Source of the DNA: an uncultured Verrucomicrobiae bacterium | GTDB taxonomy: Bacteria; Verrucomicrobiota; Verrucomicrobiia; Chthoniobacterales; UBA10450 | Reading direction: 5' to 3' | Length of the DNA stretch: 64,000 bases | NCBI GenBank assembly: GCA_963782205.1 | Contig: CAWAIY010000007.1 | Coordinates: 43,690 to 107,689, forward strand | In this document: positions 1 through 64,000 of the stretch, piece by piece | How positions within the stretch are numbered: position 1 is the first letter of the stretch | Layout of the letters: each line of letters opens with the position of its first letter | Notes under the pieces: generated by a model | The model's database searches: none | Seen by the model: only the letters and a program-made list of their open reading frames with translations | Told to the model about the DNA's origin: nothing | Made by a program: the position numbers and the translations under genes

Positions 1-364
1 TCTCTCCACCCAACGGTGCGAAAGTATAAGGATCCTCCTCCCACGCCGCGGCTTCCTCGGGGAACTTCTCTTCCACCTCGCGGCGGGTCATTTGCTCCCA
101 GCGCCCGTGCGAGATTTCGCGCAGGCCGTCGCGCTTCTCGACCTCCAGCCTGTGCGGAGCGGCGATGATGCGCGCTGTCTCGACCGTTCGTCCGAGCGGC
201 GAGGCATAAACCGCCGCCACCTCTTCGGTGCTCAACCGTTCGCCGAGGAGCCGCGCCTGTTCCCGGCCTTCCTCGGAAAGCTCCACATCGGTCGCCCCAG
301 CGAAACGATCTTCGGCCGTCAGGACCGTTGCTCCGTGCCGAATCAAAAAAACGCGCGTGCTCAT
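1..364 (-). CDS. histidine phosphatase family protein (phosphoglycerate-mutase-like); 3' end cut by window edge
   Basis: My own translation of the minus strand from the ATG at 364..362 gives MSTRVFLIRHGATVLTAEDRFAGATDVELSEEGREQARLLGERL..., which contains the RHG motif of the histidine phosphatase superfamily. It is absent from the ORF track because no stop lies inside the window. Confidence 0.8.
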   Translation of the reverse strand, partial: MSTRVFLIRHGATVLTAEDRFAGATDVELSEEGREQARLLGERLSTEEVAAVYASPLGRTVETARIIAAPHRLEVEKRDGLREISHGRWEQMTRREVEEKFPEEAAAWEEDPYTFAPLGGE

Positions 365-477
365 CCGGGGAGAATAAGCGGCCGAGCCGGAAGGGAAAGT
401 CCTCAGCCAAGCCCAACTGCCGATTCCTCAGCGCAATACCAACTGCCAAACACCGGTGTGCTAGCCTCCTCGCCCTG

Positions 478-500
478 GTTCCCAAACCCAGTTTGGGAAC
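478..500. repeat. perfect 9-bp-stem hairpin GTTCCCAAA-cccag-TTTGGGAAC (REP-like palindrome) in intergenic DNA
   Basis: Read directly from the sequence. No T-tract follows on either strand, so it is not a classical intrinsic terminator. Confidence 0.6.
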
Positions 501-513
501 GCGCTTGTCTTCG

Positions 514-551
514 CCGTAACGCCGCCCATAGGGCGAGGCCGGGCTTTCCAA
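514..551. repeat. dispersed intergenic repeat, copy 1 (CCGTAACGC-N10-GCGAGGCCGGGCTTTCCAA)
   Basis: The same 9-mer, 10-nt spacer and 19-mer recur at 62561..62598 in the same orientation. Confidence 0.6.
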
Positions 552-654
552 CTCCGTTTCTTTGCTCTACTGCCACGCCTTGCAGCGCAGGACCGGTTGC
601 GCTCCGCCGATCCATTCGGGGGCGGACGAGTAGTGCCAATGCTCAGAGGACGAG

Positions 655-2025
655 CTACTGCGCTGCCGGTGAAGGCGAGCCCGGTGGCGGTTGCGGCGGC
701 GGGCCAGTTTGCAAAGGCGAGATCTCGGTTCCTTTGCGTGTCGCGACGATGAGGGTCGATTGCCGGCCACTCCAGCGATAGCCGATGCCAAACCCGAGCG
801 GTGCCGGATTGCTTTGCTGGTAAAGGCCAAGCAACTGCGGCTGGGCGTATTTCTTGAAGATTTCGATCGGGCCCGCGTAGGCGCCGAAGAAACGCAACGA
901 CCATTTGGCCTGGTCGAAGGCGCTAATCGGGATGCCGGAATCGTCCTGAATGATGGCCTTGCTATGGTCGAGGAGAAAATCGCGCACCGCGCTAAACCCG
1001 TTCTCGAACATCAAATACGAGGCCGATTTAAGCAGGCTCGCGCCAGTGCCCTGTGCCGCGCAGAACTTTAAGAAGCCGGGCTGGCTGCGAATACCTTCGT
1101 TGGAGAGATCGGTCGTAAAATAATAAAGCGTCTGCGTCGGTGCGTCGGGGGCGCCGGTAAAGGTGATGCGAACTCCAGGGGTGAGCCCTTTGCTTTTCTC
1201 GTTAGGTGAGGTCTGGTGCGGCTGGCCGCTTTTGTCGAGGGTGACGAAGCTGACGTCGGTGATGGTCTTCCCGGCGCGCGCGAGAAAAACATAGAAAATC
1301 GGGAGCGTGCCCTTGAGTTGCTCCTTTTCCAGATCGGTTTTCATCTCCCTGGTGATGAAAAACGAGAAGCTCAAGACGCTGTTGAGCGATTTCTGAAGAC
1401 TCTCGAGAACGGAATCGAGCGCCGGACCGCCGAAACGCGTCGCGTCCGGCAACGGACCGATTGGTTCGGTGCCGGCGAGAATGTATGTGCCCGCGTTCGG
1501 GAAAAACTGATTCGCGTAGAGAAAATCCGGGCCGCTAAACATGTAAAAGATAGTCGGGAGCGGCTGGGTCGCGTCCGGCAGGTAGTTCACCTCCCACTCG
1601 CGGATGCCGGTGAATTGGCGCGCGGCAAGCTTGGCCCAAGCCTGATCGAAAAAGGTGGCGTGCTCCTGCCAGATTTTCGTCTGCTCGAGCGGAACGAGTG
1701 ATGAGCTTTCCGAGACTGCCATCCCAGCGAGGAAACGGGCCGTGTCGTTGACCGAAGCGGGCCCGACGGCCACCGGCGGCATCACTTCGCCTGGGGCGGT
1801 GGGAGCGCCGGGCGCGATTTCGGTCGCGGGCGTTTGGGCGACTGACGGATTGCCTGGAGATGCCTCGGGATTCGGCGCGGCCGGCGAAACGCCAACGGCC
1901 GGTGTCTCGGCGACCGGTGGATTTATCGGGATGGCGCGACGCACTTCCTGCGCCTCGACTGCGAGGCCGACCAGGCAACTGCAGAAAAGCACAAGCCTCA
2001 CCATTCGTGTTGGAGAAGATTTCAC
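655..2025 (-). CDS. hypothetical secreted protein with N-terminal signal peptide and Pro/Ala-rich linker
   Basis: 456-aa ORF. The N-terminus MKSSPTRMVRLVLFCSCLVGLAVEAQ looks like a signal peptide, and the coding-like composition holds throughout. I recognise no family with certainty. Confidence 0.6.
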   Translation of the reverse strand: MKSSPTRMVRLVLFCSCLVGLAVEAQEVRRAIPINPPVAETPAVGVSPAAPNPEASPGNPSVAQTPATEIAPGAPTAPGEVMPPVAVGPASVNDTARFLAGMAVSESSSLVPLEQTKIWQEHATFFDQAWAKLAARQFTGIREWEVNYLPDATQPLPTIFYMFSGPDFLYANQFFPNAGTYILAGTEPIGPLPDATRFGGPALDSVLESLQKSLNSVLSFSFFITREMKTDLEKEQLKGTLPIFYVFLARAGKTITDVSFVTLDKSGQPHQTSPNEKSKGLTPGVRITFTGAPDAPTQTLYYFTTDLSNEGIRSQPGFLKFCAAQGTGASLLKSASYLMFENGFSAVRDFLLDHSKAIIQDDSGIPISAFDQAKWSLRFFGAYAGPIEIFKKYAQPQLLGLYQQSNPAPLGFGIGYRWSGRQSTLIVATRKGTEISPLQTGPPPQPPPGSPSPAAQ

Positions 2026-2055
2026 GGTTTGAGATTGGGCTAGGGGCGGCCGCGC

Positions 2056-2838
2056 CTAACCAGACATTCCCGCGACGGCATTCGGTGCCGCTTCGCGTGC
2101 CACCCGGCGGCGCAAGTTCACGACTTCTGCGAACATGCGCAAACTGTCGCGCACAATATGCACTTTGCTTCCCTCGCGATGATCCCAGCGCACCGGCAGC
2201 TCCACCATGCGCAGGCCGGCACGCTGCGCGAGAAAAAGCAATTCCACGTCAAATCCGAAACCATCGATTTGTGCGCGCTCGAGGATGGGACGGGCAGCTT
2301 CCATCCGGAAAGCTTTGAAACCACACTGGGTGTCGGAGAAAGGAAGGCCGGTCGTCAGGCGAACGAGCGCGTTAAAGACCTTGCCTCCCTGCTCGCGTCG
2401 CCAGGGCTGGCGATGGCCGATAAGGCTGCGATCGAGGGCACGCGAGCCGAGAACAATGTCGTAATCGCCCGCCTCGATCGGCTCGACGATCTTCGGCATT
2501 TCCGTGATCGGTGTCGACAGGTCGGCGTCGGAAAAGAGCGCGATCGGCGCCTGCGCGGCGAGCAGACCGGTGCGAACCGCGTGGCCTTTACCGCGGTTTT
2601 TGGTGGCGCGCAAAACGCGCGCCGTGACATCAGGCAGCCGCGCGAAAAGTCCCTCTGCCACTTCCGCTGTGCCATCGGTAGAACCGTCATCCACCACGAT
2701 CAATTCCGCTTCCGGACGGAAGGCCTGCAGATAACTCAGGAGGGTGAGCAGGTTGTCGGTCAGACGCCGGGCTTCGTTGAAGGCCGGAACGATAACAGCG
2801 AGGGCGGGCTGGTTCATGCCTGACGAATACCTATCCAA
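2056..2838 (-). CDS. family 2 glycosyltransferase (dolichyl/polyprenyl-phosphate glycosyltransferase-like)
   Basis: The protein contains LAVIVPAFNEARRL...VVDDGSTDGT...DADL, typical of GT2. An alternative start at 2817 (MNQPAL) is possible. Confidence 0.85.
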   Translation of the reverse strand: MDRYSSGMNQPALAVIVPAFNEARRLTDNLLTLLSYLQAFRPEAELIVVDDGSTDGTAEVAEGLFARLPDVTARVLRATKNRGKGHAVRTGLLAAQAPIALFSDADLSTPITEMPKIVEPIEAGDYDIVLGSRALDRSLIGHRQPWRREQGGKVFNALVRLTTGLPFSDTQCGFKAFRMEAARPILERAQIDGFGFDVELLFLAQRAGLRMVELPVRWDHREGSKVHIVRDSLRMFAEVVNLRRRVAREAAPNAVAGMSG

Positions 2839-3997
2839 TCGCGCCGAAGGCCAGTCCGAGCCCGTAGGTCACGATCGCCTCGATCACGCCCACTATCGTC
2901 ATTTCCAAACCCGAGGCCCACCAGGAGCGAATGGTGATGAGCGATTTGATCGCGCCAACCGCGAAGTGCGCCACGATGCTGATGACAAAAGCCGCGATGA
3001 CCGCCGGGAACCCGCTCATGAAAAAGAACGGAACGATCGGAATGAATGCGCCGACCGCGGTGGAGAGCGCGGCGGAAAAGGCCGAAGTCCATTGGTTGGG
3101 AAAATTATGCTGGGAAAGACCCAGCTCGCTTTGTGCCATCGCCTGCACCATCTGCTCGGGCTGCTGCGCCAGCCGCTCCGCCATGCGTTGCGATTCCTCC
3201 GGGGCAAATCCCTGCAACTGATAAAAGAGCGCCATCTCCTCGATTTCCTCCTCGGGATTTTCATCGACCTCGGCTTTCTCGCGCGCAATCTCGGCCTCGT
3301 AGATTTCGCGCTCGCTCTTGTTTGCGAGGTAGGCGCCGGCGCCCATCGAAAGTGACGAGGCAAGCATGCCGGCAAGTCCCGCGATGAGAATGTAATGCTG
3401 CTGGTTGTCGGTTGCGCCGGCCACGCCGGAAACGATCCCGAAGACCGCGCCGAGCCCGTCGTTCACGCCGTAGATCGCGTCCGCCACCCAACCGCCGCCG
3501 CGACCATGCCAGCGTTCGCGTTTCAGAATGGTGTCGAGCACGCTTTTTGGGCCTAACGACGAGGGCGTTGCGCTCATCGTGTTCAAAATTCGCGAGTGCG
3601 CCTTTTCCTCGAGCGCGGTCTGGCGAAGAAATTCCTGCTCTTCATCGTTGCCAGCCAGCTCGCTCTGGCTTTGTGCCTGGTAACGCTCCTTGTCGCGATC
3701 TTCCGCGGCTTCCATCCGGCGGATCGCCACCTCCGCGCCGGCTGCGCGCGTCCACCAGCGATTAAGGCGCCGGCGCCAATCATTCCTCAAGACCGGCGGC
3801 GCGGCCCCGAGCTCATGCAACTTGTTTTCCCAGCGGACCGCGTGGCGTTCCTCCGCTTCCGCCATTCGAAGCAAAATGCCGCGGCGCTTTTCATCCAGCT
3901 CATTCGCGGCCAGGGCGCGGTAAACCAGCGCGGTTTCGCGTTCCGCGCGCCAATTGGCCTGGAGCGCTTCGACCGCTTTGACGTTATCCGGCTTCAT
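2831..3997 (-). CDS. VIT1/CCC1-family iron/manganese transporter with N-terminal ferritin-like (rubrerythrin-like) domain
   Basis: N-terminal ERETALVYRALA...AEAEERHAVRW resembles the ferritin-like fold. The C-terminal part is a multi-TM region with GVNDGLGAVFGIVSGV, typical of VIT1. Confidence 0.85.
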   Translation of the reverse strand: MKPDNVKAVEALQANWRAERETALVYRALAANELDEKRRGILLRMAEAEERHAVRWENKLHELGAAPPVLRNDWRRRLNRWWTRAAGAEVAIRRMEAAEDRDKERYQAQSQSELAGNDEEQEFLRQTALEEKAHSRILNTMSATPSSLGPKSVLDTILKRERWHGRGGGWVADAIYGVNDGLGAVFGIVSGVAGATDNQQHYILIAGLAGMLASSLSMGAGAYLANKSEREIYEAEIAREKAEVDENPEEEIEEMALFYQLQGFAPEESQRMAERLAQQPEQMVQAMAQSELGLSQHNFPNQWTSAFSAALSTAVGAFIPIVPFFFMSGFPAVIAAFVISIVAHFAVGAIKSLITIRSWWASGLEMTIVGVIEAIVTYGLGLAFGAIG

Positions 3998-4021
3998 CTC
4001 GCTGTGCTCTTTTAGCGGGTT

Positions 4022-5008
4022 TCATCTCACTTGCGCAACCGCTGTCGCAGGGGTGGCGACGTTTTTTCGTTTCATCTGCCCGGCGGTGATAACAAGGGCG
4101 ACCGATCCAATAATGATGACCGCAGCCACGGCGGTGCGACCCGTCAATGCTTCACCGGCAAAAAGAGCCCCGAGCAGGACAGCCACGACCGGGTTGACGT
4201 AGGCGTAGGTTGCGACCTTCGCCGGATCGCAGTGGCGCAGCAACCAAATGTAGGCGGTGTAACCGACGACCGCGCCGATGAGGACGAGGTAGACAAACGC
4301 CCCTAACGATAAGGCGGTTATCTTTTCCAGATGAAGATCGCGCGCTTCGCCGCTCATTAGACCGGCGATGATCATCAAGGCGCCACCGCAAAGCATGGTT
4401 TGCGCGGAGGAGAGAAAAGGCGGTGCCGAGGTGCGGGCGTGGCGCGAATAGAGCGAACCGATCGACCAACCTAACGAGCCGAGGAGCAGAACCAGCATCC
4501 CGAGGCCAACGTGCTTTCCGCTTCCGCCCAGAGAACCGGCCAGGGCCGGACCAACCAAAATTCCCACTCCGACAAATCCACCGGCAAGTCCAAGCATGAC
4601 AAGCGGTCCTGGCCTTGGAGCGGAGCCGCTCAGCGAGGCGAGGAGCGCAATGTAGATCGGCACCGTTGCGACAAGGAGAGAAGCGAGGCCTGAGGCGACC
4701 CATTGCTCGGCGATCGTCACGCTACCGTTCCCGAGGAGGAGAAGACAGCCACCGACCACAAAAGCCGTGCGCCACTCGGCGAGGGAAGATTTCGTCGAGC
4801 CCTGCCAGCGCGCGATTCCGTACATGATGACTCCAGCGCAGGTGAAACGCGCGCCCGCCATGAGCAGGGGCGGGATCGATTGAATCGCCAACAGAATCCC
4901 GAGATAGGTGGACCCCCAGATGAGGTAAAGAGCGGCGAAAGCCGCGATGATCGCGAGTTTGCGCGGGGCGTGGGCCGGCTCGCTCACGAAAAGCGATCTT
5001 CCGTCCAC
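4022..5008 (-). CDS. EamA/DMT-family transporter
   Basis: Ten-TM-like hydrophobic profile with a duplicated EamA-like architecture (IWGSTYL...). Confidence 0.85.
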   Translation of the reverse strand: MDGRSLFVSEPAHAPRKLAIIAAFAALYLIWGSTYLGILLAIQSIPPLLMAGARFTCAGVIMYGIARWQGSTKSSLAEWRTAFVVGGCLLLLGNGSVTIAEQWVASGLASLLVATVPIYIALLASLSGSAPRPGPLVMLGLAGGFVGVGILVGPALAGSLGGSGKHVGLGMLVLLLGSLGWSIGSLYSRHARTSAPPFLSSAQTMLCGGALMIIAGLMSGEARDLHLEKITALSLGAFVYLVLIGAVVGYTAYIWLLRHCDPAKVATYAYVNPVVAVLLGALFAGEALTGRTAVAAVIIIGSVALVITAGQMKRKNVATPATAVAQVR

Positions 5009-5625
5009 GGGTCGGCGGTGTTGCTGTAACCGCGCACCTCCCAGAAGCCGAGCTTGTCCTCGGCCGAGAACTCGATTTGCCTGACGAACTTGGCGCCTTT
5101 CCAGGCGTAGAGTTTGGGGATGATGACGCGAGCCGGGCCGCCGTGCTCACGCGTGATCGGTTTGCCGTCGAATTGGGTCGCGATCAGGACGTCATCATCG
5201 AGGCAGTCGGAGAGACGGACGTTGGTCGAATAACCGTCGTAGCTCGTGAAGAGAACATGTTGTACTTCCGGTTTTGGCCGGACGAGATCGACGAGGGTGA
5301 AGAAGGCCACGCCCGTCCAGCGGCAGTCGAATTTGCTCCAGGTCGTGACGCAGTGGAAATCGCTCACGTCTTCAAATTGCGGGAGGGCGTTGAACTGTTC
5401 CCAGTCGAGCGTTTGTGGATTCTCGACCCGGCCGCCAACCTCGAGGCGCCATTCGCCTAACGAGATCTCGGGGCGAAGACCGAGGTCGAGGACGGGAAAG
5501 CCGGGCGTGAGATGCTGGCCCGGTGGCAGCCGGTCCTGGGAGCGCACGGCGGGTTTCGCTTTCCCGCTCATCTTGCGGGCCCACCGTTCCTTGCGTTCGG
5601 TCAGGCTGGAATTGGACGCCGCCAT
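4984..5625 (-). CDS. sulfite-oxidase-like molybdopterin-binding oxidoreductase
   Basis: The protein contains DFHCVTTWSKFDCRWTGV...GGPARVIIPKLYAWKGAKFV, typical of the Oxidored_molyb domain. Confidence 0.85.
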   Translation of the reverse strand: MAASNSSLTERKERWARKMSGKAKPAVRSQDRLPPGQHLTPGFPVLDLGLRPEISLGEWRLEVGGRVENPQTLDWEQFNALPQFEDVSDFHCVTTWSKFDCRWTGVAFFTLVDLVRPKPEVQHVLFTSYDGYSTNVRLSDCLDDDVLIATQFDGKPITREHGGPARVIIPKLYAWKGAKFVRQIEFSAEDKLGFWEVRGYSNTADPWTEDRFS

Positions 5626-5662
5626 GAGAAGTCGTTAGGCCGCGGCCGAATTAGCCCCCCGG

Positions 5663-6451
5663 CTAGAGCGACTGCGCTTTGATCTGGCGGATGGCGTCGC
5701 GCAACTCCGCAGCGCGTTCATAGCGTTCGCCGGCGATGGCGCGTTCCATTTCACGCTCCATCACCTCCAGTTTCGAAAGCGGACGCTTCGCGCGCACTTC
5801 TTCGAGCCATTCATCGAGGAACGCGATCTCTGAACTCTTCGCTTCCAGCTCTGGAAAGGCGGATTGCTGAAAAAATTCGACGATCCGTTCACGGCCTTTT
5901 TCGATTTCGCGGATGGCCTCGCCAAATTTGCCCTCGGCCAGCAAGATCGAAACCCGCGCCCGGGTATTCATCATCAGGACATAGGGGCGGAACTGTTGGA
6001 AACTCCAGACCACGTCCTCCCGCTGGCTGTGTTCATCAACGAAGGTGAAGAGGTCGAGGTTGCGCTGCGTGTCGCGGATGACGCCTTCGAATTCGTCGAT
6101 CTGGAACAGACTGAGATAGCGGTGGTAATATTGAATCCCTTCCTGCTGCAACTCGCTGCATTGCTCGGGCGTGAGCTCGTAATCTTCCCCTCGTTCCGCG
6201 GCGCGAACCGCGCGGCGCTGATGATAAACCAGGTACGATTCACAGTTATGCGGGCGCTGCCCGTCGGGCCGGCCTTCCATTTCCATCTGGAGCAGGCCGA
6301 GATCGATCCGGAGCTGAAGTTTTTCGCGGCCATCGAGACCCGGCACTTTGCGGACTTTGATCGCGCCGGGTTCGTGTGGCCACTCTTTCAGGAGGCTGTT
6401 CAAGTCGAGGCTCATCGCAAGAAACAATCGAGTCCGCGTTTGCTTTGTCAA
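5663..6451 (-). CDS. UvrB/UvrC-motif (UVR domain) containing protein
   Basis: The C-terminus AIAGERYERAAELRDAIRQIK is a UVR motif. The remainder is helical and TPR-like. Confidence 0.7.
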   Translation of the reverse strand: MTKQTRTRLFLAMSLDLNSLLKEWPHEPGAIKVRKVPGLDGREKLQLRIDLGLLQMEMEGRPDGQRPHNCESYLVYHQRRAVRAAERGEDYELTPEQCSELQQEGIQYYHRYLSLFQIDEFEGVIRDTQRNLDLFTFVDEHSQREDVVWSFQQFRPYVLMMNTRARVSILLAEGKFGEAIREIEKGRERIVEFFQQSAFPELEAKSSEIAFLDEWLEEVRAKRPLSKLEVMEREMERAIAGERYERAAELRDAIRQIKAQSL

Positions 6452-6520
6452 CGCGCGCGGGAGGCGGCGTGAGCTTCCAGCTTGCGCAGAGGCGCGGGCA
6501 GGCTTGAAGCTTGCGTTGTT

Positions 6521-7411
6521 ATGGAAAACGAGATCGACGCGTTCATCCGCTATCTCGCGGTGGAGCGCGGTCTTTCGGAAAATTATCAGCTCTCGACCCA
6601 GCGATCGTTAGGCGAATTCGCCATCTGGTGCGCGCAACGAAAACAGATCTCGCGCGCCCGCGAAGTCGGGCTGCCACTGGTCAGCGAATATCTGGCGGAA
6701 CGCAAACGCGGCGGCCTTTCTGCGTCCTCGATCAAGTTGATCGTGGTCGCGCTGAAAATCTTCTTTCGTTTTGCGACCGGGCAGGGATTCGTGGCAAAGG
6801 ATCCGACCGATTCGCTGATGCTGCCGCGGATCGAGCGTTACCTGCCGGAAACGCTGAATGAGTTGCAGGTCGAGCAATTGCTCGAAAGTGTGGACGAGAA
6901 AGCGCCGCTTGGTTTGCGCGATCGCGCCATGCTGGAGCTGCTCTACGCCAGCGGGCTGCGCATTTCCGAGCTGGCCGGCGCGAAGCTGGAAGACCTCAAT
7001 CTCGAAGAAGGCGTGGTGCGCGTGACGGGGAAAGGAAACAAGACGCGGCTCGTACCGGTCGGGCGCAAGGCCTGCGCGGCGCTCGCCGTCTATCTCGAGC
7101 GGGAGCGCCCGCGACTTGTCAGGCGCCGCAGCGGGAGCGAAGTTTTCCTCTCCAACCGCGGCGGTCGCCTGACGACCGTGCGGATCTGGCAGATCGTGAA
7201 AGCTGTGGCGCGGCGTTCGGGCCTGGAGGCGAATGTGTATCCACATTTGCTGCGGCACAGTTTTGCCACCCATTTGTTAGGCAATGGCGCCGACCTGCGC
7301 ATCATCCAGGAAATGCTCGGGCACGCCGACATTTCGACAACGCAGGTATACACGCACGTCGACCAGCAGCGCTTAAAGGCGGTGCATCACAAATTCCACC
7401 CTCGCGCCTGA
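6521..7411 (+). CDS. tyrosine site-specific recombinase, XerC/XerD type
   Basis: N-terminal SAM-like domain (IDAFIRYLAVERGLSENY) and a catalytic region with ...LRHSFATHLL...LGHADISTTQVYTHV. The ORF track extends to 6482, but the ATG at 6521 (MENEID) is the more likely start. Confidence 0.9.
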   Translation: MENEIDAFIRYLAVERGLSENYQLSTQRSLGEFAIWCAQRKQISRAREVGLPLVSEYLAERKRGGLSASSIKLIVVALKIFFRFATGQGFVAKDPTDSLMLPRIERYLPETLNELQVEQLLESVDEKAPLGLRDRAMLELLYASGLRISELAGAKLEDLNLEEGVVRVTGKGNKTRLVPVGRKACAALAVYLERERPRLVRRRSGSEVFLSNRGGRLTTVRIWQIVKAVARRSGLEANVYPHLLRHSFATHLLGNGADLRIIQEMLGHADISTTQVYTHVDQQRLKAVHHKFHPRA

Positions 7412-7419
7412 CGAATCCG

Positions 7420-8634
7420 CTATCTGCAAAAAAGCGCGATGGACGCGGTATAGCCGTGCAGATAGCTGGCACGACCGATCGGACCGATTTCGCCGTTGCA
7501 GAAGAAACCGGCGCTCGGCGCCGGACCGAAAATTTCCGCAAGGGTCGCGGCATCGTGATCCGGCACGCCGAAGAAGCGCTGGCCGCGGCCGTTGCAGGAA
7601 AAGACGAGCGAAGCGAACGGTTCGCAGCCCCGGAGCCCGTTGATTTTTGCCAACTCCATCAGGTCGGCGTGAGCGGTGATCTTGTCCCGCAGTTGGTATT
7701 GCAAGGTTTGCCCGGTTCGGACGCGTGCGCCGATCGCGACCGCGCCGGTTTGCGGATCTGCGCCCAACAGGTTGCGGACCAGAAAATCGCCGCGTTTTAA
7801 ATCGGCGACGTATTCCGATGCGGCCAGACCGGCGAAGAGATTGCCACGGGCGCGTTCTTTTTCCTGGTCGGATAAGCCGTTGAAGGTCTCGCTCAGGACC
7901 TGGTAGGCGGGGCGCGAACCAAGGGTGTAGACGAGGTTTTCCTCCGCCTGCGTAATGGTGAACGGCTCGCCCACCGGCTTGCAACCCTGGCTCACGATGG
8001 TGCGAATCTTTGCGCCCTTGACCGCGAGGGCTACGACAGCAGCATCGACGACTCTGCCATCGAGGAGCAGGCCGTTCTCGCCGCTGCCGTCGATTCCGCT
8101 GACAAGCCCGCCGATGCTGGGCGCTTCGGGAAAAGCCACATTCCATTCCGCCAGCCAGCGCTCGAGTTCCGGAACAAAAGGGTTGCCCAACACAACCCAA
8201 GAATCGACCTCATCCGGACCGAGGCCAGTCTCCATCTGCCAGTAGGCAGGCCCGGTTGATTCTCCAATCTGTTTATTGGAAATCAAAACCGGGGTCAGTT
8301 TTGCCTCCGGGAGGCTAACGAGCAGCAGTGACATCCCAGCCGCGCCTTCCACTTCCCGGCCGACGCCGATGAGGCCGCCACCGACCGATCCGACCAAAAG
8401 CGGGATGCGGGCATGCAGCCTAACGAGATCGAGCACTTCATGAATCTGCGGAAGCCAGCTGGCGGAGAGAAAAAGGAAACCGCAGGTGGGCGGGCCGCCG
8501 CATTCAGCGAGAGCCTGCTCGGCCGCGCCGATGACCGCGCTTTCCCGGAAACTGCCCAGAACGAGCCGGGACCCTGCGCATGATGCCATGCAGGGAGATC
8601 GTCGATGCGGGGCAAAAAGTCGAGTGCGCTCCAC
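7420..8634 (-). CDS. FIST-domain signal transduction protein
   Basis: The length and motifs (FLFLSASW..., ...FFCNGEIGP) match the FIST_N/FIST_C architecture. Confidence 0.8.
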   Translation of the reverse strand: MERTRLFAPHRRSPCMASCAGSRLVLGSFRESAVIGAAEQALAECGGPPTCGFLFLSASWLPQIHEVLDLVRLHARIPLLVGSVGGGLIGVGREVEGAAGMSLLLVSLPEAKLTPVLISNKQIGESTGPAYWQMETGLGPDEVDSWVVLGNPFVPELERWLAEWNVAFPEAPSIGGLVSGIDGSGENGLLLDGRVVDAAVVALAVKGAKIRTIVSQGCKPVGEPFTITQAEENLVYTLGSRPAYQVLSETFNGLSDQEKERARGNLFAGLAASEYVADLKRGDFLVRNLLGADPQTGAVAIGARVRTGQTLQYQLRDKITAHADLMELAKINGLRGCEPFASLVFSCNGRGQRFFGVPDHDAATLAEIFGPAPSAGFFCNGEIGPIGRASYLHGYTASIALFCR

Positions 8635-8671
8635 GACTCGCGGTGGGCAAATTTGATGCGAGACTTCGCCG

Positions 8672-10477
8672 ATGAAGAAATTGCTGGCGGTAGTCGCGAT
8701 GGCACTGGTGGCAGCGGCGGCGGCGTGGATTTTCGTGCGCGTCCAGCTGGCGAATCGCCTCGTGACGGTGCCAGAGTTGCTGCCGAAGGCGACGCTCTTC
8801 CTGGTGCACGTACCGGATGTGAGACGCGCGCGAGAAGGCTGGCAAGCGAGCGATCTTTACCAGATTTGGCGCGAGCCATCGGTCCAGAGTTGGCTGCAGA
8901 AGCCGCTCGGCCGCTTGCCGCAGAATGATAGGGACGGCAAAACGCTGGAGGAGTTTCTCCAGCTCGGCCCGACGCACGCTTTTATTGCTTTGGCGTCGCT
9001 TGAGAATAACGAACCGAAACTGGTCGGCGGGTTCCATTTTGCGGAGACGCCGGAAAAAGCGAAGCAATTTATCGCGCAACGCGAGGCGAAATGGTGGCCC
9101 AAAGCGGGCGACGCGAAGCGCGAAACGATTCTCTACGACCAACACCGGATCGAGACGCTAAACGTCTCGCATTTCGTTTTCGCGCGCGCCTTCGATAACC
9201 ATTGGTTCTTCGCCTCGAACAATCTCGCTGCGCTTAAGGCATTGCTGGATCGTGTCGATCGACGTCGAGAGAAAAAGGAGCCTTCGCTCAAGGATGATGA
9301 GGCGTTTGCCGCCGCGAGAAAGCATCTCGCGGGAGAATATGAGGGATTGCTTTTTGTCGACCCGCGGCCCTTCCTGGAAAGGCTGATGCCGCTCATCTTG
9401 ATGGCAGGCCAATCGCTCCCGGCTGCGCAGCTCGAACGGCTCAGATCAGTGCGCAGGGTGGCGGTAGCGCTCGGATTCGAACATGGCAAAATGCGCGAGA
9501 CCGATTTTGTGGAGATGCCGCGGGTCGGCACGGACAAAAAATTGACGCGTCCGCTCCTTGCCACCGCCGGGGCCGACACCTTTTTCTATTCTGTGTCGCG
9601 GATGTCTTGGCGGGACAATGTTTTCTCACCCACTACACCAGCGGCCAGCGGTCTTTCCGCGCTTATCCGGCAATTCAGCCTGGGGCTCGCCTCGCGCGGG
9701 ATTTCGGCCGACGACCTGGGGCAGGCCTTTGGTGAGCAACTGGAAATGACCGGCGCCTGGCAGGCGGACGCGCATTGGCCAACCTTTCTCGCCGCTCTGC
9801 CCGTGATTGACCCGGCACGCGCGCGGAAAATTGCTGAGGCGGTGACCTCCGTCGAGATCGCCGGCACGCCTTGGACGCGGACAGAGAAAAATGATGCGAC
9901 CATTTACAGCGCTCAACCGTTTGGCGGCGTGGTGCAGTTTAGTGCCACGGTCGCGGTTTCGGACAAGATGATGTTCCTTGGCTCGGACACGGGAGCGGTT
10001 GAAGCTGCGCTGGCGGGGCCGACTGAGCCGACCGGCGAACTAGAAAGAAGCGCCATTTTCCGGGACGCCGCGACGCAGGTTTCGGCCGGAGATTCGGCAT
10101 TTAATTACGTCGATACCCGGTTGTTATTCGAACGGGCAAACGCCGCCATCCGTCCGTTGCTCATCATGGGTGCAGCGGTGTATCCCGCCTTGGGGAAGGA
10201 TGTCGACTTGGCAAAGCTCCCACCGTCGGAGGCGATCGCGAAACATCTCTCGCCCATCGTGATGTCGCAGCGCTACGAGAGTGACGGCTATGTGACCGAA
10301 TCGGTTGGACCGGTGACATTTCGGGAGGCAACGATCGGAATCGCGGCCGTGGTGGGAAGCTCGCTCCTCTACTTCCGGGAAGGGTTGAGGAACCGCGGAC
10401 TTCTCCAGGCGGTGCCGGCCATCGCTTCCCCGACGCCAACGATGCCGTCCCCAAGTCCAACACCCAGCCCCTTTTGA
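8672..10477 (+). CDS. hypothetical exported protein (DUF3352-like)
   Basis: 601-aa ORF with the N-terminal anchor MKKLLAVVAMALVAAAAAW. The family assignment is from memory only. Confidence 0.6.
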   Translation: MKKLLAVVAMALVAAAAAWIFVRVQLANRLVTVPELLPKATLFLVHVPDVRRAREGWQASDLYQIWREPSVQSWLQKPLGRLPQNDRDGKTLEEFLQLGPTHAFIALASLENNEPKLVGGFHFAETPEKAKQFIAQREAKWWPKAGDAKRETILYDQHRIETLNVSHFVFARAFDNHWFFASNNLAALKALLDRVDRRREKKEPSLKDDEAFAAARKHLAGEYEGLLFVDPRPFLERLMPLILMAGQSLPAAQLERLRSVRRVAVALGFEHGKMRETDFVEMPRVGTDKKLTRPLLATAGADTFFYSVSRMSWRDNVFSPTTPAASGLSALIRQFSLGLASRGISADDLGQAFGEQLEMTGAWQADAHWPTFLAALPVIDPARARKIAEAVTSVEIAGTPWTRTEKNDATIYSAQPFGGVVQFSATVAVSDKMMFLGSDTGAVEAALAGPTEPTGELERSAIFRDAATQVSAGDSAFNYVDTRLLFERANAAIRPLLIMGAAVYPALGKDVDLAKLPPSEAIAKHLSPIVMSQRYESDGYVTESVGPVTFREATIGIAAVVGSSLLYFREGLRNRGLLQAVPAIASPTPTMPSPSPTPSPF

Positions 10478-10540
10478 GGGGAATTGCTCAATCTGGCGGA
10501 CCGCGTTGCGGAACCGTTCAGAGCGAGCGACATATTTTTC

Positions 10541-10548
10541 GCGGAAGT
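10541..10548. repeat. target-site duplication GCGGAAGT (left copy)
   Basis: This 8-mer is identical to 13683..13690 and directly abuts the left terminal inverted repeat. Confidence 0.8.
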
Positions 10549-10573
10549 CGGGATTATGCACTTCACGAATGTT
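10549..10573. repeat. left terminal inverted repeat CGGGATTATGCACTTCACGAATGTT
   Basis: The reverse complement of 13658..13682 is CGGGATTATGCACTTGACAAATGTT, which differs at two positions. Confidence 0.85.
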
Positions 10574-10612
10574 TGTGATCACTGCAAGATTAGCGTTAAG
10601 CTCTTTCCTCGC

Positions 10613-11206
10613 TTAGCGGTGGGATTTTTTAGAACGTCGCTCTCCCACCGGATTCGTTTGTCCCTTGAACTGATTCGGCGAATCAATAGGGCAGCCTCGC
10701 ACTTCTTCGATGATGAGCTGGCAGATATACATCATTGGGGTTAAAAGAAACTTCGACGGGCCAAAATTGATAATTTCCAATGTAATTGGACCCGACCATC
10801 CGGCGTGAATGGTTGGCGCGGTGAAGTGAATTAAAATGCCGCACCGCGCCAGCGAACTTTTGCCCTCGACGCGTGCGCTGTAACTTTGTGATTTATCTCC
10901 CAGGATCGGAAGGGTAATTCTCTCGTATGTATTCGCTAGAATAAGCTTGTTTGGCTTTAGCGTATATCCTTGGTCATCCTCTAATTTCTTCTTTTTGGAG
11001 TGCTTCGCCCAATATCCGGCAATTCCAGATTCCGTTAGATCAAGGGCTACTGGTGCGCCTTCTAAAACGTTTATTTCTTTTCCGAGGCGAAGATCGACGG
11101 CGCTCGTGTTGAACGGTGCCTGAGTTGGATCGGTGCCCGCTAAACCGTCAATCGTCAACGCCCCACGATTGATTGCGTTGATGATCTCCCTATTGCTTAA
11201 AATCAC
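10613..11206 (-). CDS. Dcd-like dCTP deaminase (dUTPase-fold) with basic C-terminal tail; transposon cargo
   Basis: GTG start. MILSNREIINAINRG...GKSSLARCGILIHFTAPTIHAGWSGPITLEIINFG closely resembles the Dcd core (E. coli GKSSLARLGL...DPGWSG). GC is low relative to the host. Confidence 0.85.
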   Translation of the reverse strand: MILSNREIINAINRGALTIDGLAGTDPTQAPFNTSAVDLRLGKEINVLEGAPVALDLTESGIAGYWAKHSKKKKLEDDQGYTLKPNKLILANTYERITLPILGDKSQSYSARVEGKSSLARCGILIHFTAPTIHAGWSGPITLEIINFGPSKFLLTPMMYICQLIIEEVRGCPIDSPNQFKGQTNPVGERRSKKSHR

Positions 11207-11229
11207 TAGGGTCGAGTCGTAGGCAATCT

Positions 11230-11514
11230 CTATGCGGCTTGCAAGAGTCTTTCGTTGATACTAAGCCACCGCGAGCCGGTTTGGAAGGCTTCGGACGGCA
11301 ATAAGACCGTCTTTTGATGTGGTTTCCCATTCTCTCCAACCAAAATTACCTGAATATGCGGCTTGCCTTTTATCTTTTTTATTAGCGAACGGTCGGCGAA
11401 CAGTGAAACGGATTTGTCGTCGAATTGAATTTCCACAGCAGCCTCGCTGCTAAACATTCCCTCAGCAATAGTGCAGGGAATCCAGACACGACGGGATGTA
11501 TTCATACGAATCAC
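11230..11514 (-). CDS. small hypothetical protein (94 aa) immediately upstream of the Dcd-like gene
   Basis: Same strand as the Dcd-like gene, with a 23-nt gap to its start. I recognise no family. Real coding status is inferred only from the ORF and its operon position. Confidence 0.5.
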   Translation of the reverse strand: MIRMNTSRRVWIPCTIAEGMFSSEAAVEIQFDDKSVSLFADRSLIKKIKGKPHIQVILVGENGKPHQKTVLLPSEAFQTGSRWLSINERLLQAA

Positions 11515-11689
11515 GAAACTCCACCCGTTGCGATAGTGTCAATAACAAAATGTCAAGTTTTTGGCGAGAGCCTACGGTTTTTTGATTCGACGGTCGGTGC
11601 GATTAGGATTCGTGGTTTTTCGCTTCGCCTTCTTCCCGCTTGGCGGCGGAGGAACACGCATCGCGCGACGCATCGCCTCGTCGAACTTG

Positions 11690-12061
11690 CTATTCGATGG
11701 CAGGCGAATCGGCTTTGGGCTTGGCATTGGCGATTTTCGGCACGCGAAATCTTTGGCGTACTAATTTTATGTCGATCTCAGGCTTCAAGTCCTCCGGCAT
11801 TATGTTGCCATTTTTTTTGATCGTATTACGGACTTCGCGACCAACGTTAAAGTGGATTTCTTTTGCGGCTTCTTCATCCGAGTTTTCTCGGCGCAACAAT
11901 CTTTCTTCCGTTTGAGTTGCTCGGAAAAAATGCGCAGCCAACTCCGATCTTCCGGCATGATCGAAGAGGTCAGCCGATGACGGCAGATTTTTTCGAGCCT
12001 TTACGGCATCCAAGCCCATATCATAAAGTCCGCGATATAGCGCGGTTGGTGAGATGCGCAA
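11690..12061 (-). pseudogene. DinD (DNA-damage-inducible protein D) C-terminal fragment
   Basis: GLYDMGLDAVKARKNL...DHAGRSELAAHFFRATQTEERL...HFNVGREVRNTIKKNGNIMPEDL aligns from memory with the C-terminal ~120 aa of E. coli DinD (HMGSTELAANLFRATQTEEKL...HFDVGRKVRQTI). The N-terminal ~150 aa have no room upstream. Confidence 0.7.
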
Positions 12062-12134
12062 TAAATCAAGAAATCACATCTTTACACTTTTTTTGTTGCG
12101 TTTCATATACACTAACACGACTGTCGCTCTCAGG

Positions 12135-12572
12135 ATGAACCTCCGCCGAAAACTAACTCGGGAGATTGAAAAGCAGGAAGTGAAAATTTCTCAGATGCGC
12201 AGCGATTTGGTGGCAGCGGAGGCATATCTGAAGGCACAGCAAGATGTGCTCAAGTTGCTGCCGCGCGAACCGCACCAGAGGGAGGCACATCAATTACGTG
12301 TCAACAGCGACCTTGCCAAAGCGCGAGAAATCATCGCAGAAGAGGGTAAGCCGATTCACGTAAGCGAACTCCTTAAACGACTGGGGAAGGAACTTACGCG
12401 GGATAGCAGGGCATCGCTAAGTGCATCAATCGGAGCATATGTTCGTAGAAATGAAATTTTCACACGCCCTGCGCCGAACACTTTTGGGCTGGTCGTGTTC
12501 AACGGTGCCCAAGAGGCTGATCCGGAACCACCCGAAGGATTTGGAATAGACGAAGAAAAGGCCGAGATGTGA
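12135..12572 (+). CDS. hypothetical coiled-coil protein with C-terminal HARE-HTH-like winged helix
   Basis: KPIHVSELLKRLGKELTRDSRASLSASIGAYVRRNEIFTRPAPNTFGL resembles the HARE-HTH pattern. The start at the ATG 12135 (MNLRRKL) is preferred over the track start at 12054. Confidence 0.55.
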   Translation: MNLRRKLTREIEKQEVKISQMRSDLVAAEAYLKAQQDVLKLLPREPHQREAHQLRVNSDLAKAREIIAEEGKPIHVSELLKRLGKELTRDSRASLSASIGAYVRRNEIFTRPAPNTFGLVVFNGAQEADPEPPEGFGIDEEKAEM

Positions 12573-12580
12573 TCTCGGCC
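12560..12580 (+). terminator. hairpin GGCCGAGAT-gtg-ATCTCGGCC overlapping the stop codon, followed by TTT
   Basis: Perfect 9-bp stem read from the sequence. The T-tract is short. Confidence 0.5.
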
Positions 12581-12591
12581 TTTCAGGACTT

Positions 12592-12666
12592 GCCTACGTA
12601 GTTCAAATGCCGGTTAGAACACCCGCCTTGGGAGCGGGAGAAGTGGGTCCAATCCCCACCGTAGGC
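12592..12666 (+). tRNA. tRNA-Pro(UGG)-like cloverleaf, atypical (possible pseudo or mobile-element tRNA)
   Basis: Folded by hand. The stems are: acceptor GCCTACG/CGTAGGC, D GTTC/GAAC, anticodon CCCGC/GCGGG, T GTGGG/CCCAC, and all pair perfectly. The anticodon loop is CTTGGGA. Three features are atypical: a 12-nt D loop, a T loop of TCCAATC (C where the conserved T55 should be), and no encoded CCA. Confidence 0.55.
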
Positions 12667-13634
12667 TATTTCATTGCATTTTTCAATGGCTTCAACGTTA
12701 GGCGCTTTCCCTCCGCCAATTTCAGGGCGGAAACCGTGCGCTCTCCATCGGTGATTTTCCGATTGTTGTAGCGATGATCGAATTCCGCCAAATAGAGAGG
12801 CAGATGTTTCTTAGACACTTGATGAAACGTGCCAATCACTCCGCGCTTTAGCAGGGAAAATTTACTTTCAACGGTGTTTGTGTGGACAGTGAAATCTCCC
12901 TCGCGGCGAGCATATTCCTTCGCCGAATGCTTGACGGCCTTGTGTTTGAAAATCTTCGGCATCCCGCGATAGGCAAGGAAATCGTCCGTGCAAACCGTTG
13001 AGCCGTCTTGAACGTGTTCCATGATTGCGTTTTTCAGGTTGCGTCCGGTGACGCGATCCAGAACAAGCGAGCGTGCGTTGCCGCCGCGCTCGACCAGCGA
13101 AACGACGCAAGTTTTATTTGATCGTCCCGCTTTGCCGCCGTCGCGCACCTTGCCGCCGACGTAAGTTTCGTCTACTTCGACCGTCCCGCTCAGCATCCCG
13201 GTAAACGCTGGATGCGAGAGCGCGTATCGAATGCGGTGCATCATGAAAAGCGCGCTGCGATAGCTGCCAAGGCCCAGCATTCGCTGGATCTGAAGCGAGC
13301 TGATGCCTTTTTTCGAGGAACAGAGAAGGTACCACGCCACGAGCCATTTTCGGAGCGGGATGTGCGAATCCTCGAAGATCGTCCCGACTGTGACCGTGAA
13401 CTGCTTTTTGCAAATGGCGCACTGGCGCAATCCGGCGCGCACCTTCGCTCTATCGTTAGGCTTGATCTCCCAGAATTTCGTTTCGTCGGCGTTTTTGCAA
13501 TGCGGACAAACGATCCCATTGGGCCAGCGAATTTCCTCTAAGTATTGGCGCGCTTTTTCGTCCGATGCGAAGCGGATATTGATCTCATCGAGCGTCAAAT
13601 CCTCTGGCGTTGGCAGCATGGATTTTCGTTTCAT
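12666..13634 (-). CDS. IS1595-family transposase (N-terminal zinc ribbon + ISXO2-like DDE domain)
   Basis: The protein contains ...ARQYLEEIRWPNGIVCPHCKN...CAICKKQFTVTVGTIFEDSHIPLRKW...VEVDETYVGG...TDDFLAYRG...HTNTVESKFSLLKRG, the characteristic IS1595/ISXO2 pattern. Confidence 0.9.
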   Translation of the reverse strand: MKRKSMLPTPEDLTLDEINIRFASDEKARQYLEEIRWPNGIVCPHCKNADETKFWEIKPNDRAKVRAGLRQCAICKKQFTVTVGTIFEDSHIPLRKWLVAWYLLCSSKKGISSLQIQRMLGLGSYRSALFMMHRIRYALSHPAFTGMLSGTVEVDETYVGGKVRDGGKAGRSNKTCVVSLVERGGNARSLVLDRVTGRNLKNAIMEHVQDGSTVCTDDFLAYRGMPKIFKHKAVKHSAKEYARREGDFTVHTNTVESKFSLLKRGVIGTFHQVSKKHLPLYLAEFDHRYNNRKITDGERTVSALKLAEGKRLTLKPLKNAMK

Positions 13635-13657
13635 GCGACCAGTCTCGTTTATTCTTT

Positions 13658-13682
13658 AACATTTGTCAAGTGCATAATCCCG
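13658..13682. repeat. right terminal inverted repeat AACATTTGTCAAGTGCATAATCCCG
   Basis: Inverted partner of 10549..10573 (23/25 match). It lies 24 nt upstream of the transposase start. Confidence 0.85.
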
Positions 13683-13690
13683 GCGGAAGT
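13683..13690. repeat. target-site duplication GCGGAAGT (right copy)
   Basis: Identical to 10541..10548 and directly abuts the right IR. Confidence 0.8.
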
Positions 13691-13737
13691 GAGAAAACTG
13701 CTGCTATTCGGCCGGAATATGTTATTTTTTTCGCCCT

Positions 13738-14058
13738 ATGGCCATCCTAAAAAAGAACGCCTTCTCACGCCGAGTGCCAGATCTCGTTACGGAAGAACTC
13801 GTTGCGGTTCTTTCCCGACGCACTTCATTCGAGTTTAAGCAACTCTTTGAGATCCTGCATGAAAATCTCCGAGCCCGCAACGCGGCCAGCGGTGGAGAAG
13901 AAATGTTGCGCCTGCGCGCCTATGAGAAGCTGCAAAACTTGGTGGCGCGGGGGATGGTCAAGAAAACCGGCAAGAAATATCGGGGATTACCTTCCGCTCT
14001 GGCCAAGGCGTTGATCCCGCCGAACGGCCACCTCCCGACCGCTGCGGCCTCTCGCTAG
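13738..14058 (+). CDS. hypothetical protein (106 aa)
   Basis: ORF with host-like composition lying outside the transposon. I recognise no family. Confidence 0.45.
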   Translation: MAILKKNAFSRRVPDLVTEELVAVLSRRTSFEFKQLFEILHENLRARNAASGGEEMLRLRAYEKLQNLVARGMVKKTGKKYRGLPSALAKALIPPNGHLPTAAASR

Positions 14059-14106
14059 AGCGTTCGTGGCGCCGGTTCACGCTGCCAGGAAAAACGGCTT
14101 GAGGTA

Positions 14107-14478
14107 ATGATCCGCGAATATATCCCCGTTCTGCTGCAGGCGGCGGTCGCGGTGGGCTTTGCGGCAGGAGCGCTTATCATGAGTGTGTTGCTCGGGAAAG
14201 CCGGGGTGCGCACACGGACGAAGGACTCTGCCTATGAGTGCGGAATGGTGCCTGAGGGTGAAGCGCAGCCACGTTTCAGCGTTAAGTTCTACCTGGTGGC
14301 GATGCTCTTCATTCTCTTCGATCTGGAGATCGTCTTCATGTATCCGTGGGCGGTGGTCTTTCGCGAAGCGGTCGGGCAAAGCCACGTCATTTTTTGGAGC
14401 ATGTTGAGCTTCGTTTCGATTCTGATGGTGGGCTACGTTTACGCGCTGAAAAAAGGCGCGCTTGACTGGAAAAAGTAG
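14107..14478 (+). CDS. nuoA: NADH-quinone oxidoreductase subunit A
   Basis: ...YECGMVPEGEAQPRFSVKFYLVAMLFILFDLEIVFMYPWAVVF is the NuoA/NdhC signature. A GAGGT Shine-Dalgarno sequence precedes the ATG. Confidence 0.9.
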   Translation: MIREYIPVLLQAAVAVGFAAGALIMSVLLGKAGVRTRTKDSAYECGMVPEGEAQPRFSVKFYLVAMLFILFDLEIVFMYPWAVVFREAVGQSHVIFWSMLSFVSILMVGYVYALKKGALDWKK

Positions 14479-14531
14479 CGTCGGAGAAAAAAGGCTCGCC
14501 CGGCGTCCGTAGTGCGGTTTTAGTCGTCGCG

Positions 14532-16463
14532 ATGCTCGCGCTGGGTTACCTCGCCGTTGTCATCGTCCTAGGCGACCGGATTCGCGGGAAATTCTGGCTC
14601 GCACCATCGCCGTTGCACCGGTGGGCGGCGGCATTCCTGGTCGGCATTCTTGTCAGCACATGGCTGACTTATCTTTTCGGCGTCGCGTTTGCTGCCAGCG
14701 CCAAGCCACTCGTCTGGGCAAACCTTTTCTTTTTTATCGTCGCAGGCTTTTGCCTGCTTCTTTTGCGCCGCTTCGACGACCTCGATTCCATCTCGGTCCC
14801 CCCGAAAAAGTTAGATTGGCGAGACGCGCTCTTTGTCGCCGCGTTTCTGGCGGTCTCCTGTTGGCTGATGTTCGGCACGCTGTCGATGGTCGACGGCGAC
14901 GTACTCCTCGCTTCCGTCGTCTGGAACGATTTCGGGCCCAATCTTGCCTTGATGCAAAGCTTCGCGCTCGGGCACAACTTTCCGGCTGAGTATCCCTATT
15001 TCATTCACGAACCGATCCGATACCATTTTCTGTTTTGGTTTCAGGCCGGTAACCTTGAGTTTCTCGGACTCAACCTGGCCGCGGCGCTCAATCTCTTGAG
15101 CGCGCTGTCGATGCTGGCGTTGTTGATCTCCATCCTGACATTGGGCGAAGCGCTCTTTGGATCGCGCGTAATCGGCGGCATTGCTGCGTTGCTCCTTTTT
15201 TTTCACGGCTCGCTCTCTTACGTGCCGTTTCTGCAGTCGCAGCATTCAGTGGGCGGCGCCATCCACGCCATCACCCACCTGAACCGCTGGCTTTCATCCG
15301 GTTACCCGTACAGGGGCGAAGACTGGGGAATCTGGTCGCCGAGCATCCTTTACGTGCAACGGCATTTGCTGGGCGCGGTCGGAATCCTTTGTCTGGTGCT
15401 GACGTTTCTTGTCGAGTTTTACAAACAAAAATCGGCCGGTCGCGAGCGGGCGCCGGAAGAGGAACCGGTCGCGTCCCCGCCCCTGCGGAGTTTCATTTTC
15501 TGCGGAGTGCTCATCGGCCTTCTCGTCTGCTGGAACAGTCCGATCTTCGTTTCTGCGCTGACTTTGATCGGCTGTTTGTTTCTCTTTCTGCCCGGGCGCG
15601 TCCGCCTCGCGGCGCTACTGAGCACCGCGCTCCTCATCGGCCTTCCGCAGGTGTTGTTGCTCGGCTTCGCCCAAACAAGCCATCGTTTTTCGATCCTTCA
15701 TTGGGGTTACACGCTCGAGAATCCGACTTTCGCCAAGGCCGTCACTTATTTCCTTTTCACGTTCGGGCCCAAGCTGGGACTCGCTTTCATGGCGATCATT
15801 TTGCTCCGAACGATGCATCGCGTGTTCTTCCTGGCCATGGCCAGCCTCCTCGTGCTGGCTTTTGGGACCCAGTTGAGCGTGGACATCATGAATAACCAGA
15901 AGTTCCTCTACCTCTGGCTGATTCTGCTGAACCTCTTCGTGGCTTACGCGCTGGCACGGATCTATCGCGTTCAGTTCGTCGGCAAAGTTGCGGCAATTCT
16001 ACTCGGCGCGAGCGTGATCGCCGGCGGCGCGATCGAACTGTTTTGTGTTCACAACGACCACTGGATCGATGTCCCGTTTCGGAACAACGCGCTCTCGCAA
16101 TGGCTCCTGCAAAATACCAAGCCGAGCGATGTGTTTCTGACCGACCGATTCGTTCATCATCCGATCCTGATGAACGGCCGCCGGATATTTTACGGCTGGC
16201 CCTATTTTCCGTGGTCGATGGGTTACGAGACGGCCAAACGCGACACAGCCTACAGGCTAATGTTTAGCGCAACGAACCCCGATCTTTTGCTCGATCTGCT
16301 GAAAAGCAACGGAATCGATTACGTCGGGATCGACAACGGTCTGCGTCAGGGATATCTGGGGGTCGGCGCGCACGAAAACGTCTTCGCGTCGAGTCTCCCG
16401 AGGGTGTTTCAGGACAGGGAAAAGCGCTTCGGTGGCCTGACAATCTACAAAGTTCCGCGTTGA
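14532..16463 (+). CDS. large polytopic membrane protein, possibly GT-C-fold (family 39/83-like) glycosyltransferase
   Basis: 643 aa with more than 10 predicted TM segments and a C-terminal soluble domain. The family call is tentative. Confidence 0.55.
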   Translation: MLALGYLAVVIVLGDRIRGKFWLAPSPLHRWAAAFLVGILVSTWLTYLFGVAFAASAKPLVWANLFFFIVAGFCLLLLRRFDDLDSISVPPKKLDWRDALFVAAFLAVSCWLMFGTLSMVDGDVLLASVVWNDFGPNLALMQSFALGHNFPAEYPYFIHEPIRYHFLFWFQAGNLEFLGLNLAAALNLLSALSMLALLISILTLGEALFGSRVIGGIAALLLFFHGSLSYVPFLQSQHSVGGAIHAITHLNRWLSSGYPYRGEDWGIWSPSILYVQRHLLGAVGILCLVLTFLVEFYKQKSAGRERAPEEEPVASPPLRSFIFCGVLIGLLVCWNSPIFVSALTLIGCLFLFLPGRVRLAALLSTALLIGLPQVLLLGFAQTSHRFSILHWGYTLENPTFAKAVTYFLFTFGPKLGLAFMAIILLRTMHRVFFLAMASLLVLAFGTQLSVDIMNNQKFLYLWLILLNLFVAYALARIYRVQFVGKVAAILLGASVIAGGAIELFCVHNDHWIDVPFRNNALSQWLLQNTKPSDVFLTDRFVHHPILMNGRRIFYGWPYFPWSMGYETAKRDTAYRLMFSATNPDLLLDLLKSNGIDYVGIDNGLRQGYLGVGAHENVFASSLPRVFQDREKRFGGLTIYKVPR

Positions 16464-16796
16464 GCGACGATGTTCGCCCTGATTTTTCTCGCTCGACCGA
16501 TCGCTTCGCGGAATCGAAATCGCGCAGCGCCTCTTTCCATTCACACATAGCGGCGAACGATTGTTATGGGCGCGGGGCTGGGACCGCCGCGAGCCACTTT
16601 CAAAAACGTCGAAAGTACCATTTACGCCGCTGCCCCGGCCGAATCTGAGCAATGAAGAATGGCAAACTTCCCAGTGTGGCGGTTGCGCCATTCGTCATCG
16701 GAAATCGCTTCAGGCTCCGAGCTTTGTCATTCGTCATTTCACACCTCGGATTCGTGCTTGCGCCACCGTCGGCCCAAGCCTAATAGCTATCCGCTC

Positions 16797-17108
16797 ATGG
16801 TTCACCACATCGGACTCTACAAACTGAAGCCCGGGGTCACCCCGGAGGAGACCGAAGAAATGATGATGCGGGCGCGGATGCAGCTCCTGAAAATCGACGA
16901 AGTGCTCAGCATCAAATGCGGGCGACGGGTCGATCCCAAGCTGCCGTGGCCTTTCTTCATCGCGATCGATTTTGAGTCGATGGACAAACAGGCAATTTTT
17001 CGGGAGGACCCGATCTACATCAAGTTCGTCGAGGAGGTGATCAAGCCGAAGACGTCTGAATGTCTGGCGCTCGACTACGAGATGGATCCCGGCAAGGATA
17101 TCTCGTGA
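16797..17108 (+). CDS. Dabb (stress-responsive alpha/beta barrel) domain protein
   Basis: MVHHIGLYKLKPGVTPEE...FFIAIDFESMDKQAIFREDPIYIKFVEEV matches Dabb. The start was moved to the ATG at 16797. Confidence 0.8.
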   Translation: MVHHIGLYKLKPGVTPEETEEMMMRARMQLLKIDEVLSIKCGRRVDPKLPWPFFIAIDFESMDKQAIFREDPIYIKFVEEVIKPKTSECLALDYEMDPGKDIS

Positions 17109-17201
17109 GACCGGAAATCGAAGGACGCAAGCCGGTGGTCGGGAGACCGATCTCCTGAGGGAAACAGATCACGAGGAGCGGGCTTCTTTCCTGCTCCACT
17201 T

Positions 17202-19163
17202 ATGACTAACGTTTCGGCGTTTCGTTGTTTGGCCATGGAACTCGCCTATCTTTATTCTCGCTATCCGGTTGTCTCGCAAACTTTTTGCGACATGGAGATG
17301 CTGGAGCTCGAGCGGCGCGGCTACGAGCTGCTCATCGGCTCCGTGCATGCACCGCTCACCAGCCTGCGGCATGAACATTTTGCCCGATTTCGCTCGCCAG
17401 TTGTCTATGCCCCGCCGGCGCCAGTCCTGCGTTTGTGGGAGAAAAAAACACGCGAGGCGGGACGCTGGCCGGAGGCCTTAATCGACCGACACGATCGGCG
17501 TTATGGCCCAGCCTTTAAGGCCGCGCTGCGAGCCCGAAATGCCTCCTATTTCGCCGACCTTTTCACCCGCCATGGAATCAAGCATTTTCATGTGCACTTC
17601 GCAAACCGCGCCGCTCACACGGCCATTTTCGTGAAAGAGATCGCGGGGATTCCCTTCAGCGTCACGGCGCACGGCCAGGATTTCATGTCGGATCTCGGGC
17701 ACGACGATTTGCTCCAGGAAATCTGTATGACGGCGGAATTTGTTGCGGTCGAAACGGACTATAGCTGCGAGTTGCTTCAAAAGCGTTGCCCGGAAGCCGC
17801 GCACAAGATTCATCGTGTTTACAACGGTCTGGACCTGGCTAATCTGCCCGCGCCTCCGGGGGGCGAGCGGCCCCCGGGTCCGACAACGATTGTGAGCGTG
17901 GGACGGCTTGTCCCCTTTAAGGGCTTTGAGATCTTGCTCGAGGCCTGCGCGGAATTGGACCGCCGCAACTTTGATTTTCGTTGCCAGATCATCGGCGACG
18001 GTCCGCTGCGCGAGAAGATGGAGACGATGATTGCGGAGCTGAAATTACGCAACCGTGTCGAACTTTGCGGTTCACTCTCGCAAGCGGACGTGTATGGGAA
18101 ATTACTTGGCTGCGACATCTTTGCCCTCGCCAGCGTGGTCGACGCCGAAGGGGCAAGCGACGTGTTCCCAACGGTGATCATGGAAGCGATGGCGTGCGCC
18201 AAACCGGTCGTCTCGACCAGGCTGGCGGGCATTCCGGAATCGGTCGTCGACGGTCTTACGGGGTTGCTGGTTCCCCCCGGAGACTGGGAGGAGTTTGCCC
18301 AGGCGCTCGACAAGCTGGTGCGCGACCCGGCGCTGCGGAAGCGAATGGGTGACGCGGGACGGCACCGGATGGAAACCGATTTCAATGTTACGAAGACGAT
18401 TGAGCCGCTGCACGAACTTTTCGCTGCCCGGCTTGCGGTCGCGCCTGCCAAGCGACCGACTGCCGGTTCGGCTTTGGAAGGAAAACAAAGCGCTTATCTG
18501 ATCGATTCCTGGCCAGACGAAAATCTCCCATTTCTCGAAATGGAGTTGCGCGCTCTGCGGCGCAACGAAGTCCCGCATCTGGCGTTTGTTTTGCATCCGC
18601 CGCTCGACTTCGATCCCGCGGCAAAGACGAACGAGCTTATGACGGATTTCGAATATCTCCCTGACGCGATGGTGGTTGAGGCGGAGTGGCAATTGCACCC
18701 GGCATTGGTGCGTGAACTGGAAGCGATGCGCGCGAATCAGAAACATCGACCTGCTTCCGATTTGTTCTTGGCCCAGGCGCGCGCGGCTCTGATCTTGCGC
18801 AGATTGTTTCTACCGCACAACATCGGTCACGTGCATGCCACCAGTTCGCGCACCTTATTATGCGCACTTTTCTTGAGGCGCCTGCTCGGGTTGAGCGTGA
18901 GCGCGGCGATTGAAACGCGCCCGATTTTGTCGGAACAGCTCATTCGGGAAGCACTCGATCAATGCGTCGGCGGGCGGAGCAATGATCGCGAGTTGCTGGC
19001 CCGACGTGGGAGCGGATTCGTCTTTGATCAGACGCTCGACAAACCATCGGTAAACGAGATCGGACCGTGGCTGACGCACAAGGCGAAGATCGAATGGAGC
19101 GGCGCCCGCTCCTTTTGGCGGGAATGGTCGCAGCAACTGATCGGTTGGACGCAGGGCGCATGA
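17202..19163 (+). CDS. family 4 glycosyltransferase (WcaL-like) with extra C-terminal domain
   Basis: The protein contains LAYLYSRYPVVSQTFCDMEMLELERRG...FALASVVDAEGASDVFPTVIMEAMACAKPVVSTRLAGIPE (the GT4 E-x7-E region). Confidence 0.85.
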   Translation: MTNVSAFRCLAMELAYLYSRYPVVSQTFCDMEMLELERRGYELLIGSVHAPLTSLRHEHFARFRSPVVYAPPAPVLRLWEKKTREAGRWPEALIDRHDRRYGPAFKAALRARNASYFADLFTRHGIKHFHVHFANRAAHTAIFVKEIAGIPFSVTAHGQDFMSDLGHDDLLQEICMTAEFVAVETDYSCELLQKRCPEAAHKIHRVYNGLDLANLPAPPGGERPPGPTTIVSVGRLVPFKGFEILLEACAELDRRNFDFRCQIIGDGPLREKMETMIAELKLRNRVELCGSLSQADVYGKLLGCDIFALASVVDAEGASDVFPTVIMEAMACAKPVVSTRLAGIPESVVDGLTGLLVPPGDWEEFAQALDKLVRDPALRKRMGDAGRHRMETDFNVTKTIEPLHELFAARLAVAPAKRPTAGSALEGKQSAYLIDSWPDENLPFLEMELRALRRNEVPHLAFVLHPPLDFDPAAKTNELMTDFEYLPDAMVVEAEWQLHPALVRELEAMRANQKHRPASDLFLAQARAALILRRLFLPHNIGHVHATSSRTLLCALFLRRLLGLSVSAAIETRPILSEQLIREALDQCVGGRSNDRELLARRGSGFVFDQTLDKPSVNEIGPWLTHKAKIEWSGARSFWREWSQQLIGWTQGA

Positions 19164-20056
19164 GCAAGAAAGCGATTCTCCTCGCCGGCGGTGCGGGGAT
19201 GCGCCTTTATCCGCTGACCAGGATTGTTTGCAAACAATTGCTGCCAGTCTACGACAAACCGATGATCTGCTACCCGCTGGCCACGCTCATGCTCGGCGGT
19301 CTGCGCGAGATTCTTGTTATCTCGACGCCGAAGGATATTCCGACGTTGCGCGACTTTCTCGGCGACGGCTCGCAGCTTGGGATCCGCCTCGAATATGCGG
19401 AGCAACCGGAGCCAAAGGGAATCGCGCAGGCCTTTCTTATCGGCGAGAAATTTATCGGCGGCGACGGCGCGGCGCTCATCCTTGGCGACAATATTTTCTA
19501 CGGCAAACTCGATTTCTTCCGCAAAGCGCTCGCGCTCGAGGATGGCGCCTGCATTTTCGGTTATCAGGTGCGCGATCCGGAACGCTACGGCGTGGTTGAG
19601 TTTGGTTCGGATGGACGCGTCATCAGCCTGGAGGAAAAACCGCAGAAGCCCAAGAGCCAGCACGCAGTCCCTGGCCTCTACGTTTACGATAACCGGGTCG
19701 TTGAATTCTGCCGAAGACTGCGTCCTTCCGCACGCGGGGAACTGGAAATTACCGATCTAAATTTGATCTACCTGCGCCAAAACTCGCTGCATGTTCGATT
19801 GTTGGGCCGCGGCATGGCCTGGCTCGATACCGGCACGCAAATCAGTCTGCTCGAGGCCGCGAATTACATCGCTACGATCGAGCATCGGCAGGGCTTGAAA
19901 GTGGCCTGCTTGGAGGAAGTCGCGCTGAGAGCCGGCTTCATCGGCCTCGCCCAAATGGGCCGGCTGATCGATCAAGTGCCCAAAGGGGAATACCGGGACT
20001 ATCTGCGCCTCGTCGCGGAGGAAGATCCCACGCAGGCGATCGGCCACTCGGCCTAG
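19160..20056 (+). CDS. rfbA: glucose-1-phosphate thymidylyltransferase
   Basis: MSKKAILLAGGAGMRLYPLT...YDKPMICYPL...GLYVYDN is the RfbA/RmlA signature. The ATG at 19160 overlaps the upstream stop (ATGA). Confidence 0.92.
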   Translation: MSKKAILLAGGAGMRLYPLTRIVCKQLLPVYDKPMICYPLATLMLGGLREILVISTPKDIPTLRDFLGDGSQLGIRLEYAEQPEPKGIAQAFLIGEKFIGGDGAALILGDNIFYGKLDFFRKALALEDGACIFGYQVRDPERYGVVEFGSDGRVISLEEKPQKPKSQHAVPGLYVYDNRVVEFCRRLRPSARGELEITDLNLIYLRQNSLHVRLLGRGMAWLDTGTQISLLEAANYIATIEHRQGLKVACLEEVALRAGFIGLAQMGRLIDQVPKGEYRDYLRLVAEEDPTQAIGHSA

Positions 20057-20200
20057 GCGGACAAGGCCGGTCGGCCGGATGCATTGTGAGCGCCTCGGCA
20101 TCTTTGTCCTGACTCTCTCAGCCCCGAACCGCGGCCGGGACGATCCGTTCGGGAGCATAAAACCTGCGCCCGGTATGAGGATTGCTCTATATTTTCTATA

Positions 20201-20638
20201 ATGCTACGTATTCACCATATTGGTGAGAGGGGTCTCACAATGGTCGAGACCGTTATCGCTATCGCGTTAATTGGCATCGGATTCAGTGGGACGATGGCCG
20301 CGCTGACAAAGTTCAATGGGTTCGCGAGTGAGAGTCGAAACGCAACCGGTGCCTACGCCGCAGCCATGAATCAGATTGATACCATACAATCAGCGACACC
20401 ATTTAATCCACCCGGACAGATTCCCCCCGTCCTCACGCTAGGGATCCAGCCCCCAGAAGACGTAAAGATTTACGAGGACGCAGATACTAACACGGTCGTT
20501 TCGGGCACGCGCACAACTACGGTTGCGGACGTCAGCGCTGGTGGAGTGACGATCTACCGCGCGACAGTAACGATCAATTATACCTACCTCGGGCGGCCCT
20601 ACTCGTTCTCGATGCAGACACTTCGCGCATCCGACTAA
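20201..20638 (+). CDS. prepilin-type N-terminal cleavage/methylation domain protein (pseudopilin)
   Basis: GLTMVETVIAIALIGIGFSG is a class III signal peptide-like N-terminus. Confidence 0.75.
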   Translation: MLRIHHIGERGLTMVETVIAIALIGIGFSGTMAALTKFNGFASESRNATGAYAAAMNQIDTIQSATPFNPPGQIPPVLTLGIQPPEDVKIYEDADTNTVVSGTRTTTVADVSAGGVTIYRATVTINYTYLGRPYSFSMQTLRASD

Positions 20639-21477
20639 TGAAGATTGTCTCTCACGCGCGCTCCGGTCTGACGCTAATCGAACTAATGGTGACAACCGTG
20701 CTGATCGGCGCGCTCGGCCTAATCATTTTTTCGCTCTTGAATACCGGCACCATACTTGGAGCAAAGAACACTGCTGTGAATACGGCCCATCAGCAGGCCC
20801 GCATCGCGATGCTGAAAATGACCCAGAACTTGCATAGCGCGGTCTCGCCGCTCGCTCTCTACGATCCAGCTACCCCAAATACGCCAGCTCCGGCCGACGG
20901 TTCGGCTCCCGGAATCCTGTTTCAACTTTGGGGAGGAGGTCCTTTTCGGATCGCGGCTGATGCGACCGCGGGCCAGAATGTCGTCAAGATCAGAGTAACG
21001 AGCGCTGAAGCGCCTAAAGTTCACCAACGCTTGATCATTCTGACCCACAACGTTGACTCGGATATCACAGCGGTGAGCGGTGCCACGAACGGGGTGGTCA
21101 CTCTGACGCTGCAAACCCCTTTGCCGGTGGATATCACCGGAACCGCAACCTTTAATATCGCCTGCTTTACCACAGACGTGTGCGCCTACGTCGTGAATAA
21201 TGGGGCCCTCGAATGGCACAGCCTCACGGCCCCGCCGCTGTTCGTTGTTTTGACTACCGGCATCACTCGGGCACAACCGTTCCAGACGCCGAACACCGGG
21301 GGTATAGGAAGCCCGCGCGTGGTCGCAGCCATCGGTCTTTCCACCGCCGACTCTCAAACCAGCAATCGTGGTTTCAAATCCGCCAACATTCTTCTCAACG
21401 GGACCGTTCCGACCAAAGCCAAACTAACAGTAGCTGCCACACCACTTCCACTTCCAATTCCATTCCCAACCCCATAA
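20638..21477 (+). CDS. prepilin-type N-terminal cleavage/methylation domain protein (pseudopilin)
   Basis: The N-terminus contains SGLTLIELMVTTVLIGAL. The start overlaps the upstream stop. Confidence 0.75.
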   Translation: MKIVSHARSGLTLIELMVTTVLIGALGLIIFSLLNTGTILGAKNTAVNTAHQQARIAMLKMTQNLHSAVSPLALYDPATPNTPAPADGSAPGILFQLWGGGPFRIAADATAGQNVVKIRVTSAEAPKVHQRLIILTHNVDSDITAVSGATNGVVTLTLQTPLPVDITGTATFNIACFTTDVCAYVVNNGALEWHSLTAPPLFVVLTTGITRAQPFQTPNTGGIGSPRVVAAIGLSTADSQTSNRGFKSANILLNGTVPTKAKLTVAATPLPLPIPFPTP

Positions 21478-21480
21478 TCC

Positions 21481-23301
21481 ATGAAACAAACAATACGTAA
21501 GCAAGAAGCCGGAACCGCGATCGTCCTTGTGATCTCGATCCTCGCCACTCTGGTGGTGATCGTAGGCATTGCCGCCGAATACACGACGAACGTGGGTCGT
21601 AATGTACAACGTTCCGTCGCCCTGGAGAGCGCAGTCGCGGTTGCGGATGGCTGCCTCGAAAATAGCTTCGCGCGCTGGCGCCAGCTCTGCCAGACGCCTC
21701 CCACACCCTTACCCACCACCAACCAGTTGGCTAGCCTGGCGTTGCCGACACAAGCACAATTCCCAGGTATTCCAAACTTCACCGCAACCCGAGCCGATTA
21801 CGACCCGGCCAATACTTCGACCGTGCAACAATGCAAAGTCGTGGCGGTTGACCCCGAAGAAGTCCCTATGGACCCCAACACCGTGCCCACCGCAAGCGTT
21901 GGACAGGCGGGAAACGGGGACAACACTTACAACTATCTAGCCACTGCATATGTCACTCTTCCCACCTTGCGAGGCAACGTCGTGGCAAAAGTTCGGCGTA
22001 TCTTTCAAGAACAACAAATCTCCCCATGGAACTACGCTATCTTTTACAATGATCCACTCGAAATCCACCCTGGTCCCGATTTCTACATTAACGGATGGGT
22101 TCATACCAATTCCGACCTTTACACCGACCACAAAAGCCTGCACTTTATGGATAAGGCTACCTTTTCGGGTCAATGGTCTATCGGTTTTATGCCGGGAGAT
22201 TCGTCACACGACCCCAACGATCCAGCCAACGGACCGCCTACGTGGCCGATGAACCCGGAGATCAGGCCAGACTACGATTCTACTCATCAACCCTTCAATA
22301 TTGACCCAGGCACATTCGACCCTGGGAACCCAAACGATACTGGTTATCACGAATTGATTGAGCCGCCGGTCCTGCCGTTAAGCGCCAACCCCGACCCGTT
22401 GAGCAGCTATCGATACTTCAACCAGGCGGGAATCATCATCCAAGTCACTGACCACGGCAGCGCTGATACTGTAACGCTCCTAAGGCCCAATGGCGATGGC
22501 ACCACCACCACCTTGACAGCATCGAGCAGCGGAGAAGACCTAAAACTTTACAACATGTTTACCGCGAGTGGAGTGATTACAACCAATCAATCTTTCCAGG
22601 ACAATCGCGAGCAAGCCTCCGTTCGTGTGACCACTCTGGATATCAGCAAGCTCACAAAGAACTCTGGCACGCAATGGAACAAGACGGGAACCCCCTTTAA
22701 CGGAATTATTTATCTCAACAATACAAGCGCCGCCCCCAACGGAATTGGAGCGAAGCGCGGCTTTCGCTTAAAAAATGGCGCTTTCATTCCAACCAATGGA
22801 TTGACCGTCGCGAGCGCCAACCCCGTTTATATTCAAGGAGACTTCAACACCGGAAGCAACCCTCCGTCGAACAGCGGCGATCCGACGAAACCGCAGGCCG
22901 CCGGTTATACCCGCCAGCCCTGCTCGGTAATTGCCGACGCCGTCAACCTCCTTTCCAATTCCTGGAATGACGCCACTTCTTTTGGCACCGCCTCCAATAC
23001 GACCTATAATACGGCGATTTTGTCCGGCATTATCCCAAGCGGCAATGGCAATTACAGCGGCGGCGCGGAGAACTTTCCACGCTTCCTCGAGAATTGGAGC
23101 AACAAGTCATTGACCTATTACGGCTCGATGGTCGAGCTCTACAACAGCCAGCAAGCTATCGGGATTTGGAGGTACGGATCGCCCGTCTATAATGCTCCCG
23201 TTCGGAATTGGTACTTTGATACGAATTTCCGACTCAAATCTCCTCCGGGCACGCTCCTGACTTTTACCTACAGCAAAGGCAGATGGTCTCTCGTTCCTTA
23301 A
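21481..23301 (+). CDS. large PilX/GspK-like minor pilin-associated protein
   Basis: The N-terminus KQEAGTAIVLVISILATLVVIVGIAAEYT resembles PilX_N-like anchors, and the gene sits in an operon with two pseudopilins. Confidence 0.6.
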   Translation: MKQTIRKQEAGTAIVLVISILATLVVIVGIAAEYTTNVGRNVQRSVALESAVAVADGCLENSFARWRQLCQTPPTPLPTTNQLASLALPTQAQFPGIPNFTATRADYDPANTSTVQQCKVVAVDPEEVPMDPNTVPTASVGQAGNGDNTYNYLATAYVTLPTLRGNVVAKVRRIFQEQQISPWNYAIFYNDPLEIHPGPDFYINGWVHTNSDLYTDHKSLHFMDKATFSGQWSIGFMPGDSSHDPNDPANGPPTWPMNPEIRPDYDSTHQPFNIDPGTFDPGNPNDTGYHELIEPPVLPLSANPDPLSSYRYFNQAGIIIQVTDHGSADTVTLLRPNGDGTTTTLTASSSGEDLKLYNMFTASGVITTNQSFQDNREQASVRVTTLDISKLTKNSGTQWNKTGTPFNGIIYLNNTSAAPNGIGAKRGFRLKNGAFIPTNGLTVASANPVYIQGDFNTGSNPPSNSGDPTKPQAAGYTRQPCSVIADAVNLLSNSWNDATSFGTASNTTYNTAILSGIIPSGNGNYSGGAENFPRFLENWSNKSLTYYGSMVELYNSQQAIGIWRYGSPVYNAPVRNWYFDTNFRLKSPPGTLLTFTYSKGRWSLVP

Positions 23302-23855
23302 CTGTCGCCTTCTTAAGCCTGGTTCTTCTTGTCGGCGCACGGGCTGAGTTGAATCTGTCACCCAAACTGGCCGATTTCGTCGGGGAGGGCATGACATTCC
23401 ACCATCTTGTCTTCTCGGACGGGAGCGGTAGCGAGATTACTTATCGGCCGCCGGACGGTTGGCAATATTCCGGGAGTGCAACAAAATTGACGCTTCATCC
23501 TCCGAACAAAGCGGAGGCGGAAGGAACAATCACGAGCGTTTCTCTTTCTCATCTCGGCGCCTTCGATGAGGAGACGATGGGACAGTTGGTGAAACAGGCC
23601 CTGGCCGAAGTTCCCGAAGACAGCACCGACCTGACTCTCGTATCCCAGGAGAAGAATCCAATCAAAATCGGAAGCAAGGAAACCTTCCTTGTAGTTATTT
23701 CTTACATGTTCTATGGCGAACGCTTTGAGCGTTCTTCAATGTTTATGAATCGCGACTCCGAACAAATACATTTTCAATTCGTCAGTCGCGCGGCGGATTT
23801 CAATGACCTCCAGCGCGCCTTTCTCGGCAGCCAGTGCACTTGGAATAATTTGTAA
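23283..23855 (+). CDS. hypothetical secreted protein, last gene of the pseudopilin operon
   Basis: Signal-peptide-like N-terminus MVSRSLTVAFLSLVLLVGARA. The ORF overlaps the upstream gene by 19 nt. Confidence 0.5.
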   Translation: MVSRSLTVAFLSLVLLVGARAELNLSPKLADFVGEGMTFHHLVFSDGSGSEITYRPPDGWQYSGSATKLTLHPPNKAEAEGTITSVSLSHLGAFDEETMGQLVKQALAEVPEDSTDLTLVSQEKNPIKIGSKETFLVVISYMFYGERFERSSMFMNRDSEQIHFQFVSRAADFNDLQRAFLGSQCTWNNL

Positions 23856-23942
23856 CGCTGAACTTCAACCGTACGGCTTGCGGAAACGCCGTTGGTTGGT
23901 TCGTTAGAGCCCGTATTACTGGGAGAATCGGCAGAAGACAAT

Positions 23943-24611
23943 CTACGAGCCTTTGGCCGCAGGAGCGGGTTGCTCCTGTAGGAGATGATTGGTATCCGCC
24001 AAGAGACGCGTTACCGCGTCGGCCTCCGTCGCATCGTAGTATCCGCGGATCACTCCGTGCCGATCGACCAGGACCAGTCGCGTGCTGTGGACAGGCCCCT
24101 CGGTACCGTCAAGTGTGGCCAGTTTGAATCCATCGCGGATCAGACGATAGATCGCGTTCTTGTCCCCGGTAAGAAATTTCCAGCGACCGGGCTGGGCGTT
24201 CAATTTTGCGGCATAATCTCGCAACACCGCCGGCGTATCATGTTGCGGGTCGACACTGAAAGAAACCAGCTTCACGTCCGTATCCCGCAGCGGCTTTTGT
24301 GTCTCGCTCATTCGAGTGCTGATCATCGGACAAGGACCAGGGCAGGTCGTGTACACAAAGTCGGCGATCCAGATTTTGCCGCGCAGTTGCTCCGTACCAA
24401 AGGGCTGACCATTCTGATCTGTTAGTTGAAATGACGGAACGATGGCGTCTTCGGGCAACTGGCGGCTGGCGAGGCGTGCGACTTCCGTTTGGCGAAGGAA
24501 GAAGAGGCCGCCGGCGGTCAGCAGCGGGATGAGAATGAGTGTCGCTTTCCAAGCGAGCGCGCTCCATGAAAGCGGCGCCCTGGTCGGAGCAAGACCGGCC
24601 GTACTGCTCAT
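23943..24611 (-). CDS. SCO1/SenC-family copper chaperone
   Basis: Thioredoxin-like fold with the CPGPCP (CxxxC) motif and a downstream His. Located in the cox cluster. Confidence 0.88.
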   Translation of the reverse strand: MSSTAGLAPTRAPLSWSALAWKATLILIPLLTAGGLFFLRQTEVARLASRQLPEDAIVPSFQLTDQNGQPFGTEQLRGKIWIADFVYTTCPGPCPMISTRMSETQKPLRDTDVKLVSFSVDPQHDTPAVLRDYAAKLNAQPGRWKFLTGDKNAIYRLIRDGFKLATLDGTEGPVHSTRLVLVDRHGVIRGYYDATEADAVTRLLADTNHLLQEQPAPAAKGS

Positions 24612-25507
24612 CGTTTCGTCAGGACGAGGGCGCCGAGCAGAAGCGGCAGGTAAATAATCGAGCCTAAAAACAGGTGGCGCGCTATTGGGAGAGTGCGGTG
24701 CATTTGAAACCGGAAGGCGAGCACAAGGAAAAGTGTGCTTAACGAGAGGGCGACCGGCAGATAGGAAAGCGAGGCGATCTCAAACCAAATCGGCGTGACG
24801 CTCGCGACGAGCAACAGTGTCGTAAAGAAAACGCTCTGCCGTCCAGTACGCCCGCCTTCCCGATCGCGACCGGAGAGCATGACGAAACCAGCGCGCGCAT
24901 AATCTTCGCGATATATCCAGCCAATCGCAAAAAAGTGCGGCAGTTGCCAGAAGAACAGAATGGCAAAGAGCGTCCAGGCGGGAAGGGCGAGATCGTTCCG
25001 CGCCGCCGCCCAGCCGATCAGCGGAGGGAGGGCGCCCGGGATCGCACCCACCAGTGTGTTCGTGATGCTGATTCGTTTGAGCGGCGTGTAGGCGAAGAGG
25101 TAAATGCCAATGGTTGCCGCGGCCAGCAGAGCGCTGATCAAATTTACGGCAATGGCCAGATAGACCACGCCGCCAACGCCGAGGATGGTCCCGACGATCA
25201 AACCTTCGCGGGGCGACATTCGGCCCGCTGGAATGGGTCGCATCCGTGTCCGCACCATGATGGCGTCGTATTGGTGCTCCCACCATTGATTAAGTGCCGC
25301 CGCGCCCCCGGCTGCCAACGCCGTGCCGGCGACGGCGTGCAAAAGCGCGACAAAATCCATCGGTCCGCGCCAACCGACGTAGAAGCCAACCGCGGTTGTG
25401 ATCAAGACCAGAAACGTCAGTCGGGCCTTCACCAACTCTGCGAGGTCGGCCATCGTCCAACCGCGCTCGATCGGAACCGCGGGCGGTTCAATCACGGCCG
25501 TTTTCAC
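24608..25507 (-). CDS. ctaB: protoheme IX farnesyltransferase (heme O synthase)
   Basis: UbiA-family polytopic protein containing ...NQWWEHQYDAIMVRTRMRPIPAGR... Located in the cox cluster. Confidence 0.92.
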   Translation of the reverse strand: MKTAVIEPPAVPIERGWTMADLAELVKARLTFLVLITTAVGFYVGWRGPMDFVALLHAVAGTALAAGGAAALNQWWEHQYDAIMVRTRMRPIPAGRMSPREGLIVGTILGVGGVVYLAIAVNLISALLAAATIGIYLFAYTPLKRISITNTLVGAIPGALPPLIGWAAARNDLALPAWTLFAILFFWQLPHFFAIGWIYREDYARAGFVMLSGRDREGGRTGRQSVFFTTLLLVASVTPIWFEIASLSYLPVALSLSTLFLVLAFRFQMHRTLPIARHLFLGSIIYLPLLLGALVLTKR

Positions 25508-26589
25508 GACGCTGCGGCCTCCGCGAGTTGAGCGCTAGTCCGAAGCGGGAACGGCGAGCTCCGTGCAACCTGGTGGAGACGAAGAAGCACGGCGGAAATG
25601 ACGATCCCGGTGGCAAACGTGATCGCGCCCACTGCAACATGCGCGGTCGCGATATCTGCGGCCTTATTGCTCCAAATCGTCCAGGCGCCCAGAGTAATTT
25701 GCAGGAGGACGAGCGCGAGCCAGAGATTCGACAGATTGCGCAAGAACGGCGGACGGGCTCGCTCTCGCCTAACGAGATACCAAAAGATGGCAATTGTCAG
25801 GCCAATGATCGCGGCGACAAACCGATGCGCCATTTGCAGCCAGATTTGGCCGGCCGACACATCGGAGAGCGCTTGCGCGTCGCGAGCTTGATTGATGCGA
25901 GCAATAGTTGCCGGATCGGTCTGCGGGATGATCTGTCCGTAGGCGAGCGGGAAGTCCAGGATCGCCAAATCACGATGCTGATGCCGCATCGTCGCCCCGA
26001 GGGCGAGTTGTCCATAGATGAAGCCGGAAATGACGATCCCAAAAATCGCGAGTGCTCGACTCGGAACATTCCCACCGAAGCTAGCGAGTCGACGCCAGAC
26101 CGGCGAAAGAGCGAGCGCAATAATGACAAGCAATCCGAGGAACGCTTGCGCGAGACAGGCATGAAAAATCCCAATCTGATCCTTCAAGAGTGTGACCCGC
26201 AGTCCGCCGAGAATTCCCTGCAGGACGACCGCCCCTAACGACACCCAGCCGAGCGTTTTCACCCATCTTTCCGCTTTCGAAAGCCAGAGCCAGATTGCCA
26301 GAATGATGGTCAAGAATCCGATTACGGACGCGATCAATCGGTGGGTATGCTCGAAGAAAACTCCGCCGACCCACTTCGAAACCGGAAAGAAAAACATGTT
26401 ATAACCGAAGGTCGTCGGCCAATCGGGCACGGCGAGTCCGACGCCCTTGCTCGTAACCATTCCGCCGCTGCAAATGAGCAAAACGGTCGCGCCCGCCGTG
26501 AACCATGCAAAGCGATAGAGAAAGCGATTTGTCTCGTAGTCGGGCATGCGCATCAGTTTGTGGTCCTCCCCGGCGCAATGCCGGTCCAC
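25504..26589 (-). CDS. ctaA: COX15/CtaA-family heme A synthase
   Basis: Eight-TM-like protein with the conserved FFEHTHRLIA and MAHRFVA His motifs. Confidence 0.85.
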   Translation of the reverse strand: MDRHCAGEDHKLMRMPDYETNRFLYRFAWFTAGATVLLICSGGMVTSKGVGLAVPDWPTTFGYNMFFFPVSKWVGGVFFEHTHRLIASVIGFLTIILAIWLWLSKAERWVKTLGWVSLGAVVLQGILGGLRVTLLKDQIGIFHACLAQAFLGLLVIIALALSPVWRRLASFGGNVPSRALAIFGIVISGFIYGQLALGATMRHQHRDLAILDFPLAYGQIIPQTDPATIARINQARDAQALSDVSAGQIWLQMAHRFVAAIIGLTIAIFWYLVRRERARPPFLRNLSNLWLALVLLQITLGAWTIWSNKAADIATAHVAVGAITFATGIVISAVLLRLHQVARSSPFPLRTSAQLAEAAAS

Positions 26590-26593
26590 TTCT

Positions 26594-27400
26594 TTATCCG
26601 CCGCCCGGGTTGGCTGTTTTTTGTGCGGCCGGCGCGGGCGGAGTGCCAGCCAGTTCCGCCCGTTCCTTCAACCACGCCTGATAATCCGCTGGCGTGTCGA
26701 CCACGAGCGTCCCTTTCATGGCGTAATGCCCGAGACCGCAGAGCTGACCACAGACGATCTCGTAGGTGCCGGTCTTGATCGGTTTGAACCACATCGGAAC
26801 TACCTGCCCTGGGATCGCATCCTGGGCGATGCGCATGCTCGGCAGGTCAAAATTATGGATCACATCCTTTGATGAAACGTCGACAATGACATTGCGATCA
26901 ACCGGCACATGCAATTCACCCAGTACCACCAGATCGTCCTTCCCGTTGGGATCTGTCGGGTCGAGTCCAATCGGATTGGAGTTACTGATAAGGTCCACGC
27001 TTTGTCGACCAAAGACTCCGTCCGGCCCGGGAAGGTGAAAATTCCAGTTAAACTGCTGGCCAATGGCCTGAACAACGATCGCATCCTTGTCGTTTGGGAA
27101 AGCGTTCACCCGTTTTGCCCAAAGCGGAATGGCAAAACCGACGAGCAGGACCGCTTCGATCAAAACTACGGCGAACTCCAAATGAGTCGAGATGCCGCTC
27201 GTGACGCCTTCGTGGTTGGCCACCGGGTTGCGGCTTTTGCGAAAACGCCAGAGGACAAAAATGAAGTAGCTCAGCCAACCGATGAAGAGCGCGCCCATGA
27301 ACCAATGGCAGAACTCGATGATGTGATCGATCTGGAACCCGTGCTCGGAGAAGTTAGCCGGCTGCCCGAGAAATTGGTTGATTAGGGCTAGACTAGTCAT
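26594..27400 (-). CDS. coxB: cytochrome c oxidase subunit II (CuA cupredoxin, no fused cytochrome c)
   Basis: Two N-terminal TM segments, and CuA ligands in VIHNF...CGQLCGLGHYAM. Confidence 0.9.
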   Translation of the reverse strand: MTSLALINQFLGQPANFSEHGFQIDHIIEFCHWFMGALFIGWLSYFIFVLWRFRKSRNPVANHEGVTSGISTHLEFAVVLIEAVLLVGFAIPLWAKRVNAFPNDKDAIVVQAIGQQFNWNFHLPGPDGVFGRQSVDLISNSNPIGLDPTDPNGKDDLVVLGELHVPVDRNVIVDVSSKDVIHNFDLPSMRIAQDAIPGQVVPMWFKPIKTGTYEIVCGQLCGLGHYAMKGTLVVDTPADYQAWLKERAELAGTPPAPAAQKTANPGGG

Positions 27401-27653
27401 ATTTCTCGAAATCCTCGTCGATCAACTGCTCATGCGGTTCGAGTGGCACACTCGCGTGCCGCCAGAGATGCACTCCGAAGGCGCTGACGCCTCCCAGCAC
27501 CGACATCACCGCGCCAATCATGACCCAGATCGCGACTGCCAGATGCGCTGTGGATTTGGAATCCTTCGCTCCCATGCAGGTCGCACAGGCCAAAGCCTGA
27601 GCGGTCGGGGAGACGAGAAGGAGCGTTAGCCAGAGAAGTAGTTTTGGTTTCAT
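27393..27653 (-). CDS. small membrane/exported protein with CATC motif in the cox cluster
   Basis: MKPKLLLWLTLLLVSPTAQALACATCMGAKD... plus one TM segment. The start was placed at 27653, where the ATG overlaps the upstream TGA. Confidence 0.45.
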   Translation of the reverse strand: MKPKLLLWLTLLLVSPTAQALACATCMGAKDSKSTAHLAVAIWVMIGAVMSVLGGVSAFGVHLWRHASVPLEPHEQLIDEDFEKYD

Positions 27654-27859
27654 CAGATCAAACGGAGCCGTTTCATTTTGCGCCAGAACCAGCAGCCATA
27701 AATGATCAAAGCGAGCGCGATCACAAAGGAACAAATCGCCCCCGGGGTGTAAGCGGCCGTCTGGCTCACACTATTGGTCCAAAGGCACCAGACGCCGATA
27801 CCAAACGCAAGCAGTGTCGAAAAAGTGATGAAGACGATGTGAAAACCTTTGAGTGACAT
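27653..27859 (-). CDS. small two-TM membrane protein in the cox cluster
   Basis: MSLKGFHIVFITFSTLLAFGIGVWCLW... The start at 27859 lies directly after the coxD stop. Confidence 0.45.
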   Translation of the reverse strand: MSLKGFHIVFITFSTLLAFGIGVWCLWTNSVSQTAAYTPGAICSFVIALALIIYGCWFWRKMKRLRLI

Positions 27860-27860
27860 T

Positions 27861-28211
27861 TTAGTGATGAACCGGGTCGTACCAGGCGAGGTAAATGAGC
27901 CAAAAGAGGCCCAGAACAAAGATGGCGGTGAAGATGAGAATCCGGTAGATCAGCTTCTTTTCCGCCGACAGGTGCATGAAAATATAGGCGACCAATCCCG
28001 CTTTGAACGCCGCCAGGACCATCGCCACGGCCACGTTCGCCTTCCGCGAACCGAAATCCACATAGGACAGAAAAACGGTCAGCGCAGTGCAGAAAAGCAG
28101 GGCCGCGCCGACGAGAAGATAACCGCGGACGTGTTTGCTGACGTCGTGAACGTTGGGCGCGTAATGCTCTGTCTCGTGTTCGACCGGTGCAGTAGTTGGC
28201 GGATTATTCAT
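27861..28211 (-). CDS. cytochrome c oxidase subunit IV (prokaryotic COX4 family)
   Basis: ...AAFKAGLVAYIFMHL... is the typical motif. The start at 28211 (MNNPPTT) lies 4 nt after the coxC stop. Confidence 0.8.
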   Translation of the reverse strand: MNNPPTTAPVEHETEHYAPNVHDVSKHVRGYLLVGAALLFCTALTVFLSYVDFGSRKANVAVAMVLAAFKAGLVAYIFMHLSAEKKLIYRILIFTAIFVLGLFWLIYLAWYDPVHH

Positions 28212-28215
28212 CGAA

Positions 28216-29088
28216 TCAGAGCAGGTAAAAGAGCGGGAAAACGAAGATCCAAACCAGATCGACAAAGTGCCAGAACAATCCCGCCACCTCAACTCGATTT
28301 GCGAGGTGCTCCGGGTTCTGTCGGTAGGTTCTGCCGCCCATGAGGAAAAGATAGCAAAAGACGATCACCCCACCGAGGACGTGCAAACCGTGCAGGCCGG
28401 TGATCGTAAAATACGTCGCGAAATAGGTGTTGTGAGTGGGCAGGAACATGGTTGCGCGTTCCACGTCGGCCTTCTCGATTGTCGCGATCACATCGGTCGG
28501 CGGCACGTAGAGAAAGTGCGGCCGATCCATCGCCTTGTTCGTCGGGTCGGTGTAGATGGGATCGAGTGCGATCTCATATTCCTTGATTTTTGGATCGTTG
28601 AGCGCCGCCCGGTTATGGAGATGGCCAGTGATCTCGACTCGCGGGGGCAGGCCTTCGCTCAGAAGGTGCTTGTTCCCCAAATAACGCTCATATTTTTCCA
28701 GCTCGCTGGTCTTAATGTAGGCGCCGAAGTGATCGTATTTTTGCGGCCACTCGTAACCGAGTTTCACCACAAGAAAGATGACGCCGCAAAGGATCGTGAT
28801 CGCCATGTAAACTTTGTATCTTGCGTAACGGCGCATCTTCAATGCCGCCCACGCCAGCACGACCGTGACCGAGGAAGCAATCAGGATCGCCGTGTTAAAG
28901 GTGCCGACCGGGACGTTGAGCAAACCATGCGGCCAATAGCCGGGCTCGGCGTCGAGGCGGAGGAAAATGTAGGCGGAGAATAGGCCGCCGAAGAGCATCA
29001 CTTCCGAGGCAAGAAAGAGCCAGATGCCGACCTTGGCGTTCCAGAGCCCGGTGTCGGGCCGAGCGGTGACTGTGTAGGGAATTTCCAT
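28216..29088 (-). CDS. coxC: cytochrome c oxidase subunit III
   Basis: The protein contains ...FFATYFTITGLHGLHVLGGV...VAGLFWHFVDLVWIFVFPLFYL, the subunit III signature. Confidence 0.9.
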   Translation of the reverse strand: MEIPYTVTARPDTGLWNAKVGIWLFLASEVMLFGGLFSAYIFLRLDAEPGYWPHGLLNVPVGTFNTAILIASSVTVVLAWAALKMRRYARYKVYMAITILCGVIFLVVKLGYEWPQKYDHFGAYIKTSELEKYERYLGNKHLLSEGLPPRVEITGHLHNRAALNDPKIKEYEIALDPIYTDPTNKAMDRPHFLYVPPTDVIATIEKADVERATMFLPTHNTYFATYFTITGLHGLHVLGGVIVFCYLFLMGGRTYRQNPEHLANRVEVAGLFWHFVDLVWIFVFPLFYLL

Positions 29089-29120
29089 TTGCGCGATTCG
29101 TTAGGGCAGAGGCAAGAACC

Positions 29121-31016
29121 CTAGTGACTAAGCGACATGGTGGGTTCGCGCATCGTGCGCTCGTCGGCCCGGACCGGCTCGGTTTGCATCGTATAATCCT
29201 TCTCGCGGCCCGGCAGGCTGTATTCGTAGGGCCCGCGGTAGGCCACTGGCGGAGTAGCGAAGTTGCCGTGTGGTGGCGGCGATGGCGCAGTCCACTCCAA
29301 GGTGGTCGCCTCCCATGGATTGTCGTTCACTCTTTTGCCATGTCGCATGCTCCAGAAGAAATTGATGATGAAGGGAATCTGCGCCAGACCCATTACCCAG
29401 GCGGCAATCGAAATGGGCAGGTTCCAGTGGAAACCACTCAAGCCCCACACTTTCTCGCTCGCGAGAGTCCAGCCCTGGCCGCCGTCATACCAGCGGCGAT
29501 GCATCCCGAGCATGCCTTGCAAGAACATCGGGAGAAAAATCACGTTCATGCAGATGAGCGAGGGCCAGAAATGCACCTTTCCCCAGAAATCATTCATCTT
29601 GCGCCCGGTCGCCTTCGGGAACCAATAATAGATGCCTGCAAAGACGGCGAAAATCGTTCCCGGCGCGACGATGTAATGGAAGTGCGCGATCACATAATAG
29701 GTGTCGTGCAGATAAAGATCGGCGCTGTTAAACGCCAGCGGAATACCGGTCAGGCCGCCGATTCCAAACATGGGCAAAAACGCCGTTGCAAACAGCATCG
29801 GCACCGTAAAGCGAATCGAGCCGCCCCAGAGCGAAATGAAAAACGCGCTCAAGATAATCACCGACGGAATCGAGATGATCATCGTCGTCGTCTGGAAAAA
29901 CGCGCTCACCGCCGTGCCCATGCCGGTCAGCCACATGTGATGGGCCCAGACGATGAAAGAGAGAAAACCGAGCACGAGCGCGGCCAGCACCAACGACTTG
30001 TAACCCCAGAGCGGCTTGCGCGTGTTGTTCGCGATGATCTCCGCCACGATTCCCATGCCCGGCAGAATCAGCACGTAAACTTCCGGATGTCCGAGGAACC
30101 AGAAGAGGTGCTGCCAGAGGAGCGGACTGCCGCCGCCGCTGATCGAAACCTGCGCGCCATTTACAACCAGGCCGCTGGGCAGGAAAAAGCTCGTTCCCGC
30201 GACGCGATCCATCAACTGCATCACGATCGCCGACTCGAGTGGCGGAAAGGCAAGCAGCAACAGGAAAGCGGTCACAAACTGCGCCCAGACGAAGAAGGGC
30301 AGCCGCATCCAAGTCATGCCCTTGGCCCGAAGCTGGATGATGGTTGCGATGAAATTGACCGCGCCTAACAATGACGAGGTGATCAACAGAATGAACCCGA
30401 TCAGCCAGAGCGTCTGGCCATTAAAAATGACGTCAAACCCTGGTCCCTTGTCCGCGATGTCGGCCAGGGGCGTATAGGAAGTCCAGCCGCCCTTGGCCGC
30501 GCCGCCCGGGACGAAGAAACTCACGAGCATGACCACGCCGCCGACAAAAAACGCCCAATAGCTCGCCATATTGATTTTCGGGAACGTCATGTCCGGCGCC
30601 CCGATCTGGAGCGGGACGACAAAATTTCCGAAGGCCGCGAAAGCGATCGGGACGATGCCGAGGAAGATCATGATTGTGCCGTGCATCGCGCCTAACGAAT
30701 TGTAAAATTCCGGGGTCATCACCCCGTTGTTCATCGCCCCCGGGCCGAGTACATTTTCGAGCAGCGTGCCGATCACCGGTAGCCTGGTGCCGGGGAAGGC
30801 GAGCTGCCAGCGCATCAGCATCATGAGGGTGAAGCCGAGGAACAGGAAGATCAGGCCACTGATTCCGTACTGAATGCCAATCACCTTGTGGTCGGTCGAG
30901 AAGACATATTTTCGCCAGAAGCCGAGCTCATGGTGCTCGTGCTCCTCGTGGGCGTGCGGATAGTGAGTGGCGTCTGCAACAGAAGAGGTAGCGTCCATAA
31001 AATGCGAGTCTGACAC
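29121..31016 (-). CDS. ctaD: cytochrome c oxidase subunit I
   Basis: The protein contains ...WQHLFWFLGHPEVYVLILPGMG...HFHYIVAPG, the heme-copper oxidase signature. The track start at 31016 is a GTG, and an ATG at 30998 is also possible. Confidence 0.95.
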   Translation of the reverse strand: MSDSHFMDATSSVADATHYPHAHEEHEHHELGFWRKYVFSTDHKVIGIQYGISGLIFLFLGFTLMMLMRWQLAFPGTRLPVIGTLLENVLGPGAMNNGVMTPEFYNSLGAMHGTIMIFLGIVPIAFAAFGNFVVPLQIGAPDMTFPKINMASYWAFFVGGVVMLVSFFVPGGAAKGGWTSYTPLADIADKGPGFDVIFNGQTLWLIGFILLITSSLLGAVNFIATIIQLRAKGMTWMRLPFFVWAQFVTAFLLLLAFPPLESAIVMQLMDRVAGTSFFLPSGLVVNGAQVSISGGGSPLLWQHLFWFLGHPEVYVLILPGMGIVAEIIANNTRKPLWGYKSLVLAALVLGFLSFIVWAHHMWLTGMGTAVSAFFQTTTMIISIPSVIILSAFFISLWGGSIRFTVPMLFATAFLPMFGIGGLTGIPLAFNSADLYLHDTYYVIAHFHYIVAPGTIFAVFAGIYYWFPKATGRKMNDFWGKVHFWPSLICMNVIFLPMFLQGMLGMHRRWYDGGQGWTLASEKVWGLSGFHWNLPISIAAWVMGLAQIPFIINFFWSMRHGKRVNDNPWEATTLEWTAPSPPPHGNFATPPVAYRGPYEYSLPGREKDYTMQTEPVRADERTMREPTMSLSH

Positions 31017-31596
31017 TGATTATCCGTCGAAACTTTTCAAGAAGAAAGCGACAAAATTAGTTGTGCGCGCTCGGATCTTCGGTCAGGCGCAACCGCCGGC
31101 CGATGCCGCGGACTGGTATTCGCTTGTCCTGCGCGATGTGTCGCCGTTCCAGCCGACGGCTCCCGACGTAACGATCGACCCAAACCGCCTTGTCGAGATG
31201 CAGATGTTATGTCCTGTCGACATCAACGAACGCAATGGCATCCGCTTCGACGACCGAAGCCGGCCAACCTTTGACGTCCCGCTGTCGGCTGCCGATGAGA
31301 CCGGACTAACGAACGCAGAGACCGATTCGAATGCGATCTCCTCGGTGATCGGCCGCTACCGGAGCGGTTGCCGGCCGACATGGATGCCATTCGGCTTCGC
31401 CCATATGACGGGCACGACGCGCATGAGCCCCGAAGACGACGGCACCGGCGTGGCCGACTTTGAGGGCCGCGTATGGGGCTTCGATAACCTCCACCTCGCG
31501 ACGAATGGACTGATCCCAACCCGGATGGCCGTCAATCCGACACTCACTGGAGTCGCACTCTCGGTCAGAATCGCAGATGCAATTGTAAGCGGCTAA
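30967..31596 (+). pseudogene. GMC-family oxidoreductase C-terminal remnant
   Basis: ...HMTGTTRMSPEDDGTGVADFEGRVWGFDNLHLATNGLIPTRMAVNPTLTGVALSVRIADAI is the GMC_oxred_C end. Only about 200 aa are open, and the N-terminal FAD domain is absent because coxA occupies the upstream DNA. Confidence 0.6.
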
Positions 31597-31782
31597 CGAA
31601 CTTTGCGCGGCTCTCCGTGTGCTGAGCCGGGACATCGCCGCGCGGCGAAGGTTGGGTGTCCAGAAGAATCGGGCGGCTTCACAGCCAGCTGGAATCACTC
31701 GAATCTTCGCGCTGGGTCGCGATTTTCTTTGTCAAGCAAATGGGGGCTGGCTATCAAGACGAATGATGAGGAAATTCTCGCG

Positions 31783-32586
31783 ATGACATCCGCTGAAGGC
31801 ACCCTGCCTCGCCGCTCGTTTGGCGAAACGATGCGCCCTGACGTCTGGTGGGCGCAGCCGCTGGTAGTGTTTCTGGGCTTGGGAGCGTTTGTGGTTTACT
31901 CGACCTGGGCCGCTTTGCAGGGCCGGGATTATTATTTCGGCCCCTACCTGTCGCCTTTTTATTCGCCGGAGATTTTTGGCGGTTCACCGCATGCCTGGTT
32001 CGGGCCGAAGCCGGTTTGGTGGCCCGCCTGGCTGCTTTTTTCGCCCGCGTTTTTGGTCCTTTGGGCACCGGGCGGTTTTCGGCTCACCTGTTATTATTAC
32101 CGTGGCGCCTATTACAAGGCATTCTGGGCCGATCCGCCCAATTGCACGGTCGGCGAGCCGCGCAGCGTTTATCTCGGCGAACGCTCCTTCCCCCTCATCA
32201 TGCAGAATGTGCATCGCTATTTCCTCTACCTCGCGCTCCTTTTCATCCTCGTTCTCGCGCACGATGTCTGGAAGGCGATGTGGTTTCTCGATCCCGTGAC
32301 AGGAACGACGTCGTTCGGAATTGGAGTCGGCACGCTCGTGCTGGCGCTGAATGTGGTACTGCTCGGCGGCTACACCTGCGGTTGTCATTCCCTGCGTCAT
32401 CTCGTCGGCGGTTTTCTCGATCAATTCTCGAAATCGCCGGCCCGTTATCGCGCCTATGCCTGCGTCGGTTGCCTGAACAGCCGCCACATGCTCTGGGCCT
32501 GGATGAGCTTGTTCTGGGTTGGATTTTCCGATCTCTACGTGCGCCTGTGCGCGATGGGCATCTGGCACGATTGGCGGATTTTTTAG
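31783..32586 (+). CDS. succinate dehydrogenase membrane anchor subunit (non-canonical, Cys/His-rich)
   Basis: Polytopic 267-aa protein directly upstream of sdhA/sdhB. The start was moved to the ATG at 31783, which follows a GAGGA Shine-Dalgarno sequence. It contains TCGCHSLRH and CVGCLNSRH. Confidence 0.65.
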   Translation: MTSAEGTLPRRSFGETMRPDVWWAQPLVVFLGLGAFVVYSTWAALQGRDYYFGPYLSPFYSPEIFGGSPHAWFGPKPVWWPAWLLFSPAFLVLWAPGGFRLTCYYYRGAYYKAFWADPPNCTVGEPRSVYLGERSFPLIMQNVHRYFLYLALLFILVLAHDVWKAMWFLDPVTGTTSFGIGVGTLVLALNVVLLGGYTCGCHSLRHLVGGFLDQFSKSPARYRAYACVGCLNSRHMLWAWMSLFWVGFSDLYVRLCAMGIWHDWRIF

Positions 32587-32666
32587 TGAGAACGGAAACC
32601 GTGATCGAGATTCGATTTGTCACCCAACGCTACCCACGATTCACGGTTTAACGATTCACGCACCTC

Positions 32667-34478
32667 ATGCCGGACTACGAAACTTTCACACACGACGTTC
32701 TGGTCATCGGGACCGGCGGCGCTGGTTTGCGCGCGGCGATCGAGGCGTCGGCCGCTGGGGTTTCGGTCGGGATGGTTTCAAAATGCCTTCTCGGCAAGGC
32801 GCACACCGTCATGGCCGAGGGCGGGATCGCGGCCGCGCTGGCCAATGTCGACGATCGCGATGACTGGCGAGTGCATTTCGCCGACACCATGCGCGGCGGA
32901 CAATACGTCAACAATTGGCGGATGGCGGAACTGCACGCCAAAGAGGCGCCGGCCCGGGTTCGCGAGCTCGAGGCCTGGGGCGCCGTCTTCGACCGCACGA
33001 AGGATGGCCGGATTCTGCAAAGAAATTTCGGCGGCCACAAATATCCGCGCCTGGCGCATGTCGGCGATCGCACCGGTCTGGAGATGATTCGCACCCTGCA
33101 GGACCACGGGATTCATCAGGGGATTGATGTGCACATGGAAATTTGCGTGATCGCGCTGCTCAAGGACGGTGGGCGCATCAGCGGGGCATTCGGCTACGAT
33201 CGCGAGCGCGGCCGGTTCCGCATTTTTCGGGCAAAGGCCATCGTCCTCGCGACCGGCGGAATCGGCAAGGCCTACAAGATCACGAGCAACAGCTGGGACT
33301 GCACCGGCGATGGTCACTCGCTCGCCTATCACGCGGGCGCGGAGCTGATCGACATGGAGTACATCCAGTTTCATCCCACCGGGATGGTTTGGCCACCGAG
33401 CGTGCGCGGCATGCTCGTGACCGAAGGGGTGCGCGGCGAAGGCGGCATTCTGACCAACCGGGAAGGCCAGCGTTTCATGTTCGATTTCATTCCAGAGAAC
33501 TACAAGGCGCAGACGGCCGACAACGAGGAGGAAGGCTGGCGTTACACGCAGGGCGACAAGAATGCGCGGCGCCCACCAGAATTACTGACCCGCGACCATG
33601 TGGCTCGCTGCATTGTGCGGGAGATCAAGGAAGGACGCGGGACACCGCACGCCGGCGTGTATTTGGATATTTCCTGGATCAAGAAACGGCTGCCGAACGC
33701 GGAGGAACACATTAAGCGCAAGCTGCCGAGCATGTATCACCAGTTCAAACAATTGGGCGACGTGGACATCACGCGGGAAGCGATGGAGGTCGGCCCGACC
33801 ACGCACTACATCATGGGGGGAGTGCGGGTCGATGCCGATACCGAGATGTCGAGCGTTCCCGGGCTCTTCGCCGCCGGCGAATGTGCGGCGGGTATCAACG
33901 GCGCGAACCGTCTCGGCGGCAATTCGCTTTCCGATCTTTTGGTTTTCGGGAAGCGCGCCGGCGAGTTCGCGGCCAAATTCGCCCAGGGGCAGTCGTTAGG
34001 CGAAATCAACGAGGCGGAAGTGAAGCGCCTGGCCGAGGAAGCGCTCCGGCCCTTCGAACATGAGACGGGCGAAAATCCCTACACAGTGCAGCGGGAGTTG
34101 CAGGACATCATGCAGCACAACGTCGGGATTGTGCGGGACGAGAGCGAAATGCAGGCGGCCCTCGAGCATTTGAAAATGTTCTGGGACCGCGCACATCAGG
34201 TCGGCGTGATCGGGACGCGCGATTTCAATCCCGGCTGGCACACCGCGCTCGACCTGAAGAATCTGCTCACGGTTTCGGAAGCGATTACGCGCGCGGCGCT
34301 GGAACGGAAAGAAAGCCGCGGCGCGCAGTTCCGCGAGGATTACCCGGAGAAGAGTGATGAATTTGCCCGGGTAAATACGATCGTCTGGAAAGGTGCCGAC
34401 GGCAGGATGGAGATTCGGCTCGATCCGATTCCGGAGATGCGGGAGGAATTAAAGCGGGTGATTGAGGAGAATCGTTGA
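32667..34478 (+). CDS. sdhA: succinate dehydrogenase/fumarate reductase flavoprotein subunit
   Basis: The protein contains DVLVIGTGGAGLRAA..., HTVMAEGG (covalent FAD His region), and ...GGNSLSDLLVFG. Confidence 0.92.
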   Translation: MPDYETFTHDVLVIGTGGAGLRAAIEASAAGVSVGMVSKCLLGKAHTVMAEGGIAAALANVDDRDDWRVHFADTMRGGQYVNNWRMAELHAKEAPARVRELEAWGAVFDRTKDGRILQRNFGGHKYPRLAHVGDRTGLEMIRTLQDHGIHQGIDVHMEICVIALLKDGGRISGAFGYDRERGRFRIFRAKAIVLATGGIGKAYKITSNSWDCTGDGHSLAYHAGAELIDMEYIQFHPTGMVWPPSVRGMLVTEGVRGEGGILTNREGQRFMFDFIPENYKAQTADNEEEGWRYTQGDKNARRPPELLTRDHVARCIVREIKEGRGTPHAGVYLDISWIKKRLPNAEEHIKRKLPSMYHQFKQLGDVDITREAMEVGPTTHYIMGGVRVDADTEMSSVPGLFAAGECAAGINGANRLGGNSLSDLLVFGKRAGEFAAKFAQGQSLGEINEAEVKRLAEEALRPFEHETGENPYTVQRELQDIMQHNVGIVRDESEMQAALEHLKMFWDRAHQVGVIGTRDFNPGWHTALDLKNLLTVSEAITRAALERKESRGAQFREDYPEKSDEFARVNTIVWKGADGRMEIRLDPIPEMREELKRVIEENR

Positions 34479-34558
34479 GGTGTTAAGGCGATGAAGCGAA
34501 GAGGCCAAACGAAGCGTTGTCAAACCTTGGAGGATCTCGACCTTTACCCCTCTAGCTA

Positions 34559-35308
34559 ATGAACACCGCCCTTTTCAAAATCTGGCGCGGCGACGCTAAC
34601 GGCGGCGAGTTCCACGACTACACGACCGGGGTTTCTGAAGGCATGGTCGTGCTTGACGCCGTGCACGACATCCAGGCGCAGCAGGCGAATGACCTCGCCT
34701 GCCGCTGGAATTGCAAAGCGGGCAAATGCGGCTCTTGCTCCGCGGAAGTGAACGGCATGCCCAAGCTGATGTGCATGACGCGTCTGAGCGATCTCCCGCT
34801 CGACAAGCCGATCACGATCGAGCCGATAAAGGCGTTCCCGCGGGTAAAGGATTTAATCACCGACGTCTCGTGGAATTTCGCGGTAAAAAAGCGGATCAAG
34901 AAATTCAAGCCGCGTCCGCCCGACGCGGCCGACGGTACCTGGCGGATGGCGCAGGAGGATGTCGATCGGGTGCAGGAATTCCGGAAGTGCATCGAGTGCT
35001 TTCTTTGCCAGGATGTCTGCCACGTTCTGCGCGATCACCACAAGCACGACCAGTTTATTGGCCCGCGATTCCTCGTTTACACCGCAGCGCTCGAGATGCA
35101 CCCGCTCGACACGGAGGATCGACTCCAGGAATTGCGCGAGGCCCAGGGGATCGGCTATTGCAACATCACCAAGTGCTGCACGAAGGTCTGCCCGGAAGAG
35201 ATTCACATCACCGACAACGCGATCATTCCCTTGAAGGAGCGAGTGGTGGACGATTATTATGATCCACTCGGATGGCTTTGGAAGATGATGAGGGGGAAGA
35301 AGGGTTGA
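34559..35308 (+). CDS. sdhB: succinate dehydrogenase/fumarate reductase iron-sulfur subunit
   Basis: 2Fe-2S motif CRWNCKAGKCGSCSAEVNG...C, and later CIECFLCQDVC and CTKVCP cluster motifs. Confidence 0.9.
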   Translation: MNTALFKIWRGDANGGEFHDYTTGVSEGMVVLDAVHDIQAQQANDLACRWNCKAGKCGSCSAEVNGMPKLMCMTRLSDLPLDKPITIEPIKAFPRVKDLITDVSWNFAVKKRIKKFKPRPPDAADGTWRMAQEDVDRVQEFRKCIECFLCQDVCHVLRDHHKHDQFIGPRFLVYTAALEMHPLDTEDRLQELREAQGIGYCNITKCCTKVCPEEIHITDNAIIPLKERVVDDYYDPLGWLWKMMRGKKG

Positions 35309-35401
35309 AGCGTGAAAAGGATGAAGTGATGAAGCGGAAAGAACCTCAGGGAGATCCAACTCAACCCTGCAACGCTTTATCGCTGCAACGCGCTAACCAC
35401 C

Positions 35402-35899
35402 ATGTCCAAGCTTAAGTCACTTTCCCGCGACGCGATTCCGGCGGCGCTCGAAAAAGCCGAGCGCTACCGTCTGCTCAACGAGCCGGCGGAGGCGGAAAGT
35501 ATTTGCCTCGATATTCTGGCGACCGACCCGGAAAACCAGCAGGCTCTGATCATGCTACTGCTTGCCTTGACCGATCGCTTCAGCAAAGGCTACGGGGTGA
35601 GCGACACGCAGGCCAATCAGCTCCTGGCGCGGATCAAGGGCGAATACGAGCGCGCCTATTACGCCGGGATTCTGGCGGAACGCCGGGCCAAGGCGAAACT
35701 GGCGCAGGGCCATCCCGGGGCTGGGCATTACGCCTACCACGAATTGTGCGAAGCGATGCGGCAGTTTGAGAAAGCGGAAGCGATTCGTCCGCCCGGCAAC
35801 GACGATGCGCTTCTGCGCTGGAATACCTGCGCCCGCCTGATGGTGAGAAACAAGCTGGTAGCCCGCGAAGAGGATCGCACCGAGCCGGTGCTCGAATAA
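35402..35899 (+). CDS. hypothetical helical (TPR-like) protein
   Basis: 165-aa ORF with host-like composition. I recognise no family. Confidence 0.5.
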   Translation: MSKLKSLSRDAIPAALEKAERYRLLNEPAEAESICLDILATDPENQQALIMLLLALTDRFSKGYGVSDTQANQLLARIKGEYERAYYAGILAERRAKAKLAQGHPGAGHYAYHELCEAMRQFEKAEAIRPPGNDDALLRWNTCARLMVRNKLVAREEDRTEPVLE

Positions 35900-35934
35900 A
35901 GAGGCAGTCGCCCGGCGAATCCCGTGCCCGCCCG

Positions 35935-36651
35935 TTGAATTCCGACTCACTTCCTTCCGCGGTTGACGCCGCGACGCGCGATCCGGAAACCGTGCGCGCG
36001 ATGTTTCGGCGCGTTGCGCGGCGTTACGATCGCGCGAATCACGTGTTGAGCGGCGGATTGGATTTTTTGTGGCGCGAACGTGCGGCGAAGGTCGTGCGAA
36101 CCTGGAATCCACGACGCGTGCTCGATCTCGCCACGGGCAGTGGAGATCTTGCCTTAACGATTGCAAAAAAACTGCCGGCAGCGGAAATCACCGGGGCTGA
36201 TTTTTGCGCCGAGATGCTGGAAACGGCGCGGCGCAAAGGCCTGAGGAATACAGTCGTGGCGGACGCGCTCGCGCTGCCTTTCCCTGACGCAAGTTTCGAC
36301 GCAGTCACGGTCGCCTTTGGTTTGCGGAACATGGCGGACTGGGGCGCCGCGCTGACCGAGATGGTACGCGTCCTCGGGGCGGGAGGCCATCTTTTGGTTC
36401 TCGATTTTTCAGTTCCGAGCGGTCGGCTACGGCCGATCTATCGCTTTTATCTCCACCGCTGCTTGCCCTGGCTGGCTGGCCTGGTGACCGGTGAAAAGCA
36501 GGCCTACAACTATCTCGGTGCGTCGATTGAGAGGTTTCCGAGCGGCGAGGCGATGTGTGCGCTAATGGAGGCCAGTGCTCTTAGCGATGCGCAGGCGCAG
36601 CCGCTTTCCGGCGGTATCGTGACGATCTATTGCGCACGGAAGCCTCAATAG
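35935..36651 (+). CDS. ubiE: demethylmenaquinone/ubiquinone C-methyltransferase (UbiE/MenG)
   Basis: The protein contains MFRRVARRYDRANHVLSGGLDFLWR...VLDLATGSGDLA...AFGLRNM...YNYLGASIERFP. The start is a TTG. Confidence 0.88.
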   Translation: MNSDSLPSAVDAATRDPETVRAMFRRVARRYDRANHVLSGGLDFLWRERAAKVVRTWNPRRVLDLATGSGDLALTIAKKLPAAEITGADFCAEMLETARRKGLRNTVVADALALPFPDASFDAVTVAFGLRNMADWGAALTEMVRVLGAGGHLLVLDFSVPSGRLRPIYRFYLHRCLPWLAGLVTGEKQAYNYLGASIERFPSGEAMCALMEASALSDAQAQPLSGGIVTIYCARKPQ

Positions 36652-36655
36652 CGCG

Positions 36656-38503
36656 CTACGGCGCCGCGGCAGGCGAACCGGCCACCGCCGGAGATGGCGT
36701 CGCACTGGGCGACGGAGAGGATGCGGCGCTCTTCGTCAGTGGCAGTTTCAGTGCGGTCAGGTCCGGATTGCTGACGACGAAGGTGCCATCGCGTCCATCC
36801 GCCTTGGCGAACCACATCCCGTCGTCCGTCCGATTACCGATCGTCAGTTTGTGCAGCGCCTTGTCGTCGGGTGAGGTCGTGAAAGTCACGACCAACTGCG
36901 GTTTGTCGAAACCATGCGCGGGTCTGGTCGCGCCAACCCAGCGCACCGCGCGCAAAGTAGCGAGGGTATTGAGCAGCGATTTCAAGTCGGCGGTGTCGAT
37001 CGCGCCCTCGCCTTTGATCCATTTCCAATCCTTCGGACCATTGCGGACGAGCGACTCTTCGTGATCGATGACGCGGGAAAGGCGATGAATGTCGTTAGGC
37101 TTGAACTTGAAGATCGCCAGCTCCTGCCATTGCAACGGATCAGCCCAGATCTTGTCCAGCAGCTCGCGGTTGACCGCGACGATGAACGGTTCCTCGCCGA
37201 CACGCGCATAGACATCGCTGCCCTCGGTTTTCCCAAATGAGAGGGTGAGAAACGGGTGTTCGCCGGCCGCCGTCTCAGCCGTGTTTCCCGAGGCAAAAGA
37301 GCTGAAGGTCAAACGAAGCGCCGGTTGGTCGAGTCCATACTTCGGCAGCTCCGTCGCGGTATCAGCAACGAACTGAGTGACCTGTTGATCATTCAGAGTT
37401 TCGATCAACCGGCGGACTTCATCGCTGTTGGCCGGCTGGTTGTTCCGGCTCGCGATCGTCCAGTTTTCACCCTTCCGCGCGAGCACAATCTTGGGTTCGC
37501 CGGTCGCTTCGATATTGACCCGATCAAGATTGTTGGTGTCGATCCTGACCAGATGGCGATCACGCAGGTCGTTAGGGCGAACAGTGAGGATCTCCTCCGT
37601 CTTCTTCGGCAGAGCATAGACCGCGTGGCGGGGCAGGGAACGCGCATAGACAGCATCCTTGATCTTCTCCGCCACGCTGCCGATCTGGATAGTGCGGCCT
37701 TCCTTGTCGTCTGTGCCATAGATCGTGATCGATCCGCGCGGCTCGGAGAGCCCGTAGACGTGCAGGTCGCCGCGATCATCGGCCACAAATTCCTGGATGC
37801 GCGCATTCGTTACCTGCGCGAGCAGATCGCCGATTTTTTGATCATCGCCCCGGGCCTGTAAGGGCTTCACGATTTCCCAATGCTCGTTTTTCTTGGCCAG
37901 CTCGATTTCGCCAGCCGGAGTTTTTAGAATCGCGCGCGTCACTTGCGCGGTCGTGATGCCAGTCAGTTTACGATCGCGGAAATCGTCCGGCTTTTTTGAG
38001 ATGTCGGCTCGGACCGATTGCGAAGCGATCAGGACGTCCTTCGAATCGGCCAGGCGGACATACATTTTTCCCTCCAGCGCGGCATCCTTTCCGAAAAGAA
38101 TTTCCGGCGGCATCTTGGGCCCGATCAGGCGCAGTCGCAGCTTCGGTTGGACCAGCCCGTACTCGTTCAGGCGTCCTTTCTCCGCCGTTGCTTCCCTCGC
38201 CGGAATCACCGCGTCTTTGCGCCAGAGTTCGATGTCGCTAATCACGTTGTCGACCGCGGCACTGTCCGCCTGGTCTTTGACCGGCGCGGTGAGCCGCCAA
38301 TTGCCGGCATCGCGGTGAAGCTCGATGCGGTCGTCGCCGTTTTGAATCACGATCCCCTCGAGTTTTTCGCGATCAAAGTTAACGACGTTGCCGGCCTGGC
38401 GCCGCGCTTCATCCGTGCCCGGTTGTTTGCTTTCGAAAAACTTGATCCAGACCCCGAGCGCGATGACGAGGATGAGAAGGGTGAGCGTCGTCCTGGTCTT
38501 CAT
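36656..38503 (-). CDS. DUF4340-domain protein (GldG-operon associated)
   Basis: N-terminal anchor and repeated beta-rich modules. It lies downstream of the GldG-like gene, as is usual for this family. Confidence 0.7.
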   Translation of the reverse strand: MKTRTTLTLLILVIALGVWIKFFESKQPGTDEARRQAGNVVNFDREKLEGIVIQNGDDRIELHRDAGNWRLTAPVKDQADSAAVDNVISDIELWRKDAVIPAREATAEKGRLNEYGLVQPKLRLRLIGPKMPPEILFGKDAALEGKMYVRLADSKDVLIASQSVRADISKKPDDFRDRKLTGITTAQVTRAILKTPAGEIELAKKNEHWEIVKPLQARGDDQKIGDLLAQVTNARIQEFVADDRGDLHVYGLSEPRGSITIYGTDDKEGRTIQIGSVAEKIKDAVYARSLPRHAVYALPKKTEEILTVRPNDLRDRHLVRIDTNNLDRVNIEATGEPKIVLARKGENWTIASRNNQPANSDEVRRLIETLNDQQVTQFVADTATELPKYGLDQPALRLTFSSFASGNTAETAAGEHPFLTLSFGKTEGSDVYARVGEEPFIVAVNRELLDKIWADPLQWQELAIFKFKPNDIHRLSRVIDHEESLVRNGPKDWKWIKGEGAIDTADLKSLLNTLATLRAVRWVGATRPAHGFDKPQLVVTFTTSPDDKALHKLTIGNRTDDGMWFAKADGRDGTFVVSNPDLTALKLPLTKSAASSPSPSATPSPAVAGSPAAAP

Positions 38504-38512
38504 ACGAAGTCG

Positions 38513-40006
38513 TCAGGCGCGGCGGCGCCACCAGACGAACCAGCCGAGGATTGCCGGCACCAGCGGCATCAGAACGAGGACGATCCAGCGCAAACTACGC
38601 GAGGCCTGTTCATCGAGCGTGAAGGTGAGTGTCTGCGGAATTTTCGGCGCGATGCCGATCATTTGTTCGCGGCTGAGGAGCCAGTTAAGGCTGGCAGAAA
38701 CGAAGTCGAGCCCTTGCTGGTCCTGAGTGAGCGCGTTGTTCTGGATAAAAGTGGAATTGGCGACCACGACGAGGCGCGCAGAGTTGATCTGGACACGCGC
38801 ATCGGCGCTCCCGCCTTTCTCGACCGACGCCGCGATCGTGAGGGGTTCGCCCTTGTCTTTCGCCGGATCGTATTGCAGCAACGCCTCGTCATCCGAATAA
38901 TAATCGGTCTCGCCCCAGTAACCTTTCTCTGCCTGGACGAGCGGCGTGAGATGAATGTTTGCGTGCGCGACGCGTTGCGAGTCGAGGGTCAACGAACTGG
39001 TCGGGCCGAAGAACAGCGCACGCACATCGGCAAGTCGTTTCGTGACCGGGTTATCGGGCATGAAATGCGCCATGACATCGCGCACTCGCGCCACTTCCTC
39101 GATGCCGGTCTTGACCATCGCCATGAGGCGATCGTCATCTACTTTCACCCCCAGCTCGTTAAGAAAGGCGAGTAACTTCGGTGTCTTCGCGGCCGGGTCG
39201 ATGAGGAGTAAAATACGGCCGTCCTTGTTCCAGAAATCGCGCAGTATCTTCATCTCGCGATCGGAGAAGTCGTACTGCGGGCCATCAATCATGACCACTT
39301 TCACGTCCTTCGGAATGGCCGGCAGCTCGAAGAGGTTTAGCTCCTGGAATTTGATATTTTCGTTCTCGATAAACGTCTTCAAGACCGAAATGGGACTCTC
39401 ACCCGCGAGCGGCGGTTCCTTGTGTCCGACGATGTAGCCGACAGTATTCTTCTTGCCCTCCACGATGTCGATCAGCGCGCTGGTGATCGCCTGTTCTCCC
39501 TTAAAGGCAGTCACTTGCGCCGGTTCGCCCGTCATCGGATTTCCCTGATCCATGTCGGCCATTTCCGAAGACTTCACGGTCTTGGTTCGACCCTGGTAAT
39601 CGACAATCAGCACGCTCTCGTCCGTCACCACCTTGTATTTGTCGAAGAGCTCCTTCGCCCTCGTCAGGTTGCGGTCCGGGTCGACATACTCGACGTCGAT
39701 CTTGCCGCGCGAAGCGTATTGATATTCGGTCAGCAAATTCTGCACATCGGCCGTAATCGGATTCTGCGAGCCGAAGAAAACCGTGATCCGCACCTTGCCC
39801 TTGATGCTGTCGAGGAAGTGCTTCGTCTTGTCGGAAAGCGCGTATTTCTTGTCCCGCGAAAGGTCCCAGCGTTTGTAATGCTCGAAGCCGAGGTAGTTCA
39901 CCATGGCGGCGAGGACGATGATGATCGCGACCTGCACGATCAGGTTCAGCCCAATCTGGAGCCGATGGATGCTCTTTGGTTTGCTCGGCGCGTTCTCGTC
40001 AACCAT
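38513..40006 (-). CDS. GldG-family ABC-transporter auxiliary component
   Basis: N- and C-terminal TM anchors with a large periplasmic domain. It follows the ABC-2 permease and the ATPase. Confidence 0.8.
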   Translation of the reverse strand: MVDENAPSKPKSIHRLQIGLNLIVQVAIIIVLAAMVNYLGFEHYKRWDLSRDKKYALSDKTKHFLDSIKGKVRITVFFGSQNPITADVQNLLTEYQYASRGKIDVEYVDPDRNLTRAKELFDKYKVVTDESVLIVDYQGRTKTVKSSEMADMDQGNPMTGEPAQVTAFKGEQAITSALIDIVEGKKNTVGYIVGHKEPPLAGESPISVLKTFIENENIKFQELNLFELPAIPKDVKVVMIDGPQYDFSDREMKILRDFWNKDGRILLLIDPAAKTPKLLAFLNELGVKVDDDRLMAMVKTGIEEVARVRDVMAHFMPDNPVTKRLADVRALFFGPTSSLTLDSQRVAHANIHLTPLVQAEKGYWGETDYYSDDEALLQYDPAKDKGEPLTIAASVEKGGSADARVQINSARLVVVANSTFIQNNALTQDQQGLDFVSASLNWLLSREQMIGIAPKIPQTLTFTLDEQASRSLRWIVLVLMPLVPAILGWFVWWRRRA

Positions 40007-40009
40007 CGA

Positions 40010-40765
40010 TCACAGTCTCCATTTACGCGATTGAAACGCCTGATAGGTGAAGGTCAGCATCACGATCGTCATGCTGAGATAGAGCACCATCGGCCGGGTA
40101 TCGATCTCGCCACGGGAGAGAGCGCCCATTTGTTCGATGGCGGAGAAATAGCCGAGCAATTGCCGCGTCTCAGAGCTGACATCGAGAAGGATGAACTGGA
40201 CCAGACCGAGAAAGAAAAGCACGGTAATGATGGCGAACGAAATCACCGCCGCGACGATCTGGTTTTTCGTCAGGACGGAAGCGAAACAGCCGATCGAAAG
40301 ATAGAACATCCCGAGCAGCAGGAGCATGAGATAGCCGCCCAAATAAGCGCCGGTCGAGCTCGCCGCCGGCTGGTGCGTGAGCGTCTGGAAGATGACGAAG
40401 TAGAGAACGGTCGGCAGCCAGAGAATGATGTAGAAAATCAGGGCGCCGAAGTACTTCGCGAGCACGACCTGCCAGTCGCGCACCGGCGCGGTCATGAGCG
40501 GCTCGATCGTGCCGAGCTTAAATTCCTCCGCGAAAAGCCGCATCGTGATGAGCGGGAAAATGAGCACGAACGCGAACCAGAAAAAGACGGAGTTAAAGAA
40601 GGCTTCCTGCACTGAATAGGCCACCGCCCGCTGGTTCATGAAGGAAACCTGGAAGTAGAAATCGAACCCGCTGACGAGGAGGAAGAAGACGAGAACGATG
40701 TAGGCGATCGGCGAGTAGAAGTAGCTGCGGATTTCGCGAGAAAGGAGAGTAAAAAATTTTCTCAT
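40010..40765 (-). CDS. ABC-2 type transporter permease (GldF-like)
   Basis: Six-TM profile with the N-terminus MRKFFTLLSREIRSYFYSPIAYIVL, typical of GldF/ABC-2. Confidence 0.85.
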   Translation of the reverse strand: MRKFFTLLSREIRSYFYSPIAYIVLVFFLLVSGFDFYFQVSFMNQRAVAYSVQEAFFNSVFFWFAFVLIFPLITMRLFAEEFKLGTIEPLMTAPVRDWQVVLAKYFGALIFYIILWLPTVLYFVIFQTLTHQPAASSTGAYLGGYLMLLLLGMFYLSIGCFASVLTKNQIVAAVISFAIITVLFFLGLVQFILLDVSSETRQLLGYFSAIEQMGALSRGEIDTRPMVLYLSMTIVMLTFTYQAFQSRKWRL

Positions 40766-40800
40766 TAGCTATTCGTTAGGGCATCCTCCGTAGCTCAATT

Positions 40801-41736
40801 TCATACTTCATCCGCATGCGTGATCTCGACAAAAACATCTTCCAAAGTGGCTTTGCGTTGCGACAACTCACGCACCGCCCAGCGCCGTTCGCTCGCCAGC
40901 CGGAACACCTCCGGTCGCACATCCGCGCCCGCTTCTCCGCGGAGTGAGAACACCTGCCAGTCGCCATCAGTCGTCAGGCCAACGTCCTTCACGCCGCTGA
41001 TCTTCTTCAGCTCCTCAATTCCGTTGTCATTGCCTGTTTTGGCTTCCAGCCGGACACCGGTCGCAGTCCGAATCTGATTGACCAGGTTTTCCGGCGTATC
41101 GCAGGCTTCGATCCGTCCCTTGTTGATGATGATGATGCGGCTGCAGGTCATCTCTACCTCGGGCAGAATGTGCGTCGAAAGCAGGATCGTGTGCTGGCGA
41201 CCGAGGTTCTTGATCAGTTCGCGCACCTGTCGGATCTGGTTGGGATCGAGCCCGCTCGTCGGTTCGTCGAGAATCAGGAGGTCGGGTTCATGCACGAGTG
41301 CGTCCGCCAGTCCGACGCGTTGTCGATAGCCTTTGGAAAGCGCGCCGATCAGTTTCTTCTCCATGTCTTTCAACCCGCACAATTCCTTGACGTCGCCGAC
41401 TCGTTCGTTGATCCGGCGATGAGGGACGCCCTTGAGCGCGGCGCGATAATTGAGGTATTCCGTGACCCGCATGTCGTTATAGAGCGGGACGTTTTCCGGC
41501 ATATAACCGAGGTGCGCGCGGGCCTGGAGCGACTTTTCGAAAATGTCGAACCCTGCGACCGAGGCGCGCCCTGAGGTCGGCGGCATGAAGCTGGACAGGA
41601 TGCGCATGGTCGTGCTTTTGCCTGCCCCGTTGGGCCCGAGGAAGCCCATGATCTCACCTTTTCCGACTTCGAAGTTCAGGTTGTCGATCGCCGTTTGGCC
41701 GGCATAACGCTTGGTGAGATTTTCGACTTTGATCAT
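40801..41736 (-). CDS. ABC transporter ATP-binding protein (GldA-like)
   Basis: Walker A GPNGAGKST, signature LSKGYRQR, Walker B LLILDEPTSGLD. Confidence 0.92.
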   Translation of the reverse strand: MIKVENLTKRYAGQTAIDNLNFEVGKGEIMGFLGPNGAGKSTTMRILSSFMPPTSGRASVAGFDIFEKSLQARAHLGYMPENVPLYNDMRVTEYLNYRAALKGVPHRRINERVGDVKELCGLKDMEKKLIGALSKGYRQRVGLADALVHEPDLLILDEPTSGLDPNQIRQVRELIKNLGRQHTILLSTHILPEVEMTCSRIIIINKGRIEACDTPENLVNQIRTATGVRLEAKTGNDNGIEELKKISGVKDVGLTTDGDWQVFSLRGEAGADVRPEVFRLASERRWAVRELSQRKATLEDVFVEITHADEV

Positions 41737-41800
41737 GCAGCCGTGAGTTCTACTGACAACGCCAACTTGAAAGTGTTGGCAAATTTTTTACCGAAATTTT

Positions 41801-43081
41801 TCAACGCGCCTCGAGAGTTACCGTTTCAACACGACGCCCCCGATTTCCTCGGCCGATGACGCCGACCGCGAAGTCCACGCTCGATCCGCTGTCCGCCTGC
41901 GACAGCAAACGTTCCACGTCCCTGACCGAATTGACGTCATACTTTCCGATCCGGTAGATCACCAAACCACGCTCGAAGCCGGACTGGTCGGCCGGACTAT
42001 CGGGCTCGACCGCGCTGATCAGGACGCCTCTCCGGCTCGCGTAGCCGAGCGCGGCGGCGAGGTCGTCGGTCAAGTCCTGCAACTGCAAACCGAACAAACG
42101 ATCCGCGCGCGGCGAGCCAATTCCCTCCCCGCCCGGTTGCGGCGGCGGTTGCTTTGCAGCGATCTTCTTGAATTGCTCGATGCTTTGCCGGACGACATCG
42201 GCTGGAATAGCAAAGCCGATGCCCTGAGTCGGAATGCCCTGCGGGGTAAAGGCCAGCTTCGCGGAACTGATCCCGACGAGGCGGCCGGAGAGATCGATCA
42301 ACGGCCCGCCGCTGTTGCCCGGATTGATCGCCGCATCCGTCTGAAGCAGATTGCGGTAGTCGATGTTGTCGACCGTGATATCGCGGTTCACCGCGCTAAG
42401 GACGCCGCGGCTGATCGAACTACCATAGCCAAGCGCATTGCCGACGACGATGACCGTTTGACCTAACAAATTCGGTGAGATGTCCTGCAGGTTGACAAAA
42501 GGGAGCGGCTTGTCGCTGTCGATCTTGATCAGAGCGAGATCTTTCTTCGGATCACCCGTGATGTAACGCCCCTTGTAGCTCTTGTTGTCATTCGTGATGA
42601 CCTCGATCTTGTAATCAGCTGCCCGCTCCACCACATGTTCGTTCGTCACGATATAGCCCGCGGGATCGATGATGAATCCCGAACCGAGGCTCTGGAGCGT
42701 CTGACGGATCTCGCGCGGGCGGTTGCGGTAGACGCCGAAGAACTGCGCGGCAAAATCATCGAACGGATCGCGCACCTGCCGCCTAACGACGCGCTCAGTA
42801 TTGATATTAACCACCGCTGGCAGGACCTTTGCCACTGCCAGCACCGCCGGCTCGGAAGCAGGATTGACGGCCGGCGGAGTCGCCTGGCCCAAAGCGGTTG
42901 AAACCGCCGCCATCAAAATAGCGACCGGCAGACGTCTCCCTTTGGGCAAAGACGCCCTGCACGCTCTGCGTAGGAAGGAGGCAACAACTGCTCCTGCGCT
43001 TCGCACGGCGAAGCGCCTGCAGGAATCCGTTGATCCCTTGTCGCCAGCGGAACCGAGAATTTGTTCTACTTGCCCGTTCAC
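41801..43081 (-). CDS. HtrA/DegP-family trypsin-like serine protease with PDZ domain
   Basis: Catalytic motifs are TNEHVV, D...LALIK and GNSGGPL. A PDZ-like tail sits at the C-terminus. The true start is uncertain. Confidence 0.85.
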   Translation of the reverse strand: MNGQVEQILGSAGDKGSTDSCRRFAVRSAGAVVASFLRRACRASLPKGRRLPVAILMAAVSTALGQATPPAVNPASEPAVLAVAKVLPAVVNINTERVVRRQVRDPFDDFAAQFFGVYRNRPREIRQTLQSLGSGFIIDPAGYIVTNEHVVERAADYKIEVITNDNKSYKGRYITGDPKKDLALIKIDSDKPLPFVNLQDISPNLLGQTVIVVGNALGYGSSISRGVLSAVNRDITVDNIDYRNLLQTDAAINPGNSGGPLIDLSGRLVGISSAKLAFTPQGIPTQGIGFAIPADVVRQSIEQFKKIAAKQPPPQPGGEGIGSPRADRLFGLQLQDLTDDLAAALGYASRRGVLISAVEPDSPADQSGFERGLVIYRIGKYDVNSVRDVERLLSQADSGSSVDFAVGVIGRGNRGRRVETVTLEAR

Positions 43082-43156
43082 TTGCAGGCGAACATCGAAG
43101 CGCCTCCGGCAGTGTCAACTTGCCCACCGGGCAAACCCCTCCAGAGTACCGGGACC

Positions 43157-45913
43157 ATGCGTCCATCATTTGCGACTCGCGGCAACCTCGATCTGATCGA
43201 GGAAAACTACCGCCTTTGGGAGAAGAACCCGCAGGCGGTCGACGGCAGTTGGCGCGCTTTTTTTGAAGGCTTTGAGCTCGGCAACACGGCGCAACGAAAC
43301 GGTACCGCGGCGGTCGCCGCGTCCGCACCCGCTGCCGCGACAGAGGGCTCGCTCCAGGCGCGCGTCGACGGTTTAATTTACGCCTATCGTACTCTCGGAC
43401 ACACCATCGCGCGGCTGAATCCGCTGGCCGAGAAGCGCCCGGAAAATCCGTTGCTCAGCCTGCGCGAACTCGGGTTCAGCGAGAAGGATCTCGAGCGGCA
43501 GGTTTCCTCCCCGTTCTTTCTCGAGAACAAGAAGATGTCGCTACGCGAAATGATCGCGACGCTGCAGCGGATATACGCCGACACGATTGGTAGCGAGTTT
43601 CAACACATCCAAAATCCGCGCGTTCGGAACTGGGTGCGCGATCGGATCGAGGCACGACCACGAATGCAAGACCGCGCGTCCGTATCACTCCAGGTCGATC
43701 TCTTGCGGGCGCTGATGGAGGCGGAGTCGTTCGAGGTTTTCCTGCACACTCGTTACGTCGGACAAAAGCGCTTTTCTCTGCAGGGCGCGGAGTCTTTGAT
43801 GGTGATCCTCGAGACCATTCTCCAGCTCTGCCCGGAGTCCGGAATCGAGGAGATCTGCATGGGGATGGCGCACCGCGGAAGACTCAATGTGCTGGCAAAT
43901 TTTCTGCGCAAATCGCTCAAGGTGATCTTCACCGAGTTCAGCACCAACTACATTCCCGATCTCGTGGAGGGCGATGGCGATGTGAAGTATCACCTCGGCT
44001 ACACGACGGTGCGGAAGCTCGACTCTGGAGCGCAGGTAGAGATTCGGCTTTCCGCCAACCCGAGCCACCTCGAAGCGGTCGATCCGGTGGTCGAGGGAAA
44101 GGCGCGGGCGCGGCAGCGCATCCGGGGCGATACCGAGCATCGCCGGAAAGTTTTGCCTCTTCTCATTCACGGGGACGCGGCCTTCGCTGGTCAGGGCATC
44201 GTGGCGGAAACACTTAACATATCGCAACTGCCCGGCTACAGCACGGGCGGAACGGTGCATGTCGTGGTCAACAACCAGATCGGCTTCACCACCCTGCCGG
44301 AGGACGCCCGCTCCTCGATGTACGCAACCGACATCGCGAAGATGATTGAAGTTCCAATTTTTCACGTCAACGGCGATGACCCGCTCGCGGTGCGATTCGT
44401 GACAGAAACGGCGCTCGACTTTCGCCAGGAATTTCGCCGTGACGTCGTCATCGACATGTATTGCTACCGGCGTTACGGGCATAACGAAGGCGACGAACCG
44501 TTCTTCACCCAACCCGATCTTTACGCCAGAATCGCGCAGCGTCCGTCGGTCACCAAGCTCTACAAAAGCCAGCTTTTGCAGACCGGCGTGTTAAGCGACG
44601 ACGAGGCGGCGTCGCTCGAAACGGAGTTCGAGCTGCGCCTCGAAATGGCGCTCGAAGAAGTGAAATCCATCGAAAAGGAAGCGGCTGACCAGACGGAGCG
44701 CTTCCAGGAATCGACCGCGGTTTTTCAGCCGAAATACACCTGCGCGACGACGCCAACCGCAATTAGCCCGGCGATGCTGCAACAGATCGTGGCTGGCCTG
44801 ACGAGAGTGCCGGACGACTTCAACATCCTGCCAAAAGTGAAGCGGATCACGATCGATCGGCAGCGCCAGGTTTATGAAGCCGGCGGCCCTTACGATTGGG
44901 GATTTGCCGAGGCGCTCGCCTTTGGTTCGCTCCTCCTCGAAGGCATCCCCGTGCGCCTGTCTGGCCAGGACAGCCGCCGCGGCACCTTCAGTCATCGGCA
45001 TTCATTTCTCTACGATGCCAAGACGGGCAAGCCGTATCTCCCGCTCCTCCATCTCGGGCCGAACCAGGCGCGCATTTGCATTTACAACAGCCTGCTCTCC
45101 GAGGCGGCCGTACTTGGCTTCGACTACGGCTACTCGCTCGATTACCCAAACATGCTCTGCCTTTGGGAGGCGCAGTTTGGCGATTTTGCGAATGGCGCGC
45201 AGACAATCATCGACCAGTTCATTGTCTCGGCGGAATCGAAATGGCAACGGCCAAGCGGTATCGTTCTCCTGCTCCCCCACGGCTACGAGGGCCAGGGGCC
45301 GGAACACTCCAGCGCGCGGCTCGAGCGTTTCCTGCAAGCCTGCGCCGAGGATAACATCCAGGTCTGCAACCTCACGACCGCCGCGCAATACTTCCATGTT
45401 CTGCGCCGCCAGATGAAGCGCGACTTCATCAAGCCGCTCATCATCATGACGCCGAAAAGCCTGCTCCGCTCCGAGCCGGCCGCGGCGCGCACGGAGGACT
45501 TCACGAGCGGGAGTTTCTCGGAAGTTTTGCCCGGGCCGCAAGTGGCGTCGCCGAAGAAAATCGAGCGCGTCATCCTTTGCTCCGGCAAGGTTTACTACGA
45601 TCTCCTCCACTACCGCACGGAGAAGAAAATCACCACCGCCGCGATCGTTAGGCTGGAACAGCTCTATCCGCTTGCGGAGGAAAAGTTGCGCGCGACCCTC
45701 GAACCGTTCGGCAAGGTGCAAAAGATCATCTGGTGCCAGGAGGAATCGCAAAATATGGGCGCCTGGACCTACATCGAACCACGGTTGCGGGCCTTGTCGG
45801 GCCAAGAAATTCTCTACGCGGGCCGCAACGCCAGCGCGAGCCCGGCGGTCGGCGCGCTCGCTCTGCACAAACGTGAGCAGACTGCGCTGATCGCGGAAGC
45901 CTTCGCTCTCTAG
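43157..45913 (+). CDS. sucA: 2-oxoglutarate dehydrogenase E1 component
   Basis: The protein contains ...YRTLGHTIARLNPL...MGMAHRGRLNVLAN...HGDAAFAGQGIV...HGYEGQGPEHSSARLERFLQ. The start was set to the ATG at 43157. Confidence 0.93.
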   Translation: MRPSFATRGNLDLIEENYRLWEKNPQAVDGSWRAFFEGFELGNTAQRNGTAAVAASAPAAATEGSLQARVDGLIYAYRTLGHTIARLNPLAEKRPENPLLSLRELGFSEKDLERQVSSPFFLENKKMSLREMIATLQRIYADTIGSEFQHIQNPRVRNWVRDRIEARPRMQDRASVSLQVDLLRALMEAESFEVFLHTRYVGQKRFSLQGAESLMVILETILQLCPESGIEEICMGMAHRGRLNVLANFLRKSLKVIFTEFSTNYIPDLVEGDGDVKYHLGYTTVRKLDSGAQVEIRLSANPSHLEAVDPVVEGKARARQRIRGDTEHRRKVLPLLIHGDAAFAGQGIVAETLNISQLPGYSTGGTVHVVVNNQIGFTTLPEDARSSMYATDIAKMIEVPIFHVNGDDPLAVRFVTETALDFRQEFRRDVVIDMYCYRRYGHNEGDEPFFTQPDLYARIAQRPSVTKLYKSQLLQTGVLSDDEAASLETEFELRLEMALEEVKSIEKEAADQTERFQESTAVFQPKYTCATTPTAISPAMLQQIVAGLTRVPDDFNILPKVKRITIDRQRQVYEAGGPYDWGFAEALAFGSLLLEGIPVRLSGQDSRRGTFSHRHSFLYDAKTGKPYLPLLHLGPNQARICIYNSLLSEAAVLGFDYGYSLDYPNMLCLWEAQFGDFANGAQTIIDQFIVSAESKWQRPSGIVLLLPHGYEGQGPEHSSARLERFLQACAEDNIQVCNLTTAAQYFHVLRRQMKRDFIKPLIIMTPKSLLRSEPAAARTEDFTSGSFSEVLPGPQVASPKKIERVILCSGKVYYDLLHYRTEKKITTAAIVRLEQLYPLAEEKLRATLEPFGKVQKIIWCQEESQNMGAWTYIEPRLRALSGQEILYAGRNASASPAVGALALHKREQTALIAEAFAL

Positions 45914-46040
45914 CCGGTTGCAGCACTGTCGATAGAGCGAGACTCCGTCCAACCGGACAAGGGCATGGCCTTCCGGTCTGTGAAACCACCCAACCCGCCC
46001 GGCTTGCGCGGGGCGGAGAGTTGGCGGTTGTTCTTCGGGA

Positions 46041-47180
46041 ATGAGCTCGGCAAAACACGTCTTCACTCTGGGCGTCGAGGAAGAGTTTCAGATCATCGAT
46101 CCGGAAACGCGCGAACTGCGTTCCCACATCCAGCAAATCCTCGGCGATGGCACAGTGACGTTGAATGAGCAGATCAAGCCTGAAATGCATCAATCCGTGG
46201 TCGAGCTCGGCACCGACGTCTGTGGCAGCATCGCCGACGCGCGCGAGCAGGTCATCCGCTTGCGCAGCGAGCTGGCGGCAATGGCAGGGCGCGGTGGATT
46301 AAAGATTGCTTCCGCCGGAACGCATCCATTTTCGCACTGGTTCGACCAGGCCATCACCGAGGGCGAGCGCTACGCCACGATCGTAAAGGACATGCAACAG
46401 ATCGCGCGAGCCAATCTGATCTTTGGCCTGCACGTCCACGTCGGAATTCCCGATCGCAACACTGCAATCCATGTCATGAATCAGGCGCGCTATTTCCTCC
46501 CGCATCTCTATGCCCTCTCGACGAACTCGCCCTTCTGGGTCGGGCGCAACACTGGCTTGAAAGGTTATCGCCTTAAGGTCTTCGAGCGTTTCCCACGCAC
46601 CGGAATGCCGGACGCCTTCGAGAGTTTATCGGAGTACCAGGATTACCTGACGCTGCTGATCAAAACGGGTTGCGTCGATAACGCAAAAAAGATCTGGTGG
46701 GACATTCGGCTCCACCCGTTTTTCGATACCCTCGAAGTCCGAGTTTGCGACGCGCAATCACGAGTCGACGACACCCTGGCGTTGGCCGCGGTTATCCAGG
46801 CGATCGTAGCAAAGCTGCACAAGCTCCAGCACGACAATCTCACCTTCCGCATTTATCGGCGCCGGCTGATCGATGAGAATCGCTGGCGTGCGTCGCGCTA
46901 TGGGATCGATGGGCGGATGATCGATTTCGGACGGGAAGCCGAAGTCGACACGCGCGAGTTGCTCAGCGAGCTGCTCGATTTCATCTCGCCGGAAGTCGAC
47001 GAGCTCGGGAGCGGACAGGAGATCGAGCACGTCGAAAGGATCCTGCGCGAAGGCACCGGCGCTGACCGGCAGATCGCGGCCTGGGAACGCCAGCACAACA
47101 TGCATGACGTGGTCGACTTGATCGTGGACGAAACCTACGAGCGCCTGACCGTGGCTTCGGCGGATGGCGTCCCGGCGTAG
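46041..47180 (+). CDS. ybdK: carboxylate-amine ligase (YbdK / glutamate-cysteine ligase family 2)
   Basis: FTLGVEEEFQIIDPETREL...HQSVVELGT...GLHVHVGI is the YbdK signature. Confidence 0.88.
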   Translation: MSSAKHVFTLGVEEEFQIIDPETRELRSHIQQILGDGTVTLNEQIKPEMHQSVVELGTDVCGSIADAREQVIRLRSELAAMAGRGGLKIASAGTHPFSHWFDQAITEGERYATIVKDMQQIARANLIFGLHVHVGIPDRNTAIHVMNQARYFLPHLYALSTNSPFWVGRNTGLKGYRLKVFERFPRTGMPDAFESLSEYQDYLTLLIKTGCVDNAKKIWWDIRLHPFFDTLEVRVCDAQSRVDDTLALAAVIQAIVAKLHKLQHDNLTFRIYRRRLIDENRWRASRYGIDGRMIDFGREAEVDTRELLSELLDFISPEVDELGSGQEIEHVERILREGTGADRQIAAWERQHNMHDVVDLIVDETYERLTVASADGVPA

Positions 47181-47314
47181 CAATATTCGCTTAGCAAAGG
47201 CCAAGGAGCGACCAGCCTGACCCTTGCCAACCACTAATTTACAAGCGTGAACTACATCCTTACCCGTCGGGAACGAGGAGAACACGCCAACCGTCACGAC
47301 CGTCCCAAGCGGGA

Positions 47315-48383
47315 TTGCCCGCGGCGGCTTTTCGCGCCATGATGAACGCTTCGCAAATGCCTCACCGTCTTTTCACCGCCGCTCTCGCCGTTGATCCGGA
47401 GCTGGCCCCCGGCGCGCGCAACGCGATCCGCGATTGCCTGCGTCTCCTGCCTAACGAGCGCATCACCATCATCACTGATGGAGCAACTCGCGACATCGCT
47501 ACCGCACTCCAGCAGGAGGTCGAGGAAGTGGGTTCCGAATTCGCCGTCTTCGTGCTCGAGGAGTACGCCGAACGGCCGCTCACCGATATGCCGCGCCCGA
47601 TCCTCGACGACCTTGCCAACTCGCAGGTTTCAATCTTCTGCGCCCAGTCGCAACGCGGTGAACTTGGCTCGCGCATGCAGATGAGCAGCCGTCGTGAACA
47701 AGCATCGCATCCGCCATGGCCACATGGTCAACATCAGCCGCCAGATCATGTGCGAAGGCATGCGCGCAGATTTCATGGCGATCGACGCCCTCAGCCAGCG
47801 GCTCATCGAACGGGTCCGTCGTGCCAGGCGCGTCAGCTGCCGCACCCCTGCGGGAACCGATTTCGTGGCCGATCTTTCGCCGGCCCTTAAATGGGTCAAG
47901 ACGAGCGGGATTATCACGCCCGATAAATGGGGCAATCTTCCCGGCGGCGAGATTTTCACTTCACCCGGAACCACCAACGGCGTTTTTGTCGTCGACGGCG
48001 TGGTCGGCGATTACCTCTGCGAGCGTTACGGCGACATCCAGGCCACGCCTCTCACGATCAAGGTGAAGGAAAACCGCATCCATTCTCTGGCCTGCAAGAA
48101 CAAGGAATTGCTCGAGGAATTTCGCGCCTACACCAGCACCGACGAAAACAGCAATCGGGTCGGCGAGTTCGCCGTTGGCACCAACACCGCCTGCACTCGC
48201 GTCATTGGCAACATCCTGCAGGACGAAAAGATTCCCGGCATCCACATCGCCTTTGGCCATCCCTACTGCGAGCACACCGGCCAGACCTGGTTTTCCAAGA
48301 CCCACATCGACTGCGTCGGCCGCGACTTTGATATATGGTTCGACGGCGAGCAGATCATGGCGGGTGGCAGATTCCTGGTCTGA
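47315..48383 (+). pseudogene. M29-family aminopeptidase, interrupted by a frameshift near 47685..47700
   Basis: The N-terminal homologous part lies in the frame of ORF 47315..47890 up to ...QRGELGSRMQM. The rest (NKHRIRHGHMVNISRQIM...GEIFTSP...GEFAVGTN...IHIAFG) lies in the frame of ORF 47694..48383. That second frame carries a TGA at 47682..47684. Confidence 0.75.
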
Positions 48384-48393
48384 CGAGTTGTAG

Positions 48394-48410
48394 GTCAGGC
48401 TTCTAGCCTG
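48394..48410 (+). terminator. hairpin TCAGGCT-tct-AGCCTGA downstream of the aminopeptidase
   Basis: 7-bp stem read from the sequence, with only a weak T run after it. Confidence 0.35.
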
Positions 48411-48698
48411 ATTCGGCCGACAGGTTCACTTACCCGTTGATTCCAATGGCTTCTACCTGCCTGGCCTCGGTGGTTCCTTACACTCTCGCTCTGCTCCATT
48501 GGAAACCCCCGCCTCCGTTATCATTCGTCTCGCAGAAAGAGCTTTTCCCGTGGAAGGACTTCTGGTTTTCTGGTTCCCGATGAAAGCCGCGTTCGCCCCC
48601 GCGAAAGCGACACCGTTGCGATATTGGTTCTGCAACTTTCTCGTCTGTATCTCGCGGAGGTCCGCTTGCCCTGGGAACCTTGCAAAGGGGACTGAATC

Positions 48699-49319
48699 AT
48701 GCGCTCAGTTCCCCGTTCGCTCTGTCTTGGCTGGTTCTTTCTGCATTTTCTACTCATCGGATTGATTTGCGCTCATGAAAGTCTTTGGCTCATCGACAGG
48801 CAATTGACTGTCGCGCCGCGCTCCTCAAACCGTGTTTGGCAACGGATCGACAGCGTTCCAGCGACACTTCTTGGAGACAACCTTGGTTCTAATAACTTCT
48901 TCCGCCGGGCAATCGCTACCTACACGAACGCTGCCGGGATCGAAGTCGGTTATGGCTATTTCGCACCTAATGTGCCGGAAACGCACGCGATCGTCTTTGA
49001 ACTCCATTATCCGGACGGGCACGTCGATTATGATGCACCGGTTCTTGGCAGCCAGGAAGGTGAACTGCGCCTGACGAGCTTAGTCGAGCAAATCGGGCGA
49101 ACCGACTACGAAAGATGGCGGAATGAGCTGATCAGAAGACTTGTTCGTTCGATTTGGCAGCGACATCCTACTGCCGTTTCCATCCGGTGCTTCTTCGGCT
49201 CCGTTACGCCTCCGACGCTCGCCGCCTACCGATCTGGAAAGAATGAACGCACGTTTACCTGCCAGTATGTATATGACTTCCAGCAAACGCTTCGAAAACA
49301 GAAAGAAGGAGCGCCGTGA
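48699..49319 (+). CDS. hypothetical membrane-anchored protein upstream of the HTTM-like gene
   Basis: 206-aa ORF with an N-terminal TM segment. Its stop overlaps the start of the next gene. Confidence 0.5.
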   Translation: MRSVPRSLCLGWFFLHFLLIGLICAHESLWLIDRQLTVAPRSSNRVWQRIDSVPATLLGDNLGSNNFFRRAIATYTNAAGIEVGYGYFAPNVPETHAIVFELHYPDGHVDYDAPVLGSQEGELRLTSLVEQIGRTDYERWRNELIRRLVRSIWQRHPTAVSIRCFFGSVTPPTLAAYRSGKNERTFTCQYVYDFQQTLRKQKEGAP

Positions 49320-50258
49320 ATCCGGCAGAGCAAAGATTCGGGTTTCTCTTCCCGGCTGATACCGGGCGATGGCTCTTCATCCTAAGAGTGGGGCTCGGAC
49401 TGGAAATCTTGTTCTACACATTATCGCTTCGAAGCGATTGGAATCTTATCTTCGGCGGCTCAGGCCATGGACTGCTTGGTCGGGATGTGGCCGATGCAAT
49501 GGCAGTTGTCCAGAGTCCGCTCATCCCGCGACTCGGCTGGTTCATCTTCCTATTCCAGCAAATTGGCCTGGATGAAAGCCTGGCCTTGTCAGCCATCTGG
49601 TGGTGTTTGCTGACTCTCGGATGTTTTCTCATCCTTGGGCTGTTTTCGCGGCCGGCGGCCATTCTGACCTGGTTTTTACAGTTGGCGTGCGCCAAAAGCG
49701 GCGGCTTGCTTTCCTACGGTGCGGATAACCTGATCACAATCGGGCTTTTTTATCTCATGATTGCGCCGCTTCCTGATCCATGGTCGCTCGACAGCTTGCT
49801 TCGTTATCAGAGCGAGGAGGAATCCGCAGTTGCTCGGCTTCCATCGTCGCGTATTGCAGGTGCATCTTTGCCTGATCTACTTTTTTGGCGGCCTGACCAA
49901 ATGTCTGGGCGCCGGTTGGTGGAATGGCTCCAATTTGTGGCGCTCATTGACGATTCCCCCATTCAATATCCTTCCGCTCCACTGGGTCGCGTCCTTGGGA
50001 TTTCTGCTGCCTGCCATTGGGATCGCTATTTGCCTGCTGGAGACGACGTATCCGTTTCTCATTTGGTGGGGACGCACGCGAAAGCCGGTCCTTTATGCTA
50101 TTTGCGCGCTGCATCTCGGCGTCGGTCTCTTTATGGGCATGTACCTTTTCGCCGGTATCATGCTTGTCTTGAACCTCGCCGCATTCTGGCCGCGCGAACA
50201 AGCGCTCGAAACCGAACCGGCATTTCCAAACCTGGAAGCGGTCCGGAGTTCGACCTGA
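49316..50258 (+). pseudogene. HTTM/SdpB-like polytopic membrane protein, interrupted by a frameshift near 49805..49821
   Basis: The frame of ORF 49316 gives membrane-like sequence up to ...PLPDPWSLDSLLR and then low-complexity junk. The frame of ORF 49761 continues with NPQLLGFHRRVLQVHLCLIYFFGGLTKCLGAGWWNGSNLW...TYPFLIWWGRTRK. The family call is tentative. Confidence 0.6.
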
Positions 50259-50327
50259 TCCACATCGCGGAAAAGATTGCTGCTGGAAGAATTTAGAGCA
50301 CTGTGGAAAAGGAGGTGCGCTGTCGAC

Positions 50328-52712
50328 ATGCCGGCACATGCAGAAGCGAATCTTAAGCCTGAAATTGCCCACATCCTTTCGATCGATGTCGTGGGCTATT
50401 CGAAACTGCTCATTAACGAACAGGTCGACCTTCTCAAGCAGCTCAACCAGGTGGTGCGCGAGACCGCCTCCGCCCGCGCTGCGGAGGCGAACGGCAAGCT
50501 CATTCGGCTGCCGACGGGTGACGGAATGGTTCTGCTTTTTTTCGAAAGCCCGGAGGAACCGCTCCGTTGCGCAGTCGAAATCAGCAAAGCGCTCCGCAAC
50601 CATCCCGAGATTCGCGTGCGGATGGGCGCGCACAGCGGGCCGGTAAACGAGGTCGAGGATGTAAACGGGCGGCACAATGTTGCCGGCGCCGGGATTAACA
50701 CCGCGCAACGAGTCCTCGACTGTGGAGATGCCGGGCACATTCTTCTCTCGAAAAGATTAGCGGACGATCTCGCCGAATATGGTCATTGGCGACCTCATCT
50801 GACTGACATGGGTGAATGCACCGTCAAGCACGGAGTCAGACTTCGACTGGTTAACTTTGTCGACGGGTCCGTCGGGAATAGTGCGCGCCCTGAGAAACTC
50901 AGGAGCGGCACCGGTTCACCGGTCGCATCGCTGGATCAGTTACGAAAATCGCGTCAGCGACGGGTGTTAATTTCAGCCCTAACTCTCGTCGCTCTCTTCC
51001 TGGGCCTTTCCGTCGCCCTTTGGGTTAGATCACGCAATCCACCAGAGCTCATCGCAAAGAGCGTGGCTGTCCTCCCATTCGAAAGCCTGAGCGACGAACA
51101 CCGTGACGCCTACTTCGCCGACGGCATGCAGGACGAGATCCTCCGGGACCTGGTCAAAATCGCGGATCTCAAAGTCATTAGCCGCACCTCTGTCGCGAAA
51201 TATCGCAGCATCGGGAACTTAAACCTGAAACAGATCGCGAGTGATCTTCATGTTCGATATATTCTCGAAGGCAGCGTGCAGCGGGCAAACGATCGAATCA
51301 GAGTCCAGGCGCAGTTGATCGATGCGGCGACTGACGCACACGTCTGGGCGGATCACTACGACCGGCAGCTGGCTGATGTCTTTGCCATCCAGAGTGAAAT
51401 CGCCGAAAAGATCGTCTCCCAACTGCAGGCACAGATCACTCCTGAGGAGAAGGCCGCGATCGAGATCCGGCCCACGCAAGACATTCCGGCCTATGAGTCA
51501 TACGTTAAGGCCAATGCGATTATCGATCGAGTAATCTACGATTCCAACCGAATCGAGGATCTCTGGGAGGCAGAGCAACTCCTCGAGCAGGCGACTGCGC
51601 GGGACCCCAAATTCTTTCTCGCCTTTTGCCGGCTCGCCTACGTCCACGACCAGCTCTACTTCAACAGCCTCGATCACACTCCTTCCCGGCTCGCGCTGGC
51701 AAAGGCGGCCCTTGAGACTGCGAGACACTTGCAGCCCGATGCCGGAGAAGTTCACCTGGCGGCGGCGGCTCACTATTACTTTGGCTATCTCGATTACAAT
51801 CATGCCCGCCAGGAACTGGTCGCAGCCAGAAAAAAGTTGCCTAACGATCCCTACCCGATTCTGCTTCTTGGCTACATAGACCGCCGGCAGGGACGCTGGG
51901 ACGAGTCAACTCGCAAGCTCGAGCACGCGCTGGATCTCGACCCGGGCAATCTTCTGTTTCTCAAGCAGCTCGCGCTGAGTTACACAAATCTGCGCCGCTA
52001 CGCCGATGTCGAAACAATACTCGATCGGGCGATTGCCCTTGCGCCCAATGATCCAAACTTCCGCATCCAGCAAGCAAGCGTGGAGTTGGATTGGCATGCC
52101 GACACCAAACCCCTCCATGCCGCGATCGACCAGATCCTGGCGCGGGATCCGGGCAAAGCTTCCGTGATCGCCGACCAGTGGATTTACCTCGCCCTGTGCG
52201 AGAAGGACATTAATGCGGCCGGTAAAGCGCTCGATGTCATGACCGAAAACGGCTGTCAGGATGGGGGTTTGCCTTACCCCCGCTCCTGGTGTGAAGGTTT
52301 GGTCGCTCGCGAAAGGAAAGACACGAGTGCCGCGCAGTCGGCTTTCAGCGAAGCCCGGTTACGCGTGGACCGCCTCGTCCAGGCGCAGCCCGACTTCGCG
52401 GCCGGCGTTTCCGTCCTGGGGATGATCGACGCCGCTCTCGGCAATAAAGAAAACGCCATCGCGGAGGGCCGCAAAGCAGTGGCGCTGCTCCCTACTAGCA
52501 AAGACGCCATCACGGGTCCGCTGCTTCTTCAGAATTTAGCTATCATTTACGCCTGGACCGGCGAAAAAGAAGCGGCTTTCGACGTATTGAAACAACTCGT
52601 TGCCATGCCGAGCTATCTTAGCTACGGACAACTAAAATTGCATCCGTATTGGGAGCCGTTGCGTGACAGCCGCGAATTCGGCGAAGTCGCTGCAGCTCTT
52701 GCTTCGAATTAA
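50328..52712 (+). CDS. class III adenylate/guanylate cyclase domain protein with TM segment and C-terminal TPR repeats
   Basis: ILSIDVVGYSKL...RLPTGDGMVLLF...RVRMGAHSGPV is the cyclase core. It is followed by a TolB-N-like region and TPR repeats. The start was set to the ATG at 50328. Confidence 0.85.
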   Translation: MPAHAEANLKPEIAHILSIDVVGYSKLLINEQVDLLKQLNQVVRETASARAAEANGKLIRLPTGDGMVLLFFESPEEPLRCAVEISKALRNHPEIRVRMGAHSGPVNEVEDVNGRHNVAGAGINTAQRVLDCGDAGHILLSKRLADDLAEYGHWRPHLTDMGECTVKHGVRLRLVNFVDGSVGNSARPEKLRSGTGSPVASLDQLRKSRQRRVLISALTLVALFLGLSVALWVRSRNPPELIAKSVAVLPFESLSDEHRDAYFADGMQDEILRDLVKIADLKVISRTSVAKYRSIGNLNLKQIASDLHVRYILEGSVQRANDRIRVQAQLIDAATDAHVWADHYDRQLADVFAIQSEIAEKIVSQLQAQITPEEKAAIEIRPTQDIPAYESYVKANAIIDRVIYDSNRIEDLWEAEQLLEQATARDPKFFLAFCRLAYVHDQLYFNSLDHTPSRLALAKAALETARHLQPDAGEVHLAAAAHYYFGYLDYNHARQELVAARKKLPNDPYPILLLGYIDRRQGRWDESTRKLEHALDLDPGNLLFLKQLALSYTNLRRYADVETILDRAIALAPNDPNFRIQQASVELDWHADTKPLHAAIDQILARDPGKASVIADQWIYLALCEKDINAAGKALDVMTENGCQDGGLPYPRSWCEGLVARERKDTSAAQSAFSEARLRVDRLVQAQPDFAAGVSVLGMIDAALGNKENAIAEGRKAVALLPTSKDAITGPLLLQNLAIIYAWTGEKEAAFDVLKQLVAMPSYLSYGQLKLHPYWEPLRDSREFGEVAAALASN

Positions 52713-52750
52713 GATACTTTCTTTGGCAGGTTTGGATATGCCAACGCCCA

Positions 52751-53245
52751 CTAATTAGTGTCCAACAGGGACAGAATCGTCTCCACCTGTTGTTCGTTTT
52801 TGAGTCCCACTTTCTGCGTGACGTGCATGTTGCAGGGATCGCTGCCGACCACTTGCGTGATTGCAGCGCGCGATACGGTTACTACACTTGGATCATCACT
52901 GCCGACATCTGTATAAGTTTTTGCAGGCCCGCCCTGCGGATCGCTTATCGAAACATTTTGCCGCCATTGAATATTCGAGGGGTCAAGAGCATTATCGAAT
53001 TTTTCCATGGATTCCGGCTTTATCTTGACTCTCCTTACCTTGAAAGGGTTGGTGGGATCGCCGAAGACCAGAATGTATTTCGCTCTTAGTTCATTTTTTT
53101 CAACCAGCAAGTCCCAAACCCGCGGGACGACCACGCCGCCGGCTGCAAAGACGACAATGGCTGCAATGGCAACAACGGCAAGTGCCTTCGCGCTAACGCG
53201 AAAGCCAGCCTTCGCAGAACCTATATTTGTGTCAGGGGTATTCAT
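52751..53245 (-). CDS. hypothetical membrane-anchored protein (lower GC)
   Basis: 164-aa ORF with one TM segment (ALAVVAIAAIVVFAAGGVVV). I recognise no family. Confidence 0.5.
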   Translation of the reverse strand: MNTPDTNIGSAKAGFRVSAKALAVVAIAAIVVFAAGGVVVPRVWDLLVEKNELRAKYILVFGDPTNPFKVRRVKIKPESMEKFDNALDPSNIQWRQNVSISDPQGGPAKTYTDVGSDDPSVVTVSRAAITQVVGSDPCNMHVTQKVGLKNEQQVETILSLLDTN

Positions 53246-53366
53246 AATCGCTGGTTTTGAACACCGGACGCGCAGGTGTCAAGCGACAAACACACTTTTT
53301 TCCGGTTGCTGCGGTCGGCGAGGAAGCCGCCCAAGATGGGCATTGAGATAAACGCTGGTCACGCGA

Positions 53367-53733
53367 TCAGCCTGTTCGCTTCAGCGATCGTTTAAGGGAG
53401 CGCGAATCAGCCTGCCTCCACTTCGAGGAATGGCCGGCGACGAACTTAAAAATCACGAAGCAAAGACCGGAGGCGGCGGTGAGACCGGCGTGCATCAGCC
53501 AAAAAAGTGGTCGTGGGCATGGTCTGGTAGAAGCCGCCGACCCAGCCGACGAGGCTGTTGCCGTAGAAGAAGGCCAGGTAATAGAGGCCGATGATGGTGC
53601 CGGGGATCGCCTGGGGCGCGTATTTGGCGAGGAGAGCGAGACTGATCGGCAGCAGGTAGGGGGAGGCAATGCTGTTGACAGACGTGAAAGGAAACCGGTC
53701 GTCTACACGGCGGAGCCCAACGGCAAAAATCAA
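53367..53733 (-). pseudogene. remnant of a POT/PTR2-family peptide transporter (C-terminal end only, frameshifted)
   Basis: SIASPYLLPISLALLAKYAPQAIPGTIIGLYYLAFFYGNSLVGWVGG (ORF 53446..53733) continues in another frame as FWLMHAGLTAASGLCFVIFKFVAG (ORF 53367..53669). No N-terminal 300+ aa are present. Confidence 0.6.
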
Positions 53734-53856
53734 GGTGACGGTGGACGGGATCGACGCGAACGGGAAATCATGCCGTGTGGGTCAGCTCATCTTCGTCGCG
53801 TCAGATGGTGTGAATTGCCTTCTCGTTGCCGCATCGACGTGCTTTCATAGGTTTAG

Positions 53857-54303
53857 ATGAAAAAGGCGAAAAAGAAATCGAGCGCCGAAAAGCACAGTTC
53901 CTATCAGAAACCAGCCCTGCGCAGCGAAGCGTTTGCCCGGGCGCTGAGCGACGCCAAATTGCGCCTTGCCGGTTCCGGGGGTTTGCGCTCGCTTTTTGAA
54001 AAGGCCGCGAAAGATGCTGCCTCGCTCCCCAGGGAGCGATTCAACGGGAATTGGCCGTACCTTCAGACGATGCTGCGCTTGGTGCGCGCCTACGAGCACG
54101 GCGAATACAAACAGGTTTCGAATGATGCCCTGCTCTGGATCGTAACGGCTCTCAACTATTTGGTCGATCCATTCGATTTGATTCCGGACAGCATTCCGTT
54201 TCTCGGCTTCGTCGATGACGCGATTGTGGTCGAATTTGTCGTGAATAAGACCCGGCAAACACTGGACGATTTCATGATCTGGGAAACCACCGGCGTCACT
54301 TAG
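53857..54303 (+). CDS. DUF1232 (YkvA-like) domain protein
   Basis: LNYLVDPFDLIPDSIPFLGFVDDAIVV is the DUF1232 signature. Confidence 0.8.
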   Translation: MKKAKKKSSAEKHSSYQKPALRSEAFARALSDAKLRLAGSGGLRSLFEKAAKDAASLPRERFNGNWPYLQTMLRLVRAYEHGEYKQVSNDALLWIVTALNYLVDPFDLIPDSIPFLGFVDDAIVVEFVVNKTRQTLDDFMIWETTGVT

Positions 54304-54338
54304 ACGGCATCCGCGTTCCTAGACCTAAGAGCACGACC

Positions 54339-54815
54339 GTGAAAAGCTACGCAGCACCCTGGCGCACATCGCTTACTGTCATGTCTTCGATCGTCACCGC
54401 AATATGTCTCGGCGTCACGGTCGCTTTCGTTTGGATTGGCCGCCCGTGGGGAGCCTCGCTTCCACTTGCCATAGTCTGCGGCAGCGCATTGTTCACCGTC
54501 AGGGGATACACCGTTACACCCGACGCCATTCTGATTCATCGCTTATTCTGGACGACTCGATTTCCGTTGGCCGGCTTGTATTCCGCAGAGGTCGAGCCGG
54601 AGGCGATGCGCGGGAGCATTCGTACATTTGGTAATGGCGGCTTGTTCTCCTTCACTGGATGGTTTTACAGCAAGGCGCTCGGTGTATATCGCGCCTTTGT
54701 GACCGACCCGCATCAGGCAGTCGTGCTGCATTTTGATCACCGCAACGTTGTTCTTTCTCCTTCGGCGCCAGAGGACTTCGCTCGCGATATTCGTAAGACC
54801 ATCCATGCCGTTTGA
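54339..54815 (+). CDS. bacterial PH-domain membrane protein
   Basis: Two N-terminal TM segments followed by a ~100-aa domain resembling bPH families. The assignment is from memory. Confidence 0.55.
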   Translation: MKSYAAPWRTSLTVMSSIVTAICLGVTVAFVWIGRPWGASLPLAIVCGSALFTVRGYTVTPDAILIHRLFWTTRFPLAGLYSAEVEPEAMRGSIRTFGNGGLFSFTGWFYSKALGVYRAFVTDPHQAVVLHFDHRNVVLSPSAPEDFARDIRKTIHAV

Positions 54816-54940
54816 CCAATCGTCGCTGCAGCCGACGGCGATCCGGCCTTGCCGTCTATCCCGCGGCTCCCCAGCCCGCGGTATTCGCTCACGGCGGCTC
54901 ATTGTGTTCTACTTGGGCACTCAATCATGGAGCTGACATC

Positions 54941-55207
54941 ATGAAGATTGTTTCTTTTTACGAGATGGCTGCGGGCGCTTTGTCAAAAGTGACGACCCAC
55001 TTTCCCGCGCATCGTGCGAGACTCGATGAGTTCCACGCTCGAGGATTACTCCTCGCGGCTGGTCCTCTTGGCAACCCGCCAGAAGGCGCCATGGCAGTGT
55101 TTACTACACGCGAGGCAGCAGAAGAATTTATTCAAGGCGATCCATTTGTAACAAACGGTCTCGTAAGCAAATGGCGTCTGGTCGAATGGAACGCGGTATT
55201 TATTTAG
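54941..55207 (+). CDS. YciI-like small protein
   Basis: MKIVSFYEMAAG...HRARLDEFHARGLLLAAGPLG...DPFVTNGLV. The ATG at 54941 is preceded by GGAG. Confidence 0.7.
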   Translation: MKIVSFYEMAAGALSKVTTHFPAHRARLDEFHARGLLLAAGPLGNPPEGAMAVFTTREAAEEFIQGDPFVTNGLVSKWRLVEWNAVFI

Positions 55208-55369
55208 TTGCTATTACTTGCATGGCCGTGCCTAACGACGCCGATGGAGTGGGCCGCGAGCCGTCGTACTATCCAGTTTTACATGATTAAAACCCGAGGA
55301 TCCGCCGCCACGCGCGAACCCGCTCGCGGCGGCTCATGTTGTGGCCGTTAGGTCGACGGCTGAAATGCG

Positions 55370-55867
55370 ATGAAACGCATCTGGGCGATCATCGGCGTAC
55401 GCGACGTTCCGAGCAGCTTCAAATGGTACCAGTCGCTCTTCGGTCAACCTGTGACGCCTCCCGGCCATGACTACTTTGGTCAGATTCTCGATGCGGACGG
55501 AACCGTGCTGCTCTGCCTCCATCAATGGGGCGCGCACGAGCATCCTTCCTTGATGAGTCCGGAGGAGGCGTCACCTGGCAACGGACTGCTTTTGTTCTTC
55601 CGAGTAGACGATTTCGACATGGCGCTCAAAAGGGCTCGCGCTCTCGGCGCCCGGTTTGAAGAGGGACCCCGCGTGAACCCGAACACCCAAACAAGGGAGT
55701 TCTCACTCCGAGATCCGGATGGATACTACGTCACGATCAGTGCGCTCTCTGCGCCCCAGCGAATGGCGCGCGCAGGCCAACGGCCTATCCAGCGCTTGCA
55801 GCCGACGAAGGCCGCGCGACCCAATCAGGCGAAATCACCGAAAGGACGTCCGCGTCGTAGCGGCTAA
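55370..55867 (+). CDS. VOC (glyoxalase/bleomycin-resistance) family protein
   Basis: The protein contains ...VRDVPSSFKWYQSLFG...FRVDDFDMALKRA...LRDPDGYYV. Confidence 0.75.
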   Translation: MKRIWAIIGVRDVPSSFKWYQSLFGQPVTPPGHDYFGQILDADGTVLLCLHQWGAHEHPSLMSPEEASPGNGLLLFFRVDDFDMALKRARALGARFEEGPRVNPNTQTREFSLRDPDGYYVTISALSAPQRMARAGQRPIQRLQPTKAARPNQAKSPKGRPRRSG

Positions 55868-55929
55868 AGCGCAGATCGATACTGGCACTTTATCTCCGTA
55901 GACGAAGCCCTTGTGAGATTGTTCGCTGT

Positions 55930-58900
55930 TCAGCTGCCCCCGCCGGCCACTTTGTCGGCCTGGGTGGTGTCGGCTTCGAGCTTTTGCTGGCCTTCTTTGG
56001 CCGCTTGATCGAGCTGGCGGAAGACTTCCTCCTGGGCGACCGTTGGCCGACCGTAGGACAGGTCGATATCCGCAGCCAGGTAAGCGAGATGATCGCGCAG
56101 CTTGGTCTCATGGAGAAGGTCGCCTTCGCTCCCCCTCATCGCCATCTGCGCAACGCTGTCGATGTCGCGGGTGAGTGCGGCCAGGGCGCCGGCGGCCTGC
56201 GCCTCGGTCACACTGTGAGCGGTGACCGCCTTTTGCAGCTTGTCGCGCGCGGCCAGCGCCTGGTTGATCTTTTTGTCCAGCGAGTCGAGATCTGCACTAA
56301 TCTTTAGGTTCAAGTCCAAGCGCGCTTCCAAATCCTGTTGTGTAGCTTGGAGCCGCGGGTCGAGAGCGACCGTCAGGCTTTGCTTTGTTTTCTGTCCGCC
56401 ATAATCGAGCACTACCGAGTAAGTGCCGGGCGCAACGACCGGCCCAGCGACCGAATCCTCCAGGCCACCGGCCGCAATGGGAGTATGGTAGCCAGTGATC
56501 TCCGTGGCATGAGGGTATCGCAGATCCCATTGGAGGCGATTCATCCCCGGCTCGGCGGCGGCTAGCTTTGCTTCCTTTTCTCGAATTTGCTGGTCTGCGC
56601 TCTTCTCGCTCTGCTCCGGTTCGGCGGCAGCATTTTCCAGATGCTCGCCATATTGCGCGGCAGTGGCTTCTTCCTTCTCCTGTTTCTCCTTTGCGGTCGC
56701 AAGGTGCAGCGGGATGCTGCGAATCACTTTCCCCTGTGCATCGGCGAACTCGAGCGTAGCCGGCGTCTTGCCATCGTAGTTCTCCGGCAGGTGAAAGAAG
56801 ACGGTCGCGCCGAACGGCGGATTGTAGCCAGCATCGGGCGGCCGTCTTTCATCCGGGTCGGGAAGGCCGTAGGCGTGGGTGAGCCAGGCCTGTTGCGGGG
56901 CGAAGAGGTAACTGGCGTCGGATTGGATCGCGGGATTCTTGGTTAACTGCTCGAGGAACGTGAGATTGTCGAGCACCCAGAAGGCGCGACCATGGGTGGC
57001 GGCGACCACCTGGCCCTGGCGGGTGTTGATGGCAATGTCGCGCACCTGCGCCACCGGCAGGTTCAGGGTCAAAGGCTGCCAGTGCGTTCCCGCGTCAAGG
57101 CTGAAATAGACCGTGCTGCGAGTGCCGAGGAAGAGAAGGTTAGAGTCGTTAGGGTCTTCCCGCAGGTCGAAGACGAATTCGTCCTGCGGCAGCCCGGCCG
57201 TGATCGCAGTCCAGTGTTTGCCCAAATCGGTCGTCTTAAAGATGTAGGGTCTAAAATCGTCCAGCATGTAGCGGCGGGCGGTGAGATAGGCGGCTTGTTT
57301 GTCGGTATGCGAGGGCTCGATACAACTAATCCATGACTCAGGCAGCCCGGGCGGAGTGACCTTCTGCCAATGCTTCCCGCCGTCCGTTGTGACATGAGCG
57401 AGACCGTCATCTGACCCGGCCCAGATGAGATTGGCGTCGAGAGGCGAAATCGCGAGGGCGGAGACGAGAGGAAAGATTTCCGCGCCCGACTGGTCGAGGT
57501 CGACCGGTCCACCGCTCGGCACTTGCTGGCTTTTCTGGTTGCGAGTGAGATCGGGTGAAATCTGGCTCCAGGTGGCGCCGTAGTCGTCGCTCTTGAAGAT
57601 ATACTGGGCGGCGGTGAAGAGCTGCTTCGGGTTTGCCGGCGAGAAGAGAATCGGATGGGTCCAACCCCACCGATACTTCAGCTCACCGGAGGATGCGCCT
57701 TCCTGATAATGCGGCCACGGACTCACGCTGCGGTATTCGTCCGTGCGTCGATCGTGCTTCACGAAGATGCTGTAGTAGCCGCTGCCATAGGTGATGTTGG
57801 GATCTCCTGGTTGGGGCACGGTATAAGTGCTTTCCCCATAGGCGACCTCATGCCAGGCGGAGAGCGGAATCACACCCCCGTTGTGCGCGCTTGGTCCTTC
57901 GAAGGATCCTTCATCCTGCTGTGCGCCGTAGATGTGATAGGGAAATTGGTCGTCAATATTAACGTGGTAGAACTGGCCGGTAGGCTGATTGTGCTCGGTA
58001 CTCCAGGTCTTGCCACCATCGATCGAGACCGTCGCGCCGCCATCGTTACCCTCGAGCAGAATCTGGGTATTGTCGGGATTGATCCAGACGACGTGGTTAT
58101 CGCCGTGCGGCGTTTTCAGTTTCGTGAAGGTCTTGGCGCCGTCGCGTGAAACCCAGAGCGCATCCACCTCGGGCACATAAACGGTGTTGGGATCCTTCGG
58201 GTCGGCAAAAATTGACATGTAGTAAAAGGCGCGTTGCCGCAGCTTCATTTCATCGTTGACCCGCTTCCAGGTCGCGCCAGAATCATCCGAGCGGAAGACG
58301 CCACCTTCCTTGGCCTGAACAATGGCATAGACCGTGTCCGGTTTGCTGGCGGCGATGGACAAGCCGATGCGTCCCAGAACCGTCTTCGGCAAGCCGGAAC
58401 TGCGAGTGATATTGCTCCAATGCGCACCCCCGTCGGTCGTCTTGTAAATCCCGCTGCCCGGACCGCCGCTGATCAGTCCCCACGGCATGCGGGCCGCCTC
58501 CCACATCGAGGCATACATGAGGCCCGGATGATTTGGGTCCATCACCAGACAGATCGCCCCGGTCTTGTTGTCCACGAAGAGGATTTTCTGCCAGGTCTTG
58601 CCGCCATCCGTGGACTTGAAAATGCCGCGATTAGGATCGGGAGCGAAGACGTGCCCCATGGACGCGACATAGACAACGTTGGGATCCTTCGGATCAACCA
58701 GGATCGCGCTGATCGAGTGCGCATCGCGCAAACCGACGAACTGCCACGTTTTGCCGGCATCGGTGGATTTGTAAACGCCGTTGCCGGGAATCATGTTGGC
58801 GCGAATATCGGCTTCGCCAGTGCCGACGTAGAGCGTGTTGGGATCCGACGGCGCCACGGCGACTGCGCCGATGCTCGAACTCGGCCCGGGCAACTTGCCG

Positions 58901-59181
58901 TCAGTAATGTTTTCCCACTCGACCCCTTGGTCAGTGCTTTTCCACACGCCACCGCCGACTGTTCCGGCGTAGAAGAGATTGTTGTTTCCCGGAACGCCGG
59001 TCACGGTGACGACGCGCCCGCCGATAAACGGACCGACGCAACGCCACTTGAGTTTGCTCATGAGCGTTTGCGGAGGAAGAGGCTTTGCTCCCTGCGATCT
59101 CGCGAGCGAGGGAACCAAGGCGGCGATCGTAAAAACAAGAAGCAGCGCGGCGATATTCACGAAACCAAAGACACGTCTCAT
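55930..59181 (-). CDS. large secreted BNR/Asp-box repeat protein (sortilin/VPS10-like, glycosyl-hydrolase-like)
   Basis: Signal peptide plus many S-x-D-x-G-x-T-W repeats (KSTDQGVEW, KSTDAGKTW, KSTDGGKTW, KTTDGGAHW, RSDDSGATW...). Confidence 0.85.
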   Translation of the reverse strand: MRRVFGFVNIAALLLVFTIAALVPSLARSQGAKPLPPQTLMSKLKWRCVGPFIGGRVVTVTGVPGNNNLFYAGTVGGGVWKSTDQGVEWENITDGKLPGPSSSIGAVAVAPSDPNTLYVGTGEADIRANMIPGNGVYKSTDAGKTWQFVGLRDAHSISAILVDPKDPNVVYVASMGHVFAPDPNRGIFKSTDGGKTWQKILFVDNKTGAICLVMDPNHPGLMYASMWEAARMPWGLISGGPGSGIYKTTDGGAHWSNITRSSGLPKTVLGRIGLSIAASKPDTVYAIVQAKEGGVFRSDDSGATWKRVNDEMKLRQRAFYYMSIFADPKDPNTVYVPEVDALWVSRDGAKTFTKLKTPHGDNHVVWINPDNTQILLEGNDGGATVSIDGGKTWSTEHNQPTGQFYHVNIDDQFPYHIYGAQQDEGSFEGPSAHNGGVIPLSAWHEVAYGESTYTVPQPGDPNITYGSGYYSIFVKHDRRTDEYRSVSPWPHYQEGASSGELKYRWGWTHPILFSPANPKQLFTAAQYIFKSDDYGATWSQISPDLTRNQKSQQVPSGGPVDLDQSGAEIFPLVSALAISPLDANLIWAGSDDGLAHVTTDGGKHWQKVTPPGLPESWISCIEPSHTDKQAAYLTARRYMLDDFRPYIFKTTDLGKHWTAITAGLPQDEFVFDLREDPNDSNLLFLGTRSTVYFSLDAGTHWQPLTLNLPVAQVRDIAINTRQGQVVAATHGRAFWVLDNLTFLEQLTKNPAIQSDASYLFAPQQAWLTHAYGLPDPDERRPPDAGYNPPFGATVFFHLPENYDGKTPATLEFADAQGKVIRSIPLHLATAKEKQEKEEATAAQYGEHLENAAAEPEQSEKSADQQIREKEAKLAAAEPGMNRLQWDLRYPHATEITGYHTPIAAGGLEDSVAGPVVAPGTYSVVLDYGGQKTKQSLTVALDPRLQATQQDLEARLDLNLKISADLDSLDKKINQALAARDKLQKAVTAHSVTEAQAAGALAALTRDIDSVAQMAMRGSEGDLLHETKLRDHLAYLAADIDLSYGRPTVAQEEVFRQLDQAAKEGQQKLEADTTQADKVAGGGS

Positions 59182-59338
59182 AGGAGTTGTTCCTCTGGCC
59201 GATTTCTGCGGGTGTCAACCTGCGTCTCCCGGAGCACGGCACGCCCGGTTGATCAGATTTGTTACTCCCCGCACCGCGTTCCTGCCGTTACGGGGAAAAG
59301 GCAATGCCTTCTTTCGCTATTGTGCAATTCTAAACGCT

Positions 59339-60529
59339 GTGGATTCGACCTTGCGTGCCCGTTTCAATGCCGATTTTTCACCAGCCGGGTACGAGGCATT
59401 TTTGAATTGTGTCCAGCACAGCGTGCGCTGGCCGGCTGATTTCCGGATTTCCGAGACGCCGGTTTTCCTGACGTCGGAGTTCACCGACGAAGTGGTCGGC
59501 GCGGCGCAGGAAATCGTGGCGCGGACTCGCACGCCGGAATTTGCCCGGCACGCCGCCAGCGCCATCCCGCCGGGACTGGAAGTGCCTGACGAATCCGCGC
59601 ACCCCAATTTTTTTTGCGTGGATTTTGGGATTTGCGAGGAAGGCGGGCGCCTCACGCCGCGCCTGATCGAGCTGCAGGCGTTTCCCAGTCTCTACGGCTT
59701 TCAGTTCCTCCTCCTCGGTTGCATTCGCCGGGCTTTCCCGGCAATCCCACAAAACTGGACCTCAGCCTTCAGCGGATTGAGGGACGAGAGTTACATCGCC
59801 CTGTTGCGCGAGGTCATTGTCGGTCCCGCCAATCCGGAGAACGTGATCCTGCTCGAGATCGAGCCGGAAAAGCAAAAGACCCGGATCGATTTCGCCTGCA
59901 CCGAAACGCTGCTCGGCGTGCGACCAGTCTGCCTGACGAAAGTCCGGAAGCGGGGCCGTCAGTTGTTTTACGAGCGCGACGGACGCGAAGTGCGAATCGA
60001 ACGCATCTACAACCGCGTCATCTTCGACGAGTTGCTGCGCCGGCCGGATGTGACGCCGGGTTTCAACTTTCGGGACGAACTCGATGTTGTCTGGGCGGGG
60101 CACCCGAACTGGTATTTCCGGGTGAGCAAGCATTCGCTCCCCTTCCTCAAGACCGCGCACACCTCACCGGCGCATTTTGCCGACGAATTTCCGCCTGACG
60201 AATCCCTCGAAGATTATGTGCTCAAGCCGCTTTATTCCTTCGCCGGGCTTGGAGTCGACATGGAACCGACACGCGAAAAACTGGCCGCGCTCGAAGCTCC
60301 GCGCAGTTGGATCCTGCAAAAGAAGGTGCGTTACGCGGAATTCCTTCAAACCATTGATGGCCGGCGCTCGAAAGTGGAAATTCGGATGATGTTTCTCTGG
60401 CCCAATGGAGGCGAACCGATCCTGGCGAACAACCTCGTCCGGATGAGCCAGGGCAAGATGATGGGAGTCGACTTCAACAAGAACAAGACCTGGGTCGGCG
60501 CCAGCATCGCGCTGCATCCTCGCGGCTAG
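59339..60529 (+). CDS. conserved hypothetical protein, possibly ATP-grasp-like
   Basis: The frame is open from 58979, but that part is antisense to the BNR gene. The first plausible starts past 59181 are GTG 59339 or TTG 59351, with no in-frame ATG near the N-terminus. YVLKPLYSFAGLGV resembles ATP-grasp/GSP-synthase-like motifs. Confidence 0.5.
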   Translation: MDSTLRARFNADFSPAGYEAFLNCVQHSVRWPADFRISETPVFLTSEFTDEVVGAAQEIVARTRTPEFARHAASAIPPGLEVPDESAHPNFFCVDFGICEEGGRLTPRLIELQAFPSLYGFQFLLLGCIRRAFPAIPQNWTSAFSGLRDESYIALLREVIVGPANPENVILLEIEPEKQKTRIDFACTETLLGVRPVCLTKVRKRGRQLFYERDGREVRIERIYNRVIFDELLRRPDVTPGFNFRDELDVVWAGHPNWYFRVSKHSLPFLKTAHTSPAHFADEFPPDESLEDYVLKPLYSFAGLGVDMEPTREKLAALEAPRSWILQKKVRYAEFLQTIDGRRSKVEIRMMFLWPNGGEPILANNLVRMSQGKMMGVDFNKNKTWVGASIALHPRG

Positions 60530-60552
60530 TTGACCGTCCAAGGTTACGCTAC

Positions 60553-61740
60553 CTAGGACGACGCCAATTCTTCATTCGTTTCCGCGAAGGCGTTGACGGC
60601 GTGCTCGAGTTCCTGACGATTGTGCGCGGCGGAAACCTGCGTGCGCACTCGTGCGGTGCCGTGTGGCACAACAGGATAGAAAAAGCCGATCACGTAAACG
60701 CCTTTCTCCAGCATGCGCGCGGCGAACTTCTGCGAAAGCGCGGCGTCGCCCAGCATGATCGGGACGATCGGATGCGTTCCCGGTTTGATCGTCAGCCCCT
60801 TTTCTGTCAGGGCGGCGCGGAAATATTTCGTGTTCTCCTCTAACCTGTCGCGCAGCTCGGTCGAAGCGGTCAGCAGCTCGAGCGCCTTGAGCGACGCGGC
60901 GACGATGGGCGGCGCGACCGTGTTGGAGAAAAGATAGGGTCGCGAACGTTGCCGGAGGAGCGCGACGATTTCCTTGCGTCCGCTGGTGTAACCGCCGCTC
61001 GCCCCGCCAAGAGCTTTGCCCAACGTTCCCGTGATCACATCGACCCGCCCCTGCACCCCGCAATGTTCCGGCGTCCCGCGCCCGGTCTTGCCGATGAATC
61101 CGGCAGCATGCGCATCATCCACCATGACCATCGCGTCGTACTTTTCCGCCAAATCGCAGATGCCTTTGAGATTCGCGATCGTGCCGTCCATCGAGAAAAC
61201 GCCATCGGTCGCGATGAGGCGGAAGCGCGCACCTTTCGCCGCCCGCAACTGCGCCTCGAGATCAGCCATGTCGCAGTTCTTGTAACGATAGCGCTGCGCT
61301 TTGCAGAGCCGGACGCCGTCGATAATGCTGGCATGATTCAGCTCGTCGGAAATGACCGCATCCTCCGCGCCTAACAAGGTTTCGAAGAGGCCGCCGTTGG
61401 CGTCGAAGCAGGAGGGGTAAAGAATCGTGTCCTCGGTTCCGAGGAATTTCGTGAGGGCGGCCTCCAGTTCCTTGTGAATATCCTGCGTGCCGCAAATGAA
61501 GCGTACACTTGCCATCCCAAACCCGTGCGTATCGAGTGCCGCCTTCGCCGCCGCGATGAGCGCGGGGTGATCGGCCAGGCCAAGATAGTTATTCGCACAG
61601 AGGTTAATGACACGTCTCCCGTCCGAGATCGGGATCTCGGCATTCTGCGGACCGGTGATGACGCGCTCGGTTTTGAACAGGCCCTGCGCTTTGATTTCCT
61701 CGAGGGTTGTTGAGACGTGATCGGCGAATTTTGCGAGCAT
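60553..61740 (-). CDS. kbl: glycine C-acetyltransferase (2-amino-3-ketobutyrate CoA ligase)
   Basis: ...[12 protein letters not shown]...[10 protein letters not shown]...[13 protein letters not shown] is the PLP class II aminotransferase / Kbl pattern. Confidence 0.92.
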
Positions 61741-61854
61741 CGCGCAATCTTCCGCAAACCGATTCGCTTGTCATCCCGGACGGGTTCAGACCCAAAAACT
61801 CCGCTTGTCGCGCTTGTGAATAACTGTTAATAACTCCCGGAACTCGCTGGAGAA

Positions 61855-62505
61855 ATGAGAATCCGATCTGCTCTGCTGGTGGTTGCAGCCGGATTGTCGT
61901 TAGGCGCTTGCGGCACCGGGCGACATCTTCCCGCCTACGAGCCGCCGCTGGCCCACGCAGGTTTCCAGCAAGTGCGCACTACCGCCTATACCGACAGCGA
62001 GTCGGACCACAGGCAATATGGAAATCGCACCGCGCTCGGTGGAGTTCTGCACCCTGCGCCGCCGCCGACCGTGTCGCGCGCGATTCCGGTCGCGCAGGAC
62101 CGGGTTTTCCGTGGTCCGGACGCCGGGTACCGAAATATTGCTTTTGTCTCACGGTCCCAACCGTTCTTACAGGATAACTTTTCCAATCAGATCTACGGCA
62201 GCGCAGCTGCCGACTGGTCGCGCTGGCCGGCCGGAACAGTTTTTCGCGTGGTCTCGACCGGACAACTTTACCGGGTGGAGGATTACGGCTGGGCGCTGGC
62301 CGGTCGCAACACGATCGATCTCTACATGGCGACGCCGCGCGACATGAACAGTTGGGGCCTGCGCCGGGAATTGATCGAGATCGTGCAATGGGGCGATCCG
62401 CAGGAGAGTCTGCGCCGGCTCGCGCCGCACACGAAGTACCGCCACATCAAGCGCATGGTGCTCGAGTTGGAAGGCAAGCAGCGTGCCGCGGCCAAGCTGA
62501 ACTAA
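61855..62505 (+). CDS. 3D-domain lipoprotein (MltA/RlpA-like fold)
   Basis: Lipobox LSLGAC. RTTAYTDSESD...YRVEDYGWALAGRNTIDLYM is typical of 3D domains. Confidence 0.8.
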   Translation: MRIRSALLVVAAGLSLGACGTGRHLPAYEPPLAHAGFQQVRTTAYTDSESDHRQYGNRTALGGVLHPAPPPTVSRAIPVAQDRVFRGPDAGYRNIAFVSRSQPFLQDNFSNQIYGSAAADWSRWPAGTVFRVVSTGQLYRVEDYGWALAGRNTIDLYMATPRDMNSWGLRRELIEIVQWGDPQESLRRLAPHTKYRHIKRMVLELEGKQRAAAKLN

Positions 62506-62560
62506 TGTGGGAGTCGCCTTTCTGCGGCGATCGTTAGGCAAATCGCCACCGTCGGGGCGC

Positions 62561-62598
62561 CCGTAACGCAACGCGGAGCGCGAGGCCGGGCTTTCCAA
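62561..62598. repeat. dispersed intergenic repeat, copy 2 (CCGTAACGC-N10-GCGAGGCCGGGCTTTCCAA)
   Basis: Matches 514..551 at 28 of 38 positions, consisting of the 9-mer and the 19-mer blocks, with identical spacing. Confidence 0.6.
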
Positions 62599-62648
62599 GG
62601 CCCTTCCCGCATTGCGTCACGGCGCGAACCCTCCATCTTTCACGCAGG

Positions 62649-64000
62649 ATGGGTGGGCTGGAGATCAACTTGGTGGTACCGGATCTCTGGCAGCAGGAGG
62701 CGGTGCGCGCTCTCCAGGCCGGCAAGGATGTCGTCGTGCATGCGCCGACCGGCGCGGGGAAGACCTACATCTTTGAGCTGCATTATCAGTCGCTGAAAAG
62801 CCAGGCTGTTTTCACCGTCCCCACGCGCGCCCTGGCGAACGACAAACTCGCGGAATGGCGCACCCGCGGCTGGGACGTCGGCATCGCGACCGGTGACCTC
62901 GCACTGAACCTCGACGCGAAAGTCATCGTCGCGACGCTTGAGACACAGCGTTCGCGTTTTCTTCGGCGCGAAGGTCCGCGCCTGCTCGTGGTCGACGAAT
63001 ATCAGCTTATCGCCGATCCGGTGCGGGGTGTGCATTACGAACTGGCGCTCGCCCTCGCTCCGCCGAACACGCAACTGCTTCTGCTCAGCGGAAGCGTGAA
63101 TAATCCGCAGGACGTCGTCGATTGGTTGCGCCGGAATAGCCGCGACGCGGTGCTGGTCAGGCACGACCAGCGGCCAGTGCCCCAGCATGAAATCGACCTG
63201 CGCAATTTGTCGGACGCCGGCTTTGCACGGACGCGGGAATTTTGGCCGCGCATGATCGCGCGCGCCCTCCATGGCGGGCTGGCACCGATCTTGGTCTTCG
63301 CTCCGCGGCGCAACGCGACCGAAGAAATGGCGCTTGCGATCGCGAGCGCAGTGCCGGTACGCGATCCATTCCAACTCTCGCCCCAACAGGAAGCGCTGGC
63401 GGGCAAACGCCTGACAAAATTGCTCCGCAATCGCGTCGCTTATCATCATAGCGGACTTAGCTACGCGGTGCGGGCCGGTTTGATTGAGCCGCTCGCCAAA
63501 GCCGGTCAACTCAACGTCGTGGTTGCGACGATGGGGCTCGCCGCCGGGATCAATTTTTCCATGCGCTCGGTCCTCGTCACCGATACGCGCTATCTGGCGG
63601 GAAATTTCGAACGCCAGGTGCAACCGGATGAATTGCTGCAGATGTTCGGGCGCGCCGGGCGGCGTGGACTGGACGATACCGGCTTCATCCTTTTCACGCC
63701 TGATCAGCCGCGCCTCAGCTATGCGCGGCCGCGGCAATTGAAGCGTGCCACGCAGGTGGATTGGCCAAGCCTGATCAGCGTGATGCAGGGCGCGGCGGAG
63801 CGCGGCGAACAACCGTTCGCGGCCGCGGTCGAGTTGAGCCGTTCGCTCTTTAGCGCGCAACAGGTGCCGCTTGGAGTTGAGCACTCGCTCAGCACCGGGC
63901 CGAAACCGTGTGGTTTGTGGGTCGACGCAGAACGCGGCCGGTTCGTCAGGCGACCGATTGTCGAAATTCTCAACAGCCGCGAGGAATGGGAGCCGGGCGG
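62649..64000 (+). CDS. DEAD/DEAH-box (Ski2-like) helicase, 3' end cut by window edge
   Basis: My own translation from the ATG at 62649 gives MGGLEINLVVPDLWQQEAVRALQAGKDVVVHAPTGAGKTY...LLVVDEYQLI...LLLSGSV...QMFGRAGRRGLD. The frame has no stop before the window end, which is why the track shows only the antisense ORF 62640..63884. Confidence 0.85.
   Translation, partial: MGGLEINLVVPDLWQQEAVRALQAGKDVVVHAPTGAGKTYIFELHYQSLKSQAVFTVPTRALANDKLAEWRTRGWDVGIATGDLALNLDAKVIVATLETQRSRFLRREGPRLLVVDEYQLIADPVRGVHYELALALAPPNTQLLLLSGSVNNPQDVVDWLRRNSRDAVLVRHDQRPVPQHEIDLRNLSDAGFARTREFWPRMIARALHGGLAPILVFAPRRNATEEMALAIASAVPVRDPFQLSPQQEALAGKRLTKLLRNRVAYHHSGLSYAVRAGLIEPLAKAGQLNVVVATMGLAAGINFSMRSVLVTDTRYLAGNFERQVQPDELLQMFGRAGRRGLDDTGFILFTPDQPRLSYARPRQLKRATQVDWPSLISVMQGAAERGEQPFAAAVELSRSLFSAQQVPLGVEHSLSTGPKPCGLWVDAERGRFVRRPIVEILNSREEWEPG

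Follow-up and report, generated by a model that had tools for sequence, protein, structure and literature searches.

A recently inserted IS1595-family element carrying a conserved tRNA-shaped gene in an uncultured Verrucomicrobiae bacterium

Analysis of a 64,000-nt stretch of DNA from an uncultured Verrucomicrobiae bacterium (here termed the window) showed that positions 10549-13682 are a real 3.1-kb mobile element of the IS1595 family, as demonstrated by the empty site in sister strains. The element is very probably a single ‘transporter IS’ of recent insertion, composed of conserved and exchangeable parts, with a tRNA gene as a selected passenger. In the proposed mechanism, the single zinc-ribbon/DDE transposase would bind both 25-bp ends and join them to a target opened by cuts staggered by 8 bp, and repair would then produce the GCGGAAGT duplication, with all DNA between the ends travelling along with the transposase. 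The conserved part comprises the two inverted repeats (IRs), the transposase gene (tnp) and a convergent tRNA-shaped UGG gene overlapping the tnp stop codon, and the exchangeable part of the window copy, which has lost 501 bp of dinD, consists of a HARE-HTH/DinD module and an orf94/Dcd module; the tRNA is very probably a passenger under selection rather than a transposition factor. To our knowledge, the chemistry of IS1595 transposition (cut-and-paste or copy-and-paste) is not established. New with respect to an earlier note on this DNA are the near-constancy of the tRNA in the lineage, the 501-bp deletion explaining the DinD fragment and the use of the same 8-bp target by an 82%-identical element.

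Table 1. Features of the element and its immediate borders (window coordinates).
Feature	Position	Strand	Remarks
Left copy of the 8-bp target-site duplication, GCGGAAGT	10541..10548		Occurs once in the empty sites (eight related contigs)
Transposase-distal terminal IR, CGGGATTATGCACTTCACGAATGTT	10549..10573	+	Inverted copy (23/25) of 13658-13682
dCTP deaminase (dUTPase-fold Dcd), 197 aa	10613..11206	-	PF22769 4.5e-30, TIGR02274, phrog_1663
94-aa ORF, Dcd-linked	11230..11514	-	Homologue (57% identity) adjoins Dcd in L016
3' part of dinD/Bro-N gene, remnant	11690..12036	-	Mechanical ORF extends to 12061
Coiled-coil + HARE-HTH-like protein, 145 aa (most likely start)	12135..12572	+	Mechanical ORF begins at 12054
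Perfect 12-bp hairpin	12557..12583		On the minus strand followed by TTTTCTTCGTC; ends 8 nt before the tRNA
tRNA-like gene, anticodon UGG	12592..12667	+	Rfam RF00005; convergent with tnp, 3' end overlaps the tnp stop codon
IS1595-family transposase, 322 aa, intact	12666..13634	-	PF12762, PF12760, NF033547
Transposase-proximal terminal IR, reverse complement CGGGATTATGCACTTGACAAATGTT	13658..13682	-	Pairs with 10549-10573
Right copy of the 8-bp target-site duplication, GCGGAAGT	13683..13690		Exact match to the left copy

The ends of the 3134-bp unit (window 10549-13682) are a pair of 25-bp IRs matching at 23 of 25 positions with GCGGAAGT directly outside each, as the earlier note had read them. 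The pair 10549/13682 was ranked first by a repeat finder in the window, and a degenerate IR pattern allowing up to 3 mismatches gave 2 matches in the 64 kb compared with 0.00 expected (100 shuffles). The IR consensus in relatives is (C/G)(G/A)GGATTATGCACTT(G/C)ACAAA(T/G)G, position 16 being C at the distal end and G at the proximal end of the window copy, an asymmetry shared by many relatives. The insertion site is intergenic, with a DUF3352 gene on one side and a 106-aa ORF on the other, in a soil bacterium that, to judge by its relatives, probably belongs to the Verrucomicrobiota, and the cargo is indeed AT-richer, as had been proposed, with a G+C of 0.489 versus 0.53 for tnp and 0.61 and 0.567 for the flanks. 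The 64-kb window contains no further copy of the element, and the exact transposase sequence is on record for a single locus. Copy number lends no support to recent activity of the window copy, which also carries a deletion.

The empty site predicted by removal of the element, CATATTTTTC-GCGGAAGT-GAGAAAACTG, was found letter for letter, uninterrupted and with a single GCGGAAGT, in eight related contigs, with flanks that match the window at 96-99.6% identity. Specifically, the reconstructed site CATATTTTTCGCGGAAGTGAGAAAACTG is exact in L002, L003, L004, L006/L011, L007, L008, L009 and L010, and the distance from the DUF3352 gene to the 106-aa ORF in these contigs is 118 nt. The empty site corresponds to the exact removal of 10549-13690 and nothing less, tnp and cargo being gone together. 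L006 is empty with flanks 99.6% identical to the window, which shows the insertion to be recent. In an independent assembly (L001), both junctions are reproduced and the element is 100% identical to the window copy apart from 501 extra bp, and another strain has, in this very 8-bp target but in reverse orientation, a related element of only 82% identity. The exact empty sites and the intact transposase support the earlier interpretation of the 3134 bp as one transposable unit.

It is hardly credible that the transposase, with two ends of its own, forms a simple IS of ~1.1 kb beside an unrelated AT-rich islet, the left IR being a solo copy or a chance match. This would agree with the transposase abutting only one IR, with the difference in G+C between cargo and tnp and with the recurrence of an IR-core 8-mer, AAGTGCAT, at 12414-12426, the sole internal echo of the IR. 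The 8-mer is compatible with chance and, being in the right-end orientation, could not close a shorter IS around the transposase, and neither the degenerate pattern search, with as many as 3 mismatches allowed, nor the repeat finder gave a left-end-oriented IR from the tnp stop to the left IR; the earlier note had already seen none just past the stop codon. No complete IS ending within about 12580-12670 was found either: of the 40 complete elements related to it, even the shortest measures 1698 bp, none is transposase-only and all carry cargo. The simple ~1.1-kb IS is contradicted already by the empty sites in eight contigs, by the missing IR and by the cargo in all relatives.

The 40 related elements (1.7-4.3 kb) share the same end consensus and 8-bp duplications (38 identical, two with one mismatch), and their target sites are distinguished only by a high AT content, no complementarity with the tRNA being seen. 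One Blastocatellia contig contains two 100%-identical 4480-bp copies (L032 and L033), each with tnp, tRNA(UGG) and cargo, flanked by different duplications (ATTCCTTT and TTTATTTT), which shows that such a unit transposes whole. As in a transporter IS, genes with no part in transposition are enclosed by the IRs and travel along with them, as seen from the empty site and from L032/L033.

The transposase matched the full PF12762 DDE_Tnp_IS1595 profile (4.8e-36) and PF12760 Zn_ribbon_IS1595 (1.9e-13), and the ORF at 12666-13634 scored 197.7 bits against the NCBIfam IS1595 transposase model NF033547 (cutoff 75), in agreement with the zinc ribbon and ISXO2-like DDE domain previously recognized. All 72 positions invariant in 38 full-length relatives are kept, including C43, C46, C72, C75, D155, D217 and E284. 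The zinc ribbon with ISXO2-like DDE domain, the short terminal IRs and the 8-bp duplication place the element in the IS1595 family. The closest annotated plasmid-borne relatives from cultured bacteria reach no more than 46% identity and carry no label beyond ‘IS1595 family transposase’. The ISNwi1/ISNwi1+ subgroup of the ISfinder tables has ends ggnnatTAT, 8-bp duplications and lengths of 1.75-4.75 kb with passengers; the ends found here, of the form NNGGATTAT, resemble that motif, and the element may belong to this subgroup. The ‘transporter IS’ concept (an IS with passenger genes) is attributed to Siguier et al. 2009 in PMC3129680, and the family traits named in the earlier note, 8-bp duplications and passenger genes, agree with it. 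IS1595 transporter ISs (Siguier, Gagnevin & Chandler 2009, via PMC3129680) share with the present elements a single zinc-ribbon and ISXO2-like DDE transposase, short terminal IRs, 8-bp duplications and passengers inside the IRs (1.7-4.3 kb). The difference lies in the conserved tRNA-shaped gene as a near-constant passenger, of which no description in IS1595 elements was found in a literature search.

The Dcd-like gene, 94-aa ORF, DinD fragment and HARE-HTH ORF previously named in the cargo were confirmed. Dcd scored 108 bits against TIGR02274 (cutoff 92.8) and has a 61%-identical copy in a different element (L016); the 94-aa ORF had no Pfam, NCBIfam, PADLOC or PHROG match. The DinD fragment matches positions 175-278 of 288 (C-terminal) of NF008573, and the dinD gene of L001 is intact (279 aa). 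The window lacks L001 1678-2178 (501 bp), the junction being at 12036/12037, and on this alignment the window copy derives from an element of 3637 bp by loss of 501 bp; the DinD fragment is explained by this deletion, which is specific to the window copy. The HARE-HTH protein gave a weak match (PF05066, 3.9e-5, below gathering score) and has homologues in L005 (85%) and L015 (48%), translation most likely beginning at 12135 (MNLRR..., kept in L005 and L015) and not at 12054. The HARE-HTH+DinD module is found only in L001, L005 and L015, the Dcd+orf94 module also in L016, and other elements carry type IIG RM/methylase, HNH, ParE, SocA/Panacea, Kinase-PolyVal or 2TM-TIR-like genes; judged from these gene contents, the cargo is modular and exchangeable between elements. 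The truncated DinD was the sole PADLOC match (candidate family PDC-S13, 1.2e-28), with no PADLOC defence model matching Dcd, orf94, HARE-HTH or Tnp and no complete PADLOC anti-phage gene set among the cargo proteins, and a role of the cargo in defence is conjecture.

The tRNA-like gene called in the earlier note scored 57.4 bits against Rfam RF00005 (12592-12667; gathering score 29) and is further borne out by covariation, ARAGORN leaving it uncalled; the gene is a conserved companion of the transposase lineage and not random cargo, which refines the earlier reading. It could be a dead hitch-hiker, that is, a functionless piece or pseudogene of a host tRNA that was taken up once and has been passively carried since, as might be suggested by the ARAGORN result, the non-canonical T-loop, some 8-nt anticodon loops, the several complete elements lacking a tRNA and the lack of room for a promoter of its own in the window copy. 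This is made very unlikely by the stems of 37 distinct relatives, in which pairing holds in 99.6% of cells and compensated double changes have occurred at 15 of 21 pairs, a level of covariation matched by 0 of 500 shuffles (slid controls, 40-50% pairing). G-U pairs are confined to the tRNA-sense strand (23 G-U and 3 unpaired cells in sense, 0 G-U and 26 unpaired in antisense), and the anticodon, first three acceptor pairs and discriminator show no variation, unlike the remaining stem positions, which change freely; conserved too are the bases of tertiary interactions, U8, A14, G53, T54, C56, A58 and C61. The anticodon is TGG in all but one of ~58 IS-linked tRNA genes. Of 52 loci that could be assessed (Tnp identity of 70% or more), 40 have a tRNA on the opposite strand no more than 450 nt beyond the tnp stop, and another four have it farther off or in the other orientation. 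Position and anticodon persist even with transposases of as little as 42% identity, in several phyla and on a different tRNA body. From this conservation, the tRNA gene is evidently not incidental cargo.

RNA-dependent transposases exist in the IS110 and IS200/IS605 families, and with this precedent the tight linkage to tnp, the stop-codon overlap and the conservation over deep divergence could point to the tRNA-like RNA as a transposition cofactor, perhaps guiding the zinc-ribbon transposase or acting as its scaffold, and thus belonging to the machinery rather than the cargo. We consider this highly improbable, as complete elements without a tRNA (L097, with a Tnp 74% identical, L020, L021, L028-L031, L106, L112, L114 and L116) keep perfect 8-bp duplications, which indicates that the tRNA is dispensable for transposition. 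Plasmid-borne relatives from cultured organisms also have no tRNA, and the AT-rich targets mentioned above show no complementarity to it.

The hairpin upstream of the tRNA gene is followed by a T-run on the tnp strand only and probably terminates tnp transcription; in relatives, the corresponding place is taken by a GC hairpin that covaries. In most relatives, a promoter-like leader of ~110 nt with a conserved TTGGTC-N18-AGAAAT and the hairpin precedes the tRNA. These features, together with the tnp stop-codon overlap in most relatives (gap 1-50 nt), would suit a gene acting mainly as a regulator against tnp, by antisense transcription from the tRNA promoter into the tnp 3' end that would keep transposase levels low, with the fold serving only as a stable processed RNA end. 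Such a role seems unlikely, since it leaves the invariant UGG anticodon and the conserved acceptor end and tertiary bases unexplained, and the promoter region is missing from several copies, that of the window included, in which the tRNA is nevertheless intact. With no leader and only 8 nt separating it from the hairpin, the window tRNA may be poorly expressed.

Returning to the tRNA as a selected passenger, the anticodon (UGG) contains the G35 and G36 of bacterial tRNA-Pro. E. coli ProRS identity requires A73 and C1:G72; the acceptor end of the window clade departs from that of bacterial tRNA-Pro, G1:C72 and U73 both being invariant. U55 is near-universal in tRNAs, and the T-loop of the class-I clade is TCCRAYC (C55) throughout, departing from the canonical T54-U55-C56. 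Anticodon loops have 8 nt in ~10 of 37 clade members and 7 nt in the window copy. C55, U73, G1:C72, the 8-nt loops in about a quarter of the clade and the ARAGORN rejection speak against standard decoding. The window tRNA is of the short class-I type with U73, and no dedicated synthetase is encoded in the element. Distant class-II relatives combine the UGG anticodon and G1:C72 with a tRNA-Leu-like body (D arm GTGGCGAAACTGGTAAACGC, long variable arm, A73). Recognition by bacterial LeuRS is independent of the anticodon, so that the class-II tRNA could insert Leu at CCA/CCG.

Our best guess is that the tRNA is expressed and acts through its UGG anticodon, in decoding CCA/CCG, codons favoured by the AT-richer element genes over those of the host, or in a non-standard role. 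A bolder and doubtful reading would make tRNA(UGG) the real payload of a widespread soil IS1595 lineage, either reinterpreting CCA/CCG or serving as an anticodon-loop toxin, decoy or regulator. If so, this would be a mobile non-canonical tRNA, with a Leu body in distant relatives and a remodelled short body (U73, C55) in the window clade; CCA/CCG might be read as Leu or another amino acid, copies with 8-nt loops might read quadruplets, and control of the tRNA may lie with the small coiled-coil/winged-helix protein whose gene is immediately upstream.

Among known systems, natural and engineered mistranslating tRNAs include bacterial tRNAProX and the tRNASer(UGG) used in yeast (reviewed in PMC11415595), to which the class-II relatives, pairing a Leu-like body with a proline anticodon, show some likeness; the window tRNA differs in being a short class-I type with U73. 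Soil Acidobacteria also have allo-tRNAs and irregular tRNAs, which occur in association with transposon-related ORFs and with toxin-antitoxin loci (Mukai et al. 2017, PMC5389517; review PMC7609411), and one reported tRNA overlaps a transposon-related ORF, for which the authors speculated on a link with transposable elements (PMC5389517; PMC7609411). The soil metagenome origin and an anticodon mismatched to the apparent identity of the body are common to both (PMC5389517). However, allo-tRNAs have an 8/4 or 9/3 acceptor/T-stem, Ser-like identity and mostly a UAU anticodon (PMC5389517), whereas the present tRNAs have standard 7/5 geometry, a UGG anticodon and Leu-like or short class-I bodies; IS1595 linkage, IRs and duplications are not described for allo-tRNAs, and ‘UGG’ is absent from PMC5389517. 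As with the tRNA genes of phages, plasmids and integrative elements, a mobile element with genes AT-richer than those of the host here carries a tRNA matching a codon that it favours: in the present elements CCA makes up 38% of Pro codons, compared with 12% in host genes (p = 5e-5). In contrast to these, the carrier here is no large replicon but a DDE transposon of 2-4 kb that holds one to a few genes, and the tRNA has C55, U73 and in some copies 8-nt loops, with a Leu-like body and Pro anticodon in distant relatives.

The IS1595-family element at 10549-13682 (3134 bp) is a clean, fully delimited transporter IS, an insertion sequence of a known kind that carries passenger genes inside its terminal inverted repeats (IRs). 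Direct reading of 10300-13900 bore out the earlier note's description of 25-bp IRs matching at 23/25 positions and bounded by a perfect 8-bp duplication. Within the 64-kb window, a degenerate IR pattern with up to three mismatches matched at the two IR sites only (expected 0.00 from 100 dinucleotide shuffles), and the IR pair was the longest inverted repeat returned by a repeat finder. The note had also seen no IR-like sequence past the transposase stop codon, and a search there with ≤3 mismatches likewise gave none, the sole echo being an 8-mer in the wrong orientation. Its reading of the only transposase as a zinc ribbon plus ISXO2-like DDE protein was upheld by PF12760 (1.9e-13), PF12762 (4.8e-36) and NF033547 (197.7 bits; cutoff 75), which identify a full-length IS1595-family transposase; the protein keeps 72/72 positions that do not vary among 38 full-length relatives, with the CxxC pairs, D155, D217 and E284 among them. 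The cargo gene calls were correct by domain and family profile matches. G+C was 0.489 in the cargo and 0.53 in the transposase gene vs 0.61 and 0.567 in the flanks.

That the 3134 bp form one transposable unit, as had been proposed, was confirmed in related strains. Among contigs retrieved through the neighbouring 106-aa protein and DUF3352 protein, the predicted empty-site string CATATTTTTCGCGGAAGTGAGAAAACTG, joined at a single octamer, was found letter for letter in eight (L002, L003, L004, L006/L011, L007, L008, L009 and L010). The flanks of these empty contigs align to the window until 10548 and restart at 13683 with 96-99.6% identity; since L006 is empty with flanks 99.6% identical to the window, the window insertion is recent. 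The filled allele was recovered in L001, a 3697-bp Logan contig from a separate assembly that has the same two junctions and matches the window element at 100% identity save for 501 extra bp. Logan contigs were presumably built with k = 31, in which case the 30 nt outside each IR at the L001 termini would be k-1; given that value, such ends would be as expected from a graph branch if sample ERR11571143 contained both the filled and the empty allele. The original finding is real and was correctly interpreted in the earlier note. A tRNA-targeting integrative island was also considered and dropped, there being no integrase and the tRNA gene being internal to the element and linked to the transposase gene.

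The segment missing from the window copy codes for the first 164 of the 279 residues of a DinD/Bro-N protein. The “DinD fragment” is thus a gene truncated by a deletion that removed its 5' part, and the ancestral element length is 3637 bp. A second presence/absence polymorphism adjoins the transposon just right of nuoA, where a segment containing a 643-aa membrane-protein ORF is absent from L003; the ORF is also missing from the gene lists of L004 and L008.

Coordinates of the features of the window element and of related loci (window positions unless a contig is named)
Feature	Location	Remark
Left-end IR CGGGATTATGCACTTCACGAATGTT	10549-10573	Inverted copy of right end, differing at 2/25 positions
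Right-end IR AACATTTGTCAAGTGCATAATCCCG	13658-13682	Inverted copy of left end, differing at 2/25 positions
Duplicated octamer GCGGAAGT	10541-10548 and 13683-13690	Directly outside both IRs
Transposase ORF	12666-13634(-)	Full length
tRNA gene	12592-12667(+)	Rfam tRNA model, 57.4 bits
Deletion junction	12036/12037	Microhomology 2 nt
Segment deleted from window copy	L001:1678-2178	501 bp
Termini of L001	L001:1-30 and 3668-3697	Exactly 30 nt outside each IR
Second presence/absence polymorphism	14485-16748	
643-aa membrane-protein ORF	14532-16463	
Second element in the same target	L005:964-4526	3563 bp
First leader type	L109, L110, L014, L058, L016, L061 and others	~125 nt upstream of tRNA
Second leader type	L060, L077, L126, L065, L082, L059	Other sequence, same two-hairpin layout
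Plasmid IS1595 loci (Roseomonas, Methylobacterium)	L138:4903-6281; L139:1713-3114	Transposase, hypothetical gene, PIN/VapC toxin; no tRNA found
Tandem irregular tRNA-like sequence	L069:3002-3091	Likewise in L092, L095, L064, L089
tRNA with Leu-like body	L035:8471-8557	Anticodon AGA by ARAGORN

The same target octamer is occupied in another strain, represented by contig L005, by an element with the same duplication and the opposite orientation. The flanks of this strain are ~98% identical to the window, whereas the two elements are only ~82% identical over the transposase-tRNA-HARE-DinD portion, and two membrane-protein genes replace orf94/Dcd. Inversion by IR recombination, a process documented for other IS (PMC3004938), with later exchange of cargo would be an alternative origin. 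The simplest reading, because strains closer to the window are empty, is that a hot spot received two independent insertions. For this locus, near-identical strains with and without the insertion are available, as are a precursor form of the element and another, probably independent, occupant of the target. Across the family, the octamers duplicated on insertion are rich in A/T (67-89% at internal positions) without a strict consensus. A flanking motif, CTTGC-N7-8-TTGTGAA, is common to at least eight insertion sites (L015, L016, L027, L087, L090, L088, L096 and L097). It begins 3-5 bp from the duplication, to the left or the right of the element, and may represent a host promoter or a repeat serving as preferred target.

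Searching GTDB genomes and JGI metagenomes with the transposase extended the analysis to 125 loci, mostly from soil Verrucomicrobiota MAGs but also from Alphaproteobacteria, Acidobacteriota, Gemmatimonadota, Krumholzibacteriia and Eisenbacteria. In 40 loci, a scripted search recovered the end consensus (C/G)(G/A)GGATTATGCACTT(G/C)ACAAA(T/G)G at both ends, with an 8-bp duplication outside them (38 identical, two with one mismatch). These complete elements measure 1698-4255 bp, and a bare transposase was seen in 0/40. The two ends of the window element differ (G or C) at position 16 of the IR, and in many relatives this recurs as a proximal/distal asymmetry. In end motif (NNGGATTAT), 8-bp duplication and range of lengths, the family would fit the ISNwi1/ISNwi1+ subgroup. 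Direct evidence that such a cargo-bearing unit moves whole came from a Blastocatellia contig with two 100%-identical 4480-bp copies (transposase, tRNA and cargo) with different duplications, ATTCCTTT and TTTATTTT.

The cargo of the family is modular, with fast turnover. HARE-HTH with DinD was found only in L001, L005 and L015, and Dcd with orf94 recurs, differently arranged, in L016. Most of 67 representative cargo proteins gave no Pfam match; the Pfam and model matches obtained include a type IIG restriction-methylase, HNH, ParE, SocA/Panacea, Kinase-PolyVal, Bro-N, Dcd and 2TM-TIR-like proteins, the window Dcd scoring above the NCBIfam cutoff for dCTP deaminase. In the window cargo, Dcd, orf94 and the HARE-HTH protein matched no PADLOC model, so that no defence system can be named; a defence role is a plausible conjecture. 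Very small transposons are shown by these elements to shuttle toxin-antitoxin, restriction and nucleotide-metabolism modules between soil bacteria. The nearest transposase relatives on plasmids of cultured Alphaproteobacteria share ≤46% identity; a hypothetical gene and then a PIN/VapC toxin gene lie downstream of them in the same orientation.

Amid this turnover, a large, mostly uncultured lineage of small DDE transposons retains a tRNA-shaped gene whose proline anticodon is fixed. ARAGORN reported no tRNA in the window, and the Rfam covariance model was needed to detect the gene, whose last base pair and discriminator overlap the transposase stop codon. With nhmmer, the same gene was found directly after the transposase gene, on the opposite strand, in 41 loci. 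In an alignment of 37 distinct copies, 99.6% of cloverleaf cells were paired and 15/21 pairs showed compensatory double changes (112 double-change cells vs 27 ± 4 in shuffles, the observed value being reached by 0/500), whereas slid controls gave 40-50% pairing. All 23 G-U pairs (23/23) are on the tRNA-sense strand; the antisense strand would give 26 mismatches. Invariant positions are G1, C2, C3 and their partners, U8, A9, G10, U34-G35-G36 and G53-T54-C55-C56-A58-C61; U73 has one exception, A14 and U33 are kept in ≥90% of copies, and acceptor pairs 4-7 and the remaining stems vary freely.

All loci were then scanned with ARAGORN and a covariance model built from this alignment. With transposases ≥70% identical, a tRNA was present ≤450 nt after the stop codon in 40/52 assessable loci and further away in four more; the frequency was 14/37 at 55-70% identity and 7/23 below 55%. 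The anticodon was TGG in all but one of ~58 copies. Complete elements without any tRNA exist, and since they keep perfect duplications the tRNA is not required for movement. Plasmid relatives from Roseomonas, Methylobacterium, Pseudosulfitobacter and Mesorhizobium had no tRNA by ARAGORN or Rfam, so no culturable carrier of the arrangement was identified.

In most window-type (class I) relatives the tRNA is preceded by a conserved leader of ~110 nt. This leader starts with an inverted repeat (GCGCGGA...TCCGCGC) overlapping a promoter-like TTGGTC-N18-AGAAAT, continues with a covarying GC hairpin followed by a T-run on the transposase strand only, and then GAAAGACCGAC. This layout suggests a tRNA promoter plus a transposase terminator. 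The upstream hairpins were seen by eye; RNAalifold on the 125-nt upstream region recovered the tRNA alone, the alignment across the two leader types being too poor for a consensus, and a sigma-70 promoter scan of the element gave no match. In the window, L005, L015, L100 and L078-L081, the leader is replaced by a cargo-gene terminator hairpin ending 8-25 nt before the tRNA, and for this reason the window tRNA may be expressed by read-through only. The co-oriented gene just upstream often encodes a small coiled-coil protein with a C-terminal winged helix weakly like HARE-HTH. Of these tRNA-adjacent ORFs, 17/44 fall in one cluster, 3/15 of those weakly match PF05066, and the profile-profile match to the window HARE-HTH protein is poor (probability 3%, E = 0.015), giving only a hint of a single family.

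Two tRNA body types were distinguished. Class I tRNAs measure 72-77 nt and have a variable loop of 4-5 nt, the T-loop TCCRAYC and U73; about a quarter of them have an 8-nt anticodon loop. The second type accompanies more distantly related transposases, in several phyla. It measures 82-102 nt, has GTGGCGAAACTGGTAAACGC as its D arm, a long variable arm, A73 and a canonical TTCRA loop, and is nearest to tRNA-Leu (mean identity 63% to E. coli tRNA-Leu(CAG) vs 53% for Ser and 48% for Tyr).

CCA makes up 38% of proline codons in element genes vs 12% in host genes (p = 5e-5), an excess that would count for ordinary decoding by the same logic as for phage-borne tRNAs. Against ordinary decoding are C55, U73, G1:C72 and the 8-nt anticodon loops, bacterial ProRS identity needing A73 and C1:G72. 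Because bacterial LeuRS charges independently of the anticodon, tRNAs that combine a Leu-like body with a Pro anticodon would be charged with leucine. Convergent transcription into the transposase gene could give the tRNA a purely regulatory role, but this leaves the fixed anticodon unexplained. If charged and used, these RNAs would amount to naturally mobile tRNAs that reinterpret codons and spread through transposition; if not, to a new class of transposon-associated structured RNA. At 2-4 kb, the elements are short enough for direct synthesis and testing.

IS1595 elements with passenger genes are already known, as described in PMC3129680 and in PMC4611040, each of which cites Siguier et al. 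2009. Literature searches on IS1595, transposase-adjacent tRNA-like genes, Leu-body/Pro-anticodon tRNAs and ISNwi1 returned no paper tying IS1595 to a tRNA; what is new beyond known transporter IS is the lineage-wide tRNA(UGG) passenger. The allo-tRNAs and irregular tRNAs of soil Acidobacteria (Mukai et al. 2017, PMC5389517) differ from the element tRNAs in geometry, anticodon and identity. In five loci a tandem irregular tRNA-like sequence, read by ARAGORN as “tRNA-???” with a two-base anticodon, lies just upstream of the UGG tRNA, recalling the irregular-tRNA polycistrons reported from soil metatranscriptomes. The Leu-like tRNA of L035, a Pyrinomonadaceae chromosome, lies ~1.5 kb downstream of an IS1595-type transposase and may be another body/anticodon mismatch.

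Follow-up and report, generated by a model that had tools for sequence, protein, structure and literature searches.

A transposon-borne pair comprising a Dcd-like enzyme and a small conserved protein: a putative dCTP-depleting module

Introduction

Depletion of the nucleotide pool is an established antiviral strategy, used from bacteria to humans, and to our knowledge the bacterial effectors that deaminate dCTP all use the zinc cytidine-deaminase fold.

The defensive dCTP deaminase of Tal et al. (bioRxiv 10.1101/2021.04.26.441389) is a single protein of 576 aa in which an N-terminal kinase is joined to a zinc-dependent cytidine-deaminase domain, an architecture that agrees with the view of the first-pass annotation that published defensive dCTP deaminases are zinc-dependent and not of the Dcd fold. 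AvcID (PMC10511110) is an anti-phage system made up of a zinc-dependent deoxycytidylate deaminase (AvcD) and an RNA antitoxin (AvcI) encoded upstream. ShosTA-type II/IV toxin–antitoxin modules (PMC11961720) are bicistronic, with a patchy, mobile distribution and a toxin that acts on nucleotide metabolism.

Here we describe a locus from an uncultured Verrucomicrobiae bacterium that resembles each of these systems in part; it lies in a 64,000-nucleotide stretch of DNA (the window). With the deaminase of Tal et al. it shares a proposed, here putative, deamination and depletion of dCTP during infection; however, the enzyme has the unrelated dUTPase-superfamily fold, is 197 aa long and has a separate small partner, and searches with Pfam and PADLOC detected neither the kinase plus zinc-dependent cytidine-deaminase architecture nor any PADLOC match. 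With AvcID the locus shares a two-component layout (a deoxycytidine-nucleotide deaminase and a small element encoded upstream), restraint of the toxin being here only proposed; the enzyme is instead Dcd-fold, the partner is a conserved protein rather than an RNA, and an Rfam search found no sRNA beside the pair. Like the ShosTA-type modules it is bicistronic and patchily spread on mobile DNA, and its action on nucleotide metabolism is putative, but neither component is homologous to theirs and nothing in the small protein can be recognised as the DNA-binding fold of an antitoxin: RHH, HTH and AbrB domains were sought with Pfam, NCBIfam, the structural model and a PDB fold search and were not found. 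Housekeeping Dcd of E. coli (PDB 1XS1) is alike in fold and family (by HMM), in four active-site residues and in length (about 190-197 aa), whereas the enzyme described here has two substitutions (Asp128 to His, Arg110 to Lys) and a shorter lid, is accompanied by a small upstream partner, and is mobile, dispensable and unlinked to thymidylate synthase. Full-text literature searches turned up no account of a defence or toxin-antitoxin module built on the Dcd fold.

Results

Organisation of the locus

Two genes on the reverse strand form the locus. A small gene (11230..11514, minus strand) encodes a protein of 94 aa if translation starts at a GTG and of 91 aa if it starts at the ATG that follows; it belongs to an unnamed family, recognised from conserved homologues, and an AlphaFold model predicts an all-beta protein. 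It sits 23 nt upstream of a gene on the same strand (10613..11206, minus strand) for a Dcd-fold dCTP deaminase-like protein of 197 aa, matched by Pfam DCD and TIGR02274 and belonging to a His-variant clade (HFTAPTIHAG). The spacer (11207..11229, minus strand) was read directly from the sequence, and re-reading showed that the first-pass annotation had placed both ORFs and the 23-nt gap correctly. Together the small gene and the Dcd gene are a self-contained, horizontally mobile operon of ~0.9 kb. A sigma-70 promoter scan upstream of the operon found nothing.

A variant clade of Dcd enzymes

Judged by profile matches, the Dcd assignment of the 197-aa protein is solid. It matches Pfam PF22769 with E=4.5e-30 and 105.2 bits (cut-off 27) and the TIGR02274 equivalog with 108.3 bits (cut-off 92.8), and DCD and dUTPase are the only Pfam domains found in it; the core GKSSLARCGILIH...HAGWSGPITLEIINFG, which the first-pass annotation had described as the dUTPase-fold core, is present. 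Because the TIGR02274 equivalog threshold is passed, pipelines annotate the gene as dCTP deaminase. Active-site conservation was checked across the clade for four residues of the E. coli enzyme, Ser111, Arg115, His121 and Glu138: all four are kept in the window protein (pairwise HMMER alignment to PDB 1XS1) and conserved across 120 clade members.

Elsewhere the protein departs from the canonical enzymes. E. coli Asp128, in motif III, is replaced by His, and Arg110 by Lys. Where canonical Dcds read TA(G/H)xIDPG the clade has the signature TAPT(I/V)H, in the window TAPTIHAG. The change of the motif-III Asp to His is near-invariant among partner-linked homologues (68/69), whereas the Asp is kept in every canonical Dcd compared. 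The His clade has in addition an insertion of 4-5 residues ahead of the GKSS motif, while the sugar-stacking aromatic residue (HAG-F/W) is kept. The C-terminal lid is 5-6 residues shorter than the canonical ...Y-x-G-K-Y-x-x-Q-x-G-P-T-x-S-R, the terminal T-x-S-R being missing; a remnant, NQFKGQxxPxG, persists in the window Dcd, and the clade consensus ends ...GQTNPAGVV. A Lys/Arg-rich C-terminal tail, earlier singled out as unusual, does exist in the window protein; it occurs in only 4/69 clade members and is incidental, not a feature of the family. Taken together, these sequence features indicate that the partner-linked Dcds form a distinct enzyme clade.

The position of the His substitution in dUTPase motif III contacts the sugar and is catalytically important in the superfamily; therefore the substrate may not be dCTP. 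The enzyme might act instead on modified dCTPs (5-methyl- or 5-hydroxymethyl-dCTP) or on CTP, its purpose being either to disrupt the modification of phage DNA or to clean up the nucleotide pool. The near-invariance of the Asp-to-His change among the 69 pairs speaks for such a substrate, as do the Arg110 to Lys change, the insertion before GKSS and the shorter lid. We nevertheless regard this as distinctly unlikely: the deaminase residues that were checked and the sugar-stacking aromatic are retained, none of the loci examined has modification genes alongside the pair, and the reading is purely inferential.

A conserved partner gene

The small protein has no match in Pfam, NCBIfam, PADLOC or PHROGs, as the first-pass annotation, which recognised no family, had led us to expect. 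Homologues are nevertheless numerous: there are 32 close relatives and the family forms 288 clusters at 50% identity, a degree of conservation that identifies the ORF as a real protein-coding gene. The AlphaFold model (pLDDT 89.8) has eight strands and is all-beta. Foldseek searches of PDB and BFVD yielded nothing below E=0.001 (best PDB match, E=0.089); the best of the weak matches are OB-like or SH3-like barrels with TM-scores <=0.4, too weak for a fold assignment, which was dropped, and no fold is claimed. Nor did domain fusions help: ten longer members of the family carry no informative Pfam domain.

The distribution of the two genes relative to one another is informative. A homologous small ORF lies directly upstream of the Dcd gene, on the same strand, in 63/65 metagenomic Dcd loci with enough upstream DNA (62 of the ORFs were found by HMM search, and that of locus L089 by eye). 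Starting from the small protein, a Dcd gene follows immediately downstream in every locus except two: in L014 the small gene has no Dcd, and in L015 the Dcd gene is adjacent but inverted. The pair is present in hundreds of environmental bacteria; a scan of the genome collection recovered only six loci because its patterns were strict. A second, distant subclade (from rhizobial megaplasmids and two IMG/VR contigs) shows the same pairing. The commonest spacing is a 4-nt overlap (25/69 pairs), which suggests that the small gene is usually translationally coupled to the Dcd gene. On these counts the co-occurrence of the small protein with the His-variant clade is almost obligatory. The first-pass annotation had proposed a survey of neighbourhoods, and homologues of the small protein do co-occur with Dcd-like genes; it had also named two findings that would speak against a module, namely that the gene is the only dcd and has syntenic orthologues, or that the small ORF is unconserved, where we find empty sites (see below) and the 288 clusters.

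Canonical Asp-type Dcds, by contrast, have no such partner: this holds for those of E. coli, Azospirillum, a Streptomyces plasmid, Euzebya and archaeal viruses, several of which adjoin thymidylate synthase. In the loci examined the pair is never found beside thymidylate synthase or other dNTP genes.

Phages do encode Dcds, and the first-pass annotation had thought a phage-derived nucleotide-metabolism gene, left behind in the chromosome, to be an equally plausible origin; a match to PHROG 1663 (dCTP deaminase; 1.4e-27) points the same way. That assessment does not survive comparison with phage sequences. No member of the His clade was found in 50,697 phage records, the best match in which is 34% identical, of canonical type and located beside thymidylate synthase; 38/40 IMG/VR Dcds are likewise of the canonical Asp type and partnerless. 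The small protein is without a match in the phage records or PHROG, tblastn against plasmid and phage databases returned nothing for it, and the Dcd protein reaches <=39% identity there. The carrier, moreover, is an IS1595 transposon and not a prophage. We consider a phage origin very improbable.

The pair is cargo of an IS1595-family transposon

The locus is embedded in an element of 3.1 kb that spans 10548-13682, with an inverted repeat of 25 bp at each end and, beyond these, a duplicated target of 8 bp. The left terminal inverted repeat, CGGGATTATGCACTTCACGAATGTT (10548..10572, plus strand), matches the reverse complement of the right one (13658..13682, minus strand) at 23/25 positions. Outside these lie the two copies of the target-site duplication GCGGAAGT, at 10540..10547 and 13683..13690, identical 8-mers with no assigned strand. 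Inward of the right repeat is a gene for an IS1595-family transposase of 322 aa (12666..13634, minus strand; DDE_Tnp_IS1595 4.8e-36, Zn_ribbon_IS1595 1.9e-13, NF033547 197.7 bits). Four sister-strain contigs (L033, L034, L036 and L037) carry an exact empty site with flanks ~98% identical: similarity ends at 10548 and resumes at 13683, with a single GCGGAAGT at the junction. The repeats, the duplicated target and the sister strains' empty sites together prove that the pair is mobile cargo. The element is an IS1595-family transposon with passenger genes, and the pair is dispensable accessory DNA within the species. In all this the first-pass annotation was well founded: it had described low-GC cargo of a mobile element (GC is 0.503 for the element and 0.587 for the rest of the window) in a non-housekeeping context.

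These data also bear on whether the gene is simply the organism's housekeeping dcd. It passes the TIGR02274 equivalog threshold, but stable syntenic presence in close relatives, a trait of housekeeping genes, is not seen, the site being empty in the four sister strains; the gene is part of a transposon flanked by a duplicated target site, and its GC content is 0.48 as against 0.59 for the genome window. The empty sites refute the housekeeping reading for this locus, and we attach next to no probability to it.

In its DDE_Tnp_IS1595 transposase with an N-terminal zinc ribbon, its inverted repeats and its 8-bp duplication the element is like other IS1595-family transposons with passengers; its cargo is distinctive. 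In addition to the small gene and the Dcd gene it comprises a Bro-N/DinD-like gene remnant (PADLOC PDC-S13; 11690..12061, minus strand), a 172-aa putative DNA-binding protein (12054..12572, plus strand) and a tRNA-like element (12592..12667, plus strand). The remnant is a 123-aa ORF matching the C-terminal part of the PDC-S13 and DinD models only: the intact gene in L007 encodes 279 aa (match 1.1e-91), and the window copy is without 495 bp present there, the junction falling at 12030-12037. It is separate cargo, outside the conserved pair. The 172-aa protein has a weak match to Pfam HARE-HTH (3.9e-05, narrowly missing the gathering score) and is conserved in L007 and in a sister transposon (L035). 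The tRNA-like element has the anticodon loop CUUGGGA (UGG, Pro) and matches the Rfam tRNA model over its full length (57.4 bits); its status is uncertain because ARAGORN does not call it.

The sister IS1595 element of L035, inserted at the same target, has other cargo in the equivalent slot, namely 2TM-TIR and 1TM-TIR-like genes. The pair itself also occurs inside an integrase/PrimPol element (L011), and its carriers include transposons, integrative elements and megaplasmids. Only five contigs of Pseudomonas chlororaphis were read to carry the exact protein.

Genomic neighbourhoods

Most of the ~45 contexts are ordinary. Of the metagenome and genome loci with neighbours scanned, ~26/32 are surrounded by ordinary metabolic genes and show no strong defence match, several Pfam-annotated contexts are likewise ordinary, and many copies are chromosomal with no visible mobile element nearby. 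The pair might be an accessory metabolic enzyme of two subunits that simply supplements dUTP/dTTP synthesis in hosts or elements which profit from it, the small protein being a structural or activating subunit that, for example, replaces the truncated lid; since the lid is shorter than in canonical enzymes, a partner acting in trans is conceivable. The intact active-site residues that were checked, the equivalog score and the mostly metabolic neighbourhoods fit this picture, and the tight translational coupling suggests a stoichiometric complex. It is nonetheless unlikely, given that the pair is dispensable within the species (the empty site), is carried on transposons and integrative elements and, in contrast to canonical Dcds of plasmids and phages, never lies beside thymidylate synthase or other dNTP genes in the loci examined; P. 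chlororaphis, moreover, presumably possesses a housekeeping dcd of its own, and metabolic grounds hardly account for a phage that carries the partner as an orphan.

Clear defence-gene contexts are those of L098, L021 and L111/L112, together with the transposon's own PDC-S13. In L098 the order on one strand is DUF1156 MTase, small gene, Dcd, PLD-helicase, SIR2 and HerA; in L021 a TIR protein is encoded 12 nt downstream, and in L111 a TIR-like protein downstream. The orphan small gene of L014 (60% identity, no Dcd) is on a phage-like contig with primase, ParB, exonuclease, gp2.5 SSB and DNA polymerase, as would be expected of an antitoxin mimic that serves anti-defence; three more scans of viral sequences, run with individual small proteins, returned only L014 again. 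PADLOC-DB v2 gave no match for either the Dcd or the small protein. The defence links of the pair are thus circumstantial and confined to a minority of contexts (L098, L021, L111, the L035 sister transposon and L014).

Frameshifts in L006 and L008 were considered, since pseudogenisation might be a sign of a toxin. In L008 the differences fall exactly within conserved Dcd motifs, the remainder of the contig being 99.7-100% identical; polishing of long reads with cross-mapped reads is the best explanation, and the frameshifts were therefore rejected as evidence.

Discussion

As in type II toxin-antitoxin modules, the genes of the pair are co-directional and close or overlapping, with a patchy, mobile spread; the pair is inserted by itself in contexts that are unrelated to one another, and also on mobile elements. 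It is plausible, though we say so tentatively, that it is a toxin-antitoxin-like or abortive-infection module that depletes dCTP. In an uninfected cell the small protein would bind the deaminase oligomer and either restrain the enzyme or serve as a sensor. Phage infection would remove or trigger the small partner, whereupon the enzyme would deaminate dCTP to dUTP, starving phage DNA synthesis of dCTP and flooding it with nucleotides that carry uracil. It may be the Asp-to-His change and the shortened C-terminal lid that make the enzyme dependent on its partner, and not regulated by dTTP.

The same features might belong to a plain toxin-antitoxin addiction module, which stabilises its mobile elements and has no dedicated anti-phage role. 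The two-gene, overlapping layout with the small gene first, the scattered single insertions in unrelated contexts and the residence on mobile elements are all compatible with addiction, but many chromosomal copies have no visible mobile element near them and some copies lie within or beside defence genes. We judge it unlikely, with the proviso that the distinction between addiction and defence is partly semantic, because many toxin-antitoxin systems do both.

A dCTP-depleting module may be stated in a fuller form, which we hold as a possibility only: a widespread, hitherto undescribed two-gene immune or toxin-antitoxin system whose Dcd-fold effector carries the Asp-to-His change and is controlled by an obligate beta-barrel partner of a new family, which phages counter with orphan copies of the partner, and which would represent a second, independent origin of immunity by dCTP deamination, on another fold than that of the zinc deaminases.

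Annotation pipelines treat these genes as housekeeping ones and give them the name dCTP deaminase; the TAPTIHAG signature together with the upstream partner provides a simple rule by which the clade can be separated from housekeeping Dcds, and the module is small enough to be easily tested. If the proposed function is true, a Dcd-fold enzyme with a dedicated protein regulator would be a case of convergent evolution of nucleotide-depletion immunity, and its partner would be a new fold among small regulators or antitoxins.

Both genes are cargo of a recently inserted transposon

The downstream gene of the pair, at 10613-11206 on the reverse strand, encodes a 197-aa protein with matches to Pfam DCD (PF22769, E=4.5e-30) and dUTPase (1.3e-06). 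At 108.3 bits it also clears the cut-off (92.8) of the NCBIfam equivalog model TIGR02274, in agreement with the first-pass annotation of the gene as Dcd-like. The small partner ORF lies 23 nt upstream (11230-11514, reverse strand) and encodes 94 aa from a GTG placed 4 nt past a Shine-Dalgarno-like GGTGGAG; the alternative start, the next ATG, gives 91 aa, as in the protein-database entry P0001. That annotation gave the same spacing and recognised no family for the ORF; searches of Pfam, NCBIfam, PADLOC and PHROGs likewise returned zero matches. Within the window, tblastn and the clade HMM detected neither a second dcd nor a dut.

The pair is carried by a transposon that inserted recently. An IS1595-family transposase (DDE_Tnp_IS1595 4.8e-36, zinc ribbon 1.9e-13, NF033547 197.7 bits) is encoded beside the pair's cargo neighbors, among them a 172-aa protein that weakly matches HARE-HTH and is encoded on the strand opposite to the pair. 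A long, imperfect inverted repeat picked up by the repeat finder was narrowed on inspection to terminal inverted repeats of 25 bp (10548-10572 and 13658-13682), identical at 23 of 25 positions. On their outer sides lies an 8-bp direct repeat without mismatches, GCGGAAGT (10540-10547 and 13683-13690). An 8-bp target duplication is typical of IS1595 elements.

NuoA is encoded just right of the element, and the identical protein sequence occurs on other contigs. Four of these, from sister strains (L033, of 871 kb, L034, L036 and L037), have flanks approximately 96-98.6% identical to the window, and in each, sequence corresponding to 10000-10548 joins that of 13683-14600 across one single GCGGAAGT, which sets the limits of the element at exactly 10548-13682 (3135 bp). 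The GC-content of the element is 0.503, compared to 0.587 in the remaining window. The earlier description of the pair as low-GC cargo of a mobile element, outside any housekeeping context, thus holds. That the gene is nevertheless a housekeeping dcd has a next to negligible probability, and at this locus is refuted by the empty sites. A 106-aa ORF without a family (13738-14058, forward strand), between the insertion site and nuoA, is conserved at this position in every sister-strain contig and so belongs to the host, not to the element. A second lower-GC stretch (~0.52) at 21000-24000 holds ORFs of 279, 606 and 190 aa; L033 has counterparts in size (279, 608 and 190 aa), none of which hits Pfam.

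The same element, with approximately 30 nt of the same flanks, makes up L007, a 3697-bp contig from a different sample, which we infer to be a de Bruijn unitig (a contig that ends where the assembly graph branches) covering a polymorphic insertion. There the Bro-N gene is intact (279 aa; PADLOC PDC-S13 at 1.1e-91; also PHROG 8036). In the window it is a Bro-N/DinD-like remnant (PDC-S13; 11690-12061, reverse strand) from which 495 bp, including the start and the Bro-N domain, are gone, with the deletion junction at 12030-12037. A further contig, L008, is 99.7-100% identical to L007 except at 2983-3637, where 44 mismatches and 15 gaps sit exactly in conserved Dcd motifs (NTSAVD, EGKSSLAR...HFTAPTIHAG and NQFKGQ); the likely cause is cross-mapping of reads from other Dcd genes during polishing, and real decay of the gene is disfavored. 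Between the HARE-HTH-like gene and the transposase 3' end lies a tRNA-like element (12592-12667, forward strand; Rfam tRNA 57.4 bits, full model) with anticodon loop CUUGGGA (UGG, Pro), T-loop UCCAAUC and a long D-loop; ARAGORN made no call for it in the window, L007 or L035.

In L035, from another sister strain, the same 8-bp target is filled by a related IS1595 transposon (964-4526), 83% identical and in opposite orientation. In the equivalent cargo slot, where the window element has the small gene and Dcd, it encodes membrane proteins of 113 and 178 aa with PADLOC matches to 2TM-TIR (5e-12) and 1TM-TIR (3.9e-08). The comparison suggests target-site preference and an exchangeable cargo slot.

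The small partner is a conserved gene that accompanies the enzyme

The small ORF is a genuine gene and is conserved. A word-indexed search gave 32 homologues (45-100% identity), on contigs whose lengths coincide with those of the Dcd hits, and a profile search of 1.84 billion cluster representatives gave 288 clusters at E<=0.001, almost all stand-alone proteins of 72-120 aa. The motifs GMFSSE, SLFAD, T-x-LLPSE and ETGSRW are kept. A confident AlphaFold2 model from the family alignment (pLDDT 89.8) has eight beta strands; Foldseek found nothing significant for it in PDB or BFVD, the top matches being OB-like/SH3-like barrels at E ~0.1 and TM-scores <=0.4.

Among loci reached via the small protein, drawn from JGI, ENA, Logan and NCBI assemblies and including MAGs of Verrucomicrobiae, Chthoniobacterales, Blastocatellia, Thermoanaerobaculia and Limnohabitans, every one has a Dcd-like gene directly downstream on the same strand, with two exceptions. 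L014 lacks the Dcd gene; in L015 (Verrucomicrobiae MAG CAVWTH010000002.1, 9962-10932) it is inverted, the genes being convergent with 3' ends overlapping by 4 nt, which could be a true inversion or a long-read assembly artefact. From the enzyme side, the pair is present in P. chlororaphis (88-aa partner), an integrase/PrimPol element (L011), a Steroidobacteraceae MAG, a contig beside atpC, and others.

At least 583 loci in JGI metagenomes matched the clade alignment. The best 80 were picked with the peptide patterns HFTAPTIH and ARVEG[KR]SS[LF]A, and in 65 of these the contig extends 300 bp or more upstream of Dcd; an HMM detected a small-family ORF there in 62 of the 65, and a divergent one found by eye in L089 raises this to 63, a count in which the motif is present by construction but the partner is not. 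No such ORF was detected upstream in L067 or L082, the former carrying two His-variant Dcd genes (4121-4684 and 6981-7544) 2.3 kb apart. The suspicion that the 94-aa ORF is a conserved companion of Dcd-like genes is thus borne out. The two genes most often overlap by 4 nt (25 of 69 unique pairs), which points to translational coupling; the pair is an operon. It might be a two-subunit accessory metabolic enzyme, a reading we consider rather unlikely.

The enzyme belongs to a distinct clade

Ser111, Arg115, His121 and Glu138 of E. coli Dcd are all kept, as judged by alignment to 1XS1 and to the E138 and H121 mutant entries. Across 120 close homologues the core EGKSSLARCGIL(V/I)HFTAPTIHAG(F/W)SG is almost invariant. 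The motif-III Asp of canonical Dcds (Asp128 in E. coli) is His in this His-variant clade, and Arg110 is Lys; moreover, there is a 4-5-residue insertion ahead of the GKSS motif, and the C-terminal lid is 5-6 residues shorter, without the terminal T-x-S-R. An altered substrate, for example modified dCTP or CTP, is a decidedly improbable account of the enzyme. The Lys/Arg-rich C-terminal tail noted at first pass is a feature of the window protein, but not of the clade, occurring in 4 of 69 members only.

A second subclade, ~35-40% identical, also has TAPTIHAG and is also preceded by a small protein, a distant relative of the first type (…VELPRET-x-x-G-x-WRVWV); its hosts are Sinorhizobium and Mesorhizobium megaplasmids and two IMG/VR contigs. 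In contrast, canonical Dcds – those of E. coli, Azospirillum, Streptomyces pSAM1, Euzebya, Methanobacterium virus PhiF1 and haloarchaeal viruses – read TA(G/H)xIDPG and have no partner; several adjoin thymidylate synthase. Origin as a phage-derived metabolic gene had been thought equally plausible. Since 38 of 40 IMG/VR Dcd hits are of the canonical, partnerless type, we now regard it as very improbable.

Genomic context and putative function

Most pairs are lone two-gene insertions amid unrelated housekeeping genes, a pattern typical of toxin-antitoxin modules. We rate it as unlikely that the pair is a plain addiction module. More telling contexts (L098, L021, L111/L112, L011, L035 and L014) are a minority. 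In L098 (50-9759) a DUF1156 methyltransferase (2.4e-214), the small gene, Dcd, a PLD-helicase (1.2e-231), SIR2 (5.2e-146) and HerA (4.8e-134) follow one another on one strand; the pair is either a functional part of this island or merely inserted in it. In L021 a 434-aa TIR-domain protein begins 12 nt past the Dcd stop codon, and in L111/L112 a TIR-effector match (1.2e-08) is found in a 303-aa protein encoded ~320 nt downstream. The pair in L011 is inside an element that also encodes a tyrosine integrase and a PrimPol/D5 primase. These cases should not be given too much weight: among 223 neighbor proteins from 32 loci, PADLOC gave a strong defence match in L098 only and a weak TIR match in L111; other matches were generic (e.g., IscS-like, ThiF-like).

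L014 is a 45-kb IMG/VR contig (UViG_3300017766_003504) with a phage replication module of primase/helicase, ParB, exonuclease, gp2.5-like SSB and DNA polymerase. Directly after the primase/helicase, at 9805-10152, is an orphan small-protein gene (60% identity), the sole such case found; it may be an anti-defence inhibitor.

The pair is a mobile, dispensable and widely distributed operon, joining a Dcd-fold enzyme of the His-variant clade, its checked active-site residues kept, to a new small beta protein. Our tentative reading, which we place somewhat short of an even chance, is of a toxin-antitoxin-like, probably anti-phage, nucleotide-pool module: the partner would restrain the enzyme or act as a sensor, the released enzyme would convert dCTP to dUTP, and, on this view, the orphan gene in L014 would encode a mimic of the antitoxin.

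In the published defensive dCTP deaminase (Tal et al., bioRxiv 10.1101/2021.04.26.441389), a kinase domain and a zinc-dependent deaminase domain are fused in a single chain of 576 aa, consistent with the first-pass statement that such enzymes are zinc-dependent and not Dcd-fold; this protein has neither fold nor architecture in common with the pair. The same is true of AvcID (PMC10511110), in which AvcD is a zinc-dependent deoxycytidylate deaminase and the antitoxin an RNA. A full-text literature search turned up no account of any defence or toxin-antitoxin module built on a Dcd-fold enzyme. On the basis of these differences, and of the lack of a precedent in that search, the putative function would place the pair with the nucleotide-depleting toxin-antitoxin and defence modules, in a new form.
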